DNA of 64,000 nucleotides from an uncultured bacterium (GCA_963845185.1 CAWJRG010000009.1:480001-544000); one strand, 5' to 3'; counted from the stretch's first letter, positions 1 through 64,000 are shown. A program made the numbers and translations. The notes: generated from the letters alone by a model not told the origin.

Positions 1-3000
1 AGACTTCAACAGCGATAGTAGTAGCAACGCAGACAGCGGCGGTTCAGCAGACGCAGACTGAGGTAGCGAATGAAACAGCAACAGCAGCAGTACAGCAGAC
101 ACAAACAGAAGTAGCAAATGAGACAGCTACGGCAATAGTAGTAGCAACACAGACAGCAGCGGTCCAGCAGACACAAACCGAGGTAGCAAACGAGACCGCT
201 ACAGCGATAGTAGTAGCAACACAGACAGCAGCAGTCCAGCAAACGCAGACTGAGGTAGCAAACGAGACCGCAACGGCGATAGTAGTAGCAACACAGACAG
301 CAGCAGTCCAGCAAACGCAGACCGAGGTAGCGCAAGAAACAGCAACAGCAGCAGTACAGCAGACACAAACAGAAGTAGCAAATGAGACAGCTACGGCGAT
401 AGTAGTAGCAACACAGACAGCAGCAGTCCAGCAAACGCAGACTGAGGTAGCAAACGAGACCGCAACAGCGATAGAAGTAGCAACACAGACAGCAGCGGTC
501 CAGCAGACACAGACCGAAGTAGCAAACGAGACCGCAACAGCGATAGTAGTAGCAACACAGACAGCAGCGGTCCAGCAGACACAGACCGAAGTAGCAAACG
601 AGACCGCTACAGCGATAGTAGTAGCAACACAGACAGCTGCGGTCCAGCAGACACAAACAGAAGTAGCAAATGAGACAGCTACGGCAATAGTAGTAGCAAC
701 ACAGACAGCTGCAGTCCAGCAGACGCAGACTGAAGTAGCGAATGAGACAGCAACAGCGATAGTAGTAGCAACGCAGACAGCAGCAGTCCAGCAGACGCAG
801 ACTGAAATAGCGAATGAGACAGCAACAGCGATAGTAGTAGCTACGCAGACAGCGGCAATGCAGCAGACGCAGACTGAAATAGCGAATGAAACCGCTACAG
901 CGATAGTAGTAGAGACATCGACAGCAGCGGTCCAGCAGACGCAGACTGAAGTAGCGAATGAGACTTCAACAGCGATAGTAGTAGCAACACAGACAGCAGC
1001 AGTCCAGCAAACGCAGACTGAGGTAGCAAACGAGACCGCAACAGCAATAGTAGTAGCAACACAGACAGCAGCAGTCCAGCAAACGCAGACCGAGGTAGCG
1101 CAAGAAACAGCAACAGCAGCAGTACAGCAGACACAAACAGAAATAGCGAATGAGACAGCTACGGCGATAGTAGTAGCAACACAGACAGCAGCAGTCCAGC
1201 AAACGCAGACTGAGGTAGCAAACGAGACCGCAACAGCGATAGAAGTAGCAACACAGACAGCGGCAGTCCAGCAGACGCAGACTGAAGTAGCAAACGAGAC
1301 CGCAACAGCAATAGTAGTAGCAACACAGACAGCAGCAGTGCAGCAGACACAGACTGAAATAGCGAATGAGACAGCTACAGCGATAGTAGTAGCAACACAG
1401 ACAGCTGCAGTGCAACAGACGCAGACTGAGGTAGCAAACGAGACCGCAACAGCAATAGTAGTAGCAACACAAACAGCTGCAGTGCAACAGACGCAGACTG
1501 AAGTAGCGAACGAGACAGCTACAGCGATAGTAGTAGCAACGCAGACAGCAGCAGTGCAGCAGACGCAGACTGAGGTAGCGAACGAGACAGCTACAGCGAT
1601 AGTAGTAGCAACGCAGACAGCGGCGGTTCAGCAGACGCAGACTGAGGTAGCAAATGAGACAGCTACAGCGATAGTAGTAGAGACATCGACAGCAGCGGTC
1701 CAGCAGACGCAGACTGAAGTAGCGAATGAGACTTCAACAGCGATAGTAGTAGCAACGCAGACAGCGGCGGTTCAGCAGACACAGACCGAGGTAGCAAACG
1801 AGACCGCAACAGCGATAGTAGTAGCAACACAGACAGCGGCAGTCCAGCAGACGCAGACTGAAGTAGCAAACGAGACCGCAACAGCAATAGTAGTAGCAAC
1901 ACAGACAGCAGCGGTCCAGCAGACACAGACCGAGGTAGCAAACGAGACCGCAACAGCGATAGTAGTAGCGACACAGACAGCGGCAGTCCAGCAGACGCAG
2001 ACTGAAGTAGCAAACGAGACCGCAACAGCAATAGTAGTAGCAACACAGACAGCAGCAGTGCAGCAGACGCAGACTGAAATAGCGAATGAGACAGCTACAG
2101 CGATAGTAGTAGCAACACAGACAGCGGCGGTTCAGCAGACGCAGACTGAGGTAGCGAATGAAACAGCAACAGCAGCAGTACAGCAGACACAAACAGAAGT
2201 AGCAAATGAGACAGCTACGGCAATAGTAGTAGCAACACAGACAGCAGCGGTCCAGCAGACACAAACCGAGGTAGCAAACGAGACCGCAACAGCGATAGTA
2301 GTAGCGACACAGACAGCGGCAATCCAGCAGACAGAGACTGAAGTAGCAAACGAGACCGCAACAGCAATAGTAGTAGCAACACAGACAGCAGCGGTCCAGC
2401 AGACGCAGACTGAAGTAGCGAATGAGACAGCAACAGCGATAGTAGTAGCAACGCAGACAGCTGCAGTGCAACAGACACAGACTGAGGTAGCAAACGAGAC
2501 CGCTACAGCGATAGTAGTAGCAACGCAGACAGCTGCAGTGCAACAGACACAGACTGAGGTAGCAAACGAGACCGCTACAGCGATAGTAGTAGAGACACAG
2601 ACAGCTGCAGTCCAGCAGACGCAGACTGAAATAGCGAATGAAACCGCTACAGCGATAGTAGTAGCAACACAGACAGCTGCAGTCCAGCAGACGCAGACTG
2701 AGGTAGCAAACGAGACCGCTACAGCGATAGTAGTAGAGACATCGACAGCTGCAGTCCAGCAGACACAGACTGAGGTAGCAAACGAGACCGCTACGGCAAT
2801 AGTAGTAGCAACACAGACAGCTGCAGTCCAGCAGACGCAGACTGAGGTAGCGAATGAGACCGCAACAGCGATAGTAGTAGCAACGCAGACAGCAGCAGTG
2901 CAACAGACACAGACTGAGGTAGCAAACGAGACCGCAACAGCAATAGTAGTAGCAACACAGACAGCAGCAGTCCAGCAGACGCAGACTGAAATAGCAAATG

Positions 3001-5340
3001 AGACCGCTACAGCGATAGTAGTAGAGACATCGACAGCAGCGGTCCAGCAGACGCAGACTGAAGTAGCGAATGAGACCGCTACAGCGATAGTAGTAGAGAC
3101 ACAGACAGCAGCGGTCCAGCAGACGCAGACTGAAATAGCGAATGAGACCGCTACAGCGATAGTAGTAGCAACACAGACAGCTGCAATCCAGCAGACAGAG
3201 ACTGAAGTAGCGAATGAAACCGCTACAGCGATAGTAGTAGAGACATCGACAGCAGCGGTCCAGCAGACGCAGACTGAAATAGCGAATGAGACCGCAACAG
3301 CGATAGTAGTAGAGACACAAACAGCTGCAGTGCAACAAACGCAGACTGAGGTAGCAAACGAGACCGCAACAGCAATAGTAGTAGCAACACAGACAGCAGC
3401 GGTCCAGCAGACGCAGACTGAGGTAGCAAATGAGACCGCAACAGCGATAGTAGTAGCAACGCAGACAGCAGCAGTCCAGCAGACGCAGACTGAAGTAGCA
3501 AACGAGACCGCTACAGCGATAGTAGTAGAGACATCGACAGCAGCGGTCCAGCAGACGCAGACTGAAGTAGCAAACGAGACCGCAACAGCAATAGTAGTAG
3601 CTACGCAGACAGCGGCAATCCAGCAGACGCAGACTGAAATAGCAAACGAGACCGCTACAGCGATAGTAGTAGCAACACAGACAGCGGCGGTTCAGCAGAC
3701 GCAGACTGAGGTAGCGAATGAAACAGCAACAGCAGCAGTGCAGCAGACGCAGACTGAAGTAGCGAATGAGACAGCAACAGCGATAGTAGTAGCTACGCAG
3801 ACAGCGGCAATCCAGCAGACAGAGACTGAAGTAGCAAACGAGACCGCTACAGCGATAGTAGTAGCTACGCAGACAGCGGCAATCCAGCAGACAGAGACTG
3901 AAGTAGCAAACGAGACCGCTACAGCGATAGTAGTAGCAACGCAGACAGCTGCAGTGCAACAGACACAGACTGAGGTAGCAAACGAGACCGCTACAGCGAT
4001 AGTAGTAGAGACACAGACAGCTGCAGTCCAGCAGACACAGACTGAGGTAGCAAACGAGACCGCTACAGCGATAGTAGTAGAGACATCGACAGCTGCAGTC
4101 CAGCAGACGCAGACTGAAATAGCGAATGAAACCGCTACAGCGATAGTAGTAGAGACATCGACAGCAGCGGTCCAGCAGACGCAGACTGAAATAGCAAACG
4201 AGACCGCAACAGCGATAGTAGTAGCAACGCAGACAGCTGCAGTGCAACAGACACAGACTGAGGTAGCAAACGAGACCGCTACAGCGATAGTAGTAGAGAC
4301 ATCGACAGCAGCGGTCCAGCAGACGCAGACTGAAATAGCGAATGAGACCGCTACAGCGATAGTAGTAGAGACATCGACAGCAGCGGTCCAGCAGACACAA
4401 ACAGAAGTAGCAAATGAGACAGCTACGGCAATAGTAGTAGCAACACAGACAGCAGCAGTGCAGCAGACGCAGACTGAAATAGCGAATGAGACAGCAACAG
4501 CGATAGTAGTAGCTACGCAGACAGCGGCAATCCAGCAGACAGAGACTGAAGTAGCAAACGAGACCGCTACAGCGATAGTAGTAGCAACACAGACAGCTGC
4601 AGTCCAGCAGACGCAGACTGAAATAGCGAATGAGACCGCTACAGCGATAGTAGTAGCAACACAGACAGCTGCAGTCCAGCAGACGCAGACTGAAATAGCG
4701 AATGAAACCGCTACAGCGATAGTAGTAGAGACATCGACAGCAGCGGTCCAGCAGACGCAGACTGAAATAGCGAATGAGACCGCTACAGCAATAGTAGTAG
4801 AGACACAAACAGCTGCAGTGCAGCAGACGCAGACTGAAGTAGCGAACGAGACCGCTACAGCGATAGTAGTAGAGACATCGACAGCAGCGGTCCAGCAGAC
4901 ACAGACCGAGGTAGCAAACGAGACCGCTACAGCGATAGTAGTAGAGACACAGACAGCTGCAGTCCAGCAGACGCAGACTGAAATAGCAAATGAGACCGCA
5001 ACAGCGATAGTAGTAGCAACGCAGACAGCGGCAGTCCAGCAGACAGAGACTGAAGTAGCAAACGAGACCGCTACAGCGATAGTAGTAGAGACATCGACAG
5101 CAGCGGTCCAGCAGACGCAGACTGAAATAGCAAACGAGACCGCAACAGCGATAGTAGTAGCAACGCAGACAGCTGCAGTGCAACAAACGCAGACTGAGAT
5201 AGCAAACGAGACCGCAACAGCAATAGTAGTAGCAACACAGACAGCAGCAGTCCAGCAAACACAAACAGAATTAGTACAGGAGACACAAACAGCAATCATA
5301 CAAGCTACACAAACAGCTATAGTTCAGGCTACGCAGACAG
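1..5340 (+). repeat. Coding tandem repeat block 1: 72-bp unit (QQTQTEVA-NETATAIV-VATQTAAV) with 48-bp variants
   Basis: Directly visible; units differ mainly at synonymous sites and by whole 24-bp octads. Confidence 0.95.
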
Positions 5341-8300
5341 CTTTGGCGGGTCCGCTGATAGTAAATGTTGACGCTGACGACGACGGGTTGCCTGGCAGTG
5401 TAACCCCAGGGGCCAATACTTTAAGGCAATGCATAAATGAGGCTAACACCAGAACAGGACCGGTATCAATATCTTTTGACACGATTATCGCGGGCACAAC
5501 AATAACTTTAACAACCGGTGATTTGCCGCTTATTTCTAACGCAAACATTACTTTGACAATCGATGGCGGGAATAATAATATTACTATAAACGGCAATGGC
5601 AATAATATATTTAATATAACCTCAAACAATAACGTCATATATAACTTGGCAATGATAAACGGCATTCAGGGCGTCCTGATAAGCGGAACAGGCGCGTACA
5701 GCAATATAATATCCGAATGCAGGATCGGCGTTGACTGGAACAACAACGCTGGGGCCAACACAAATGGTGTGGTTATTAATAATGGAGCGGATGAAAACCA
5801 GATAGGTATGTATGTTTTGGGTATGGCATATGGGAATATTATTTCCAACAATACAAACGATGGCGTACTTATAGACGGGGCAAATGTTAACTGGGTGCTG
5901 AATAATTTTATTGGCACAGATCCAACCGGAATGTCACCTATGCCAAATGGAGCAAATGGCGTGCATTTGACGAACGGAGCATTTAATAATACGATTGGAT
6001 ATTACGACCCGAGTACCGGTAACATGGGGAACTTAATATCAGGCAACGGCTATGATGGGATTTTGATTGAAAACGGTGCTGAAGACACAGGAGTATTTAC
6101 AAATATCATTGGCGGAAACGTAGGCGTATCAACGGAAAATATCGGTTCGGCAGGCACATTGCCGAACGGCTACAACGGAATTGAAATTAGCGGAGTGGAC
6201 GCAGAGGATGACGGCGCTGATTATACAGGCATCGGCAATTACGACCCGGATACCATGGCTTACGATCAGCCGGGCAATACAATAGTAGCCAATGCTAATA
6301 GCGGCATATACGCTACAAACAACTCATCGTGGGTTTATACCGGCGGGAACTCAATAGGCGTAATGTTCGGGAACATGGCTGCGGGAAACGTCCAGGCTGG
6401 AATATCAATTGATTCCAACTCATATGACAACTATATAAATTCAAATTTGATAAGCGGGCAAAGCAGTGAAAACGCCGTGGGTATTGAAATAAACTCTTCA
6501 ACGGGTTGCAATATATATAGTAATATTATAGGGCTTGACGCACCGGCAAGCGTTCCTGTGCCAAACTTCGAAGGAATATACCTTTTAAACGCAAGTAATG
6601 TGCAAGTCGGGCAGCAGGGCAATACAGCGGCTGCCAATATAATAGCAGCGAATATGACACAGGGCATTTTGTTTGACGGCGGAAGTTCTAATGGAATATA
6701 TGGAAATTATATAGGCACAGACTTATATCTGGATTCCGGCCTGGGCAATTCAGAGGGAATAGCATTTATAGATGGAACAACTAACAATGAAGTTGGAGGA
6801 GGCGTAGGTTCGGGCGATGAAAATTATATACTGTATAACACTGTAAAAGGGATACAGATAGGCAGCAGCGCGTCAGATATAGGGACAATGTTCAATTATA
6901 TTAATTCAAATTATATTTCCGGCAATAACGGGCTTGGAATAGACCTTGGCAATGACAGCATAACGGTCAACGGTAGTGAAACGCCGCCGGGGCCGAATAA
7001 CTGGACATATTACCCGACAATCGCCAATGCATATATGTCAGGGCCGAATACTTTGCATATTGACGGCGACACAAATATCACGGATGGAAATAATATGGGC
7101 GTCGTCATCGGGATATCCGACAATGACGGGCAACTGGGCAGCGATAATATGAACCACGGCGAAAGCCCGCAACCGCTTGCCTATGTGGCTGTGACAGGCG
7201 GCACATTCAGCGTTGATATAGACACAAGCGCATTTGGCGATTTATCAGGCATGGCAATAACAAGTTATAATATACATAATAACGGTTCTTCGGAATTCTC
7301 GGCAAATATGACGATATTATCTGCACCAGTAGCTACACAGACAGAGGTGGCGAATGAGACAGCTACAGCAATAGTGCAAGCTACACAAACAGCTGTGGTA
7401 CAGGCAACGCAGACCGCGGTAGTAGCGGGTACACAGACGGCAGTAGTAGTAGCAACACAGACTGAGGTAGCGAATGAGACAGCAACAGCAATCATACAGG
7501 CAACGCAGACAGCGGCAGTGCAGCAGACACAAACAGAAGTAGCGAACGAAACAGCTACAGCGATAGTGGTAGCGACGCAAACAGCTGCGATACAACAGAC
7601 GCAGACCGAGATAGCAAATGAGACTGCGACAGCGATTGTAGTAGCAACGCAGACAGCTGCGGTACAGCAGACGCAAACAGAAGTAGCGAATGAGACAGCT
7701 ACAGCAGCAGTCCAGCAAACGCAGACTGAGGTAGCGAATGAGACAGCTACCGCAATAGTAGTAGCAACACAGACAGCAGCGGTCCAACAGACACAGACAG
7801 AAGTAGCGAATGAGACAGCTACAGCGATAGTAGTAGCAACGCAGACGGCTGCAGTCCAGCAAACACAGACAGAAATAGCGAATGAGACATCAACAATAGT
7901 TGCACAGGCGACACAGACAGCAGCGGTCCAGCAGACACAAACAGAAGTAGCGAACGAAACAGCTACAGCGATAGTGGTAGCGACGCAAACAGCTGCGATA
8001 CAACAGACGCAGACCGAGATAGCAAATGAGACTGCGACAGCGATTGTAGTAGCAACGCAGACAGCTGCGGTACAGCAGACGCAAACAGAAGTAGCGAATG
8101 AGACAGCTACAGCGGCAGTCCAGCAAACGCAGACTGAGGTAGCGAATGAGACAGCTACCGCAATAGTAGTAGCAACACAGACAGCAGCGGTCCAACAGAC
8201 ACAGACAGAAGTAGCGAATGAGACAGCTACAGCGATAGTAGTAGCAACGCAGACGGCTGCAGTCCAGCAAACACAGACAGAAATAGCGAATGAGACATCA

Positions 8301-11300
8301 ACAATAGTTGCACAGGCGACACAGACAGCAGCGGTCCAGCAGACACAAACAGAAGTAGCGAACGAAACAGCTACAGCGATAGTGGTAGCGACGCAAACAG
8401 CTGCGATACAACAGACGCAGACCGAGATAGCAAATGAGACTGCGACAGCGATTGTAGTAGCAACGCAGACAGCTGCGGTACAGCAGACGCAAACAGAAGT
8501 AGCGAATGAGACAGCTACAGCGGCAGTCCAGCAAACACAAACAGAAGTAGCGAATGAGACAGCTACAGCGGCAGCCCAGCAAACACAAACAGAAGTAGCA
8601 AACGAGACCGCAACAGCAATAGTAGTAGCAACGCAGACAGCTGCAGTGCAACAAACGCAGACTGAGATAGCAAACGAGACCGCAACAGCAATAGTAGTAG
8701 CAACACAGACAGCAGCAGTGCAGCAGACGCAGACTGAAATAGCGAATGAGACCGCAACAGCGATAGTAGTAGCAACGCAGACAGCTGCAGTGCAACAGAC
8801 ACAGACTGAAGTAGCAAACGAGACCGCAACAGCAATAGTAGTAGCAACACAGACAGCTGCAGTCCAGCAGACGCAGACTGAAGTAGCGAATGAGACAGCT
8901 ACCGCGATAGTAGTAGCAACACAGACAGCGGCAGTACAGCAGACGCAGACTGAAGTAGCGAATGAGACTTCAACAGCGATAGTAGTAGCAACACAGACAG
9001 CAGCAGTGCAGCAGACACAGACTGAAGTAGCGAATGAGACAGCTACAGCGATAGTAGTAGCAACACAGACAGCGGCAGTCCAGCAGACGCAGACTGAAGT
9101 AGCGAATGAGACTTCAACAGCGATAGTAGTAGCAACACAGACAGCAGCAGTGCAGCAGACACAGACTGAAGTAGCGAATGAGACAGCTACAGCGATAGTA
9201 GTAGCAACACAGACAGCGGCAGTCCAGCAGACGCAAACAGAAGTAGCGAATGAGACAGCTACAGCAGCAGTACAGCAAACGCAGACTGAGGTAGCGAATG
9301 AAACAGCTACAGCAATAGTAGTAGCAACGCAGACAGCAGCAGTCCAGCAAACGCAGACTGAGGTAGCAAACGAGACCGCAACAGCGATAGTAGTAGCGAC
9401 ACAGACAGCTGCAGTCCAACAGACAGAGACTGAAGTAGCGAATGAGACAGCTACAGCGATTGTGCAAGCAACGCAGACAGCTGCAGTCCAGCAGACAGAG
9501 ACTGAAGTAGCAAACGAGACCGCAACAGCAATAGTAGTAGCAACACAGACAGCTGCAGTCCAGCAGACGCAGACTGAAGTAGCGAATGAGACAGCTACAG
9601 CGATAGTAGTAGCAACGCAGACAGCAGCAGTCCAGCAGACAGAGACTGAAGTAGCGAATGAGACAGCTACAGCGATTGTGCAAGCAACACAGACAGCAGC
9701 GGTCCAGCAGACGCAAACCGAAGTAGCTAATGAGACTTCAACAGCGATAGTAGTGGCTACGCAGACAGCAGCAGTCCAGCAGACACAGACCGAGGTAGCC
9801 AACGAGACCGCAACAGCAATAGTAATAGCGACAAATACAGAGATAGCAAATGAGACAGCTACAGCAATCATACAAGGTACACAGACAGCAGTGGTCCAGC
9901 AGACGCAGACAGAGATAGCGAACGAGACAGCTACTGAACAGTCAAATGAAACGGCTACCCAGGCAGCGGCGTCTCCGACTATAACAATGACGGAAACAGT
10001 AACGCTTACAATTACAATAACTCCGACATATACAATAACAGAAACAATAACAGTATCGCCGACCACAACGCAGACAAAGACATACATACAATCCTGCTGG
10101 GACAGCAATACACTGCACCACTGGGATTGTTTTAATACATCAGGCGGCAAGCTTGTTGACGATTTGGCAGGTGCAAACGCGCCTATAACAGGCACGCTGG
10201 CGTTCTCAAATACAATAGTGCCTCCGCACGCGTGGGCAGTTGGAAGCTGCTCGGCGCAGTCAAACGTGAGCAATTATTTCAGCCTGCCGATAAACGACGA
10301 GATGGCAGGCATGACCGCGTTCCAGATAGACTTTGACGTGTACATGCAGGCATCAGCAGACCAGTTCCAGGGATTCTTCTCAAAAGGCACGTATTATGAC
10401 GGGAACAGGTTTGAAAGCGACATGGACACAAGCACAGGTAACTGGAGATACTTCATAACCGGCCAGGGCGGGCAGGTAATGTCAGATGTATGGGACGCGG
10501 GCACGCAGGACAGCACGTGGCACCATGTCATAATAAGCTGGGACGGGACGAACTTCAACGGGTACTGGGACGGGATACATTATATAGTAAACGTGCCGTC
10601 AGGGAACCCGTTCGTTAATGGAGATACCAATACATGGAACTGGGCAATAGCAGACGCGTCATTTGTAGGCGGGAACCTTACATTTAAGGGTTACGTATCA
10701 GAAATAATAATATCAAACAAAGACAGGGGCGGAGTGGCCAATGCGCCGGTATGCGCGTACCCGACATTCACCATGACAAGGACCATAACGCCGAACGTAT
10801 CAGCGACAGCGACGCCTTCTATTACGCTTACACAGACACAGGTAATATCGGCAACACCGACATACACGGCGACAGGGACAGAGACGGAATTTGTGTCTGA
10901 AACGACTACATACACGGCAACCGAATCGCCGATAGCATCTGAAACTCCGACATATACAATAACGCAGACAATCACAGTATCGCCGACCACAACGCAGACA
11001 AAGACCTATATACAATCCTGCTGGGACAGCCATACCCTGCACCACTGGAATTGCTATAATACATCAGGCGGCGCGCTTGTGGACGACATTGCAGGAGCAA
11101 ACGCCACAATAGCAGGCACGCTGGCGTTCTCAAGCGGCATATTGCCGCCGCATTCGTGGGCAGTGGGAAGCTGCTCGGCGCAGTCAAACGTGAATAATTA
11201 TTTCAGCCTGCCTGTAAACGACGAGATGGCAGGCATGACCGCGTTCCAGATAGACTTTGACGTGTACATGCAGGCATCAGCAGACCAGTTCCAGGCATTT

Positions 11301-14300
11301 TTCGCAAAAGGCACGTATTATGACGGGAACAGGTTTGAAAGCGATATTGACACGAGCAGCGGTAACTGGAGATACTTCGTAACATATGAGGGCGGGCAGG
11401 TTACATCCGACGTATGGGACGCTGGCACACAGGACAGCACGTGGCACCATGTCATAATAAGCTGGGACGGCGCGAATTTCAACGGGTACTGGGACGGGAC
11501 ACATTATATAGTAAATGTGCCGTCAGGGAACCCGTTCGTGACAGGGGATACTACGCTATGGAAGTGGGCAACAGGAGACGCGTCTTTTGTGGGCGGGAAC
11601 CTGGCATTTAACGGCTACATATCAGAAATAACAATATCAAATATAGACAGGAATGGAGCGGCTAACGTGCCGATATGCACGTACCCGACATGGACATATA
11701 CGCAGACAGTAACACCTACATACACAATAACTTCAACAGTGACATCGACAGTAACGAGCACGGTAACAGTGACAAGCACACCCATACTGTCGCTGATTGT
11801 AAATGTTGATTCAGACGAAGACGGCATGCCGGGAAGCGTAACTCCGGGAGACAATACTTTAAGGCAGTGCATAAACGAAGCAAACATCCTTGCCGGGCCC
11901 ATAACAATAACCTTTGACCCAATTATAGCGAACACGACAATAAACATCGGGTCTGATTTGCCGGTTATCTACAACACAAACATTACACTGACTATTGACG
12001 GAGGCAGCAGCGGCATTGTCGTAAACGGCAACAGCAACAGGATATTCAGCATAATCTCAAGCAACAATATAATAGATAACCTTGCAATAGTAGGCGGATA
12101 CTGGGGCGTGTTGATAAGCGGCCAGTCAGGCGCAACCGGAAACATGATATTCGGCTGCAATATCGGCGTTGACTGGAAAAATAATGCCGTGGCAAACCAG
12201 TACGGAGTTGTGCTGGAAAACGGCGCCAGTGAAAACTATATAGGCATGAACAGCGGCTCGGGAATAGCATACGGCAATATTATATCCGGCAACACATACG
12301 ACGGAGTGTATATTGACGGCTCCAGCAATAACTGGGTTGTAAATAACTTCATAGGCACGGATTCTACAGGCATGACAGCCATTCCAAACGGGTATGACGG
12401 AGTGCACCTTGCTGACAGCGCGTACAACAATACAGTCGGATATTATGACCAAACACTCGGGAATATGGGCAACGTAATATCAGGGAACATGGACGACGGA
12501 ATTTATATTGAGAACGGCTCTGAAAATACCGGGGTGTTCGCGAATGTCATAGGCGGAAACGCAGGCGTACTGGTAGGGAACAGCGCCACGGCAGGACAGC
12601 TGGCAAACGGGTATAACGGAGTTGAAATCAGCCAGGTGGACGCCGAAGGCGACGGCGCTGATTACACAGGCATAGGAAATTATAACCCGGACACCGGGCT
12701 GTACGACCAGCCGGGCAACACGATAATGGCCAATACCAGCACAGGCATATATATTTCAAATTATTCGTCAATGGTTTTTGCAGGAAGCAACTCGATAGGC
12801 GTAATTTTCGGAAACACGGCAGCAGGCAACGGCTCGGCCGGAATAGCAATCGACAGCAACGCTTATGATAACTACATACAGTCAAACCTGATAAGCGGGC
12901 AGGGCAATACTGGCGCAGTCGGTATCGGGATTAGCGGCACAAACGGCTACATATACCAGAATATCATAGGGCTCGACTCGTCAATGAGCACAGAGGTGCC
13001 GAATTTTGCAGGTATATACCTTAACGGCGCGAGTTATGTGCAGATAGGCCAGCAGGGCAACGCGGCGTCGGCAAATATAATATCAGGCAACACGACACAG
13101 GGCATTTTACTTGACAACGGGACGGTTTACACCGGGATATACGGCAATTACATAGGTACGGATTCAAATTATGACAATTTCGGCAATGCGCAGGAAGGCA
13201 TAGCAATAATAAACGGCTCGTCCAACAACCAGATAGGCGGCGGCCTGGGCTCGGGCGACGAGAACTATATACTGGACAACCTTACGGGCGGAGTAATTAT
13301 AGGCGCAAGCCCGCTGGACACCGCGGCAGTTGGCAATATGGTGGACTCGAATTATATCTCGAATAATAACGGCCTTGGCATAGACCTTGGCAACGACGGC
13401 ATAACGGTAAACGGCAGCGAACCTGCATCCGGGCCAAATAACTTTGTATATTACCCGGCAATCAACAACGCGCAGATGACAGGACCTGCAACCCTGCATG
13501 TTGACGGCGACACGAATATCACGGACGGCTCGGATATAGGAGTCATCATAGGCATATCAGACAATGACGGCCAGCAGGGCCACGGCGAGTGCATGCATCC
13601 TATTGCATATGTGGACATGACGGCCAATGGAGGCGGAGGGGCGTTCAGCGCTGACATAGACACGAGCGCGATCGGCGATTTATCAGGCCTGACGATTACA
13701 AGCTACAACATTAACAACAGCGGCTCGTCTGAATTCTCGGCAAACGCGGTAGTGCTGGCAATACAGCCGAGCGCAACGAGCACAATAACTGAAACACTTA
13801 CGCCGACTCTGACCATAACAATAACATTAACATCAACATCTACAGAAATAGACACGTCAACCAATACGCCGGTGAACACGGCTACAGCTACGCCTACAGA
13901 GTATGATTCGGCGACAATGACAGTAACAATGACAGCGACATCAACGGAAATAGACACGTCAACCAACACGCCGGTTAATACGGCAACAGCTACGCTGACC
14001 GAGTTTGATTCAGCCACGGTTACATATACAATGACATCGACATCAACCGAAATAGACACGTCAACCAACACGCCGGTTGACACAGCAACAGCTACTCCTA
14101 CAGAGTATGATTCGGCGACAATGACAGTAACAGAGACATGCACCATTGGCGCGACGCCAATGGTGCCTGCAGGCCTGTCAGTGACACAAAGCGGCGCGAA
14201 CACCACGCTCCAGTGGGGCACTGCAGGAGACGCGGTTTCATATAATATTTATATTGCCACAGGCGCAGCTGGCAAGTTCAACACGTTCCCTGGCGCAGGA

Positions 14301-15071
14301 TGGACGCTGCTGGCAAATGTGGCGCCGACAGCAGGGACAACGTCATATACCTACGCGGACGCGTCAGGCAATACATATATATTCTACCTTGTGACAGCGC
14401 AAAACAGCGCAGGCGAGGGCAAGCCTTCGGCCATGGGCGCGAAAGTAATAATGCAGTTTAATTATGTGGCAGGCACGACAAACACATACAGGGTATCGCT
14501 GCCGTATGTCTCCAAGTACACAAAGGCATCGGACATAGTGACTGACATAGAGGGGTCATTAAGCACAGACGCAAAAATCAACAGGATTGCGTTATGGGAT
14601 CATATTAACCAGGTATATAACCCGTACTCATATAAAATGGGCACATGGATAGGGACAAACTGGGCAGTTGACGCAGGCACGCCGTCATCCAACGCGTTTG
14701 CCGCGTACACCATGTCAAGTTTCGCATGGACAGTGGCAGGGACAGACACAAGCGCAGGGCTTGGGTTCACGTACAATGGCGCCATGACCAACGGCAATGT
14801 AAGGATGCTGCCGTACACAGGGATTTACACCAAGGCCTCGGACATAGTGACTGACATTGAAGGCGGCACAGGGCCGGGGACAAACACAAAAATCAACAGG
14901 ATAGCGGTATGGGACAGCGTAAACCAGATTTATGTGCCGTATTCATACAAGGCGTCAATGAACGGATGGGTCGGGACAGATTCGCAGATACTGCCGGGCA
15001 TGGCAGTGGACATATATTTAAGCGGGAACACAGGGGTATTTACATGGACCCCGAAAATGGTAACACCATAA
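3..15071 (+). CDS. Giant repetitive surface protein/adhesin, 5'-partial (>5000 aa in window): octad repeat blocks, two parallel beta-helix regions, two LamG-like domains, FN3-like domain, duplicated C-terminal domain
   Basis: The frame of the 858..15071 ORF is open back to position 3 (ACT TCA ACA GCG ATA GTA...), so the ATG at 858 is internal. Beta-helix regions begin IVNVD.D.DG.PGSVTPG.NTLRQCINEAN (~5356, ~11794) and are rich in GN.IG/ISGN. Two near-identical domains carry WHHVIISWDG..FNGYWDG (~10080, ~11005). Confidence 0.85.
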   Translation, partial: TSTAIVVATQTAAVQQTQTEVANETATAAVQQTQTEVANETATAIVVATQTAAVQQTQTEVANETATAIVVATQTAAVQQTQTEVANETATAIVVATQTAAVQQTQTEVAQETATAAVQQTQTEVANETATAIVVATQTAAVQQTQTEVANETATAIEVATQTAAVQQTQTEVANETATAIVVATQTAAVQQTQTEVANETATAIVVATQTAAVQQTQTEVANETATAIVVATQTAAVQQTQTEVANETATAIVVATQTAAVQQTQTEIANETATAIVVATQTAAMQQTQTEIANETATAIVVETSTAAVQQTQTEVANETSTAIVVATQTAAVQQTQTEVANETATAIVVATQTAAVQQTQTEVAQETATAAVQQTQTEIANETATAIVVATQTAAVQQTQTEVANETATAIEVATQTAAVQQTQTEVANETATAIVVATQTAAVQQTQTEIANETATAIVVATQTAAVQQTQTEVANETATAIVVATQTAAVQQTQTEVANETATAIVVATQTAAVQQTQTEVANETATAIVVATQTAAVQQTQTEVANETATAIVVETSTAAVQQTQTEVANETSTAIVVATQTAAVQQTQTEVANETATAIVVATQTAAVQQTQTEVANETATAIVVATQTAAVQQTQTEVANETATAIVVATQTAAVQQTQTEVANETATAIVVATQTAAVQQTQTEIANETATAIVVATQTAAVQQTQTEVANETATAAVQQTQTEVANETATAIVVATQTAAVQQTQTEVANETATAIVVATQTAAIQQTETEVANETATAIVVATQTAAVQQTQTEVANETATAIVVATQTAAVQQTQTEVANETATAIVVATQTAAVQQTQTEVANETATAIVVETQTAAVQQTQTEIANETATAIVVATQTAAVQQTQTEVANETATAIVVETSTAAVQQTQTEVANETATAIVVATQTAAVQQTQTEVANETATAIVVATQTAAVQQTQTEVANETATAIVVATQTAAVQQTQTEIANETATAIVVETSTAAVQQTQTEVANETATAIVVETQTAAVQQTQTEIANETATAIVVATQTAAIQQTETEVANETATAIVVETSTAAVQQTQTEIANETATAIVVETQTAAVQQTQTEVANETATAIVVATQTAAVQQTQTEVANETATAIVVATQTAAVQQTQTEVANETATAIVVETSTAAVQQTQTEVANETATAIVVATQTAAIQQTQTEIANETATAIVVATQTAAVQQTQTEVANETATAAVQQTQTEVANETATAIVVATQTAAIQQTETEVANETATAIVVATQTAAIQQTETEVANETATAIVVATQTAAVQQTQTEVANETATAIVVETQTAAVQQTQTEVANETATAIVVETSTAAVQQTQTEIANETATAIVVETSTAAVQQTQTEIANETATAIVVATQTAAVQQTQTEVANETATAIVVETSTAAVQQTQTEIANETATAIVVETSTAAVQQTQTEVANETATAIVVATQTAAVQQTQTEIANETATAIVVATQTAAIQQTETEVANETATAIVVATQTAAVQQTQTEIANETATAIVVATQTAAVQQTQTEIANETATAIVVETSTAAVQQTQTEIANETATAIVVETQTAAVQQTQTEVANETATAIVVETSTAAVQQTQTEVANETATAIVVETQTAAVQQTQTEIANETATAIVVATQTAAVQQTETEVANETATAIVVETSTAAVQQTQTEIANETATAIVVATQTAAVQQTQTEIANETATAIVVATQTAAVQQTQTELVQETQTAIIQATQTAIVQATQTALAGPLIVNVDADDDGLPGSVTPGANTLRQCINEANTRTGPVSISFDTIIAGTTITLTTGDLPLISNANITLTIDGGNNNITINGNGNNIFNITSNNNVIYNLAMINGIQGVLISGTGAYSNIISECRIGVDWNNNAGANTNGVVINNGADENQIGMYVLGMAYGNIISNNTNDGVLIDGANVNWVLNNFIGTDPTGMSPMPNGANGVHLTNGAFNNTIGYYDPSTGNMGNLISGNGYDGILIENGAEDTGVFTNIIGGNVGVSTENIGSAGTLPNGYNGIEISGVDAEDDGADYTGIGNYDPDTMAYDQPGNTIVANANSGIYATNNSSWVYTGGNSIGVMFGNMAAGNVQAGISIDSNSYDNYINSNLISGQSSENAVGIEINSSTGCNIYSNIIGLDAPASVPVPNFEGIYLLNASNVQVGQQGNTAAANIIAANMTQGILFDGGSSNGIYGNYIGTDLYLDSGLGNSEGIAFIDGTTNNEVGGGVGSGDENYILYNTVKGIQIGSSASDIGTMFNYINSNYISGNNGLGIDLGNDSITVNGSETPPGPNNWTYYPTIANAYMSGPNTLHIDGDTNITDGNNMGVVIGISDNDGQLGSDNMNHGESPQPLAYVAVTGGTFSVDIDTSAFGDLSGMAITSYNIHNNGSSEFSANMTILSAPVATQTEVANETATAIVQATQTAVVQATQTAVVAGTQTAVVVATQTEVANETATAIIQATQTAAVQQTQTEVANETATAIVVATQTAAIQQTQTEIANETATAIVVATQTAAVQQTQTEVANETATAAVQQTQTEVANETATAIVVATQTAAVQQTQTEVANETATAIVVATQTAAVQQTQTEIANETSTIVAQATQTAAVQQTQTEVANETATAIVVATQTAAIQQTQTEIANETATAIVVATQTAAVQQTQTEVANETATAAVQQTQTEVANETATAIVVATQTAAVQQTQTEVANETATAIVVATQTAAVQQTQTEIANETSTIVAQATQTAAVQQTQTEVANETATAIVVATQTAAIQQTQTEIANETATAIVVATQTAAVQQTQTEVANETATAAVQQTQTEVANETATAAAQQTQTEVANETATAIVVATQTAAVQQTQTEIANETATAIVVATQTAAVQQTQTEIANETATAIVVATQTAAVQQTQTEVANETATAIVVATQTAAVQQTQTEVANETATAIVVATQTAAVQQTQTEVANETSTAIVVATQTAAVQQTQTEVANETATAIVVATQTAAVQQTQTEVANETSTAIVVATQTAAVQQTQTEVANETATAIVVATQTAAVQQTQTEVANETATAAVQQTQTEVANETATAIVVATQTAAVQQTQTEVANETATAIVVATQTAAVQQTETEVANETATAIVQATQTAAVQQTETEVANETATAIVVATQTAAVQQTQTEVANETATAIVVATQTAAVQQTETEVANETATAIVQATQTAAVQQTQTEVANETSTAIVVATQTAAVQQTQTEVANETATAIVIATNTEIANETATAIIQGTQTAVVQQTQTEIANETATEQSNETATQAAASPTITMTETVTLTITITPTYTITETITVSPTTTQTKTYIQSCWDSNTLHHWDCFNTSGGKLVDDLAGANAPITGTLAFSNTIVPPHAWAVGSCSAQSNVSNYFSLPINDEMAGMTAFQIDFDVYMQASADQFQGFFSKGTYYDGNRFESDMDTSTGNWRYFITGQGGQVMSDVWDAGTQDSTWHHVIISWDGTNFNGYWDGIHYIVNVPSGNPFVNGDTNTWNWAIADASFVGGNLTFKGYVSEIIISNKDRGGVANAPVCAYPTFTMTRTITPNVSATATPSITLTQTQVISATPTYTATGTETEFVSETTTYTATESPIASETPTYTITQTITVSPTTTQTKTYIQSCWDSHTLHHWNCYNTSGGALVDDIAGANATIAGTLAFSSGILPPHSWAVGSCSAQSNVNNYFSLPVNDEMAGMTAFQIDFDVYMQASADQFQAFFAKGTYYDGNRFESDIDTSSGNWRYFVTYEGGQVTSDVWDAGTQDSTWHHVIISWDGANFNGYWDGTHYIVNVPSGNPFVTGDTTLWKWATGDASFVGGNLAFNGYISEITISNIDRNGAANVPICTYPTWTYTQTVTPTYTITSTVTSTVTSTVTVTSTPILSLIVNVDSDEDGMPGSVTPGDNTLRQCINEANILAGPITITFDPIIANTTINIGSDLPVIYNTNITLTIDGGSSGIVVNGNSNRIFSIISSNNIIDNLAIVGGYWGVLISGQSGATGNMIFGCNIGVDWKNNAVANQYGVVLENGASENYIGMNSGSGIAYGNIISGNTYDGVYIDGSSNNWVVNNFIGTDSTGMTAIPNGYDGVHLADSAYNNTVGYYDQTLGNMGNVISGNMDDGIYIENGSENTGVFANVIGGNAGVLVGNSATAGQLANGYNGVEISQVDAEGDGADYTGIGNYNPDTGLYDQPGNTIMANTSTGIYISNYSSMVFAGSNSIGVIFGNTAAGNGSAGIAIDSNAYDNYIQSNLISGQGNTGAVGIGISGTNGYIYQNIIGLDSSMSTEVPNFAGIYLNGASYVQIGQQGNAASANIISGNTTQGILLDNGTVYTGIYGNYIGTDSNYDNFGNAQEGIAIINGSSNNQIGGGLGSGDENYILDNLTGGVIIGASPLDTAAVGNMVDSNYISNNNGLGIDLGNDGITVNGSEPASGPNNFVYYPAINNAQMTGPATLHVDGDTNITDGSDIGVIIGISDNDGQQGHGECMHPIAYVDMTANGGGGAFSADIDTSAIGDLSGLTITSYNINNSGSSEFSANAVVLAIQPSATSTITETLTPTLTITITLTSTSTEIDTSTNTPVNTATATPTEYDSATMTVTMTATSTEIDTSTNTPVNTATATLTEFDSATVTYTMTSTSTEIDTSTNTPVDTATATPTEYDSATMTVTETCTIGATPMVPAGLSVTQSGANTTLQWGTAGDAVSYNIYIATGAAGKFNTFPGAGWTLLANVAPTAGTTSYTYADASGNTYIFYLVTAQNSAGEGKPSAMGAKVIMQFNYVAGTTNTYRVSLPYVSKYTKASDIVTDIEGSLSTDAKINRIALWDHINQVYNPYSYKMGTWIGTNWAVDAGTPSSNAFAAYTMSSFAWTVAGTDTSAGLGFTYNGAMTNGNVRMLPYTGIYTKASDIVTDIEGGTGPGTNTKINRIAVWDSVNQIYVPYSYKASMNGWVGTDSQILPGMAVDIYLSGNTGVFTWTPKMVTP
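7328..9965 (+). repeat. Coding tandem repeat block 2, same octad family, containing a 408-bp higher-order repeat
   Basis: AACGAAACAGCTACAGCGATAGTGGTAGCGACGCAA recurs at 7545, 7953 and 8361. Confidence 0.93.
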
Positions 15072-15092
15072 CATGATAACGGAGAGATAATC

Positions 15093-16532
15093 ATGAAAAA
15101 AACATTATTATTTTTGCTTATTGCGGGAATGATTTCAGTAAGCTCGCTATACGCATCGGAATATTATCTGTACGGCGAGGTTTTTGACGCGTCGGGCAGC
15201 TCGGGCACAGCGGCTACGGCAAACAGCTTTGGCATGCTGCAGGCATACAGGCTTGGGATAGCCGGGCAGATAGGGCTGCAGAACGAGAACCCCGGGAACC
15301 AGATATACGCGGCAAACGGGACGTTGCCGGCGTATTATGACACTGACGTTGGAGACGCGCAGTGGACAACGCCGCCGGCAGTGGGGCAGATAGCGATATT
15401 GGTCATAGAAGTTTTCAGCCCGCTGTTCGGCTGGACAGGGGACAGCTACGTGGCATGCACGGAAACAGTCATATCGAGTGATGACGTGAATATCAACCAG
15501 GAAACAGATTTCAGCAACCTGGGACTCAAGGTAATACCGACTCCGGCGATAATATCGCAGGGCGCAAACCAGATAACAATAGGATTCACAGGCATAGACA
15601 TGGATTTAATTCAGAGCTACACGCTGTACAGGGGGACGACGCCTACGTTCACAACTGCCACGGCAACTGCAGTTGCGGTAATACCGCAGAACAGGAATAA
15701 CGCGATACAGTACACGGACAACACCGGGCTGGTGTACGGGACTACATATTATTACAAGATATTGGTAGATTTCACGTGGGGCGGGGGAGGCGGCGCGCCT
15801 GCGTATTACGAAACAAACGCGACGTCAGCGGCAAGCAGCCCTGCAGTAATGGCAACATACACACCCTCGGCCACTGCCACATTATTCATATCAGAAACGC
15901 CGACATACACTGCTACAGGCACGCCGACAATGACACAAACAACGTTCTTATCCGATACGCCGACATTTACCCTGACAATGACAGCGACATTATTTTTGTC
16001 TGAAACCCAGACATGCACGGCTACAGGGACGCCGACGTACACAGTTACCATGACTTATACAAACACGCCGGTGAATACAGCAACAGACACACCGGTGAAT
16101 ACAGCGACTAACACGCCAATAGATACGGCGACAGACACTTATACTGTTACAGCGACAGACACGGTGACATCAACCATTACACAGACGACAACCATAACGC
16201 TGACATCAACCATAACAAGCACGTTCACGGCGACACCGCTTGTAACCGATACGCCTACGCCGCCTGTAACGTCCGGGTCCATAGCATACCCGCAGCCTGC
16301 CGCGAATACAATCACATTTGCGTATAACCTTCCAACGCCGTCAAGCGTAAAGATATATGTGTACAACCTGATAGGAGTTGAGGTGGCAGTTTTTGAAGGT
16401 GCTCCGGGCAATAACCCTGCAACTGTAACATGCGACATAAGCAAATTCGCGCCGGGGATGTATTTCTACATAATAAAAGCGCCTGACATAGGCGTGAAGT
16501 TCGCAGTAAATAAATTTGAAGTGGAAAAATAG
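15093..16532 (+). CDS. Secreted protein with FN3-like domain, Thr/Pro linker and T9SS type A-like C-terminal sorting domain
   Basis: Signal peptide MKKTLLFLLIAG; YTDNTGLVYGTTYYY; C-terminus IAYPQPA...IYVYNLIG...APGMYFYII...KFEVEK; RBS GGAG. Confidence 0.8.
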   Translation: MKKTLLFLLIAGMISVSSLYASEYYLYGEVFDASGSSGTAATANSFGMLQAYRLGIAGQIGLQNENPGNQIYAANGTLPAYYDTDVGDAQWTTPPAVGQIAILVIEVFSPLFGWTGDSYVACTETVISSDDVNINQETDFSNLGLKVIPTPAIISQGANQITIGFTGIDMDLIQSYTLYRGTTPTFTTATATAVAVIPQNRNNAIQYTDNTGLVYGTTYYYKILVDFTWGGGGGAPAYYETNATSAASSPAVMATYTPSATATLFISETPTYTATGTPTMTQTTFLSDTPTFTLTMTATLFLSETQTCTATGTPTYTVTMTYTNTPVNTATDTPVNTATNTPIDTATDTYTVTATDTVTSTITQTTTITLTSTITSTFTATPLVTDTPTPPVTSGSIAYPQPAANTITFAYNLPTPSSVKIYVYNLIGVEVAVFEGAPGNNPATVTCDISKFAPGMYFYIIKAPDIGVKFAVNKFEVEK

Positions 16533-16541
16533 GAGGCAGCC

Positions 16542-17798
16542 ATGAAAAAGACATTAATTGTAATTGCAATGACGGTTCTCGCGGCAGCTTCCTCTTTTGC
16601 CGCGGTAAATGACAGCGCTTCAATAATGTTCCCGATGCTTGACATGGGCGTGGGCGCGAGGGCGCTCGGAATGGGCGAGGCTTACACGGCCGTTGCCAGC
16701 GACGCCAGCGCCATATACTGGAACGCGGCCGGGCTTGGGAACCTGAAGAACATACAGCTGGGGCTTACGTACGACAAGTGGTTTATGGATACCTACTTCA
16801 GCCAGATATTATTTGCATGCCCGCTTCCCCAGGGCACAATAGGCGCGGACATTGTTTACCTGAGCCTTGGCTCGCTGCAGGGCAGGGACAGCTCAGGAGC
16901 AACTACCAGGGACTATAACCCTTATAACATGGGAGGCAGCCTGGCATACGGCGTCAACCTGGGCGATGTTTCAGCCGGATTGACCCTGGAAATGCTGAGC
17001 CAGTCCACGGGGACGCTTACCAGCATGGGCCTGGGAGCGAATGCAGGCGTTTTATACACAAAAGGCATTTTTTCAGCCGGGCTTAATATCCAGAATATAG
17101 GTAACTCGAGCAGCGGAAGCGGATACACCCTGCCGACTAATATAAGGGCAGGCGTTGCCCTGAAACTGCTGGATACAACCCAGAACAGCCTGCTTGCCGC
17201 GCTTGACACGCAGTATCTTTTCAATGACGCAGATTATATGAGCCTGGGCGCGGAATATGTTTATGACCAGACGCTTGCGCTGAGGGTCGGATACAAAATG
17301 GGGCTCAAGCAGACAGACCTTGAAGGCATGATAGGGATAAGCGGTGGCGTAGGGTTAAAACTGGCAAATCTGAGCATCGATTACGCGATAGTACCGTACG
17401 GGGACCTTGGCACAACCCAGTGGATGATGCTGACATACGCTTTCGGCAACCAGCCGGCAGCAAAGCCGGCAGAGACAGCTGCGCCGGAAAAGGCAAAGCA
17501 AACAGCAAATATTGCCCCTGCGGGGTATAATAATAAAGTTGACCTCCTCAGCGAGGGCATGAAACTTGAAAAACAGGGCAAGATTAAAACGGCAATGCTC
17601 AAGTACAGCCAGGCAGTTACAGTTGACGGCAAAAACGCAGAAGCATGGAAGCGCCTCGGATATTTATATAAAAGCCAGGGGGACAAAGCCAATGCCGTCG
17701 CATGCCTTGAGACCTATTTAAAGCTCAAACCTACGGACAAGAAAACAGCGGCAATGCTGAAAAAATACAAAAAACAAAAAGCCAAGGCGGCAAAATAG
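16542..17798 (+). CDS. PorV/PorQ-like (UPF0164-type) outer-membrane beta-barrel with C-terminal TPR
   Basis: GVGARALGMGEAYTAVASDASAIYWNAAGL motif, LRVGY, IDYA..PYGDLG; TPR-like tail AEAWKRLGYLY...YLKLKP; RBS AGGAGG. Confidence 0.8.
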   Translation: MKKTLIVIAMTVLAAASSFAAVNDSASIMFPMLDMGVGARALGMGEAYTAVASDASAIYWNAAGLGNLKNIQLGLTYDKWFMDTYFSQILFACPLPQGTIGADIVYLSLGSLQGRDSSGATTRDYNPYNMGGSLAYGVNLGDVSAGLTLEMLSQSTGTLTSMGLGANAGVLYTKGIFSAGLNIQNIGNSSSGSGYTLPTNIRAGVALKLLDTTQNSLLAALDTQYLFNDADYMSLGAEYVYDQTLALRVGYKMGLKQTDLEGMIGISGGVGLKLANLSIDYAIVPYGDLGTTQWMMLTYAFGNQPAAKPAETAAPEKAKQTANIAPAGYNNKVDLLSEGMKLEKQGKIKTAMLKYSQAVTVDGKNAEAWKRLGYLYKSQGDKANAVACLETYLKLKPTDKKTAAMLKKYKKQKAKAAK

Positions 17799-17901
17799 CT
17801 TATTTAATCCCACACGGGAAATTTTTCTTCATAATTTTTTTCATGCCAACCACGATGATTACACAAAACCTGTTTGAATTTAAAACCCGTTGTGCTATCA
17901 T

Positions 17902-18200
17902 TATTTAAACCCTGACGAATCCACAGACTTTAGCCGGTTGTCGGGCGAATGTCCTGTACACTTTGTTGACCACTAACAAAGTTGGTAGTCTCCTCTCCCT
18001 CGACGGGAGAGGAAAAAGGAGAGGGTGAAGCAGCAGCAATAACTATTTAAATTAAGATAAAAGATAGAATGCGAAATAAGGGAAAGAGGTTTTGAATTCT
18101 AGCGTTGGCGTGAAGTAACATTGAATCAGCTGCTACCTCACCCTCATCCCGGCCTTCCCCCGTCGAGGGGGAAGGGGAAGTTTTTGAATCCTCCGATGAA
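17902..18200. repeat. ~300-bp palindromic dispersed repeat, copy 1, interrupted near its 3' end by the IS
   Basis: Aligns with 20517-20830; hairpins CCTCTCCCTCGACGGGAGAGG and CCTTCCCCCGTCGAGGGGGAAGG. Confidence 0.85.
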
Positions 18201-19830
18201 CAGACTGTGTCATAATGTTTTTGTAGTCTGAAACGATATTTGACAGATAAAAAATGGTATAATGTCTCCAGAAAACACATCAGAAAAGGAGACAAAAATG
18301 GCATACCGATATGGAGACCGAAGTCAGTTGACAATGTTTCCGCAGAGCATAGAAGAATATGTAGGGGAAGATGATCCTGTAAGGGCGTACGACGCGTTCG
18401 TAAAGGCGTTGAAAATGGAAGAACTTGGGATAGTAATAGATGAAACGCAAATGGGAAATTCGGAATACGACCCTGAGGCTATGATAAAATTGCTGGTATA
18501 CGGATATTCATACGGGACACGAAGTTCGAGAAAACTGGAAAGAGCGACGCATCATAATGTGTCTTTTATGTGGCTGCTGGGAGGATTGAAGCCGGATCAT
18601 AAAACAATAGCAAGGTTTCGAAAAGACAACCGGGAAATGTTGAAAAACGTGATGAAACAAAGCGCAAAGATGTGTATGAAACTGGGATTGATAGAAGGAA
18701 ACACGCTATTTGTAGACGGGAGCAAGATAAGGGCGAACGCGTCGATAAATAACACATGGACAATGGAGCGGTGTGAAAAAAGGATAAAGAAGATAGAAGA
18801 AAACATAGAAGCGATAATAAAGGAGAGCGAAAAGATAGACGAGGAAGAAAGCGGCGCTGAATCACTGGTAAAGATGAAGGAAAAATTAAGAGGCAAAGAG
18901 AAATTAAAAGCAAAGATAAAAGAGGTAATGGAAGAAATAAGGAACGAGGGGAAAAAGTCGATAAATACGACAGACAAGGAATGCGTGAAAGTAAAAGGGC
19001 GTCAGGGAACGCATGCGGGATATAACGGGCAGATAGTGGTAGATGAAAGACACGGACTGATAGTGCATAGCGACGTAGTAAACGAAAGCAATGACCGCAA
19101 GCAATTCGGGAGTCAGATTGAAGAAGCGGCGAAAACAGTTGAAAACAAATGCAAAAATGCGTGTGGGGATGCCGGATATGCCAGCATAGAAGAAATGAAA
19201 AAGATACACGACAAAGACATAAATGTAATAGTACCTTCTCAGGAACAGGTAGAGAAAAAAGACATCGGGCCGTTTGGGAAAGATAAATTCCAATACGATT
19301 CAGAGAAAGATACCTACACTTGTCCCGAAGGACAGATATTGACATGGCATAGTTTTGATAAAAAAAAGAATCTTGAAGTATATAGGTCTACTGAAGAAAA
19401 GGCTTGTATAGAATGTAAAAACTTTGGAGTATGCACCCGGTCTCCGAAGGGCAGAATGATAAAGAGGCTAAAAAACGAAGAACTAAAAATATTGCTTGAA
19501 GAAAAATATAAAACAAAAGAATCGCAGGATATTTTCAAGTTGAGAAAAGAGAAAGCAGAGTTGCCGTTCGGACATATTAAAAGAAATCTTGGAGTAAGCG
19601 GGTTTCTGCTGCGAGGGCTTGAAGGAGCAAGAGCTGAGATGGCGTTGTTCACAAGTTGTTTCAATATGGCTCGAATGATAAGCATTGTAGGTGTCAGGGA
19701 GTTGATTGCGCAGCTTGGATAGCAAGAAACATCGGGCCACGCAGGTTTTTTGTATAAAACAGGATATTTTGTAGATTTTTTAATTTACCTACGGCAATCA
19801 GCTGTGGACGGAGACTTATGACACAGTCTG
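18201..19830 (+). mobile_element. IS1182-family insertion sequence (1630 bp)
   Basis: Perfect 15-bp terminal inverted repeats CAGACTGTGTCATAA (18201-18215 / 19816-19830), GAA direct repeat on both flanks, single transposase ORF. Confidence 0.9.
18298..19722 (+). CDS. IS1182-family DDE transposase
   Basis: YDPEAMIKLLVYGY, SSRKLE, PDHKTIARFR, VDGSKIRANAS, GDAGY, YTCPEG, ELPFGHIK; start moved to the ATG after RBS AAGGAG. Confidence 0.9.
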   Translation: MAYRYGDRSQLTMFPQSIEEYVGEDDPVRAYDAFVKALKMEELGIVIDETQMGNSEYDPEAMIKLLVYGYSYGTRSSRKLERATHHNVSFMWLLGGLKPDHKTIARFRKDNREMLKNVMKQSAKMCMKLGLIEGNTLFVDGSKIRANASINNTWTMERCEKRIKKIEENIEAIIKESEKIDEEESGAESLVKMKEKLRGKEKLKAKIKEVMEEIRNEGKKSINTTDKECVKVKGRQGTHAGYNGQIVVDERHGLIVHSDVVNESNDRKQFGSQIEEAAKTVENKCKNACGDAGYASIEEMKKIHDKDINVIVPSQEQVEKKDIGPFGKDKFQYDSEKDTYTCPEGQILTWHSFDKKKNLEVYRSTEEKACIECKNFGVCTRSPKGRMIKRLKNEELKILLEEKYKTKESQDIFKLRKEKAELPFGHIKRNLGVSGFLLRGLEGARAEMALFTSCFNMARMISIVGVRELIAQLG

Positions 19831-19887
19831 GAAGTCAGAGGTAATTTAGTTAAGCAATATATAAATACATTCCAGGCAGGTGCGGAG

Positions 19888-20508
19888 ATGCATCCAGTAA
19901 ATTATTTCGACCAGATACCGGCGCAGGCGTCAAAAGAAATGGTTTTCATACGCCTCGGCCGCAAAAAGAACATTGCCAAAATAGACGAAGCCCAGCAGCG
20001 GCAGCTCGACGAGGCAATCAGGGAAGGCGAACTGCTCTGCCGCGTCAAGGGCGCTTACATGACGGTCAAGGTAAGCGAGAAAAACAGCGAAAAAATAATA
20101 CTTGAAAACGGGATGATTTTTGAGAGCGGGAACCTTGCCGAGTGGATGTTTGACGCGGACGAGCTGGTGCTTATGGCCGCGACGGCAGGCAAAGAAGTCA
20201 TTGAGCGCAGGGACAAGGAAATTAATTCCGGCAACGCCATGCTCGGCGTGGTAATAGACGCGGTCGCCTCGGAAACAGCTGATGAAGGCCTGAACAGGCT
20301 GGAAGACATAATCAATAAAATGCTGGTAAAGCAGGGAAAGATACTCACAAAAAGGTATTCACCCGGCTACGGAGACCTGGCGCTGTCAGCGCAAAAGGAC
20401 ATTTATAATTTACTTAAGCTTGATAAAATCGGGATAACCATAACTGAAAGCATGATGCTTGAGCCGGAAAAGTCGGTAACGGCCATAGCGGGAGTCATAC
20501 CGATATAA
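19888..20508 (+). CDS. Stand-alone methionine synthase activation (reactivation) domain protein
   Basis: RYSPGYGDL...Q...LL....IGI..TES.ML.PEKSVTAI; adjacent to a MetH lacking this domain. Confidence 0.8.
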   Translation: MHPVNYFDQIPAQASKEMVFIRLGRKKNIAKIDEAQQRQLDEAIREGELLCRVKGAYMTVKVSEKNSEKIILENGMIFESGNLAEWMFDADELVLMAATAGKEVIERRDKEINSGNAMLGVVIDAVASETADEGLNRLEDIINKMLVKQGKILTKRYSPGYGDLALSAQKDIYNLLKLDKIGITITESMMLEPEKSVTAIAGVIPI

Positions 20509-20516
20509 ATCCGGGA

Positions 20517-20830
20517 TATTTAATCCCTAACGAATTCACCGACTTTAGCCGGAGATGGGGCGTAAGACGAAGGTCCCGCACCTTGTGGCCCCACCAATAA
20601 ATTTGCCGGATTCCTCTCCCTTGACGGGAGAGGAAAAAAGGAGAGGGTGAAGTAGCAGCAATAACTATGTAAATTAAGATAAAAGATAAAATGCGAAATG
20701 GGAAAAAGAAATTTTGGGATCTGATATTGGCGTGAGCGACACAGTATCAGCTGCTGCCTCACCCTCATCCCGGCCTTCCCCCGTCGAGGGGGAAGGGGAA
20801 GTTTTTGAATCCTCCGACGAAGTCTGAGTG
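20517..20830. repeat. ~300-bp palindromic dispersed repeat, copy 2 (uninterrupted)
   Basis: Aligns with 17902-18200 plus the bases after the IS (19834-19840). Confidence 0.85.
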
Positions 20831-20852
20831 ATTCAATCAGGCCGAGGTTAAG

Positions 20853-23249
20853 ATGAACATAAAATTGCTGAAAAAGTCATTAGAAAAAAGGATTATACTG
20901 CTTGACGGATCAACCGGCGCCGCATTGCAGCGGCGCGGCATGCCAAGCGGAGTATGCCCGGAGAAATGGGCTCTGGACAATCCTGAAGCGCTTATTCAGC
21001 TGCAAAAAGAATATATTAATGCAGGCTCTGAAATAATATTAACGTTTACTTTAGGAGGTACCCGGGCAAAACTTTCCGAATACGGCATGGAAAAAGAAGC
21101 CGTAAAAATAAATACGGGCCTTGCCGAAGTATCGAAAAAAACGGCTGGAAAAAACGCGCTTGTGGCCGGTGACATAGGGCCGACCGGACGCTTTCCCAGG
21201 CCATTTGGAGATATGGCTTTTGCTGAATGCGTTGACATGTTTAAAGAGCAGGTTTGCGGCCTTTTGAAGGGCGGGGTTGATTTATTCCTTATAGAAACAA
21301 TGTTTGACATACAGGAGGCAAGGGCTGCCCTGCTTGCCGTAAAAGAGTCGTGCAGTTTGCCTGTAATGGTAAGCATGACTTATGACGAGACTCAAAGGAC
21401 CATAACAGGCACAGACCCTGTGTCTGCCCTGATAACCCTGCAGAACCTGGGAGCTGATTTTGTGGGCGTGAACTGCTCGACAGGGCCAAAAGAAATCGTC
21501 AGGATCATTAAAATAATGAAGCCTTACGCGGAAGTTCCTCTTTTTGCAAAGCCAAACGCGGGCCTGCCGAGGCTTGTAAAGGGGAAAACAGTTTTCAAGA
21601 TGGGCGCAGGGGAATTCGCCTCATATACAAAGGCATTTGTTAAGGCAGGGGTAAACATGCTCGGCGGATGCTGCGGCACAACGCCTGAATTTATAAAAGA
21701 GATAAAAAAGAAATTAAAAGGCTCAAAACCTGCAAAAGCGAAAATAAAACCATACAGCGCGGTCTCGTCCAGCCGCAATACTGTGATGATCGGGGCAGGC
21801 AAAGAGCCTATAATAGTAGGCGAACGCATAAACCCCACGGGCAAAAAGCTGCTGCAGGAAGAATTAAGGCAGGGCAAGACAACTGAAACCATGCGTTTTG
21901 CTCAGGAACAGCTGGAACACGGCGCGAAAATCCTTGATGTAAATGTCGGGATGCCCGGCATAGATGAAAAACAGACAATGACGGATGCCGTGGAGCTGCT
22001 CAGCGCGGCTGCTGAATCCCCGCTATGCATTGATTCTTCATCGCCCGATGTCATAGAATCAGCGCTAAGGATTTACCCGGGCAGGGCATTGATAAACTCC
22101 ATATCGGGTGAAAAGAATAAATTGAAAAAACTTTTGCCGGTAGCTGCCAGGTACGGGGCGATGTTCATACTGCTGCCGATAACAGAAAAGGGCGTGCCTG
22201 AGACAGCAGAGAAAAGGATAGCTGTAATAAAGAAGGTTTTTAAAGAGGCGCAAAAATATGGTTTTGAAAAAAAGGATATTGTAATAGACGGGCTTGTCAT
22301 GACAGTTTCATCGAACCGGGATGCAGCAAAAGAAACCTTAAAAGTTATAGCATGGGCGAAAAAGAACGGTTTTAACTCAATTGTAGGCCTGTCAAACGTG
22401 TCTTTTGGCCTGCCTGAAAGGCAGGTTATAAATTCCACTTTCTTTAGCCTTGCACGCAAAAAAGGCCTGACCATGGCAATAGCAAACCCAATGGCTGATT
22501 TGACGATAAAAGATAAAATGGCAGAAGATGTCCTGCTTGGCAGGGACAAGAATGCAGCTGCGTTTATTGCGCGCTTCTCGCAAATAAAACCTGAAGCGCA
22601 GAAACAGGCATCCCGGATTAACACAACCGATGCCATATTCAACGCGGTAGTAAAGGGCAATAAGGAAAGTATCGTTGATTTGATAGACACGGCATTAAAG
22701 GAAAAACAGGATCCAAAAGAAATTACAGACAACATACTCATCCCAGCCATAAACAAAGTCGGGGAACTTTACGATAAAAAAGAATATTTCCTGCCGCAGC
22801 TTATAGCGAGCGCGGAGGCAATGAAGACAGCTTTCGCAAAGCTGGAACCGCTGCTTGCCGGCAAAACCATTCAGGGCAACAAGGCGAAGATAGTAATAGC
22901 CACTGTTAAAGGAGATATACACGACATTGGCAAAAACATAGTTGTATTGATGCTTAAAAACTACGGTTTTGAGGTTTATGACCTTGGCAAGGATGTGCAC
23001 GAGTATGTGATAGTAGCCAAGGCAAAAGAGGTGAATCCTGACATAATTGCGCTATCGGCGCTTATGACCACTACGATGGTTGAGATGAAGGTTGTAATAG
23101 ACAAAGCAAAACAGGAAGGACTGAAATGCAAATTCCTGATAGGCGGGGCAGTGATAACCTCTGCCTTTGCGCAGGAAATAGGCGCTGACGGATACGCCCG
23201 TGACGCGTATGAAGCGGTAAAAAAGGCAAAGATACTGACAGGGAAATGA
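20853..23249 (+). CDS. metH: Cobalamin-dependent methionine synthase (homocysteine-, folate- and B12-binding modules)
   Basis: GVNCS, KPNAGLP, GGCCGTTP, GERINPTGKK, GLSNVSFGLP, ATVKGDIHDIGKNIV, LSALMTTT. Confidence 0.92.
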   Translation: MNIKLLKKSLEKRIILLDGSTGAALQRRGMPSGVCPEKWALDNPEALIQLQKEYINAGSEIILTFTLGGTRAKLSEYGMEKEAVKINTGLAEVSKKTAGKNALVAGDIGPTGRFPRPFGDMAFAECVDMFKEQVCGLLKGGVDLFLIETMFDIQEARAALLAVKESCSLPVMVSMTYDETQRTITGTDPVSALITLQNLGADFVGVNCSTGPKEIVRIIKIMKPYAEVPLFAKPNAGLPRLVKGKTVFKMGAGEFASYTKAFVKAGVNMLGGCCGTTPEFIKEIKKKLKGSKPAKAKIKPYSAVSSSRNTVMIGAGKEPIIVGERINPTGKKLLQEELRQGKTTETMRFAQEQLEHGAKILDVNVGMPGIDEKQTMTDAVELLSAAAESPLCIDSSSPDVIESALRIYPGRALINSISGEKNKLKKLLPVAARYGAMFILLPITEKGVPETAEKRIAVIKKVFKEAQKYGFEKKDIVIDGLVMTVSSNRDAAKETLKVIAWAKKNGFNSIVGLSNVSFGLPERQVINSTFFSLARKKGLTMAIANPMADLTIKDKMAEDVLLGRDKNAAAFIARFSQIKPEAQKQASRINTTDAIFNAVVKGNKESIVDLIDTALKEKQDPKEITDNILIPAINKVGELYDKKEYFLPQLIASAEAMKTAFAKLEPLLAGKTIQGNKAKIVIATVKGDIHDIGKNIVVLMLKNYGFEVYDLGKDVHEYVIVAKAKEVNPDIIALSALMTTTMVEMKVVIDKAKQEGLKCKFLIGGAVITSAFAQEIGADGYARDAYEAVKKAKILTGK

Positions 23250-23310
23250 TTAAACGCAGGACGCAAAATCGTGTATTTTTTTTGATAAAACTTTAATAAA
23301 GGAGTGAAAA

Positions 23311-23745
23311 ATGCCGGAAGACATGTCAAGGTTGAGGGATGCTTAAAAAAAGGTTGATTTTTTTTATTCGTTAAGCTTTACGGAACTTGATGAACTGATT
23401 GGCGCGTTAAAAAAGAGGACAGCGCCCAAGGGACAGGTAATAATAAAACAGGGAGACAGGGGAGACACTTTTTATTTAATCAGCGCGGGTTCGGTCAAGG
23501 TTTCAGTTAAAAAAGGATTCTGGGGCAGCAAACAGGTGGCGGAGTTAAGGTCGGGGGATTTTTTCGGCGAAATGGCGCTCGTGTCGGACGAACCGAGGAG
23601 CGCGACTGTGACTGCCGATGATGCATGCGAACTTTTTGTCCTTTATAAAAAGGATTTTAAGGACATACTCCTTGCAAGCCCGAAGATATCCGCGATAATA
23701 AACAGGGTACTGGCTGACAGGAAATCGCAAAACAAAAAAGGCTGA
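23311..23745 (+). pseudogene. Cyclic-nucleotide-binding domain protein with in-frame TAA at codon 12
   Basis: RBS AAGGAG, then MPEDMSRLRDA*KKVDFFYSL...IIKQGDRGDTFYLI..G.VKV...GDFFGEMAL...PRSATV in one frame; stop at 23344-23346. Confidence 0.75.
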
Positions 23746-23806
23746 TTTTATAATATATTGCATTTTTTCAGTTGAAAAGGGCGGATAATTGATAAATTGT
23801 TTTTCC

Positions 23807-23834
23807 TTGACAACACTGAAAAATATGATATATT
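23807..23834 (+). promoter_or_regulatory. Putative sigma70 promoter of the hox operon
   Basis: TTGACA-16 bp-TATATT with extended -10 TG. Confidence 0.5.
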
Positions 23835-23890
23835 TTTCGTAATTTATTATAAAAAACCGCGACTATATAATTGTTTTTTTATATAATTTC

Positions 23891-23908
23891 TTGTGAGAAT
23901 ATTCACGA
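23891..23908. promoter_or_regulatory. Rex-like (or CRP/FNR-like) operator upstream of hoxF
   Basis: TTGTGAGAATATTCACGA versus Rex consensus TTGTGAANNNNTTCACAA (2 mismatches). Confidence 0.55.
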
Positions 23909-23910
23909 AC

Positions 23911-24104
23911 ATACCGCTTGTAATCGGCTGCAGCCGATGACTTGAGCGGGTATAAGAGCCCGTAATGTTTTGTCTGCGCTGGAAGCTTGACAAAATGTAC
24001 ACCTCTTGTCCTCAGCCTGAAGGCTTCGGACTGGAGCGGGTGTAAGTCGATGTAATTTTCGGCTGCACCCTGCGGGTTTGTCTCAAAAACATCGACTTAG
24101 GAGG
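23911..24104 (+). ncRNA. Tandem pair of an unassigned two-hairpin structured element in the hoxF leader (copies A1, A2)
   Basis: CCNCTTRT-stem-AYTKGARCGGG hairpin followed by a GTAAT..TTTTGYC/GRCAAAA hairpin; ends at GGAGG. Confidence 0.55.
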
Positions 24105-24112
24105 ACATTAAA

Positions 24113-25954
24113 ATGCCTAAAAAATCCGCTAAAAAAAGACCGGCAAAAAAATCTGCCGCACCATTTAAATCAAACAAGGTTTCCGCAATAATAAAAAAGT
24201 ACAATTTTGACCCGTCGCGCCTGATGGACATACTCCTCGACGTCCAGGCACAGCAGGGCTGCGTCAGTGAAGCTTCCATAAAAGAAATCGCAGCTGCAAC
24301 AGGTATCCCGATGGCAGATGTAAATCAGACCGCGAGCTTTTATCATTTTTTTTCCAAAAAGCCGTGGGGTAAATATACAATTTACCTCAACGACAGCCTG
24401 GTTTCCTGCTTTAAGGGTTTTGAGGAAGTAAAAGAAGCTTTTGAAAGGGCAACGGGCGTAAAATTCGGCAATGTCACAAAGGACGGCCTTATAGGCCTGT
24501 TCCTGACTGCGGATACCGGCATGAACGACCAGGAGCCGGCAGCGCTTATAAACGGCCAGGTTTTTACAAAACTTACGCCTGACAAAGCAAGGGCGATTAT
24601 CGCCGGTATATGCGAAGGCAAAACTGCCGAGGAATTAAAGGCGGCAAAATACGGAGACGGCAAAAATTCACACCCGCTTTTGAAATCAATGGTGCAAAAC
24701 AACCTGCTGCAAAAAGGCGAGGTTATTTTTTCGGATTACAAGCCGGGCGATGCAGTCAGGAAGATGGCAGCAATGAGCTCGACCGATGTAATAAATACAA
24801 TTAAAAATTCAGGATTGCGCGGCAGGGGCGGCGCGGGCTTCCCGACGGGATTGAAATGGGAATTATGCAGGAAAAACCAGGCGCCGAAGCATTTTATACT
24901 CTGCAACGCCGACGAGGGCGAACCGGGCACGTTTAAGGACAGGGTAATACTGACCGAGCTGCCCATGCTTGTATTTGAGGGCATAACAGTCGCGGGTTAC
25001 GCTATAGGCGCGGAACTCGGCATACTTTACCTGAGAAACGAATACATGTACATGAAGGATTATTTAAACAGCGCGCTTGAAGATATGAGAAAACAAGGCC
25101 TGCTCGGCAGCTCGATAGCAGGCAGGAAAGGCTTTAATTTTGACATAAGGATACAGTTCGGCGCGGGCGCGTATGTCTGCGGCGAGGAATCCGCACTTAT
25201 AGAATCAGCCGAGGGTAAAAGAGGGGAGCCGAGGGACAGGCCGCCTTTCCCCGTTGACAACGGATACCTGGGCATGCCTACGGCGGTAAATAACGTCGAG
25301 ACGCTGTCCGCGGCAGCGAAAATAATATCAAAAGGCGCGGAATGGTTCTCAAGCATGGGCACAAAAGACTCAAAAGGGACAAAAGTTTTAAGCGTATCAG
25401 GGGACTGCGCAAACCCCGGTGTCTATGAGGTTGTTTTCGGCACAAAAATAAAGGACATCATTAAAATGGCAGGCGCCGAAGACATCCAGGCAATACAGGT
25501 AGGCGGGCCGTCAGGAACATGCATAGCCCCTGAAAGTTTTGAAAGGGCAATTGCTTTTGAGGACATGCCTACGGGCGGAGCTTTGATAGTTATTGGAAAC
25601 AAAAGGTCGCTTTTAAAAGAAGTGGTGTTGAATTACCTTGAATTTTTTATAGAAGAATCATGCGGTTCCTGCGTGCCGTGCAGGGCAATGACCGTGATGT
25701 ACAAAAAGTCCGTGGAAAAGCTTCTCCGCGGATATGCAACGAAGGCGGACATTGACGCCATGCTTTCGTGGGAAGCAGTGATGAAAAAAAACAGGTGCGG
25801 CCTTGGCCAGACAGCCATGAACCCGGCTGTGACAACAATAAAAAATTTCAGGAAACTATATGACAGCATGATAAAAATTACAGACGACAGCATAAAGCCG
25901 TCATTTGATGAAGAGGCAGCTGTGAAAGATTATAATGAAGCGGTAAAAATATAA
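24113..25954 (+). CDS. hoxF: NAD-reducing hydrogenase diaphorase large subunit (NuoE-like plus NuoF-like)
   Basis: SGLRGRGGAGFPTGLKW, CNADEGEPGTFKDR, GAGAYVCGEESAL, ESCGSCVPCR, CGLGQT. Confidence 0.9.
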   Translation: MPKKSAKKRPAKKSAAPFKSNKVSAIIKKYNFDPSRLMDILLDVQAQQGCVSEASIKEIAAATGIPMADVNQTASFYHFFSKKPWGKYTIYLNDSLVSCFKGFEEVKEAFERATGVKFGNVTKDGLIGLFLTADTGMNDQEPAALINGQVFTKLTPDKARAIIAGICEGKTAEELKAAKYGDGKNSHPLLKSMVQNNLLQKGEVIFSDYKPGDAVRKMAAMSSTDVINTIKNSGLRGRGGAGFPTGLKWELCRKNQAPKHFILCNADEGEPGTFKDRVILTELPMLVFEGITVAGYAIGAELGILYLRNEYMYMKDYLNSALEDMRKQGLLGSSIAGRKGFNFDIRIQFGAGAYVCGEESALIESAEGKRGEPRDRPPFPVDNGYLGMPTAVNNVETLSAAAKIISKGAEWFSSMGTKDSKGTKVLSVSGDCANPGVYEVVFGTKIKDIIKMAGAEDIQAIQVGGPSGTCIAPESFERAIAFEDMPTGGALIVIGNKRSLLKEVVLNYLEFFIEESCGSCVPCRAMTVMYKKSVEKLLRGYATKADIDAMLSWEAVMKKNRCGLGQTAMNPAVTTIKNFRKLYDSMIKITDDSIKPSFDEEAAVKDYNEAVKI

Positions 25955-25982
25955 ATATATACCCTAAAAAAGGAGCAAAAAT

Positions 25983-26675
25983 ATGGCAGCGATAGTCAGG
26001 TTCAAAATAGACGGAAAGGAATGCATGACCGAGGAAGGGAAATTCCTCGTGGAAGCCGCGAAAGACAACGGCGTTTACATACCCACGCTTTGCAACTATG
26101 AGGGCGTGAAGCCCCAGGGCTCGTGCAGGATATGCAATGTGCTCATTAACGGCAGGCCTGCCACTGCATGCACTACAAAGGTAACCGAAGGCATTGACGT
26201 GCAGAACATAACACCGGAACTCGAGGAGTTCAGGAAAACCGTTATTGAGCTTTTATTTGCCGAAGGCAACCACCTTTGCCCGTCATGCGAAAAAAGCGGG
26301 ACCTGCGAGCTGCAGGCGCTCGGATACAGGTACAGAATGATGGTGCCGAGGTTCCCTTACCTTTACCCGTCCAGGGAAATAGAGGCATGGCACCCGAAGC
26401 TCATGAAAGACCACAATAGGTGCATTCAGTGCAAAAGGTGCATAAGGGGCATAAGCAGTAAAGACGGCAAGAATATATTCGCGTTCGCTAAACGCGGGGA
26501 GGAAGTAATAATAGCCATCGACACTGAGACGTCGGCAAATATGAGCGATGAACTGGCGCAGAAAGCAATGGATATATGCCCGGTAGGCGCGATACTCAGG
26601 AAAAGAAAAGGATTTGACGTGCCGATCGGAAAAAGAAAATACGATTCTGCGCCCATCGGGAGCGATGTAAAATAA
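25983..26675 (+). CDS. hoxU: NAD-reducing hydrogenase diaphorase small subunit
   Basis: IPTLC...GSCRIC...AC, HLCPSCEKSGTCELQ, RCIQCKRC, ICPVGAI. Confidence 0.9.
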   Translation: MAAIVRFKIDGKECMTEEGKFLVEAAKDNGVYIPTLCNYEGVKPQGSCRICNVLINGRPATACTTKVTEGIDVQNITPELEEFRKTVIELLFAEGNHLCPSCEKSGTCELQALGYRYRMMVPRFPYLYPSREIEAWHPKLMKDHNRCIQCKRCIRGISSKDGKNIFAFAKRGEEVIIAIDTETSANMSDELAQKAMDICPVGAILRKRKGFDVPIGKRKYDSAPIGSDVK

Positions 26676-26737
26676 CGTTAATCGTTGATTGTTGACCGTT
26701 GTTCATATATTGAAAAAAACCAGAAACTGAAAATAAC

Positions 26738-26844
26738 GCACCGCTTATCCCCGGCTAAAGCCTTGGATTTGAGCGGGTGCTAAGATTCCGTAAGACTTTG
26801 CCTTTGCTGCTGACGCCGGGCAAAATCAACGGAACCTAAGGAGG
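26738..26844 (+). ncRNA. Two-hairpin structured element, copy B, directly upstream of the hoxY RBS
   Basis: GCACCGCTTATCC...GGATTTGAGCGGGTGC, then TTCCGT...TTTGCC...GGCAAA...ACGGAA, then AAGGAGG. Confidence 0.5.
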
Positions 26845-26849
26845 AATAA

Positions 26850-27401
26850 ATGGACAAGAAAATAATAGCAACAGCGTCGCTGGCAGGGTGTTTCGGGTGC
26901 CACATGTCATTTCTCGATATTGACGAGAGGATCCTTGATTTAATAGAAATTGTGGAATTCAACAAGTCGCCGATTGACGACATCAAGGAATTTACAAAAG
27001 AGTGCGACATCGGCCTGATAGAGGGCGGATGCTGCAACGACGAGAACGTGCATAATTTAAAGAATTTCAGGAAGCACTGCAAGATACTTGTTTCCGTGGG
27101 TGAGTGCGCCATAATGGGCGGACTGCCTGCGCTAAGGAACTGGATACCGCTTAAGGAATGCCTGGACGAAGCGTATTTAAACGGCCCGACAGTAAGCGAT
27201 GCAAACCCGCAAAAAATAATACCAAACGATCCCGATATACCGAAAATACTCGATAAAGTGTACCCGTGCCACGAAATAGTAAAGATAGACTATTTCCTGC
27301 CGGGGTGCCCGCCGAGGGCTGACCTCATATGGAACGCATTGTACGCGCTTGTCACAGGCAGCGAGCTTAAGCTGCCTTATGAAGTTTTTAAGTTTGATTA
27401 A
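26850..27401 (+). CDS. hoxY: [NiFe]-hydrogenase small subunit
   Basis: GCFGCHMS, EGG, GECA, PGCPP. Confidence 0.9.
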   Translation: MDKKIIATASLAGCFGCHMSFLDIDERILDLIEIVEFNKSPIDDIKEFTKECDIGLIEGGCCNDENVHNLKNFRKHCKILVSVGECAIMGGLPALRNWIPLKECLDEAYLNGPTVSDANPQKIIPNDPDIPKILDKVYPCHEIVKIDYFLPGCPPRADLIWNALYALVTGSELKLPYEVFKFD

Positions 27402-27410
27402 TAAATTCAT

Positions 27411-27438
27411 GTAGAGACACGCTATGGCGTGTTTTTAC
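27411..27438. repeat. GTAG-type REP-like palindrome
   Basis: GTAGAGACACGC-TATG-GCGTGTTTTTAC. Confidence 0.6.
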
Positions 27439-27463
27439 GATAAATTATAAAGGAGCAAGAACA

Positions 27464-28915
27464 ATGGGTAAAAAGATAACAATTGAACCTGTTACAAGAG
27501 TTGAAGGCCACGGCAAGGTCACAATAAACCTTGATGACCAGGGTAATGTAAGCCAGACAAGGCTGCATGTGGTCGAATTCAGGGGTTTTGAGCGCTTTGT
27601 ACAGGGCAGGCCTTACTGGGAGGCTCCGGTACTCGTGCAGAGGCTGTGCGGGATATGCCCGGTAAGCCATCATTTAGCAGCGGCAAAGGCAATGGATGTG
27701 GTAGTCGGGGCAGGCACAGGAAACGGACTTACGCCTGTTGCTGAAAAGATGAGAAGGTTGATGCATTACGGACAGATGTTCCAGTCGCACTCGCTCCATT
27801 TTTTCCATCTTGCTTCGCCTGATTTACTTTTCGGCTATGACTCTGACCCGGTAAAAAGGAACGTCATTGGCGTCGCGATGGCGAACAAGGAGCTTGCAGT
27901 GCAGGCTGTTTTTATGAGGAAATTCGGGCAGGAAATAATAGCTGCCACAGCCGGGAAAAAGATACACGGCACTGGAGCTGTGCCCGGAGGAATAAACAAG
28001 AATTTAAGCACTGAAGAAAGGGATAAGTTTTTAAAAGGCAAGGACCCGCTTAACGCTGACAAGATGATAGAGTGGGCGCAGGGCGCGCTTGCGTTTTTTA
28101 AGGATTATTACAAAAAGAACAAGGATTTTATTGATAACTTTTCGCAGTTCCCGTCAAACCATCTGTCTCTTGTAAAAAAAGACGGCGGTCTTGACCTATA
28201 TCACGGCGTTTTAAGGGCCGTGGACGCAAACGGCAAGAAAATATTCGATAAAGTTGACTGCCAGGATTACCTTAAATACATAAGGGAGGAAGTAAAATCA
28301 TGGAGCTACATGAAATTCCCTTATATTAAACAGCTCGGGCCGGAAAAAGGCTGGTACAGGGTGGGCCCATTGGCAAGGCTGAATACTGCTGATTACATAC
28401 CTACACCGCTCGCACAGAAGGAATTTGAGGCGTATAAAGCTGTAACAAAAGGCAAACCTAACTATATGTGCATGCATACTCATTGGGCCAGGCTAATTGA
28501 AACCCTGCATTCGGCGGAAATGATAAAAAAACTGTTACAGGACCCGGACTTGCAGAAGGAAAATCTTGTCAAGACAGGCAAGAGGCAGAAAGAGGGCGTA
28601 GGGATAATCGAAGCGCCGAGAGGCACTCTTTTTCACCACTATGCGGTTGACGCCAATGACCAGATAACAATGTCAAACCTTATAGTGTCGACCACAAACA
28701 ACAACGAGTCCATGAACAGGTCCGTGAATTATATCGCAAAAGCCATGATGACAAAGAAACCTCAGATAACCGAAGGCATGATGAACGCGGTTGAGGTAGG
28801 CATCAGGGCATATGACCCATGCCTGTCGTGCGCCACGCACGCATACGGCGAAATGCCGCTTGAGATAACACTGAGAGACGCGAAAGGCAAAGTGATTGAA
28901 AAGAAATACAAATAA
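27464..28915 (+). CDS. hoxH: [NiFe]-hydrogenase large subunit (group 3d type)
   Basis: TRVEGHG, RLCGICPVSH (L1), EAPRGTL, DPCLSCATH (L2) followed by a cleavable C-terminal extension. Confidence 0.93.
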   Translation: MGKKITIEPVTRVEGHGKVTINLDDQGNVSQTRLHVVEFRGFERFVQGRPYWEAPVLVQRLCGICPVSHHLAAAKAMDVVVGAGTGNGLTPVAEKMRRLMHYGQMFQSHSLHFFHLASPDLLFGYDSDPVKRNVIGVAMANKELAVQAVFMRKFGQEIIAATAGKKIHGTGAVPGGINKNLSTEERDKFLKGKDPLNADKMIEWAQGALAFFKDYYKKNKDFIDNFSQFPSNHLSLVKKDGGLDLYHGVLRAVDANGKKIFDKVDCQDYLKYIREEVKSWSYMKFPYIKQLGPEKGWYRVGPLARLNTADYIPTPLAQKEFEAYKAVTKGKPNYMCMHTHWARLIETLHSAEMIKKLLQDPDLQKENLVKTGKRQKEGVGIIEAPRGTLFHHYAVDANDQITMSNLIVSTTNNNESMNRSVNYIAKAMMTKKPQITEGMMNAVEVGIRAYDPCLSCATHAYGEMPLEITLRDAKGKVIEKKYK

Positions 28916-29022
28916 ATTATTCGCTCGACTTCGATCGGGGCTACAAAATTAGAACAATAAAAAGCGGGGGACACCCCAGTGATGACACATCACTATTGAT
29001 TTAATTGCGGACGCAATCAAAT

Positions 29023-29051
29023 TTGACATAACGCTATCCATGTGATATAAT
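29023..29051 (+). promoter_or_regulatory. Putative sigma70 promoter
   Basis: TTGACA-17 bp-TATAAT with extended -10 TG. Confidence 0.6.
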
Positions 29052-29069
29052 TTGTGTCAAGAGGCGAAT

Positions 29070-29666
29070 ATGAAAAAGCAAATAATCACAATTTCAATCT
29101 TTTTTTTAATATTGTCAATTTCATCATGCCATCCAAATAAAAATAATCCTAATATGCCAAGACCTACAAATACGCCTTTTGCAGCGACATCCACAATAAC
29201 ACCAACCTGCGCGAGCGGAGGCAATAAAATTCAGAATTTAACAATATCACCCAGTACTGTTTTGGCCGGGCAGAATATCACGATAACATTCCAGTTTAAA
29301 GGAACAAATACAGGATGTAAACTCGCGTATTTTGCGGCATTATCAAATAAATGCTATATGCAAAATGCCGGTACAGCAGGCCAGGCAATACTGGTAAATG
29401 AAGCGGGAATAAATATTGCCTGCTGCAATGCGCAGGTGAACAGCGGAAGGGCGAGTCAATGCAATGGGGACAGCGCATGGCACAATAACACCGACGCTTC
29501 CTGCGGCATGGAAGCAGGAGGCGCGTCCATTTACATGACCGTGCCTTCATACTGGGTGACTGGATATTATTATGTGCTTGTTGGCGTGAGGGAATGCAAT
29601 GTATATGTAAATCCCGCGCCTTATTTGGATGATATTATATCAGCAGCATTTACAGTGAGTCCATAA
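29070..29666 (+). CDS. Cys-rich putative lipoprotein, unknown function
   Basis: MKKQ plus hydrophobic stretch plus ISSC lipobox-like motif; ATG after GAGG. Confidence 0.65.
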   Translation: MKKQIITISIFFLILSISSCHPNKNNPNMPRPTNTPFAATSTITPTCASGGNKIQNLTISPSTVLAGQNITITFQFKGTNTGCKLAYFAALSNKCYMQNAGTAGQAILVNEAGINIACCNAQVNSGRASQCNGDSAWHNNTDASCGMEAGGASIYMTVPSYWVTGYYYVLVGVRECNVYVNPAPYLDDIISAAFTVSP

Positions 29667-29736
29667 TTTAAAATATAGGCGGCATTTACAGGCTTTGATT
29701 AAGATGTAAACAAAGGAAAAATAAAGGAGGCATCAA

Positions 29737-30759
29737 ATGAAAATTTTTTTAATCCTCATTACAATTTTTATCTTATATTTTTGTTTAGTATTTAATTCCT
29801 GTAAATTCCATCAGATTGGACCACCTTACTTACCTCCTTCTCCTACACCCATTTCCGGCAATAATTGGACATCAATACTATATGGGGCAAGTTTCACACC
29901 AAGAGCCAAACATGCGAGCGCTGTATATAACAATACAGTTTGGGTAATAGGTGGGACGCCGAATGGCAGTACTGGTTTAAATGACGTATGGTATTCAACG
30001 GGCGGTTATTACTGGCTAACGGCAACAGCAAGCGCGGGTTTCAGCGCGAGATGGGGGCATACAAGCGTTGTTTTCAATAATAAAATATGGGTAATAGGCG
30101 GGACATCGAACGGCAGTACTGGTTTAAATGATGTCTGGTATTCGACAGACGGCGTAAATTGGCTCGCTGCAACAGCAAACGCGGGTTTCAGCGCAAGATG
30201 GGAGCATACGAGTGTGGTATATAACAATGAAATGTGGGTAATAGGCGGGACATCAAATGGCAGCACGGGTTTAAATGATGTATGGTATTCTACAAACGGC
30301 ACGAATTGGACAGCGGCAACAGCATCGGCAGTTTTTAACGCAAGATGGGGCCATACAAGTGCTGTATACAACAATAAAATATGGGTAATAGGCGGAACAA
30401 TGGACGGCAGTACTGGTTTAAATGATGTCTGGTATTCGACAGACGGCGCAAACTGGCTAACAGCAACAGCAGGCGCGGGTTTCAGCACAAGATGGGAGCA
30501 TACGAGTGTAGCATATAACAATGAGATGTGGGTAATAGCCGGGCATAACGGCGGCAATTATTATAATGATGTCTGGAAATCAAGCGATGGAAGCGCATGG
30601 ACGCAAGTGACAGGAAACGCGGGTTTCAGCGCAAGAGCAGGTCATAATCTGGTGTATGCAAATTATTTTCTTGCCGGTGAATTTAATGTTAATAAAATGT
30701 GGGTTATGGGCGGGTATAATGGAAGTAATTATTATAATGACGTGTGGGCTTCACAATAA
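29737..30759 (+). CDS. Kelch-repeat beta-propeller putative lipoprotein
   Basis: About six ~50-aa repeats FSARWGHTSVV.NN.IWVIGG...LNDVWYS.DG.NW; FNSC after a hydrophobic N-terminus; RBS AAGGAGG. Confidence 0.8.
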   Translation: MKIFLILITIFILYFCLVFNSCKFHQIGPPYLPPSPTPISGNNWTSILYGASFTPRAKHASAVYNNTVWVIGGTPNGSTGLNDVWYSTGGYYWLTATASAGFSARWGHTSVVFNNKIWVIGGTSNGSTGLNDVWYSTDGVNWLAATANAGFSARWEHTSVVYNNEMWVIGGTSNGSTGLNDVWYSTNGTNWTAATASAVFNARWGHTSAVYNNKIWVIGGTMDGSTGLNDVWYSTDGANWLTATAGAGFSTRWEHTSVAYNNEMWVIAGHNGGNYYNDVWKSSDGSAWTQVTGNAGFSARAGHNLVYANYFLAGEFNVNKMWVMGGYNGSNYYNDVWASQ

Positions 30760-30805
30760 TTTCTTACAATTACAATTATAATAAAATTTAATTTACCAAC
30801 GAGAT

Positions 30806-30907
30806 TCCACGGGTGTAAACCCGTGGAGGAAGTAGACCAACTGTCAGTTGTTGACAGCGGGCAAGCTACGCTTGAATTAGGATAATACCACGGGCGTAAG
30901 CCCGTAG
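30806..30907. repeat. Pair of palindromes resembling IS200/IS605-family end hairpins (possible non-autonomous relic)
   Basis: TCCACGGGTGTAAACCCGTGGA and CCACGGGCGTAAGCCCGTAG with a CTGTCA/TGACAG hairpin between. Confidence 0.45.
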
Positions 30908-30933
30908 AAGTTTATTTACCCTGAGAGGGCAAG

Positions 30934-33138
30934 ATGATTAAAAAATTTTTATTTATTTTTGCTGTTTTTAATTTGTTTGTCGTTTTCATGCCTGCGCGAC
31001 TCTCGGCTGAAATATCAGTTTTTGACGATAAAGATACCGGCAAAAAATATTTATGCCATAAAGACGAGAAATCACATATTCTCCATCGATACGAATACAA
31101 CAAAAATTTGATAAATGTGCGGTTTAAAGACAATGTAAGCGCGGAAGAAAAAACAGCCTTGTTTAATAAGCTTGAAATCAAATATTATTATCTTGACGGC
31201 CCGGCCGGCCTCGCCAATGCCGTGCTGGCAAACAGCGATGGACGCGAGATTGATTATGATAAAATTGTCCAAAAACTGGAAAAAGCGGAAATTGTAAGTA
31301 ATATTATACCTGTTTTTATTCTTCCCAACGGGAAAAACTGTTTTATAACGGATCTTTTAATTGCGCGGTTTAAGCATGGCGCTGGCGAAAATGAAATTAA
31401 TTTATTAAGCGCAAAATACGGAGTAAAAGAAATAAACAAACTGGAAGATACCGTGAGGGTTTATCAATTAAAGGATCATTCGAATTCAAATACGGTCGAA
31501 ATAGCCGATGAATTAATAAGAAAGCATAATGATGTTGTTGATTGTGTTATGCCGGATTTTATATCGGATAAAATAACTTTTACTGAAGAGCCGGATGACC
31601 AATATTTTCACCCGGTTAAAAACGAAGATGTGAACACATGGACCGGGAATCAATGGGCATTATTTAGAATCTGCGCCGAATCAGGCTGGAGTTTTGTATA
31701 TCCTAATAACTCTATTTCCGCTTTCCTTTTTACCGCGGCAGTTATTGATACCGGCGTTGATATCGGACATCCTGATTTAAATGCTTTTGGCGACCCGGCT
31801 ATTTTTGACACGATAAATGGGCAAGATGTCAGAAATCACGGCACTGGAGTGGCAGGTATTATTGGAGCAATGACTAATAATCATGCAGGCGTTGCCGGCG
31901 AATCATGGGACACACCGATTTGGTCAATTAGAGATACTGATTGGATGATTGCCGGATTTAAAACTACCTGCCAGTGGTGGCCCCCGGGATGTTACGTAGT
32001 TCCAATATTTCACCCTGAATTTGATGAAGTAAAGATACTAAGTTATTTTTATATTGCCTCTATCGCTGGCGCGAGAGTAATAAATTGCAGCTGGGTTAGC
32101 TCAGGTAATATAGATCAAATATTATGGTTTCAATTTGATGAAACACCTTTTTGGCAATCTGCCATTAGTTTTGCCACGTCGCTTAAATGTGTAGTAGTAG
32201 CTTCTGCCGGAAATGACGGAATCTCGCATCCTGACGATCCGTGGTATAGTGTAGGAAAAATTCCAGGATTTATTATTGCGGGAGCGACAGATAGATATGA
32301 TCAAAGGGTAATTTGGAATTCACAGGAATCCAGTTGTTATGGTGCGGATGTGGTCGCGCCGGGAGAAACGAGTATTATTACTACCGCATTCAGAGGCAGG
32401 GGCAATTATCCGGGCGACAGCAATTATACAAATAGTTTTGGGGGCACATCCGCGGCAGCGCCTTTTGTGTCAGGATTGGTTTTTCTTTTAGCCACGCAAA
32501 ATCCAAACCTTTCTCCAGCCGATATTACAGGTATAATAGAGTCCTCCGCCGATGATATCGGGCCGCCTGGTTTTGACAGCACCTATGGCCACGGCAGGAT
32601 AAATGTCTGCAATGCGCTCGCAGGATTGCCCGGCGTAAGAGTATCACACAGAAAAATGGTAATTACAAACGTTAATGCCACAAATAAAATACAAATCAGC
32701 GATTTATCGGGTAATTTAAAATACAGTTATACGGCATCACAAAATGATATTGACCAGGGAATTTTTTTATGGAATGGACTGGATAATGGCAACAATATCT
32801 GCGGCACAGGCAACTATTCTGTAACGGTAAACGGCGTACCGCAATTTGTAGGGGTGGACGGTTTTACGGAACCGCCATCATTATATACGGATTACAGTAA
32901 ACCAGTAATTTCGAACATAAATGTCCAGCCCGGTAATATAACTTTTGAAATTGATGATGGCGCCGAATACGTAAATGATCCTACACTCGATGGAGGGGCG
33001 TATGTTGAAGCGATTTATTACAACAGCGCGGGCGCCAAATTAAAAATAAGCACGAGACAATTTTATCGAAATAGCGATATGAGCCCTGGCCCCTGTGGTA
33101 ATCCGATAAAAAATTATAAAGAAGATTGCCATTGTTAA
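30934..33138 (+). CDS. Secreted S8 (subtilisin-like) serine peptidase, possibly 3'-truncated
   Basis: Catalytic triad motifs VIDTGVD, HGTGVAG, GGTSAAAPFVSG; ASAGN; FlgD-Ig-like WNGLDNGN...G.Y. Confidence 0.85.
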   Translation: MIKKFLFIFAVFNLFVVFMPARLSAEISVFDDKDTGKKYLCHKDEKSHILHRYEYNKNLINVRFKDNVSAEEKTALFNKLEIKYYYLDGPAGLANAVLANSDGREIDYDKIVQKLEKAEIVSNIIPVFILPNGKNCFITDLLIARFKHGAGENEINLLSAKYGVKEINKLEDTVRVYQLKDHSNSNTVEIADELIRKHNDVVDCVMPDFISDKITFTEEPDDQYFHPVKNEDVNTWTGNQWALFRICAESGWSFVYPNNSISAFLFTAAVIDTGVDIGHPDLNAFGDPAIFDTINGQDVRNHGTGVAGIIGAMTNNHAGVAGESWDTPIWSIRDTDWMIAGFKTTCQWWPPGCYVVPIFHPEFDEVKILSYFYIASIAGARVINCSWVSSGNIDQILWFQFDETPFWQSAISFATSLKCVVVASAGNDGISHPDDPWYSVGKIPGFIIAGATDRYDQRVIWNSQESSCYGADVVAPGETSIITTAFRGRGNYPGDSNYTNSFGGTSAAAPFVSGLVFLLATQNPNLSPADITGIIESSADDIGPPGFDSTYGHGRINVCNALAGLPGVRVSHRKMVITNVNATNKIQISDLSGNLKYSYTASQNDIDQGIFLWNGLDNGNNICGTGNYSVTVNGVPQFVGVDGFTEPPSLYTDYSKPVISNINVQPGNITFEIDDGAEYVNDPTLDGGAYVEAIYYNSAGAKLKISTRQFYRNSDMSPGPCGNPIKNYKEDCHC

Positions 33139-33217
33139 ATGATTGCAGCTGCAAGACAGACTCTCTTGTCGGCGGGGAGCGGTAACTATTGTTCAAATTA
33201 TGCGCTGATGGTAAACT

Positions 33218-33676
33218 GTGAAAATACTGGTTTACGGATACGGAAACCCAGGCCGGCAGGACGACGGCTTGGGTATTTTATTTTCAGAAGCTGTTGAAAA
33301 ATGGGCAACAAAAGCGGGAATAGCCGGGATTACCTGCGATTCAAATTACCAGTTAAACGCCGAAGACGCGCAGGCAATGTCTGAAAACGACATCGTGATT
33401 TTCGCTGACGCAACAAAAAATAAAATCAGGGATATAAAATTTAAACAAATAAAGCCGGGAAAAACAATCTCATTCTCTACACACTCAATGAGCCCTGAAT
33501 CAGTGCTCGCGCTGTGCAGCGAGCTTTATGGAAAAAAGCCAAAAACATATATTATGACCATGAAAGGATATAAATGGGCTGTAAATGGGGAAGTTACTAA
33601 AAAGGCCGGCAAAAACCTGGATAAAGCTCTTAAATATACAAAAAATTTTATATTAAAAAAATATTATGCAGATTAG
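33218..33676 (+). CDS. hoxW: Hydrogenase maturation protease
   Basis: LVYGYGNPGRQDDGLG, VIFADA, FSTHSMSP; GTG start. Confidence 0.85.
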   Translation: MKILVYGYGNPGRQDDGLGILFSEAVEKWATKAGIAGITCDSNYQLNAEDAQAMSENDIVIFADATKNKIRDIKFKQIKPGKTISFSTHSMSPESVLALCSELYGKKPKTYIMTMKGYKWAVNGEVTKKAGKNLDKALKYTKNFILKKYYAD

Positions 33677-33852
33677 AGCCTTTATGCACATATACCAACC
33701 TTGTTTATATATTTTGCCTGCAATTATGTCAGGTAAATTGTAGATTTCGACATTTAGTTGACTTTATTAAATATATATGGTATTTATTATACATATAATG
33801 ATTTAATGAGAATCAAATATAAAGAGGGAGCAGATAAAATAAGGAGAAGAAC

Positions 33853-36800
33853 ATGAAAAAAATTTCAAGAGGGGTTTTTGTTTCATTATTTTTCAAAACT
33901 GCAATATATTCTATAATATCAATATTTTTTCTTTCCCTAAGCAGCTCGATATACGCAAATTATTCCTCAATCACCGGAGTTACTATCAACCCGCCGAACC
34001 CAGCGCTGGGGCAGCCGTTTAATCTCAGTATTCAGATGTGCCTTGACGAATATAACACTCCGAATGAACTTGTTGTGGCCGCAAGCACAAGCAGTGCTTT
34101 CCAGAATCCCGGCATAAACGGGCAGGTATTTTTATTGAGCAGTTTGGGTGTTGACGTCCACAGTTCAAACCCGAACAACGCAAGCAATGGATATGTTGAT
34201 TTCGGCTGCCATCTCACCCAGCCGACGCCGTTTGTCACGAACTGCACGGATTGCGCTGGATCATACGCCATGTCTGTCACCGAATCATATAACCTTACCA
34301 TGCCCAGTGCTGCTGAGCTCGGAAGCCAGTGCGGCGGCGCATCGACCATATATCTGCAGATCGGATCATATAGTTTTTATTTTTACAACACCACCTGGAC
34401 GTCACTTTACAACGGTGCCTGCGGCGCGTATGAAACAAGCTGGGCGTTGCCTGCGCCGCCTGCAAATTCAATAACATTAAGCCAGAGGGCGGAAGGCGAA
34501 CTGCAGTCTGTCGGAGACCTGGTCTTATATTCCATCGATTATTCTTACGGCAACGGGCCGTTGACGATCACGGACAGCCTGCCGGGAAGCGGCAACCTGT
34601 CGCTTGCGACCTACGGGCCTTTGTCTATTACAGGCGGCACGATCACGGCACCGGCCTTAGGCTCGACATCCGGCACGATCACATGGAATTTCCCGAATTC
34701 GACAACCACGAAGCAGGGAACAGTCTGGCTGCTGATGAAAATGACCACTGCAATATCCGCAGGCACCCAGGTGCAGAATACCGCAAGCGCGGCAAGCGGC
34801 TCAAACAATATGAATTCATCGGCAATTGTCACTGCCGGACAGCCTGCCGTATCGGTGCAGAAATTTGAAAGCGCAAGCGCCTTGACGGCCATGGCCGGGA
34901 ACTCAGCGACGATAACATATTACCTTAATTACGAGGTAAACGGCGACCAGATGAAAGCTTTCAGGGCTTTTGACGATACTGCACTCGGCGCGTACACTTC
35001 ATTGCCGCCTTCGGGCTGGAAATTCATCCCGTCAGGCGCTGATAACGGTACGTGGACAATATCCGATTTCTGCGGTACAGGGGACAGGGTGCTTTGGGGC
35101 GCAGCGCAGACAAATTCTTACCCGGCCCTTTTGCTTGACGACCCGGCGCCTTCAAACGTACAGATATGCACAGGATTAGTTGAGGCCGATGTCCTTATTA
35201 ACCCGGGCTCAGACCCCGGGGCGGACGGGCTTGTGATATTGAGGAGCAACGGTTTGACAGGCAATTTAAATTATTCTTATTCATTGCTTTTATCACTGGA
35301 TACGGCGCCTGCAAACGGATATATATCGATACAAAAATGCTCGGCAGGGACATGCTCGTGGTACGCACCTGAGACTACATTTCCCATCACGGGGAATACC
35401 TGGTACAGGACAAAGACAAATATGACTGTAAGCGGGAATGATTATGTATTCCAGTATAAAATATGGCAGGTTGGCCAGCCTGAACCGTCCGGATACCTTG
35501 GAATATGGACAGACTCGGGCGCAGCGGCTAACGCGAGCTTTAATTGCTCGGGAACAGGGACATACCTGGACTGGAGGCCCGGGGTGGGCGAGCAGTCCGG
35601 TGTTTACGGGAACGAAAATGACGAATATAATAACTTTATTGCTTACGCTCCCAGGACGGCTGCAAACGCGGCATTATTCGACACGGTACCTGCAGGATTA
35701 ACGTATATTTCATCAAGCCCAATCGGCACAAATTCAGCCGGCTTTTTAACATGGAACCTCGGCAATATAAGCTACCAGAGCGGAACATACACCTGGTGGG
35801 CGTCCACGAACGCCTGCGGCCAGAGCTTTACAAACGTTGCAGGTATAGGCGGCACGGGCATGGCGCCGCAATTTTCAAACCCTGTTGTGTCCGGCCTGAA
35901 CTGCATATCGCCCACAATCACATTAACTACGCCGCCATCCAGCACGCCTTCAGTTACATATACGATTTCGCCAACAACCACAAACATACTGACAAAGACA
36001 GCAACAATGACATATACACCGGTTAATACAGCTGTGAATACAGCTACAATTACAGTAACATTTACAACAACACCAACGGCAGCTTCGCCAACATTCACAA
36101 ATATACCGACAAAAACAGTAACAATGACCGCGATTAATACGGCAGTTGTTACTGCGACAGTGACATCAACGCAGATACCGCCCGGCTCGACGATGACAAG
36201 CACGCCGACAGTATCGCCGACAATAGCTATAAACCTGTCTGCAAGTTTAACGGTATCACCGGCAAGCGCGGCAGCAGGACAGGGCATAACAGTGATAATG
36301 CAGGTAGTCAATACAGGGACTAACACCGCAAACAATGTGCAACCGTCTTCTTTAATACAGACAGGAGGAGGGGTTGCTGCTTTTTTAAGCGGGCCAAGCC
36401 CTGCAAGCGCAACAATAGCCGGAGGATTTTCGGCATCATTCACATGGGTATATAACGTAACCATTTGCGGCAATATTACATTCAGCTGCACGGCAAGCGG
36501 TACCGATGCCGTAGACGGGGTAAGCACGACAAGCATGTCGGCGTCGAGCAATACATTCACGTGCGCGACAGCGACAGCGACATATACACAGGTACCGCCG
36601 GGCTCGACACTGACAGCAACAAGAACTGTGACACCGATAGACTCGCTGACATCAATTGTAACCGCATCATTCACGCCTACAATACCGCTATGCCTGGTTG
36701 ATACACTTTCAAATTGCAACAGCACCAATGTGTGGGGCGGTCAGTGGTATACATATAACGACAGCAGCTACGGCGGGACATCGGTTGTGTGGCCGGGAGC

Positions 36801-39800
36801 AGGAAGTACATTTATAATGAGTTCGCCCGGTTTTGACGGCGGGTCGGACTGCGCGGCGCAGATGACAGGTGTTGTAACGACAGCCTACCCCGGCGGGTTT
36901 ATTGGCATGGATTCCCAGTTAAACGCAAACGCGGGATCTCCTACATACCAGGAGACGAATATCAGCGGTGCTACAGGAGTAATGTTCTGGTGCAAAGGGG
37001 ACGGGAAAAACTATACCATAAAGATACCTTATACAAGCAATACCGGAAGCTCATTGACCGGTAATGATGATTATTCATATAGTTTTTATGTATTCGCGTC
37101 TTCCTGGACGCAGATAGGCATACCTTTCTCGGGAGGGTACTTCAAACAGGCGGGAACGGGCACAGCAGTGCCGTTTGCGACGGTATTACAGCATGCGAAA
37201 GACATACAATTCCAGACCAGCGGCCAGCCGCAATCCAGCGTGGACCTGTGGATAGACGACCTGCAGCTGTACGGCGGGTGCTCGATGCCCACATCGACAA
37301 GCACGCCGACGCCGACACGAACCACGATATTGACCAGGACCGTATCGCCTACGCCCACAGTAACATATACGTATATTCCAATATTTTCACCGACGCCGAC
37401 AATTACGCCAACATTTACATGCACCGCTACACCGGCAAGCCTGTGCTCGGTGGACACTATGGCAAGCTGCAGTAACGTCAATGTTTGGGGTGGGGCATGG
37501 TTCACCTATAACGATGCAAACGACGGAGGCACTTCGGTTGTATGGCCGGCTCAGGGACAGACTTTTATAATGAGCTCTCCGGGGTACAGCGGCGGAGCTG
37601 ACTGCGCCGCGCAGATGACGGGCGTGGTTACCATAGCTTACCAGTATGGTTTTATAGGCATGGGCACCTTATTAAATCCGAATGCAGGCGCGCCGAATTA
37701 CCAGTCCACTGACTTAAGCGGAGCATTGGGAGTCAGTTTTTATACCAGAGGCGATGGGAACGTCTATACGATAATAATTACGTACCTTAACAGCAGCGGC
37801 AACACAATGACCAACTGGGACGATTATGCATACACTTTTGTCGCGTTCTCAGGATGGTCGCAGTACACTATACCTTTCACCGCGTTTACGCAACCGTATT
37901 ACACTCCATCACAATACCAGGTACCGCTGGTTACAGTATTGCAAAACGCCAAACAATTCCAGTTCGCGACAACAACCCAGCCTCTTGCCGGCGTCGACCT
38001 TTGGATAGACAACCTTTCGGTATACGGGTGCATAATACCTGCGTTTACTCCTACGATAACAACAACATTAACTTCAGTCCCGTCGGGTTCAACCATGACA
38101 AATACGCCGACTATTACTTTGACTTCGACGATTACACCGACTTACACTATGACCCCAACTGTCAACCCGAATACAGTATGCTATAGCCTGCAGTGGGGCA
38201 CCCCGGGGACAGGCATCGGCCAGTTTGATTACCCTTACGGTGTAGCTGTGGACGCGAGCGGTTATGTATATGTCGCCGACCTCTACAATAACAGGGTGGA
38301 AAAATTCACACCTGCAGGCGCCTATGTCACCCAATGGGGAAGCAGCGGCAGCGGAAACGGGCAGTTCTCATACCCTGTGTCCATAGCAATTGACGCCGGC
38401 GGTTATGTTTATGTGACCGACTGGAACAACAGCAGGGTGGAAAAATTCACGTCAACAGGGACGTATGTAACCCAATGGGGGAGTTACGGCACAGGGGCAG
38501 GGCAGTTTGAATACCCATACGGTATTGCCGTGGACAGCAGCGGTTACTTATATGTTACTGATGCGGAAAACAGCAGGGTGGAAAAATTTACATCAACAGG
38601 AGCATATGTGACACAATGGGGAACTAATGGGTCCGGCAACAGCCAGTTTAATTATCCGGCGGGAATAGCCGTTGACAGCAGCGGCTATGTTTATGTGGCG
38701 GATTCTTATAATTACAGGATACAAAAATTCACTTCAACAGGGACTTATGTCACCCAGTGGGGAAGCAACGGCAGCGGCAACAGCCAGTTTGATTATCCTT
38801 TCGGTATTACAATAGGCGGGAACGGTTTTGTATATGTGGCCGATACCTATAACAACAGGGTGCAGGCATTCACGTCAACAGGCACATACATAACGCAGTG
38901 GGGCAGCTATGGCACGGGAAACGGGCAGTTTAACGGGCCTGTGGGTATTGTGACAGACAGCACAGGAGCAATATACGTATCGGATTATAACAATAACAGG
39001 GTACAAAAATTTATTGCCTGCGTGCAACTGACAGCAACGCCGACCAATACGGGCCTGATAGCCTCGGCTACGTATACGCCTACGTACACGGTTACGGCCA
39101 CGTCAACCAGGACAAGCACCCAGGTCCCTTCAGGCTCGACCATGACAAGCACTCCGACAATGACCCCGACAATAGGCATAAATCTGGTAGCGGGCCTTAT
39201 TGTATCGCCAAACGTTGTGGCAATAGGCCAGGATGTCACGGTATTAATGGAAGTAGTTAATGTTGGCACTGATACCGCAAACAGCGTAAAAGCGTCACCG
39301 CTTTTCCAGACAGGAGGAGGAGCTGCGGTGCTTGTAAGCTCCCCGAATCCGTCCAGCACGAATATAGGGCCGGGTTCCTATACAATATTCACGTGGGTTT
39401 ACAGCATGGCAATATGCGGAGATATAGTATTCAACGGGACAGCGAGCGGGACCGACGCTGCAGACGGCGTGAGCATGACAAGCCCACAATGTTCGAGCAA
39501 TACTCTTTCATGTTCTTCCGGAGCCCCGACTGCCACAAGTACAATGTATGTAGCGCCGGGTTCGACATATACAATTACGCCTACGCTCACGCCGACATTC
39601 ACGATGATACCGTCAGGCTCCACTTTAACAGTTACACCGGTGGTGACACCCACAATAGGCATTAACCTTGTTGCAGGACTGACTGTTTCGCCTGCCAGCG
39701 CGGGGGTGGACCAGGATATTACAGTAATAATGCAGGTGGTGAATATAGGGACAAACACCGCGGATAATGTCGTGCCGTCATCGCTTATGCAGGCTGGAGG

Positions 39801-40882
39801 CGGGGCAGCTGTACCGGTGAATCCTGTAAGCCCGTCGAGCGCATCGATAGGCTCATATGCACAGGCGTCATTTACATGGGTATATAAGGTTGTAATATGC
39901 AACAACCTTACATTCAGCGGAACGGTAAGCGGCACGGACGCCGTTGACAGTGTCAGCATGACGAGCTCGCAGTGCGAAAGCAATATGATGACGTGCGCCA
40001 CGGCAACGCCTACAACATCAAATACTATGACGGCGACGCCTACAATAACATTGACAAATACACCGACGATCACGCCTACAATAGCGATAAACCTCATTGC
40101 AAGCATGTCTTTGTCTCCGTCAAGCGCGGCTGGCGGGCAGCAGATTACCGTAGTGATGCAGGTGGCAAATACCGGCATGAACACTGCAAATAACGTCCTG
40201 CCCGTCGGTCCTGTCACAGTCTGGAGGCGGCGCGGCCCTGCTGAGCGGGAATGCGCCTTCGGCAATAAACATAGCAGGCAATACATTGGCATCGTTTACA
40301 TGGGTATATAATGTGGCGATTTGCGGAAACATAACATTCAGCGGAACAGTAAGCGGCGCAGACGCCGTGGATGGTGTCAGCATGACGAGCAGCCAGGTTA
40401 GCACAAACTTGTTCACGTGCGCAACAGTAACAATGACCGTAACACCTACATGGACATTGACTGCCACTCCGACATTGACCGCGACACAGACGGTTTTTCT
40501 GAGCACAACAAGCACCCAGACAATGACAACGACCTGCACTCCTACGCCTTTGCCTGGAAAGCTGGCAATAGGCCCGGTGAAACCATACCCGAACCCGTAT
40601 AACCCGGGGACAGGGCTGCCTTTGAAGATAGCTGTCAATGTAACCACAGGAGATATAGATAATATGACGCTGAAAATATATACCGCGTCATACAGGCTGG
40701 TAAAGGAGCAGGTTTTCCGGGGCGCGGATATACAGGAAGTATCGGACGGGCTTGTTGTCCTGCAGTATGACAGCACAAACCTGGCCGTGTTAAGTTCAGG
40801 GACATATTATTACATTGTGATGGCTGAAAAAGGCGGAACAAAAGTAAAGTCCAAGTCAGACGCAATTATCATATTGAAATAG
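33853..40882 (+). CDS. Large secreted multidomain protein (Cys-rich N-domain, DUF11-like, four Ig-like repeats, two CBM11/CIA30-like domains, NHL propeller, sorting-like CTD), split by a +1 frameshift at ~40202
   Basis: ORFs 33853..40311 and 40286..40882 join into an intact fourth Ig-like repeat if one C of CCC at 40201-40203 is removed; NHL repeats GQF.YP.GIAVD.SG.VYV.D..N.RV.KF at ~38190-39010. Confidence 0.75.
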
Positions 40883-40898
40883 TATTTTAAGAAACCTC

Positions 40899-40933
40899 AA
40901 AAGGAGCGGGCAGGGATACCGCTCCTTTTTTTT
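40899..40933 (+). terminator. Rho-independent terminator
   Basis: AAAAGGAGCGG / CCGCTCCTTTT stem followed by a T run. Confidence 0.8.
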
Positions 40934-41096
40934 GTACAGGGATGCGCAAACTAATCAATTTGATTTTTGTTAATAAATCGTATATAATTATATAACAAGG
41001 GTAAAGGAGATGTACTTTGAAGGTAAATTTGCGCAGGCCAATATCTATAATAACAAACAAAATAATTCTTATTTGTTTTTATAATGGTGTTATTTT

Positions 41097-44000
41097 ATGA
41101 AAAAAAGACTGGTTGTTTTTGTTATGCTTATCCTGATTGCCGGGTTTTTCTCCGGGCTTTTACCGGCGGCTTCCATACTGGGAAACATTAAATTAGACCA
41201 TTTTGGATACCGCACAACTGACCAAAAGATAGCATATTTTACAGCCAATCCAGGCAGCAGCGTAGGGGTTTATAATGCCAGCACAAATGCACTTGTTTAT
41301 ACATCTACAAACATAACATCCAAAGGAACAGACACAAGCTCGCCATTGATATCAGGCGATACGCTGTGGTGGGTGGATTTTTCCGGATTTACAACTCCCG
41401 GCACATATTATCTTCTTTCCACAACCCTTAACGAGCAATCCTATAATTTCCAGATTTCAGACTGCATTTATCAGACGCCAATGGCAGCTACTTTAAAGGC
41501 GCTTTATTACCAGAGGTGCGGTACGCCGAAGCCTGCGCAGTACGCGGGTACGAACTGGGCTGACACTACGGCTTGCCACACAGGAGACGCCACCTGTGCG
41601 CCTGCGGCAGGATGCACTTTCCCGAATAACTACGGCACGCTGAATTTAAGCGGCGGCTGGCATGACGCGGGCGATTATAACAAGTACATTGGCACTGATA
41701 CATGCGCAAACTGGGGCGGGGACGGCGGCTCAGCGCTTCACTTTCTTTTGACCGCTTATGAATTGAATCCCAGCCTTTTTCCGGACAATATGTCGAATAT
41801 TCCGGAGTCGGGCAACGGCATTTCAGATTTACTTGACGAATGCAAGTGGGAGCTGGACTGGTATTTGAAGATGCAGATGACCGACAAGCATGTCCTGTCA
41901 GTGGTTCATCAGACGGTATATACCACAGGTTCGCCACCCAGCACAGACACGACAGTGCGGTATTATTATCCGCCAAACCCGACGGGATCAGGCGAAGCCG
42001 AATTCGTGGCAATTCTCTCGAATGCGGCAAGGGTAATGAGCACAGTACCTGCGCTTGCCAGCTACGCTGCGACGCTGAGGACAGCGGCAGAAGCTACATG
42101 GAACGCATATTCGGCAGCCTGGACAGCCAGTGACCAGAAATTCTGGGCAGCAGCAGAGATATTCCGCATGGAGGAGGCCCTTGGTGGGTCATCTACCATA
42201 ATATCAGCGGCGCAGAACATAGTTGATAATTACCAGGCGTGGAACGGTTTGTGGCTCAACGAGGACCAGGAACAGCGGGATTGGGGGATGCTTGCTTATA
42301 TGCAGTCAACCGGCGCAACGGCAAGCGTGGTATCCTACATGCAGGCTGACTGGAGCAACCTGGTAGGCGACGTATTCAATTCAAATGACCTTTATAATTC
42401 AGGCATGCACGAGTATGACTATTACTGGGGTTCAAACGAAGTAAAGATGGATTACGGAATGATTTTAGTGATGGGGGCAAAGCTCGGCCTGACAGGCACT
42501 TATACCGCGGCGCAGTGCTTGCAGCATGCCGAGGATTACATTCACTACATGAATGGCTCAAACCCGATGAACATGGTTTACATGACAAATGCTGCCGCAC
42601 TTGGCGCATCGCACGGAGTATGGCGGGTATACCATTCGTGGTTCGGCAATTACGGAGTTACTTTTTCATTTAATAATTTTATAGGCAAGCCCGCTTCGGT
42701 GACCGATCCTTTATATCCTTATTATTCCGGCACGGATAATTACGGCATCAGTGACAGCGGTACCTCAACATTCGGGCCGCCGCCGGGCATCGTGCCTGAC
42801 GGGCCTACATCCCAGTACTACACCAACAACGGCAAGGCCATACCGCCGCTTTTGACGGGCGGGGCAAGGCCGCCTGATGAAAAAGATTACAGGGACTGGG
42901 ATTATTCGGACCCAAACGGCAACGCCACGATGCCGTGGATAGTGAATGAAACAGGGATTTATTATATTACATCTTACACAATATTGTCTTCTATGTTTGC
43001 TTCTGCCTGCAGCGTTGGGACTGCGACTCCCACATATACCTATACTTCGACAATGACAGGTACACCGACAATGAGCGCGACTACTACTGCAACAAAGACA
43101 CCTACGCCTTCATTTACCAGGACAATCACGCCTACATATACGATTACAATGTCATTTACATGCGTTTGTTTAACAGCTACTTTTACGCCGACATATACAA
43201 TAACAAAAACAGACACACCTACAAACACGCAGACTATAACACCAACATCAACGCCGACTTATACCTATACAAATACCAATACGCCGACATACACGCGGAC
43301 AGATACATATACATACACATTTACGGATACGGTTACAGTGACTGAGACTTATACAAATACAATAACTCCGACATGTACAATAACAATAACATTTACGGTT
43401 GTGATATTTACCGCAACATTCACGCCTACATATACCGCAACCAGGACAAACACTCCAACATATACGATAACATTGACAGACACGCAGACAGCGACACCGA
43501 CATATACAGACACGATGTCGCCTACGCCCACATACACGCGGACAGCGACATATACATACACAGATACAATGACAGATACTTTGACATCAACGCCGACGCG
43601 CACAAACACTTTATCGCCGACATACACGTACACAGTGACATATACATATACAAGCACAGCTACATCAACGCTTACGGCGACAAGGACAAACACAGAGACA
43701 AATACGCCAACAGGAACGCAGACGCAGACTGTGACATCAACGCCGACGTACACAAACACATTATCACCGACATACACGTACACGGTGACATATACATCAA
43801 CCCTTACTGCGACAAGAACAAATACATCGACATATACGGTTACTCTGACATTGACGAACACGCCGCAAAACACGGCAACTTTAACGACGACAGGGACAAA
43901 TACGCCACAAAATACAATAACTTTAACAGCTACAGCTACAAATAGCTGTGCCTGCACAGGGACGCCCACTTATACGGCGACAATTTTTACAGCTACAATT

Positions 44001-44972
44001 ACACCGACATATACAGTGTCACCGACTATTACTTTGACAGACACAACATCGCCTACAACAACGGATACACCAACAGAAACTGTAACATTGACAGATACAC
44101 TAACATGGAGCCCCACTTATACGCCTACATTGACAAATACAGTGACGTTCACGGGTACAGAGACAGGCACAAATACGCCTTCGCTTACAGAAACATTTAC
44201 TTTAACAGCAACAATTACATCCACAGCAACCAATACAGAGTTTGTATCAGAAACACCTACTTATACATCAACGATTTTTACTGACACAATTACGCCGACA
44301 ATAACAATAACACTGACAATAACAGCAACGGATACGCCGGTAGATACAGCAACAGATACACCTACGGTAAGTGCCACGTGCACCGTGCCAAGTGCCACGT
44401 CAACTGTGACGCCAAGCGCCACACAGTCAGACACGCCGGTTAATACAGCAACGGATACTCCAGTTAACACAGCAACAGACACCCCGGGTAATACAGCGAC
44501 AAACACACCTACTGTAAGTGCCACGTGTACCATGCCGAGTGCCACGCTAACAATAAGTGCCACGTCAACCATGACGCCGAGCGCTACGCAGTCAAATACG
44601 CCGGTGCCGCCTGGTTTGACAGTAACAAATACGCTGACAGTTGTGCCGACAGGAGTGCTGGCAATAGGGCCGATAAAGCCGTACCCGAACCCGATTAACC
44701 CTGTAATAATTCCTGTATTAAGAATCTCAATAAATATAACAGGGGATGCGGACAGGATAACACTTAAGATTTATACTTGCGCATACAGGCTGATCAGGGA
44801 GCAGGTATTTGAGGGCGCGGACGCACAACAAATAGTTGAAGACGGGATTATACAATATAACAGCGACAACCTGAAAGACCTCGGCGCAGGGACATATTAC
44901 TATGTGGTGATGGCGGAAAAAGGCGGGGTAAAAGTAAGATCAAGGGTGGATAAGATTATAATACTTAAATAG
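41097..44972 (+). CDS. Secreted glycoside hydrolase family 9 with N-terminal Ig-like domain, very long Thr-rich linker and sorting-like CTD
   Basis: LKALYYQRCG, GGWHDAGDYNKY, WELDWYLKMQ, WGSN, NE near the end of the catalytic domain; PYPNP...IIILK. Confidence 0.87.
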   Translation: MKKRLVVFVMLILIAGFFSGLLPAASILGNIKLDHFGYRTTDQKIAYFTANPGSSVGVYNASTNALVYTSTNITSKGTDTSSPLISGDTLWWVDFSGFTTPGTYYLLSTTLNEQSYNFQISDCIYQTPMAATLKALYYQRCGTPKPAQYAGTNWADTTACHTGDATCAPAAGCTFPNNYGTLNLSGGWHDAGDYNKYIGTDTCANWGGDGGSALHFLLTAYELNPSLFPDNMSNIPESGNGISDLLDECKWELDWYLKMQMTDKHVLSVVHQTVYTTGSPPSTDTTVRYYYPPNPTGSGEAEFVAILSNAARVMSTVPALASYAATLRTAAEATWNAYSAAWTASDQKFWAAAEIFRMEEALGGSSTIISAAQNIVDNYQAWNGLWLNEDQEQRDWGMLAYMQSTGATASVVSYMQADWSNLVGDVFNSNDLYNSGMHEYDYYWGSNEVKMDYGMILVMGAKLGLTGTYTAAQCLQHAEDYIHYMNGSNPMNMVYMTNAAALGASHGVWRVYHSWFGNYGVTFSFNNFIGKPASVTDPLYPYYSGTDNYGISDSGTSTFGPPPGIVPDGPTSQYYTNNGKAIPPLLTGGARPPDEKDYRDWDYSDPNGNATMPWIVNETGIYYITSYTILSSMFASACSVGTATPTYTYTSTMTGTPTMSATTTATKTPTPSFTRTITPTYTITMSFTCVCLTATFTPTYTITKTDTPTNTQTITPTSTPTYTYTNTNTPTYTRTDTYTYTFTDTVTVTETYTNTITPTCTITITFTVVIFTATFTPTYTATRTNTPTYTITLTDTQTATPTYTDTMSPTPTYTRTATYTYTDTMTDTLTSTPTRTNTLSPTYTYTVTYTYTSTATSTLTATRTNTETNTPTGTQTQTVTSTPTYTNTLSPTYTYTVTYTSTLTATRTNTSTYTVTLTLTNTPQNTATLTTTGTNTPQNTITLTATATNSCACTGTPTYTATIFTATITPTYTVSPTITLTDTTSPTTTDTPTETVTLTDTLTWSPTYTPTLTNTVTFTGTETGTNTPSLTETFTLTATITSTATNTEFVSETPTYTSTIFTDTITPTITITLTITATDTPVDTATDTPTVSATCTVPSATSTVTPSATQSDTPVNTATDTPVNTATDTPGNTATNTPTVSATCTMPSATLTISATSTMTPSATQSNTPVPPGLTVTNTLTVVPTGVLAIGPIKPYPNPINPVIIPVLRISINITGDADRITLKIYTCAYRLIREQVFEGADAQQIVEDGIIQYNSDNLKDLGAGTYYYVVMAEKGGVKVRSRVDKIIILK

Positions 44973-44981
44973 GGGGATTGA

Positions 44982-47192
44982 TTGAAAAAATATCTTTTAA
45001 TTATGTCAATTGTTTTTACAACCCTGCAAATGTTCAATTTTAATCTTTCAGCTGCCTGCACAAAAAGGCTGCTGGCGTATTACCCGTACTGGAACTCTAA
45101 TTACAGGTCAGACAAACTGCAATTCTCAAAAATAACCCATGTCATCCATGCCTTTGCGGAACCGAATACAGACGGCACGCTTTACCTGGATCCGGGGCCG
45201 CCGCCTTTGCTTGAGCCCGCGCTTATAACAAGCGCGCACTCAAACGGGGTATATGTGCTTATCTCAATAGGAGGGGCATCCACTGCAGGGCAGCCGCCTG
45301 ATTCCACATTCAGGACAATATCGCAAAGCGCCGCATTAAGGACAGCTTTCGCAAATAATATTGTCACATTCTGCACAACATACGGCTACGACGGGGTGGA
45401 CATTGACTGGGAAATGCCGGGCGCAATGGACCCTACTGACCCCGGAGCCACAGACAAGGCAAATTTTGACCTGATGATACAGGCAATAAGGACGGCTTTT
45501 AATTCCGCGCCTGCGCCTGCCTTGTCGCCTACATGGCTCATATCAATAGCCACCTCGTGCGACAACTGGGGCGCGCAGTGGCTGGATTACCCGACGCTGA
45601 ACAACTACGTGGACTTTTACAATGACATGACATACGACATGCACGGAAGCTGGAACAACACAATGGGGTATAACGCGCCGCTTTTCCAGGGCAACTACGC
45701 TGAAGACAATTTGTGCGGCCAGACTGCAATGGACTATATGCTCACCACAAGGGGAGTGCCCGCGGTAAAAGTAAACATGGGCATACCGTTTTACGGGTAT
45801 TATTTTCCTGGAGGGAACACGCTTTTTTATACATGCGGCAACTGCAACGCTACGGAAGAAAACTACAACGCAATACAGCCCCTGATAGGAAACGGCTGGA
45901 CATACCACTGGGACGCCGCTTCTGATGTGCCGTACCTGATAATAAACAGCGGGGACGGGATTTATTCTTATGACGACCCGCAGTCAGTTGGGCTCAAGGC
46001 CGATTACGCGCTGAATACCAGGAACGTGGGCGGCATTTTTATGTGGGATGTGTCAGAGGACTACATGGGGCCGTCAAATGAGCCGCTTCTGGACGCGATG
46101 TACTCCAAGTTCAGCGCGTTCTGCGCCAACGCCTCGCCGACTTTTACGCCTGTTGTTTCGCCTTCGGCGAGCGCCACGAACACTGCGACAAGCACATATA
46201 CAAAGACTTCTACCGCTACAAGCACACCAACGATTACAAAGACGCCTACGATAACATATACGGCGACATGCCCGTGTTATTGCGCAACGATGACGCCTAC
46301 TTTTACGATTACAAGAACCGCCACTTTGACAAACACTGTTACCAATACAGGCACATACACGGCGACTTACACTTATACCTGTACAAAAACACCAACACCA
46401 ACATATACAATAACTATGTCGCTTACGTCGGGCATAATCATCACTATGACAGTGACTGCGACATTTACCGGCACATGCACAGAAACCCGGACCCAGACAA
46501 TCACAGCTACCTATACAAACACATGCGGGGCCTGTATTACTGCGTCCTATACGCTTACGCCATCGCCGACCGCTCCAATGACAGGAACACCTACATTTAC
46601 CACAACTCTTTCATATACGCAGACAATCACACCGCAAGATACGGCTACAGCGAGTGTGACATGCACCGTGCTGAGTGCGACGTTAACTGCAAGCTTAACG
46701 CTAACTGCAACAACAACCACAAGTGCCACGCCAACAGAAAGCCCAACGGTCAATGTTCAAAGTTCAATGACTAATACTGCAACGGCAACAGCTACTGCGA
46801 CGTTAACTGCGACAAATGTTATTGGGACAGATACACCTACGCCTACATTCACAGTCACGCCGACAATGCCACCCTGCATGTGCGGCCATAATTATGTCAA
46901 AAAAATATATCCGAATCCGTACAACCCAAAACTGGGAAATCCGTTACGAATTACCGATTTTTATTCGTGGGATGGTTATATTGATTTGAAAATATACACA
47001 CTGGCATTCAGGCTGGTCAAAGAGTTAAAATATAAGACCTCAGAACAGACATATGAAACCGGAATCTTACAATGTGACAGCAGTAATTTTATCAGCCTTG
47101 CCGCCGGCAGCTACTATTATAAAGTTACGCTTGAAGGAAATGACCTGGAAGCAAAATATATGTGGGACGGCATGTTTATTATCCTGAAATAA
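44982..47192 (+). CDS. Secreted glycoside hydrolase family 18 (chitinase-like) with Thr-rich linker and sorting-like CTD
   Basis: SIGG, DGVDIDWE catalytic motif, MTYDMHGSW, MGIPFYG, SYDDPQS, GGIFMW; TTG start. Confidence 0.88.
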   Translation: MKKYLLIMSIVFTTLQMFNFNLSAACTKRLLAYYPYWNSNYRSDKLQFSKITHVIHAFAEPNTDGTLYLDPGPPPLLEPALITSAHSNGVYVLISIGGASTAGQPPDSTFRTISQSAALRTAFANNIVTFCTTYGYDGVDIDWEMPGAMDPTDPGATDKANFDLMIQAIRTAFNSAPAPALSPTWLISIATSCDNWGAQWLDYPTLNNYVDFYNDMTYDMHGSWNNTMGYNAPLFQGNYAEDNLCGQTAMDYMLTTRGVPAVKVNMGIPFYGYYFPGGNTLFYTCGNCNATEENYNAIQPLIGNGWTYHWDAASDVPYLIINSGDGIYSYDDPQSVGLKADYALNTRNVGGIFMWDVSEDYMGPSNEPLLDAMYSKFSAFCANASPTFTPVVSPSASATNTATSTYTKTSTATSTPTITKTPTITYTATCPCYCATMTPTFTITRTATLTNTVTNTGTYTATYTYTCTKTPTPTYTITMSLTSGIIITMTVTATFTGTCTETRTQTITATYTNTCGACITASYTLTPSPTAPMTGTPTFTTTLSYTQTITPQDTATASVTCTVLSATLTASLTLTATTTTSATPTESPTVNVQSSMTNTATATATATLTATNVIGTDTPTPTFTVTPTMPPCMCGHNYVKKIYPNPYNPKLGNPLRITDFYSWDGYIDLKIYTLAFRLVKELKYKTSEQTYETGILQCDSSNFISLAAGSYYYKVTLEGNDLEAKYMWDGMFIILK

Positions 47193-47339
47193 TGTAAATA
47201 AATGCAGGACAGGACAGGGATTTTTCCAAAATATTATTGACAGGGGATAGTGGCGGGTGTATCTTGTATACACAATGAAGCCTACGAATGGAGGATATAT
47301 AATGACGGCGTTCAGGTTTACAAACAAGGGGGTGAAGCT

Positions 47340-47552
47340 ATGAAAATACCAATCTCTGAAATCATCGAGGACCCGAATAACCCAAGGAAAATCATCACAG
47401 ACGCCATGGTGGCCCGGACAGCCGCGTCCATGTCGGCAGGCGGCCTGAAAAACGCTATAAAAGTTCAAGGTTCAAAGCTCAATGCTCAAGGTAAAGAACC
47501 GGTTTACTGGCTGATTTCAGGGCACATCAGGCTGCTGGCAGCGAAGATTTAA
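47340..47552 (+). pseudogene. ParB/Srx-like N-terminal domain fragment (70 aa)
   Basis: MKIPISEI..DPNNPRK...GLKNAIKV...YWLISGHIRLLAAK, then stop. Confidence 0.6.
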
Positions 47553-47886
47553 ATAAATTGATAGAAACATTAGATTATATTGAAGAAGACTTAAAGATTC
47601 CCGGAAAGGAAATAATATTAGATAAAAATATTATGTCACCGCGTCATCATTAATTATTAAAGTTGATGAAATACCTAAATATAAAAGTAAATATGCAAAA
47701 TTAGCGAATATGATTTATAAAATATTTAAAAGACGCAATTTAACATTGCCTCAATCATTATTAAATTGGAAAATTAAAATACAGGAAGATACTTTGCCTG
47801 AAGTAAGACGGCAATGGGAAGAATAAATAAGTTTTAAAATATATAATAATTACTTGCATTTACTGTAAGAGGAGAGTTTTATCATA

Positions 47887-48297
47887 AAAATCGCAATCTC
47901 AAAGATTCGTCTCAACCCGAACAATCCACGTCATGTGATAATAAAAATGACTGGGGACAGACCTTACCTTTCGGCAAGCTCAGGACTATGCTTGTTGCGG
48001 AGTTTTCGGCTTAATTAGCTTCAAAATGGCAAAGGGATGAAGGACTAAAAGATGCAAGTGATTATTGCAATAGCGGTTTTAATATTATCCGGCCTTACAT
48101 TTTTACTCCCACTCCGCGAAAACCCGCCAGTAGAGGCGGGATTGGATAGCGCTACGGCACCACTTGTGCTGATAAGGCCAGCACTGGAACGGGTGCTTGA
48201 TCTCGTAATATTTTGCCTTCGCTGATAAGCTCGACAAAATAAACAATATCAAGGGATGGAGCGTATTAAAAAAATTTTACGGCATAAAAAACCAATA
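47887..48297 (+). repeat. Direct repeat copy 1 (316 bp identical to 52232-52547, then ~95 bp diverged); includes structured element copy C (48157-48253)
   Basis: Compared base by base; offset 4345 bp. Confidence 0.9.
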
Positions 48298-48520
48298 ATG
48301 CCGCAATTTGCAAGTTTTCCAATCGCGGCAAAGGAGCTTTGGGCGGACGTAAAGAGCGGAGGATTAGAAGGATAGAGGATTGGAGGCTTGGCAAAGGCGG
48401 CGTTCTTAGCAAGCAGAAAGTGCCTATAAAATAAGGCTTGATTTTCGGTTGGGAGTTTGATACTATTAAAAATATAATTACGTTGGTATTGAAATCCATA
48501 CTGAAAAGGAAGGTGATTTT

Positions 48521-49924
48521 ATGGAAGAGTTTTATAAATTGTGGATGGCAGGGCTCCAGAAGCTTATGGAGCGTTATATATATGACGCTTCGGGTTTGCC
48601 GTATCCTGCGCGCGACGATTTTGACCTGCTGAAGCAAAGAGTGGAAAGGTTGCTTGCAGGCAGTTTATCCGAGAATGAAAAAATAACGGTATTAACAGGG
48701 CTGCGCGGGACCGGGAAAACCACTATCCTGGCCCAGTTGTTCGTGCTGGCCGCGGAAAAAAGAACGCGGGCGCTTTACATAGATGCCGGAAGGCTGGAAC
48801 TCGAGGGATTGAACCTCAACATGTTCCTGAAGAAATGGGAGGATGACGCTTCTTTTCTCGCGGAACACCCGGTCAGAAAAACCCTGCTGCTCATAGACGA
48901 GGTCCACTACGATGAAAACTGGGGGCTTTTCCTTAAAACAATTTTTGACAGGAACAAGGGAAACGCGGATTTAATGGTTGTCGCCACAGGATCCTCCGCC
49001 CTGAAGATTAAGATTAATCCCGACCTGGGCAGGAGGGCAATGTTCAAGGAAATACTCCCGCTTCATTTCCGCGAATACGCGAGAATATACGGCGTGAACC
49101 AGGACACGGCCGCGCCGGAGGCTTCTTTTATCATTACTTCCGGCGACGCGGACAGCGCGCGGCAAAAAGCGCTGGATATATCCGCCGGCGTAAAAAAATA
49201 TTTTTCAGGGCTGCCTTCCGGGGCGGCGGACAGGTATTTTACATCAGGCGGGCTGCCTGTTTTCAAGCACATAAACGAGCCGCTGCTCATGAACAGCGCG
49301 ATAAAGAATATTGTGGAAAGCGTAATAGCCAGGGACATAACCGCGATGAAAGGATACAAGGCGCAGGCGCTTTCCAAACTGTACAGCCTCGCGTGCCTTA
49401 TAGCGGAGTCCGAAAAAATAACCCTTGAAAAACTTGCCTCCAGCCTGAACCTCGGAGACAACAGGACGCTTTACGGCCTGATTGAGGGTTTTGCCATGAG
49501 CGGCCTGATCTATCCGGTCAAAAGCTACGGCAGAAGGCACCATCAGGCCAGAAAAACGCCGAAACTGCTTTTTTCCCATCCTTTGTTCAGGGAAGCCCTG
49601 CTTGAAGGCATGGTTCCCACGAGAGTGGCTGGAAGAAAATACGAGGAAATATTCGCGGCGGCTTTCCGCAGGAGCTTTGGCGAAAATTCCGGAGCGGAGA
49701 TATTCTATGATTCGGCTGAAGGCGGAGCCGACTTCATAGTCAGAAGGCCGGACAGGACAAAGATAACAGTCGAAGTGTCGGCGGCAAAAGAAGACACGGG
49801 CCAGATAAAGAAAACAATCAAAAAATCAGATTCTGTGTATGGTGTCTTATTAGGCGCAAAAGACATAGAACTGGTTGAAAAAAATATCGTGAAAATACCG
49901 ATTCAGTATTTGATGATCATGTAA
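48521..49924 (+). CDS. AAA+ ATPase (AAA_14 / DUF4143-type) with C-terminal PD-(D/E)xK-like motif
   Basis: GLRGTGKTT, LLIDEVHY, ATGSS, GGLP, K..KL.F, ADFIV...VEVS. Confidence 0.8.
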   Translation: MEEFYKLWMAGLQKLMERYIYDASGLPYPARDDFDLLKQRVERLLAGSLSENEKITVLTGLRGTGKTTILAQLFVLAAEKRTRALYIDAGRLELEGLNLNMFLKKWEDDASFLAEHPVRKTLLLIDEVHYDENWGLFLKTIFDRNKGNADLMVVATGSSALKIKINPDLGRRAMFKEILPLHFREYARIYGVNQDTAAPEASFIITSGDADSARQKALDISAGVKKYFSGLPSGAADRYFTSGGLPVFKHINEPLLMNSAIKNIVESVIARDITAMKGYKAQALSKLYSLACLIAESEKITLEKLASSLNLGDNRTLYGLIEGFAMSGLIYPVKSYGRRHHQARKTPKLLFSHPLFREALLEGMVPTRVAGRKYEEIFAAAFRRSFGENSGAEIFYDSAEGGADFIVRRPDRTKITVEVSAAKEDTGQIKKTIKKSDSVYGVLLGAKDIELVEKNIVKIPIQYLMIM

Positions 49925-50035
49925 AGGGGAGGTTTGCCATGAAAATCGTATTTAAAACAATTCTCAATGAAAAATTGTCAATTATCAATGAAAAATGCTG
50001 TAAGATAAATAAAATAATAACAAAGGTGGAATATC

Positions 50036-50857
50036 ATGAATATAAAGTCCAAACAAAAATTAACAGACCCGGATTTTTACATTCCCACTAACAAGGCATT
50101 CTGGGAAAAGATGGTCAAAGAAGAATGCGGGTTTACGAAGCCGTGGCTGGATTTGGACACTAAAATCCTTAAAAAACTCGCCAATGGTAAGTTGAAAAAT
50201 CCACCTGCACCGCTGAATGATATATATCCTGTCAGCATATTCAGAGGTCTTAAAAATAAAAATGTTTTATGCCTTGCGTCAGGAGGCGGGCAGCAATCAG
50301 CGGTTTTCGGCCTGCTCGGCGCAAAGGTAACGGTTGTGGATATCACAGGGGGCCAGCTGGAAGCGGACAGGAAAGCAGCCGCGCATTATGTTTATCGGGT
50401 CAGGACAATCTGGGGCGATATGAATGACCTTTCAATGCTTAAAGCCGGTTCATTTGACCTGGTTTACCAGGCGCCTTCCATGGGCTATGTGCCGGACGTG
50501 GAAAAGGTCTATAAGCAGGTTTATCGCGTGCTGAAAAAAGGCGGATTGTACCGGGCTGATGCCCAGAATCCGCAATCGCAGTTCATCTATGAATCCTCAT
50601 GGGACGGCAAAGGATACCGCATTACCGTGCCGTATGCAGTAAAAGCCATGCAAAGGGCGGAGGATGAAAAAGTGATTGAGTACCGCCATTACCTGGATGA
50701 GATTTTCAACGGGCTTGTTGACTGCGGATTTGTGATCGAGCATGTCGAAGAAATGCCAAAGGGCCTCTACCAGAAAAAGAATGCCAGGCCTGGAAGCTGG
50801 GAGCATTCTTTATTGTACATTCCGGGGTGTTTTGCAATATTAGCGAGGAAAAGTTAG
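50036..50857 (+). CDS. Class I SAM-dependent methyltransferase
   Basis: VLCLASGGGQQ, VTVVD, GDM, FDLV, RVLKKGG. Confidence 0.85.
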   Translation: MNIKSKQKLTDPDFYIPTNKAFWEKMVKEECGFTKPWLDLDTKILKKLANGKLKNPPAPLNDIYPVSIFRGLKNKNVLCLASGGGQQSAVFGLLGAKVTVVDITGGQLEADRKAAAHYVYRVRTIWGDMNDLSMLKAGSFDLVYQAPSMGYVPDVEKVYKQVYRVLKKGGLYRADAQNPQSQFIYESSWDGKGYRITVPYAVKAMQRAEDEKVIEYRHYLDEIFNGLVDCGFVIEHVEEMPKGLYQKKNARPGSWEHSLLYIPGCFAILARKS

Positions 50858-50889
50858 ACGGATTGGCAAAGTAAACAATATAATATCAA

Positions 50890-50984
50890 GTACCTCTTGT
50901 CCCTTCGGGACTGGAACGGGTACATGCTAGCGTAATATTTTGTCTACGCTGGTAAGCTTGACAAAATAAACGCTATCAAGGGAG
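50890..50984 (+). ncRNA. Two-hairpin structured element, copy D, directly upstream of the HAD gene RBS
   Basis: GTACCTCTTGTCC-CTTCG-GGACTGGAACGGGTAC; TAGCGT-AAT-ATTTTGTC...GACAAAAT-AA-ACGCTA; then GGGAG. Confidence 0.55.
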
Positions 50985-50992
50985 TATAAATA

Positions 50993-51673
50993 ATGAACCT
51001 TGTTGTTTTTGATATTGATGGGACATTAATCAAATACCATAGGAAAATGAATGACCGGGCTTATGTAAATGCCATTAAAGATGTTTTTGGGATAACGATA
51101 CAGGACAACCCGGAAAGCTGGTCGGAATACCACAGCTCTACGGATTCCGGTATACTTCAGGAAATCATTGAAAAGAACATGGGGCGTTCATGCACGCCAG
51201 CAGATATAATTGAATTTAAAAAGAGCATGGCTTCGTGGCTTGACAGGGAATACGGGAGAGAGCCTTTTGAAAGCATGATTGGCGCAAAAGAATGCCTGAA
51301 AAAGTTATCAAATACTCACGGCTGGTTCACAGCTATAGCAACAGGAAACTGGCGTGTTTCGGGGCGGTACAAGCTAAAAAACGCAGGGCTTGACTGCCGG
51401 AACATGCCGATGGCTTCAGCCGAGGACGGGCTGTCGCGCGAGATAATCATGAAAATAGCTCTCGAGGAGTCTATGAAAAAATCCAGGGTAAAGAAGTTTA
51501 AAAAGATTGTTTATGTTGGAGACTGGATATGGGATGTAAAAGCTGCGGATGCCCTTGGATGGGAATTTATCGGAATTGCTTCCGGCAAGGAAAAGAAAGC
51601 CCTTTTAGAAGCCGGGGCAAAACATATATTGCCTGATTTTAAAGAAATGATAAGATTGTTGAATAAAATGTGA
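50993..51673 (+). CDS. HAD-superfamily hydrolase
   Basis: VFDIDGTL, ATGN, YVGD..WD..AA. Confidence 0.88.
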   Translation: MNLVVFDIDGTLIKYHRKMNDRAYVNAIKDVFGITIQDNPESWSEYHSSTDSGILQEIIEKNMGRSCTPADIIEFKKSMASWLDREYGREPFESMIGAKECLKKLSNTHGWFTAIATGNWRVSGRYKLKNAGLDCRNMPMASAEDGLSREIIMKIALEESMKKSRVKKFKKIVYVGDWIWDVKAADALGWEFIGIASGKEKKALLEAGAKHILPDFKEMIRLLNKM

Positions 51674-51686
51674 AGGTGAAAATTAT

Positions 51687-52202
51687 ATGGATGAATCACT
51701 TGAAAATCTCATACAGGAAATAAACAGCAGGCAAAAGACGCTTTTTATTTTATGCGGGATGCCGTATTCGGGCAAAACATATATTGCCGAAAAGATTCTC
51801 AAAAGCACCAAATGCGCGTATGTAAGTATTGATGAGATTTTTAAGGCGCATGGATTTGACTGGAGTTCAAACAAGATTCCTGACGAAAAAGCATGGGCAA
51901 GCATTTTTGGCATAGCGTCAGCCAGGTCAAGAATGGCACTGGAAGATTCATTGAATGTTTTATACGATTCCACAAACCATACACGGCAAAGCAGGGATGA
52001 TTTGCGCAGGATAGCCGGAGAATCCGGCGCTGATGCGGCTGTTATTTATGTCGAAGTCCCTGTGCCGAAGATATATGAAAGGTGGGAGGAAAACAAATCC
52101 GGCAAAAGCCGCTCGATAATAGATAAGAATCTTCTGGATATGACAATCAAGGCTTTTGAGCCTCCGGCTGAAGATGAAAAAATTATAATAATAAAAAATT
52201 AA
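51687..52202 (+). CDS. P-loop kinase (AAA_33-like)
   Basis: GMPYSGKT, SID, YDSTN...R, FEPP. Confidence 0.8.
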   Translation: MDESLENLIQEINSRQKTLFILCGMPYSGKTYIAEKILKSTKCAYVSIDEIFKAHGFDWSSNKIPDEKAWASIFGIASARSRMALEDSLNVLYDSTNHTRQSRDDLRRIAGESGADAAVIYVEVPVPKIYERWEENKSGKSRSIIDKNLLDMTIKAFEPPAEDEKIIIIKN

Positions 52203-52231
52203 TAGAAAATTTAAGGGGAGGTTTTACCATG

Positions 52232-52641
52232 AAAATCGCAATCTCAAAGATTCGTCTCAACCCGAACAATCCACGTCATGTGATAATAAAAATGACTGGG
52301 GACAGACCTTACCTTTCGGCAAGCTCAGGACTATGCTTGTTGCGGAGTTTTCGGCTTAATTAGCTTCAAAATGGCAAAGGGATGAAGGACTAAAAGATGC
52401 AAGTGATTATTGCAATAGCGGTTTTAATATTATCCGGCCTTACATTTTTACTCCCACTCCGCGAAAACCCGCCAGTAGAGGCGGGATTGGATAGCGCTAC
52501 GGCACCACTTGTGCTGATAAGGCCAGCACTGGAACGGGTGCTTGATCCCGTAATGTTTTGCCGGCGCCTTCGGCTTGGCAAAACAAACGATATCAAGGGA
52601 TGGAGCGTATTAAGAAATTTCTATGGCATGAAAAACCAATA
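52232..52641 (+). repeat. Direct repeat copy 2; includes structured element copy E (52502-52597) and a ParB-like start MKIAISKIRLNPNNPR (ATG 52229)
   Basis: Identical to 47887-48202 over 316 bp. Confidence 0.9.
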
Positions 52642-52801
52642 GATAAAGGCAAAGTTCAAGGTTCAACAGAAAAGACGTGCGGCGTGCAATTATGCGTGTC
52701 CCGCTCGGACTGACGCCCTTGACCGGGGACTGTATTCCATAAATTTTTACTTCGTAAAAATAACGGACTACAGCCGCGTGGGACGGAAAGGCAAAGAAAT
52801 A

Positions 52802-52954
52802 ATGAATTATAGCCGGATAAAGGAACTTCATTACATCTGCCATATTGAGAATCTTGAATCCATAATCAAGATCGGGCTATTGTGCCATGAAAAGGCAAAA
52901 GAGTTCCGGCATGCCGATGTTTTCATGCCTGAGGTTCAGGACAGGCGGGATTAA
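52802..52954 (+). pseudogene. darT: Truncated DarT (DUF4433) DNA ADP-ribosyltransferase N-terminus, 50 aa
   Basis: LHYICHIENLESIIKIGLLCH...DV....VQDRR* resembles the DarT N-terminal YH.TH..NL.SI...GL pattern. Confidence 0.6.
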
Positions 52955-52989
52955 AAGTTTAGCCGGAGATGAAACTATTCATCTCCGGC
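52953..52989 (-). terminator. Terminator-like hairpin for the minus-strand small ORF
   Basis: GCCGGAGATGAA / TTCATCTCCGGC stem, followed on the minus strand by TAAACTTTT. Confidence 0.55.
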
Positions 52990-53006
52990 CCAATAATATG
53001 TGGGTT

Positions 53007-53174
53007 TTACCACAGGCTAAACTGAAATACTTCAGGCTTTTCGTTGAAGTCAGCCTTGAGTTCTTCCGGCAACCTGTGCCAGTTTGTCAGCTTGCAGCAG
53101 CCAGTCCGATTCTTGAGATAGTACACAAGTTCGCCGGCTCCAAGCTTGTCTCCGAAAATGTCTGTGTGTATCAT
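53007..53174 (-). CDS. 55-aa hypothetical small protein
   Basis: RBS GAAAGGAGGTG before ATG; MIHTDIFGDKLGAGELVYYLKNRTGCCKLTNWHRLPEELKADFNEKPEVFQFSLW; hairpin downstream. Confidence 0.6.
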   Translation of the reverse strand: MIHTDIFGDKLGAGELVYYLKNRTGCCKLTNWHRLPEELKADFNEKPEVFQFSLW

Positions 53175-53324
53175 ATAGCTTCACCTCCTTTCTTTATATA
53201 ATAGGACTTAATAATTATATTTTTTATGTAATTTATATTAAAATATGATATAAATAGCATAGTTTATATATTTTTCTTGACAAACTGTATTTTTTATGCT
53301 AAATATATCAATAAGAGGTATAAA

Positions 53325-54152
53325 ATGAATAAAATATACAGTAAAACTTTAGGACCAAGAGAATCACAGCTTATTACCATGTTGTATGAATTAAATAAGC
53401 CGGTTTTTAAACTAAGCGACGTGAAAAAGGCCATGAATATCGGCGGAATACGGGCAGCAAACATTGTGAGCAGACTGAACGCAAAAGGCGTGGTATCGCG
53501 TGTTAAGCAGGGGCTTTACAGCATAGTGCCGTCTGAAATGGGCAGGGAAAAGACATACGCGCCTGACCCATCTATAACAGCAAGGGAAATCATGGGCAAT
53601 AAGGAATACTATATTTCCTTCGCGTCTGCGCTGCAGATACACGACATGACCACGCAGCCGCAACTGATAAATTACGTGTCGGTTAAAAATATGATGAGGC
53701 CGGTTACAGCAGCAGGGAATAAATACAGGTTTATATTCACAAAGAAAGAATATTTTTTCGGCCTGGAGGATTTCTGGGTTACAAAACAGGAAAAAGTTAA
53801 AGTAAGCAGCCCGGAAAAAACAATAATAGATTGCCTGCATTTTCCAAAATACTGCGGAGGAATCACCGAGGCGGCAAAGGCCATGTACATGAAAAGGGAC
53901 AGCCTGAAGAAAGACCTGCTTATTGAATACGCGAAGAAAATGGGGACAGGCAGCGTGCGGGCCAGGCTCGGTTACCTGATGGAACTCTATGAAATGGCCG
54001 GAGAAAAAGAAATTGAAACACTGAAAGAAAACCCCGGCGCTTCATACGTTTTGCTCGACCCCGCGCTCCCAAAAGAAGGAAAATACATGAACAGGTGGAT
54101 GCTGTTCCTGAACGTACCAGGGGAAGAACTGAAAAATATAGGGAGGACGTAA
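53325..54152 (+). CDS. abiEi: Type IV toxin-antitoxin antitoxin, AbiEi family
   Basis: N-terminal wHTH with RVKQGLY, YYISFASAL..HDMTTQ, SSPEKTIIDC, RLGYL; ATG after AGAGG. Confidence 0.85.
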   Translation: MNKIYSKTLGPRESQLITMLYELNKPVFKLSDVKKAMNIGGIRAANIVSRLNAKGVVSRVKQGLYSIVPSEMGREKTYAPDPSITAREIMGNKEYYISFASALQIHDMTTQPQLINYVSVKNMMRPVTAAGNKYRFIFTKKEYFFGLEDFWVTKQEKVKVSSPEKTIIDCLHFPKYCGGITEAAKAMYMKRDSLKKDLLIEYAKKMGTGSVRARLGYLMELYEMAGEKEIETLKENPGASYVLLDPALPKEGKYMNRWMLFLNVPGEELKNIGRT

Positions 54153-54153
54153 T

Positions 54154-54990
54154 TTGATACCGCAAAAAAATTTGTCGATGCTTGCAAACAGGCTCTTAAA
54201 GGAAAACGGCGGGCAGAGGATACAGGAACAAATCCTGGAACGGGATTACTGCGTTTCGTGGTTTCTCGCAGGGCTTGACAACAGCGATTTGAAAAACAAA
54301 CTCGTTTTCAAAGGCGGCACTGCGCTGAAAAAATGTTATTTTTTGGATTACAGGTTCTCGGAAGATATGGATTTCACCATGAAGGAGGATAATAATTTTG
54401 ACCAAATCAGGCAGGGGTTTAACCTGATATTTGAAAATGTTCAAAAAGCATCGGGCATAAGAATGGAATTTTCCAGGCCCGACCCGGATTCCCACCGGAA
54501 CAGCCATACTTTTTATATTTTTTACGACGGGCCGCTTCCAAAAACAAAACCGAGAGAGCTGAAAACAGACATCACTATAAAGGAAAAAATTATTACACCC
54601 GTGGAAACAAGGCAATTGCTCTCATACGGCGAATATGAGGACATGCCGAAAGCAAGCGTAATTTCCTACAGCCTTGAAGAAATAGCAGTTGAAAAAATAT
54701 GCGCGCTTTTTGACAAGGCGAGAAATGAACCCCGCGACCTTTACGACATCTGGTATTTGCTTAAAGACAGGCATATTGAATCCGGCGATTTGAAAAGCGG
54801 TGTCGAAGCAAAAATGAAATTTAAGGAAAAGGATTTTATTGCCGGCGGAAAAGAATTTATAGAAAAAGAGGCAAGATTGAGGAAATTATGGGAAAAGAGG
54901 CTCGCCGTACAGACGGCAAATATGCCGATGTTTGACGAGGTTTACAGGCTGGTTAAAAGAGAACTGAAAAAAGCATCATTGATTGAATGA
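54154..54990 (+). CDS. abiEii: Type IV toxin-antitoxin toxin, AbiEii nucleotidyltransferase
   Basis: LERDY, FKGGTALKKCY...RFSEDMDF, EK..AL..R..PRDLYD; TTG start coupled to abiEi. Confidence 0.88.
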   Translation: MIPQKNLSMLANRLLKENGGQRIQEQILERDYCVSWFLAGLDNSDLKNKLVFKGGTALKKCYFLDYRFSEDMDFTMKEDNNFDQIRQGFNLIFENVQKASGIRMEFSRPDPDSHRNSHTFYIFYDGPLPKTKPRELKTDITIKEKIITPVETRQLLSYGEYEDMPKASVISYSLEEIAVEKICALFDKARNEPRDLYDIWYLLKDRHIESGDLKSGVEAKMKFKEKDFIAGGKEFIEKEARLRKLWEKRLAVQTANMPMFDEVYRLVKRELKKASLIE

Positions 54991-55033
54991 AAACAACAGG
55001 TTAAAATAGTTACAAATTTTCGGGAGATAAAGA

Positions 55034-58000
55034 ATGAAAGCATTTTTTGAGTCTGAAATTGAGAGTTTTTGCATAGATGAACTGAAAAAAATAAAGTATT
55101 CCTACATACCCGGGCCGATGATCGCGCCGGATACGGTTGAAACGGAAGAATTGCCTCTAGTTGCCGAAGAGCACGCTGATTACGGTTTAGCGAAAAGGCG
55201 GAGCTATGAGGACGTCATCCTCTTTGACCAGCTTGAAAAAGCCGTCGAGAAAATCAATCCCACTATACCCGCAAGCGCCATGGAAGAGGCGATAAAAGCA
55301 GTCCGCACAATCTACTCGCCGCAGCTAATAGATGCCAATGAAAAATTCCATAAAATGCTCACTGAAGGCGTTCCTGTCAGCGTCAATAAAGACGGACAGG
55401 AACGGGGGGAAACTGTATGGCTCCTCGACTTTAACAAACCGGAAACCAACACTTTTTACGCCATAAACCAGTTTACCGTAATGGAAAAAAACCAGACAAA
55501 AAGGCCCGATATCATCCTTTTTATAAACGGTCTGCCGCTTGTTGTCATGGAGCTGAAAAACCCGGGCGATGAAAACGCCACGGTCAGGAAAGCATTTGAC
55601 CAGATACAGACATATAAAGCTGTTATTCCTTCACTGTTCTTTTATAACACCGTATGCGTAATAACGGACGGGCTTGAAGCAAGGGCAGGCACCATATCCT
55701 CGCCTTATTCGCGTTTCCTCGCGTGGAAAAGCGCTGACGGCAAAAAAGAAGCGCCGTCCGTGACAGGCCAGATAGAAGTCATGTTAAAAGGCATGCTTAA
55801 CCCGAAAACTTTGCTTGACTTAATAAGAAACTTCATAGTTTTTGAGAAAGAAGAAAAGATAGACAAAAAAACAGGGCTGAAACAAATAGAAACCGTGAAA
55901 AAAGCCGCACAATATCACCAGTATTACGCTGTTAATAAAGCAGTGGAACGGACAATACAGGCGAGGAAAAAGGGCGGCAGAAAAGCAGGCGTGGTATGGC
56001 ACACGCAGGGATCGGGCAAGAGCATATCAATGGTATTTTACGCCGGCAAGCTGATACACGAGATGAACAACCCGACAATCGTCGTTATCACTGACCGCAA
56101 CGATCTTGACAACCAGCTTTTTGATACGTTCGCGGCCTCGACCCAGCTATTGCGACAGGCGCCTGTGCAGGCTGAATCCAAAGAAGGATTAAAAACCCTT
56201 TTAAAAGAATCCAAGAAGAAAATCATATTCACGACAATACAGAAATTTTTTCCTGATGACGAAACCGGCGTTTACGGGGAACTGTCGGACAGCGATAATA
56301 TAATAGTGATTGCGGATGAGGCACACCGCACCCAGTACGGGCTTAACGCAAAAGTAGTTGATGTAAAGGATAAAAAGGGGAACGTCAAAGGCAAAAAAAT
56401 AACTTATGGTTTCGCCAAACACCTGCGCGACGCCATTCCAAACGCGACGTTTATAGGGTTTACAGGCACGCCCGTCGAAAAAGCCGATATAAATACGCCT
56501 GCTGTTTTCGGCGACTATATAGACGTTTACGATATCGCGCAGTCCGTGGACGACGGCGCGACAGTGAGGATATATTATGAAAGCAGGCTCGCAAAGGTTA
56601 ATATAACAAAAGAGGGCCGTAAACTTATAGAAGAGTTTGAGAAAGAGATGGACGAGGACGGGGCGACTGAATCGCAGAAAGCAAAGATAAAATGGACAAA
56701 ACTTGAATCCATAGTGGGGAACCCGGAGCGCGTAAAAAACCTTGCGAACGACATAATCCGGCATTATGAAGACAGGACAAAACTTATATAAGGCAAGGCA
56801 ATGATAGTGGCCATGAGCAGACGCATAGCAGTGGCGCTCTATGACGAAATAATAAAAATCAGGCCGCAGTGGCATTCGGAGGAATTAACAAAAGGGGCAA
56901 TTAAGGTTGTTATGACGTCTTCGTCGTCGGACAAACTTCAATATGACCCCGAAGACCCGGAAGGGCTCGTAATACCCGCTTATCACAGAACTGATAAAAA
57001 AGACAGGACTTTGCTCGCGGAAAGAATAAAAGACCCTGACGACCCTTTGAAAATTGTTATAGTAAGGGATATGTGGCTCACGGGTTTTGACGTGCCGTGC
57101 CTGCATACAATGTACATAGACAAGCTCATGAAAGGCCATACTTTAATGCAGGCAATAGCAAGGGTAAACAGGGTATTTAAAGACAAGCCCGGCGGGCTTA
57201 TTGTGGACTACATAGGCATAGGCAATGCCCTGAAAGAGGCCCTGTCGTTTTATTCCGGCGCAGGAGGCAAAGGCAGGCCGGCAGAGACGGAAGAAAAGGC
57301 CGTGGGAATGCTGCTGGAAAAAATCGAGGTTGTGAGGCAGATGTTTCACGGCATTAATATTAAAAAGTTTTTTACGTCCTCGACATCCGAAAAATTATCC
57401 ATCATATTGCAGGCCGAGGAGCATATTTTAGGGCTTGAAAAGGGCAAGGAGAGATTCATAAGGGAATCCACAATACTATCGAGAGTTTACGCTATAGCAG
57501 GAACAAATGAAACCGCGCTGGATTTGAGGGATGAGGTAGCTCTTTACCAGGCAATCAGGGCAAGGTTTCTTAAGTTCGAAGGCACAGATGAGGAGCAAAA
57601 AAACAGGAATTATGAATCGGCAATAAAGCAGATTATAAACGAGGCGGTCGAGTCAACCGAAGTAATGGATATATTTGAGGCTGCCGGGATAAAAAGGCCT
57701 GAAATATCCCTGCTGTCGGACGAATTTTTGCAGGAAGTAAAAGACATGCAGCATAAGAACCTGGCTTTTGAGCTTCTAAAAAAAATACTCAATGATGAAA
57801 TCAATGTCAGGGTAAAATTCAATATCACAGAAAGCAAAAGGCTGCTTGTAATGCTGGAAAACGCGATTAAAAAATACCAGAATAATTTACTTACAACAGC
57901 GGAAATAATAGAGGAAATGATAAAGATAGCCAAAGAAATAAAAGACATGGACGGGTGCGCTGAAAAACTTAATCTTTCAAAAGAGGAGTTTGCTTTTTAC

Positions 58001-58258
58001 TCTGCGCTCGAGACAAACGACAGCGCGGTCAAAGTACTCGGTGATGATACGCTCAGGACAATAGCGAGGGAAATAGCGGAAAAGGTGAGGCAGAACGCGA
58101 CAATAGACTGGACGATGAAAGAAAGCGCAAGGGCGAAGATAATGGTTCTCGTAAAGCGCACTTTGAATAAATACGGCTATCCGCCGGATAAACAGCAAAA
58201 GGCCGTGGATATAGTACTGAAGCAGGCTGAAGTCATGGCGGATTTCTGGACGAAATAA
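55034..58258 (+). pseudogene. hsdR: Type I restriction enzyme R subunit with a single in-frame stop
   Basis: [56 protein letters not shown]; the two ORFs are in frame across TAA 56789-56791 (KLI*GKAMIV). Confidence 0.88.
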
Positions 58259-58276
58259 AATAAACAGGTAAAAGAA

Positions 58277-58975
58277 ATGAAAGAAAATAATCTAAAAAAA
58301 ATAACAAAGCCATCCTTGTGGGATGCCGGACATGCTGTAATAACCGGTATCCTGCCGCCTGTTGCCGCTCAGTTTTTTGGACTTATAGTTGCTCCACCAA
58401 TTTCAAAACGAAGAGATGAATTTTTAGCAGGATTATATGAAGACATAATGAAATTAAAAAAACAAATTAAAAGTTTCGACGAGAAGAAGCTGGAAAATAA
58501 CGAGCTATTTCAAACAATGGTATTTAATGCCGCGAGGATCGCCATTTCTACACACCAAAAAGAAAAAATTGAAGCGCTAAAAAATGCCGTTTTAAACTCT
58601 ATAATTGAGCCTGAAATTAATGAAAGCGTACAACTGCTTTTTTTAAACTATATTGATCGTTTGTTGCCGATTCATTTAATGTTACTCGATTTTTTTAAAA
58701 AACCGTATGACTATTGTCTGAATAAGAAAGTTGATATGCGCTTGCTTTCTAATGCTTCGATTTGGACTCTCTTAAATAAAGCTATTCCTGGCATTGAAAG
58801 ATCCTTGCTTATGCAAATAATTAATGATCTTTATAACTATGGCTTTATTACTGTCTCTGGTTCAAATATTGAAGCTGCGATAGAGCCATTTTTTAGAGCG
58901 ATTTATAACGAATGCACAACACCATTAGGAAATAGTTTTATTAAATTTATAACTTCCCCAATAAAAGAAAGTTAA
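58277..58975 (+). CDS. Hypothetical protein, AT-rich, loosely Abi-alpha/DUF4393-like architecture
   Basis: EKIEALKNAVLNS...FLNYIDRL...wHTH-like tail L.NYGFI...TPLGNSFIKFI. Confidence 0.5.
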   Translation: MKENNLKKITKPSLWDAGHAVITGILPPVAAQFFGLIVAPPISKRRDEFLAGLYEDIMKLKKQIKSFDEKKLENNELFQTMVFNAARIAISTHQKEKIEALKNAVLNSIIEPEINESVQLLFLNYIDRLLPIHLMLLDFFKKPYDYCLNKKVDMRLLSNASIWTLLNKAIPGIERSLLMQIINDLYNYGFITVSGSNIEAAIEPFFRAIYNECTTPLGNSFIKFITSPIKES

Positions 58976-59094
58976 ATCAATACCTGCAATTTAGTAACGA
59001 AGTTTTTCGGCTTAATGGCGCTGCGCAATTCGGGGGATTCACTAACTTGTAGGCAAATAATTATTATAAGCCCGGGCTTGACCTCCACTATTTT

Positions 59095-59188
59095 GTAGAG
59101 ATAACCCTCGGGGCTTTCTAGCTCTTAGACGCCCCTTAGGGGCGTCTCTACAACGACAAGAATGAGCGGCAGAAAGCCGCCGCTCTAC
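59095..59188. repeat. Cluster of GTAG/CTAC REP-like palindromes
   Basis: GTAGAGATAACCCTCGGGG..., AGACGCCCC-TTA-GGGGCGTCT-CTAC, GCGGC-AGAAA-GCCGC-CGCTCTAC. Confidence 0.6.
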
Positions 59189-59293
59189 AACAACAAATAA
59201 AGGCTGGAGCTCAAACGAACCACTATTATAAAAACGATTGATATGGCGTTGATGGGATTTGGAAAACCAAAAATAATATGATATAATTCTTGT

Positions 59294-62092
59294 ATGAAAA
59301 AAATATCAATCCTTATACTTGCAGCGGTTTTATTCGGCTTCACATACCTGCACCCTGCATATTATGACATCCGCCTGAATTCCCTTGGCTTTCTCCCGAC
59401 AGGCGACAAGAAAGCTTCCATTGACGTTTCCTGCACAACATTTAACCTGGTCAGGGCATCGGACGGCACAGCCGTCAGCACAGGCACAGTGAGCGGACCT
59501 TTTGCGGCAGCGGACAGCGGCGAGACAATATGGATCGCGGATTTTTCATCATACACAACGCCGGGCACTTATTTTTTAAGCGTCCCGGGAGTCGGGAACT
59601 CCATTGATTTTAATATTGCGGACGGCATTTATAACAACGCTTTTTACATGGCAATGAAGGCGCTTTATTTGGCCCGCTGCGGCACGGCAGTATCGTATAC
59701 ATATCCTGCGGACAGCAACACGTACGCGCACGGTTTATGCCATGACAACGACGCGTACCTTGACAATGTGGGAGGGCCGGCGGGCGCGACAAAAACCTCT
59801 AAGGAAGGATGGCACGACGCAGGCGATTATAACAAATACATTGTCGACGCAGGCGAGACGCTCGGCATGTTGTTCATCGGCTGGGAGCAGTTCCAGAATA
59901 AGATAAGCCAGATACCGTTAAACCTGCCGGTGACTGCTGCGGGATACCCTGAATACCTTGAGGAAATAAAATGGGAGACAGACTGGTTTTTGACCATGCA
60001 AACAGCAAACGGTGGGGTGTACGACAAAGTAAGCGAGGTTACTTTCTGCGGTTTTATCATGCCTGAGGCAAACACGGTCAACAGGTATTTCTGGGGATAC
60101 AATAACATCGGCACGGTTGAAACGGCAATATTCTGCGCAACAATGGCCATGGCATCAAGGATTTTTGCGCCTTATGACTCAGCGTATTCTACAACTTGCC
60201 TTAATGAGGCTAATGCAGCGTACAGCTACCTTATAAATAATCCGGTCGATACAGTGGCAAACGTTTCCGGCTGCGGCACAGGCAATGCCACAAGCAGCGA
60301 CCCGGAACAGGCCAGGCTGTGGGCAGCGGCAGAGATGTGGGAGACCACAGGGAACAGCGCAATGCTGACGGATTTTGAGACAAGGGCAGCCAGCTACGCT
60401 CCAAACTACGTTGACGTTGATTTTGACTGGGAAGGCGACAAAAACCTGGGCATGTACACATACGCGCTGTCAGCCAAAGCAGGCAGGAACCCTGCGCTGC
60501 TCGCCGCCATACAAAACAACATCATATACGACGCAAACAGCATAACAACAACGACAGCAAGCCATCCTTACGGACGGCCGCTCGGCACGAATTATTACTG
60601 GGGCTGCAACGGCAGCAACGCAAGGACCTCGATGCTGCTGCAGATAGCAAACCAGCTGTCGCCCAGCACAAATTATATCAACGGAGTGATTGACGCAGTT
60701 TCGTATTTATACGGAAGGAACACGCACGACAGGTCGTATGTGACAGGGGTAGGGATTTACGCGCCCATGAACCCGCACCACAGGCCGTCAGGTTCAGACG
60801 GAATAGTAAACCCCTGGCCCGGGTACCTTGTCGGAGGCTCAGCAGGCAATAACCAGCAGGACCCGGTATTGACGCTTACGCCGACAGGATTGCCGCCGGC
60901 TGAATACTGGGCGGACCAGCAAAATTCCTGGTCGTCGAATGAAGTATGCCTGAACTGGCAGGGCGCCCTTGTGTACGCGCTCAGCGGGTGCATAGGGAAC
61001 GCAGGCCCCAGTCCTACGCCCACGCCTGCTGCAGTGCCTGCCTCATGCGGCACAGGCATAACAATAGACGGAAACCTGAACGACGCGGCATGGCAGACAG
61101 GCGACTGGGCGTCGTTTAACAGGCTTGTGTCGGGCTTGGACCCAAACGGCACGAGCGCGAAGTTCAAGGTGAGATGGGACAACAACTACCTTTATGTAGC
61201 TGTCGCGGTTTCGACAAGCTCACCGCATAATGACTCGGTAAATTATTTCGACGACGACTCGGTCGAGATATACCTTGATATGTTTCACGACAAGTCAGCG
61301 GCATATAACCCGGGAGCCTTGAATGATTTTGAGTTTTCCATGCGGTATAACGACCAGACAATAAGGGGGCAATATACCACGGGCGTGCTGGGGCACACGG
61401 CCGCTACGCCTGACGGCTACGCAGTGGAGATGGCGTTTCCGTGGACAACGCTGAACGCCACGCCTTTGGCCGGAGCAATTTACGGTTTTGATGTGGGAAT
61501 AAACGTAAATCCAAACGGAGGCACGCCGCGCGACGGGGTGCTCATGTGGCACGGGGACTCAAACAACTGGCAAGACACAAGCAAATTCGGCGATATGCAG
61601 CTGGGCCTGGCATGCGGTTCATCGCCTACTTATACAATATCACCTACAGCCACGCAAACAGTGAGTGCCACGTGCACCGTGCCAGGCGCCACGTTAACTG
61701 CAACTGCTTTTGAAACAAATACTTTAACGCCGACGCCTGCAATCACGGCTACGCCAACCAGTGTGACTTCCGGGAACCTGGAGATTGGCCCGATAAAGCC
61801 ATATCCAAACCCGTACAATCCTGCGTTAGAGCCTTTAAAAATCCGGGTTAACATGACCCCCACTGATATAGACAGCATAAAGCTGGAGATATATACAATG
61901 GCATACAGGCTAATAAAGGAAAAGACATTTGAGGGCACGGAAATGGAACAAGTCGGGGACGGGGTTATTTTAACCTGTGAAAATAATGAACTCAGCGGAC
62001 TCAGCTCAGGGACATATTATTATTTTGTAGTTGCTGAAAAAGACGGAGCCAAGGCAAGATCCAGGGCAGACACGATTATCATATTAAGATAG
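59294..62092 (+). CDS. Secreted glycoside hydrolase family 9 with CBM9-like domain and sorting-like CTD
   Basis: GWHDAGDYNKY, WETDWFLTMQ, SYVTGVG...PHHRPS, NEVCLNWQG; IDGNLND..W, WDNNYLYVAV, DSVEIYLD; PYPNPYNP...IIILR. Confidence 0.88.
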   Translation: MKKISILILAAVLFGFTYLHPAYYDIRLNSLGFLPTGDKKASIDVSCTTFNLVRASDGTAVSTGTVSGPFAAADSGETIWIADFSSYTTPGTYFLSVPGVGNSIDFNIADGIYNNAFYMAMKALYLARCGTAVSYTYPADSNTYAHGLCHDNDAYLDNVGGPAGATKTSKEGWHDAGDYNKYIVDAGETLGMLFIGWEQFQNKISQIPLNLPVTAAGYPEYLEEIKWETDWFLTMQTANGGVYDKVSEVTFCGFIMPEANTVNRYFWGYNNIGTVETAIFCATMAMASRIFAPYDSAYSTTCLNEANAAYSYLINNPVDTVANVSGCGTGNATSSDPEQARLWAAAEMWETTGNSAMLTDFETRAASYAPNYVDVDFDWEGDKNLGMYTYALSAKAGRNPALLAAIQNNIIYDANSITTTTASHPYGRPLGTNYYWGCNGSNARTSMLLQIANQLSPSTNYINGVIDAVSYLYGRNTHDRSYVTGVGIYAPMNPHHRPSGSDGIVNPWPGYLVGGSAGNNQQDPVLTLTPTGLPPAEYWADQQNSWSSNEVCLNWQGALVYALSGCIGNAGPSPTPTPAAVPASCGTGITIDGNLNDAAWQTGDWASFNRLVSGLDPNGTSAKFKVRWDNNYLYVAVAVSTSSPHNDSVNYFDDDSVEIYLDMFHDKSAAYNPGALNDFEFSMRYNDQTIRGQYTTGVLGHTAATPDGYAVEMAFPWTTLNATPLAGAIYGFDVGINVNPNGGTPRDGVLMWHGDSNNWQDTSKFGDMQLGLACGSSPTYTISPTATQTVSATCTVPGATLTATAFETNTLTPTPAITATPTSVTSGNLEIGPIKPYPNPYNPALEPLKIRVNMTPTDIDSIKLEIYTMAYRLIKEKTFEGTEMEQVGDGVILTCENNELSGLSSGTYYYFVVAEKDGAKARSRADTIIILR

Positions 62093-62178
62093 TTTAAAAA
62101 ATTTGAAAATCCCGGAAAAGGAGCTTATTATTTTATCGCTCTTTTTCACTTTCTCATATTGAATTTGTATTTTATATC

Positions 62179-62207
62179 TTGAAACTTTTAATAGTTTGTG
62201 GTATACT
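62179..62207 (+). promoter_or_regulatory. Putative sigma70 promoter
   Basis: TTGAAA-17 bp-TATACT with extended -10 TG. Confidence 0.5.
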
Positions 62208-62296
62208 TTAGCCAGATATTAATAAAAACGCTTTCGCTTGGTGATTTAAACGGTGAATTAGAAAAGTAAAATGCAATCAAAGTCCAGGGGCGTGTT

Positions 62297-63940
62297 ATGG
62301 CAACAAAGAAAACTTCAGTACCAATAAATTCAAATATTATTCCAATTATATTATTCTGTTTATTCTTATCAATTTCATCTTACCTGTCCGCAGCACCGGC
62401 CCAGCTCCAGATTTCAGGGACTCATTTTGTCACTGTAAGCAACGGCTGCCAGATGAGACTGGTGGGCGTTGATGTGGACGCTTTGGAATGGTCTCCAAAC
62501 GGTTATGGACCGCCGAGCGGGGCAAACGGCGACATGACGCAATCTGTTACCGCTGCAGTAAACACCTGGAAAGCGAATATTGTGAGAATACCGGTAAGCC
62601 AGGATTTCTGGTTCGGTTACGGCAATTCGCACGGTACGCCGACAAGCGCGGCAGCATACAGGACCCTGGTCGATAATGTAGTGACAGCCGCGTCAAATCT
62701 TAATTGCTATGTTGAGCTGGATTTACACTGGTCAGGTACCGGAACGTGGGGAACTGCAGCGCAGCAGGACAGCATGCCCGACAACAATTCCATAGCATTC
62801 TGGCAGGATGCAGCAACAAGGTACGCGAATAACCCGGCTGTAATGTTCGACCTGTATAATGAGCCATTTCCAACCGCATGGAGTACATGGAAGAATGGTG
62901 GGACAAGTAACGAGGGTTTCACTTGCCCGGGATTCCAAACACTGGTTCAGACTGTGCGGGATAAAGGCGCGAAAAATGTAATTATGGTCGGCGGCCTTGG
63001 ATATTCATGGGACATGACAGGAATTTCAAGCAATGCTTTAACCGATAAAAACACAGGCAACACCTTAACCGGTTACGGCATAGCGTATGAAGCCCACATA
63101 TACGACAATAAAGGTGGAACAACCGAGTCTGATAAAATAAATTTATGGAACACAAACGTAACTGTAGCGATAACAGCAGGGTATTGCGTAATAATATCGG
63201 AATTTGGGGCAGCCAGCGGCGAGGACAACAGCGGTTGCACGCCTTTTGAGTCTGACCTCATTTCATGGATAAACGGAAACAACACTGATAGTTACGTATA
63301 CAGCGCAATGGCATGGGACTTTAATACGCAGGCAGCACCGTGCCTTATATCGGATTGGAACTTTACAGCTACAACGTGTCATGGAGCACAGGTGAAAAGC
63401 TGGCTGGCAGCGGTGACGCCTCCGAACTGCGGCGGCGGCTCCACCCCAACAAACACACCCATTTTAACGCGTACTTTCACGCCTACTTTCACACGCACAC
63501 CAATGCCTACCAGCACCATAACTTTCACGCCCACGCCCATGCCTGCAATGTCGCTGACAAAAACCGTAAATAAAGCTTCTCTTACGCTTGGAGACACGGT
63601 CACATTTACGCTTTCTTACCAGAATACAGGTTCTGTTGCAGCACCTAATGTGCCGTTATGGGACACCATACCGGGCTGTGTTTCGTATATAGGCAGCAAT
63701 CCTGCCGCGACGCAGAATGGGAGCCTGCTCAGCTGGAACCTGGGAAACATTAATTCGGGGAGCAACGGAAGCGTAACATGGTGGGGCGTGGTCACCTGCT
63801 ATTCATATAACCCGCTTTTTAACAAAATGTTTTATTTTGCTTATTATGACAAAAAGTTTTTTACGCACATATACAATTATTATTATGACTTTGCATGGGC
63901 TGACGGCCCGTATAAAAAGAAATTGCAGGAGATGGAGTAA
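62297..63940 (+). CDS. Secreted glycoside hydrolase family 5 (cellulase-like) with DUF11-like domain
   Basis: NIVRIP, LDLHW, FDLYNEP (acid/base), AHIY, IISEFG (nucleophile), AW; LTKTVNK...GDTVTFTL.Y.NTG. Confidence 0.85.
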   Translation: MATKKTSVPINSNIIPIILFCLFLSISSYLSAAPAQLQISGTHFVTVSNGCQMRLVGVDVDALEWSPNGYGPPSGANGDMTQSVTAAVNTWKANIVRIPVSQDFWFGYGNSHGTPTSAAAYRTLVDNVVTAASNLNCYVELDLHWSGTGTWGTAAQQDSMPDNNSIAFWQDAATRYANNPAVMFDLYNEPFPTAWSTWKNGGTSNEGFTCPGFQTLVQTVRDKGAKNVIMVGGLGYSWDMTGISSNALTDKNTGNTLTGYGIAYEAHIYDNKGGTTESDKINLWNTNVTVAITAGYCVIISEFGAASGEDNSGCTPFESDLISWINGNNTDSYVYSAMAWDFNTQAAPCLISDWNFTATTCHGAQVKSWLAAVTPPNCGGGSTPTNTPILTRTFTPTFTRTPMPTSTITFTPTPMPAMSLTKTVNKASLTLGDTVTFTLSYQNTGSVAAPNVPLWDTIPGCVSYIGSNPAATQNGSLLSWNLGNINSGSNGSVTWWGVVTCYSYNPLFNKMFYFAYYDKKFFTHIYNYYYDFAWADGPYKKKLQEME

Positions 63941-64000
63941 AATGCCAAAGGCTAGGGCAAAAGAAAAACGAAGCAGAGAAGGGGCGTGTAAAAATAATCT

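Follow-up and report, generated by a model that had tools for sequence, protein, structure and literature searches.

The leader of the hydrogenase operon of an uncultured bacterium holds two head-to-tail copies of a two-hairpin element, at 23906-24106 on the + strand of the window (the whole stretch of DNA analysed, 64,000 nucleotides long). These hox copies are not a hydrogenase-specific sensor but belong to a module family that is found genome-wide and is absent from Rfam 15. We propose, giving this reading roughly an even chance of being right, that the module is a portable structured leader derived from a small-RNA family, copied to the ribosome-binding sites (RBSs) of about a hundred unrelated genes, constitutive in cis and spread by recombination. 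Were this true, roughly 3% of the genes of a single uncultured lineage would share one structured 5' leader, derived from a domain that is found in relatives as a free-standing small RNA.

The hydrogenase locus and the anatomy of the module

The copies in the window were located with the covariance model R1, run with filters off, and are given here together with the promoter-like site and the genes of the hydrogenase locus.

23807-23834, + strand: promoter-like site, TTGACA and TATATT with TG, 16 nt apart (consensus match only, 11 of 12 positions)
23906-23988, + strand: copy 1, hairpin 1 and inner hairpin 2 (R1, 32.7 bits, E 5.2e-6)
23994-24106, + strand: copy 2, full length (R1, 92.7 bits)
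24113-25954, + strand: hoxF-like diaphorase subunit (Pfam Complex1_51K, 2Fe-2S_thioredx, NADH_4Fe-4S)
25983-26675, + strand: hoxU-like iron-sulfur subunit (Pfam Fer2_4, NADH-G_4Fe-4S_3, Fer4_Nqo3)
26733-26846, + strand: copy 3, in the hoxU-hoxY spacer (R1, 97.6 bits)
26850-27401, + strand: hoxY-like small subunit (Pfam Oxidored_q6)
27464-28915, + strand: hoxH-like NiFe large subunit (Pfam NiFeSe_Hases)
48152-48260, + strand: copy 4, within a 430-bp segmental repeat; an SD-like AAGGGA and an ORF of 39 codons come next (R1)
50885-50987, + strand: copy 5, in the spacer between a methyltransferase gene and a HAD-hydrolase gene with its ATG at 50993 (R1, Pfam)
52497-52604, + strand: copy 6, within the second occurrence of the same 430-bp segmental repeat (R1)
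52693-52780, + strand: copy 7, compact, divergent and weak, just 5' of a truncated DarT-like ORF (R1, 37 bits, E 4.8e-7)

The operon runs in the order hoxF, hoxU, copy 3, hoxY, hoxH, with all four gene names backed by Pfam, and the promoter-like site upstream implies that the tandem copies would lie inside the hoxF 5' UTR. The 3' arm of hairpin 2 in copy 2 stops just 5' of the Shine-Dalgarno (SD) sequence GGAGG (24100-24104), which precedes the hoxF ATG at 24113, and copy 3 is likewise placed, with GGAGG at 26840-26844 and the hoxY ATG at 26850. A helix adjoining the RBS, as had been put forward in a preliminary description of this DNA, is thus seen before both genes. The same description had listed six copies in one orientation, all of which were recovered on the + strand at the positions it gave, with R1 adding the seventh (52693-52780). 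Its tandem arrangement of leader copies stands in that two copies precede hoxF, but the first of them is incomplete, with the 3' arm of the outer hairpin-2 stem missing and copy 2 following directly. The six are also fewer as separate evidence than they appeared, since copies 4 and 6 both lie within the segmental repeat (47866-48297 and 52212-52641, 94.9% match), of which a third copy is found elsewhere on the same contig, three in the genome, and are therefore not independent. The 39-codon ORF that follows copy 4 had no Pfam match. A sigma-54 promoter (GG-N10-GC) was considered for copies 4 and 6 and rejected, the GG being absent from the other copies. Because all genes in the window are on the + strand, the common orientation of the copies within it is uninformative, and a bias has to be proved genome-wide.

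The module is about 100 nt long. In hairpin 1 an outer stem of 5 bp leads through a fixed imperfect region to an inner stem-loop that varies; hairpin 2 consists of an outer stem of 8-10 bp, an internal loop of UAA/AA type, an A/U-rich stem of 8-9 bp and a small variable tip. A 27-pair structure (5-bp outer and 4-bp inner stems in hairpin 1, two 9-bp stems in hairpin 2) was drawn by hand on 86 copies from this genome. In these copies 88.4% of the pairs were standard, compared with 73.4% in shuffles (none of 500 as high), double-change cells numbered 340 against 113, and sliding the partner columns by 1-3 positions left 31-41% paired, these controls being generous in that the copies are related to one another and the structure was drawn from the same sequences. 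Most positions of the outer hairpin-2 stem use three to four pair types. Among 35 distinct copies from relatives, aligned by fitting to the model, which favours its structure, 91.4% of the pairs were standard (68.9% in shuffles), with 202 double-change cells (57 in shuffles). The two-hairpin anatomy of the preliminary description, with covarying stems and fixed unpaired bases, is hence borne out, and the covariation persists in the larger alignment of 86 copies.

Single-sequence folds, made for copy 3 and for the tandem hox leader only, returned the same two hairpins with the SD unpaired after the last helix; no conserved alternative pairing or helix was seen in these two folds, and the SD was not sequestered. 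Pairing of the hairpin-1 5' strand with the SD, as an anti-SD, was rejected because its key base varies between G, A and T without a matching change.

Searches of Rfam 15 returned no match at gathering score across the 64-kb window, in line with the preliminary description, which knew of no matching riboswitch or ribozyme consensus. A permissive search of 23850-24150, with E up to 10, gave only matches with E>1, and with six loci from relatives the only matches, to microRNAs or sRNAs, fell far short of gathering score. The hairpin-2 internal loop, with UAA opposite AA, resembles a receptor, and hairpin 1 has no conserved GNRA loop. We know of no good enough fit among the kink-turn, the 11-nt tetraloop receptor or UAA/GAN loop, the hairpin ribozyme loops and the IS110 bridge RNA.

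Copies across the genome and their placement before genes

The genome (G000; 3.50 Mb in 11 contigs, 99.4% complete) contained 108 matches to a strict regular expression, and a profile built from them matched 181 times (138 near full length, 135 distinct). The copies are distributed over at least seven contigs and stand before housekeeping genes such as rplC-, atpA- and metK-like genes. On a crude ORF map the downstream gene was co-oriented for 160 of the 181 profile matches, so the genome-wide orientation is not random. Full-length, co-oriented intergenic copies showed a peak in start-codon distance at 11-16 nt, and the gap between module and SD was 0-3 nt in most gene-linked copies. Of the 181 matches, 92 preceded an SD with a start codon that opened an ORF of 50 aa or longer; the remainder were followed by another copy (21) or a terminator-like hairpin (2), were 3'-truncated (18) or were classed as other (48). 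By eye, several of these 48 had an SD and a short ORF, or an SD located after a nested insert.

The strand bias of this genome is very strong, with 2322 crudely mapped genes leading and 476 lagging. Only 17 of the 181 matches had the lagging orientation, and 12 of those 17 carried an SD and start codon directly 3' (by regular expression), which indicates that orientation tracks the gene and not replication. Fourteen tandem runs of 2-7 copies were found, including a 7-unit array, and at tandem junctions the copy-to-copy similarity ends 5' of the SD. Neither a promoter nor a start codon was seen within the unit.

Every second of 93 associated genes was sampled and 39 were scanned with Pfam, nine of them without a match. 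The sampled genes were functionally unrelated, namely those for diaminopimelate-decarboxylase-like (LysA-like) and NuoL-like proteins, MurC, GatC, ArgG, a carbamoyltransferase, MetK, ribosomal protein L3, HPF, PhoU, HisG, MetG, AtpA, peptidases, TPR proteins and lipoprotein-like proteins. Signal-peptide-like N-termini were not enriched (30/93 associated genes, 841/2692 in the background, p 0.82), nor was the lipobox (11/93 and 196/2692, p 0.11). A gene-specific riboswitch was rejected on the incoherence of the 39 sampled genes and on the lack of a copy at nine hoxF orthologues, described below. Translational control tied to the hydrogenase or to redox, cofactor or metal status, which the preliminary description had suggested, does not survive these results, the module standing before about 92 unrelated genes and being absent from the same nine loci; in annotation, the hydrogenase leader should not be labelled a riboswitch for redox state or nickel. 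The alternative offered there, a mobile structured repeat that carries an RBS, is nearer the truth in that the module is dispersed and RBS-associated, but a REP or MITE in random orientation it is not.

For 25 of the 92 SD-linked copies, a co-oriented upstream gene ends no more than 60 nt before the copy starts, showing that the module is located between cistrons as well as in promoter-proximal leaders. Such positions, the hoxU-hoxY spacer included, would suit a processing signal, self-cleaving or targeted by a nuclease, that frees the downstream cistron with a structured 5' end and matures free-standing RNAs. Tandem arrays and the pairing of two side-by-side helix-loop-helix domains with fixed loop bases are compatible with the same idea. 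We nevertheless regard it as very improbable, given that no Rfam ribozyme matched the hox leader even at E up to 10 and that we know of no convincing match to the loops of the hairpin ribozyme.

Relatives, free-standing copies and turnover

R1 matched 11 of 23 genomes of the same order, with 1-17 matches each, and none of 17 genomes from other orders of the phylum; in this 41-genome comparison the present genome gave at least 92 matches. Among the 41 genomes searched, the family is restricted to one bacterial order. Orthologues of hoxF (60-65% identity) were present in nine same-order genomes, and R1 with filters off found no copy at any of these nine loci, for which the upstream sequence was only 39 nt in one case and at least about 300 nt in the other eight, compared with three matches at the hox locus of this genome. 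In G014 and G003 a promoter-like block is conserved before hoxF, and the leader is plain and roughly 100 nt long. No relative came up when metagenome contigs were searched with HoxF. The copies at the hox locus were acquired specifically in this lineage.

In other families of the order the surroundings of the module differ. Under a fold-based rule, 16 of 28 sites were followed by a terminator-like hairpin that had a T-tail and usually an A-run in front, and an ORF with SD and start codon came next at only one of the 28 (in G001). The next ORF lay on the opposite strand, convergent, at 20 of 26 sites in relatives. One locus was orthologous in four genomes of two genera (G014, G023, G020 and G019), with terminator and flank in common and one or two units; its outer hairpin-2 stem occurred there in four different, fully compensated versions. 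The genes flanking this locus are divergent upstream and convergent downstream in G014 and G020, and a short same-strand ORF lies upstream in G023 and G019. No convincing promoter was recognised upstream of the free-standing copies of relatives. Locus L116 is a three-unit array of such copies. The neighbours of free-standing copies (TPR, RadC, ABC permease, GT2 and others) were unrelated to one another and included no candidate partner. In a metagenome scan with a looser pattern, yielding at least 115 stretches, 79 of the 80 loci tested had no R1 match, and the one that matched was a G020-matching record.

The mismatches within stems distinguish the two forms of the module. Counted as cells and not as events, leader copies had 57 G:U and 82 A:C mismatches in this genome and 17 and 35 in close relatives, the A:C cells being concentrated at the two outermost hairpin-1 pairs and one hairpin-2 pair, without which the ratio is near 1. 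Free-standing copies in relatives had 34 G:U and 8 A:C cells in their stems, the asymmetry expected of a sense-strand RNA. Lacking a wobble preference, the leader copies give no evidence of being individually selected as sense-strand RNA. The stand-alone, terminator-ended and compensating copies of relatives behave like a putative small structured RNA gene.

A terminator next in some genomes and an SD next in others is a feature of riboswitch classes, and the module, with a conserved structured domain, fixed unpaired bases and tandem copies, could be imagined as a riboswitch for a global signal (an alarmone, an ion or temperature) working through a terminator platform in relatives and through an SD-adjacent helix here. 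This is hardly probable in our judgement. The convergent gene after the terminator at 20 of 26 sites in relatives leaves nothing downstream to regulate; the SD is free, with no conserved alternative pairing in the two window folds, and the only anti-SD-like stretch is at a variable position. About 140-180 copies, some in near-identical arrays, before unrelated housekeeping genes, and losses and gains of copies between close relatives, also speak against it.

Turnover between close relatives was followed in metagenome contigs. A strict pattern scan found 28 loci, of which three, from the same record set as G014, were set aside, and R1 gave 30 matches in the remaining 25. The flanks of these 25 loci had 80-92% nucleotide identity to this genome, and 16 of the 25 sites were SD-linked. 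For eight element-bearing genes in these relatives, the homologue in the present genome (at least 77% amino acid identity) had the element in five cases and lacked it in three. At a miaB-like gene (L266 compared with C10 of this genome) the promoter was conserved and the stretch from promoter to start codon was wholly different, with a leader of about 165 nt, bearing the module and a strong SD, in the relative and one of 22 nt with a weak SD in this genome. Sequence has here been replaced almost as far as the start codon, and not cleanly inserted.

The type of hairpin 2 was swapped between orthologues at three shared sites. The types of hairpin 1 and hairpin 2 were nearly independent across copies within this genome (mutual information 0.42, 0.33 in shuffles, p 0.07; and p 0.17), and the two stems of hairpin 2 were tightly linked (1.33, 0.42 in shuffles, p<0.0005). 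The copies are old: the median identity to the nearest neighbour is 0.88, and a neighbour at 95% or above exists for only 13 of 138. A second two-hairpin mini-element, of roughly 70 nt, was nested inside copies at several positions.

Profile searches found no Y1 HUH transposase (PF01797) in this genome and no TnpB (PF07282); the same searches were positive in 6 and 8 of 14 control genomes, respectively. Six identical RVT_1 ORFs, seven IS110-type transposases and nine rve-type transposases are present and may serve as mobility helpers. The IS110 genes were not adjacent to copies when five IS110 loci were compared with the profile-match coordinates. Alignments of 86 and 71 copies, inspected by eye, showed neither terminal inverted repeats nor target duplications at the copy ends.

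These data bear on a further explanation, that the module is a non-autonomous DNA transposon of the MITE, REP or PATE type, with hairpins formed in single-stranded DNA, a position at RBSs due to target choice or to tolerated insertions, and no function as RNA. It would account for the burst of copies in one lineage (at least 92 matches here, 0-17 in relatives), for presence and absence at orthologous genes and for the tandem runs; the nested mini-element points to small mobile DNA being active in this genome, and the leader copies have no excess of G:U over A:C. We consider it improbable all the same. Besides the missing Y1 HUH transposase and TnpB genes and the copy ends, which by eye bear no terminal inverted repeats or target duplication, the copies are old and diverged and yet keep 88% of their pairs, orientation tracks genes even on the lagging strand, and the free-standing locus that compensates across two genera, together with the 34:8 wobble excess, is a signature of RNA.

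The main rival to the portable leader is that a factor acting in trans reads the module; the transposon, the processing signal or ribozyme and the global riboswitch are all less likely. Across the order, hairpin 1 keeps its unpaired bases almost unchanged while the stems covary, and within hairpin 1 there is an association between bases that are not partners, CTT going with GA-purine and CTC with GA-pyrimidine. The counts for this association were 69/3/1/6 in this genome, 16/3/0/11 in relatives and 28/0/0/2 in metagenome copies. An association of this kind, holding in three sequence sets, points to recognition by some partner and is something that a passive insulator would not need. One could therefore picture a lineage-wide post-transcriptional network in which a protein or the ribosome reads the fixed loop bases, leaders are regulated, and free-standing copies and arrays are decoys, a possibility that we deem unlikely. 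Strict adjacency to the SD, strict orientation, the terminator-ended free-standing copies of relatives, the three-unit array at L116 and the 7-unit array in this genome would all suit such a network. Weighing against it, no candidate protein was found and the neighbours of free-standing copies are unrelated, the downstream genes share no common function, and the hox operons of relatives manage without the module. Leader copies are moreover gained and lost between close relatives and show no wobble preference, which fits a weak constraint on each copy. In its widest form, the proposal would be that of an undescribed global system in which the trans factor binds the invariant loops, free-standing copies and arrays titrate it and one lineage has wired more than 90 mRNAs (among them those for core metabolism, the ribosome, ATP synthase and Hox) to it by setting the domain against their SDs, and of this too we are doubtful.

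Proposed origin and comparison with known systems

For the portable leader that we favour, the ancestral form would be a structured RNA domain carried by relatives as a small free-standing RNA. In the present lineage the module has multiplied to roughly 140-180 copies, mostly co-oriented with the next gene and set against RBSs. It would be transcribed as part of the mRNA and would work in cis, constitutively, as a structural leader whose stable helix stands immediately before an unpaired SD; this may safeguard the 5' end and screen the RBS from the sequence upstream, probably with no sensing of a ligand specific to the downstream gene. Transcription, the 5' ends and the effects on stability or translation are in this account predictions from sequence. 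The copies would have spread and been reshuffled through duplication and recombination between copies, a route suggested by the almost independent assortment of the two hairpins, the swapping of hairpin-2 types, the tandem runs and the lack of an evident dedicated transposase. The exact juxtaposition to the SD is not explained by recombination alone. Should the proposal be correct, the module would be a natural portable leader cassette abutting the RBS, of the sort that synthetic biologists build on purpose, and a tractable system for the spread of a structured RNA domain and for its effects on mRNA stability and translation.

Several known types of repeat share part of this description. BOX, ERIC/IRU and Correia elements are modular, structured, multi-copy intergenic repeats that are co-transcribed and whose modules are shuffled between copies, but neither their orientation nor their distance relative to genes is fixed, and those of the Correia type also end in inverted repeats. 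The present module, in contrast, is co-oriented with the next gene in 160 of 181 cases and ends 0-3 nt from the SD. In the Csr/Rsm systems many mRNAs carry a short structured motif next to the SD, and free-standing multi-copy RNAs serve as decoys (CsrA/CsrB). The likeness here is one of logic only; the module has no conserved GGA-loop motif (the base varies between G and T) and is a two-hairpin domain of 100 nt and not a short hairpin. The ends of IS200/IS605 elements, PATEs and REP/RAYT repeats are, like the module, small imperfect hairpins in many copies. The two hairpins of the module are, however, unlike each other, its orientation is set by the gene and the genome has no Y1 or TnpB. A MITE was rejected since the module ends are not mutual inverted repeats and have no flanking duplication, as judged by eye, and an integron attC array since the copies lie on at least seven contigs before housekeeping genes and not in one cassette array.

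The accessible portions of the literature on repeats upstream of SD sites did not include the module. The closest counterparts described, in a review (PMC3184786), are the Neisseria REP2 (CREN) repeats and the IR-A/IR-B repeats of a Borrelia plasmid, described there as dispersed repeats of 120-180 bp that have no terminal inverted repeats, contain two internal stem-loops and lie immediately 5' of unrelated ORFs, for which they supply or abut the RBS. REP2 is further described in that review (PMC3184786) as having its own promoter, RBS and ATG and about 26 copies. Measured against these accounts, the module likewise places two hairpins before unrelated ORFs with an RBS at its 3' end (92/181), but it has no promoter, RBS or ATG of its own, the promoter-like hox site lying about 70 nt 5' of copy 1. 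It is also five to seven times more numerous, with covarying stems and free-standing, terminator-ended relatives. Compared by description and not by sequence, the module would thus be REP2-like in its placement rather than a member of the REP2 family.

Paired change in hairpin 1 and number of tandem units

In all copies of the main module, the two-hairpin leader of about 100 nt, two bases that do not face each other as partners co-vary within the imperfect region of hairpin 1 (window 24004-24040, for example). The change, seen in three sequence sets, couples CTT with GA-purine and CTC with GA-pyrimidine, and both combinations leave exactly one weak spot in the helix.

The source genome (G000) holds 14 tandem runs of the module in total. 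Seven units lie head-to-tail with a period of 100 nt at C9:916520-917176 (minus strand), where they occupy the intergenic space 5' of an ORF roughly 1100 codons long. At orthologous sites the unit count was unequal between G000 and its close metagenome relatives, two versus one, in L038/L039 compared with L245 and in G000:C9:686407-686602 compared with L258.

Inserts and repeats at the module

A second, smaller two-hairpin element of about 70 nt occurs in 23 copies in G000, none of them in the window; three examples, to which 20 more copies add, are:
C9:19296, plus strand
C5:322267, minus strand
C10:372021, minus strand
This element is frequently nested within the main module, and its insertion point varies: it lies in the hairpin-2 tip, within hairpin 1 on the inner arm, or 3' of hairpin 2 but ahead of the Shine-Dalgarno site of the downstream gene. 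A third short insert breaks hairpin 2 at C9:916520 and C5:198998. In relatives, short tandem repeats with units of 5-17 nt (in one example a 17-nt unit repeated four times) were found directly 5' of several free-standing module copies, at L090:1-78, at L085:1411-1440 and in the upstream flanks of L107 and L109.

Replication asymmetry and multi-copy genes of G000

Replication asymmetry in G000 is very strong, with a local GC skew of about +/-0.1 whose sign flips near C9:750 kb and C10:790 kb; on a crude gene map, 2322 of 2798 genes are on the leading strand. Six RVT_1 matches with identical scores, carried by ORFs of 472-566 codons, probably represent a single multi-copy retroelement:
C9:700695, 811636 and 845477
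C10:383780 and 832145
C11:62007
The genome also has nine rve-type genes and seven of IS110 type; four of the latter score identically.

Giant ORFs, segmental repeats and a defence-like islet in the window

Two giant ORFs are present in the window:
858-15071, plus strand, 4737 codons
33853-40311, plus strand, 2152 codons

A 430-bp segmental repeat (three copies, 89-95% identity) contains one main-module copy and a short ORF, with a GC-rich hairpin 5' of the module. Its copies and the neighbouring genes are:
47866-48297, segmental repeat
52212-52641, segmental repeat
G000:C9:918496-918923, minus strand, segmental repeat
48521-49921, AAA_14/DUF4143 ATPase
52778-52951, DarT-like ORF, 58 codons
53277-54149 and 54154-54987, AbiEi/AbiEii pair, downstream of the DarT-like ORF

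The DarT-like ORF matches the DarT profile (E 2e-5) over that profile's first 43 positions only, and beyond this ORF the frame breaks. Taken together, the DarT-like ORF, the AbiEi/AbiEii pair, the ATPase and the segmental repeats make this stretch look like a defence or toxin-antitoxin islet.
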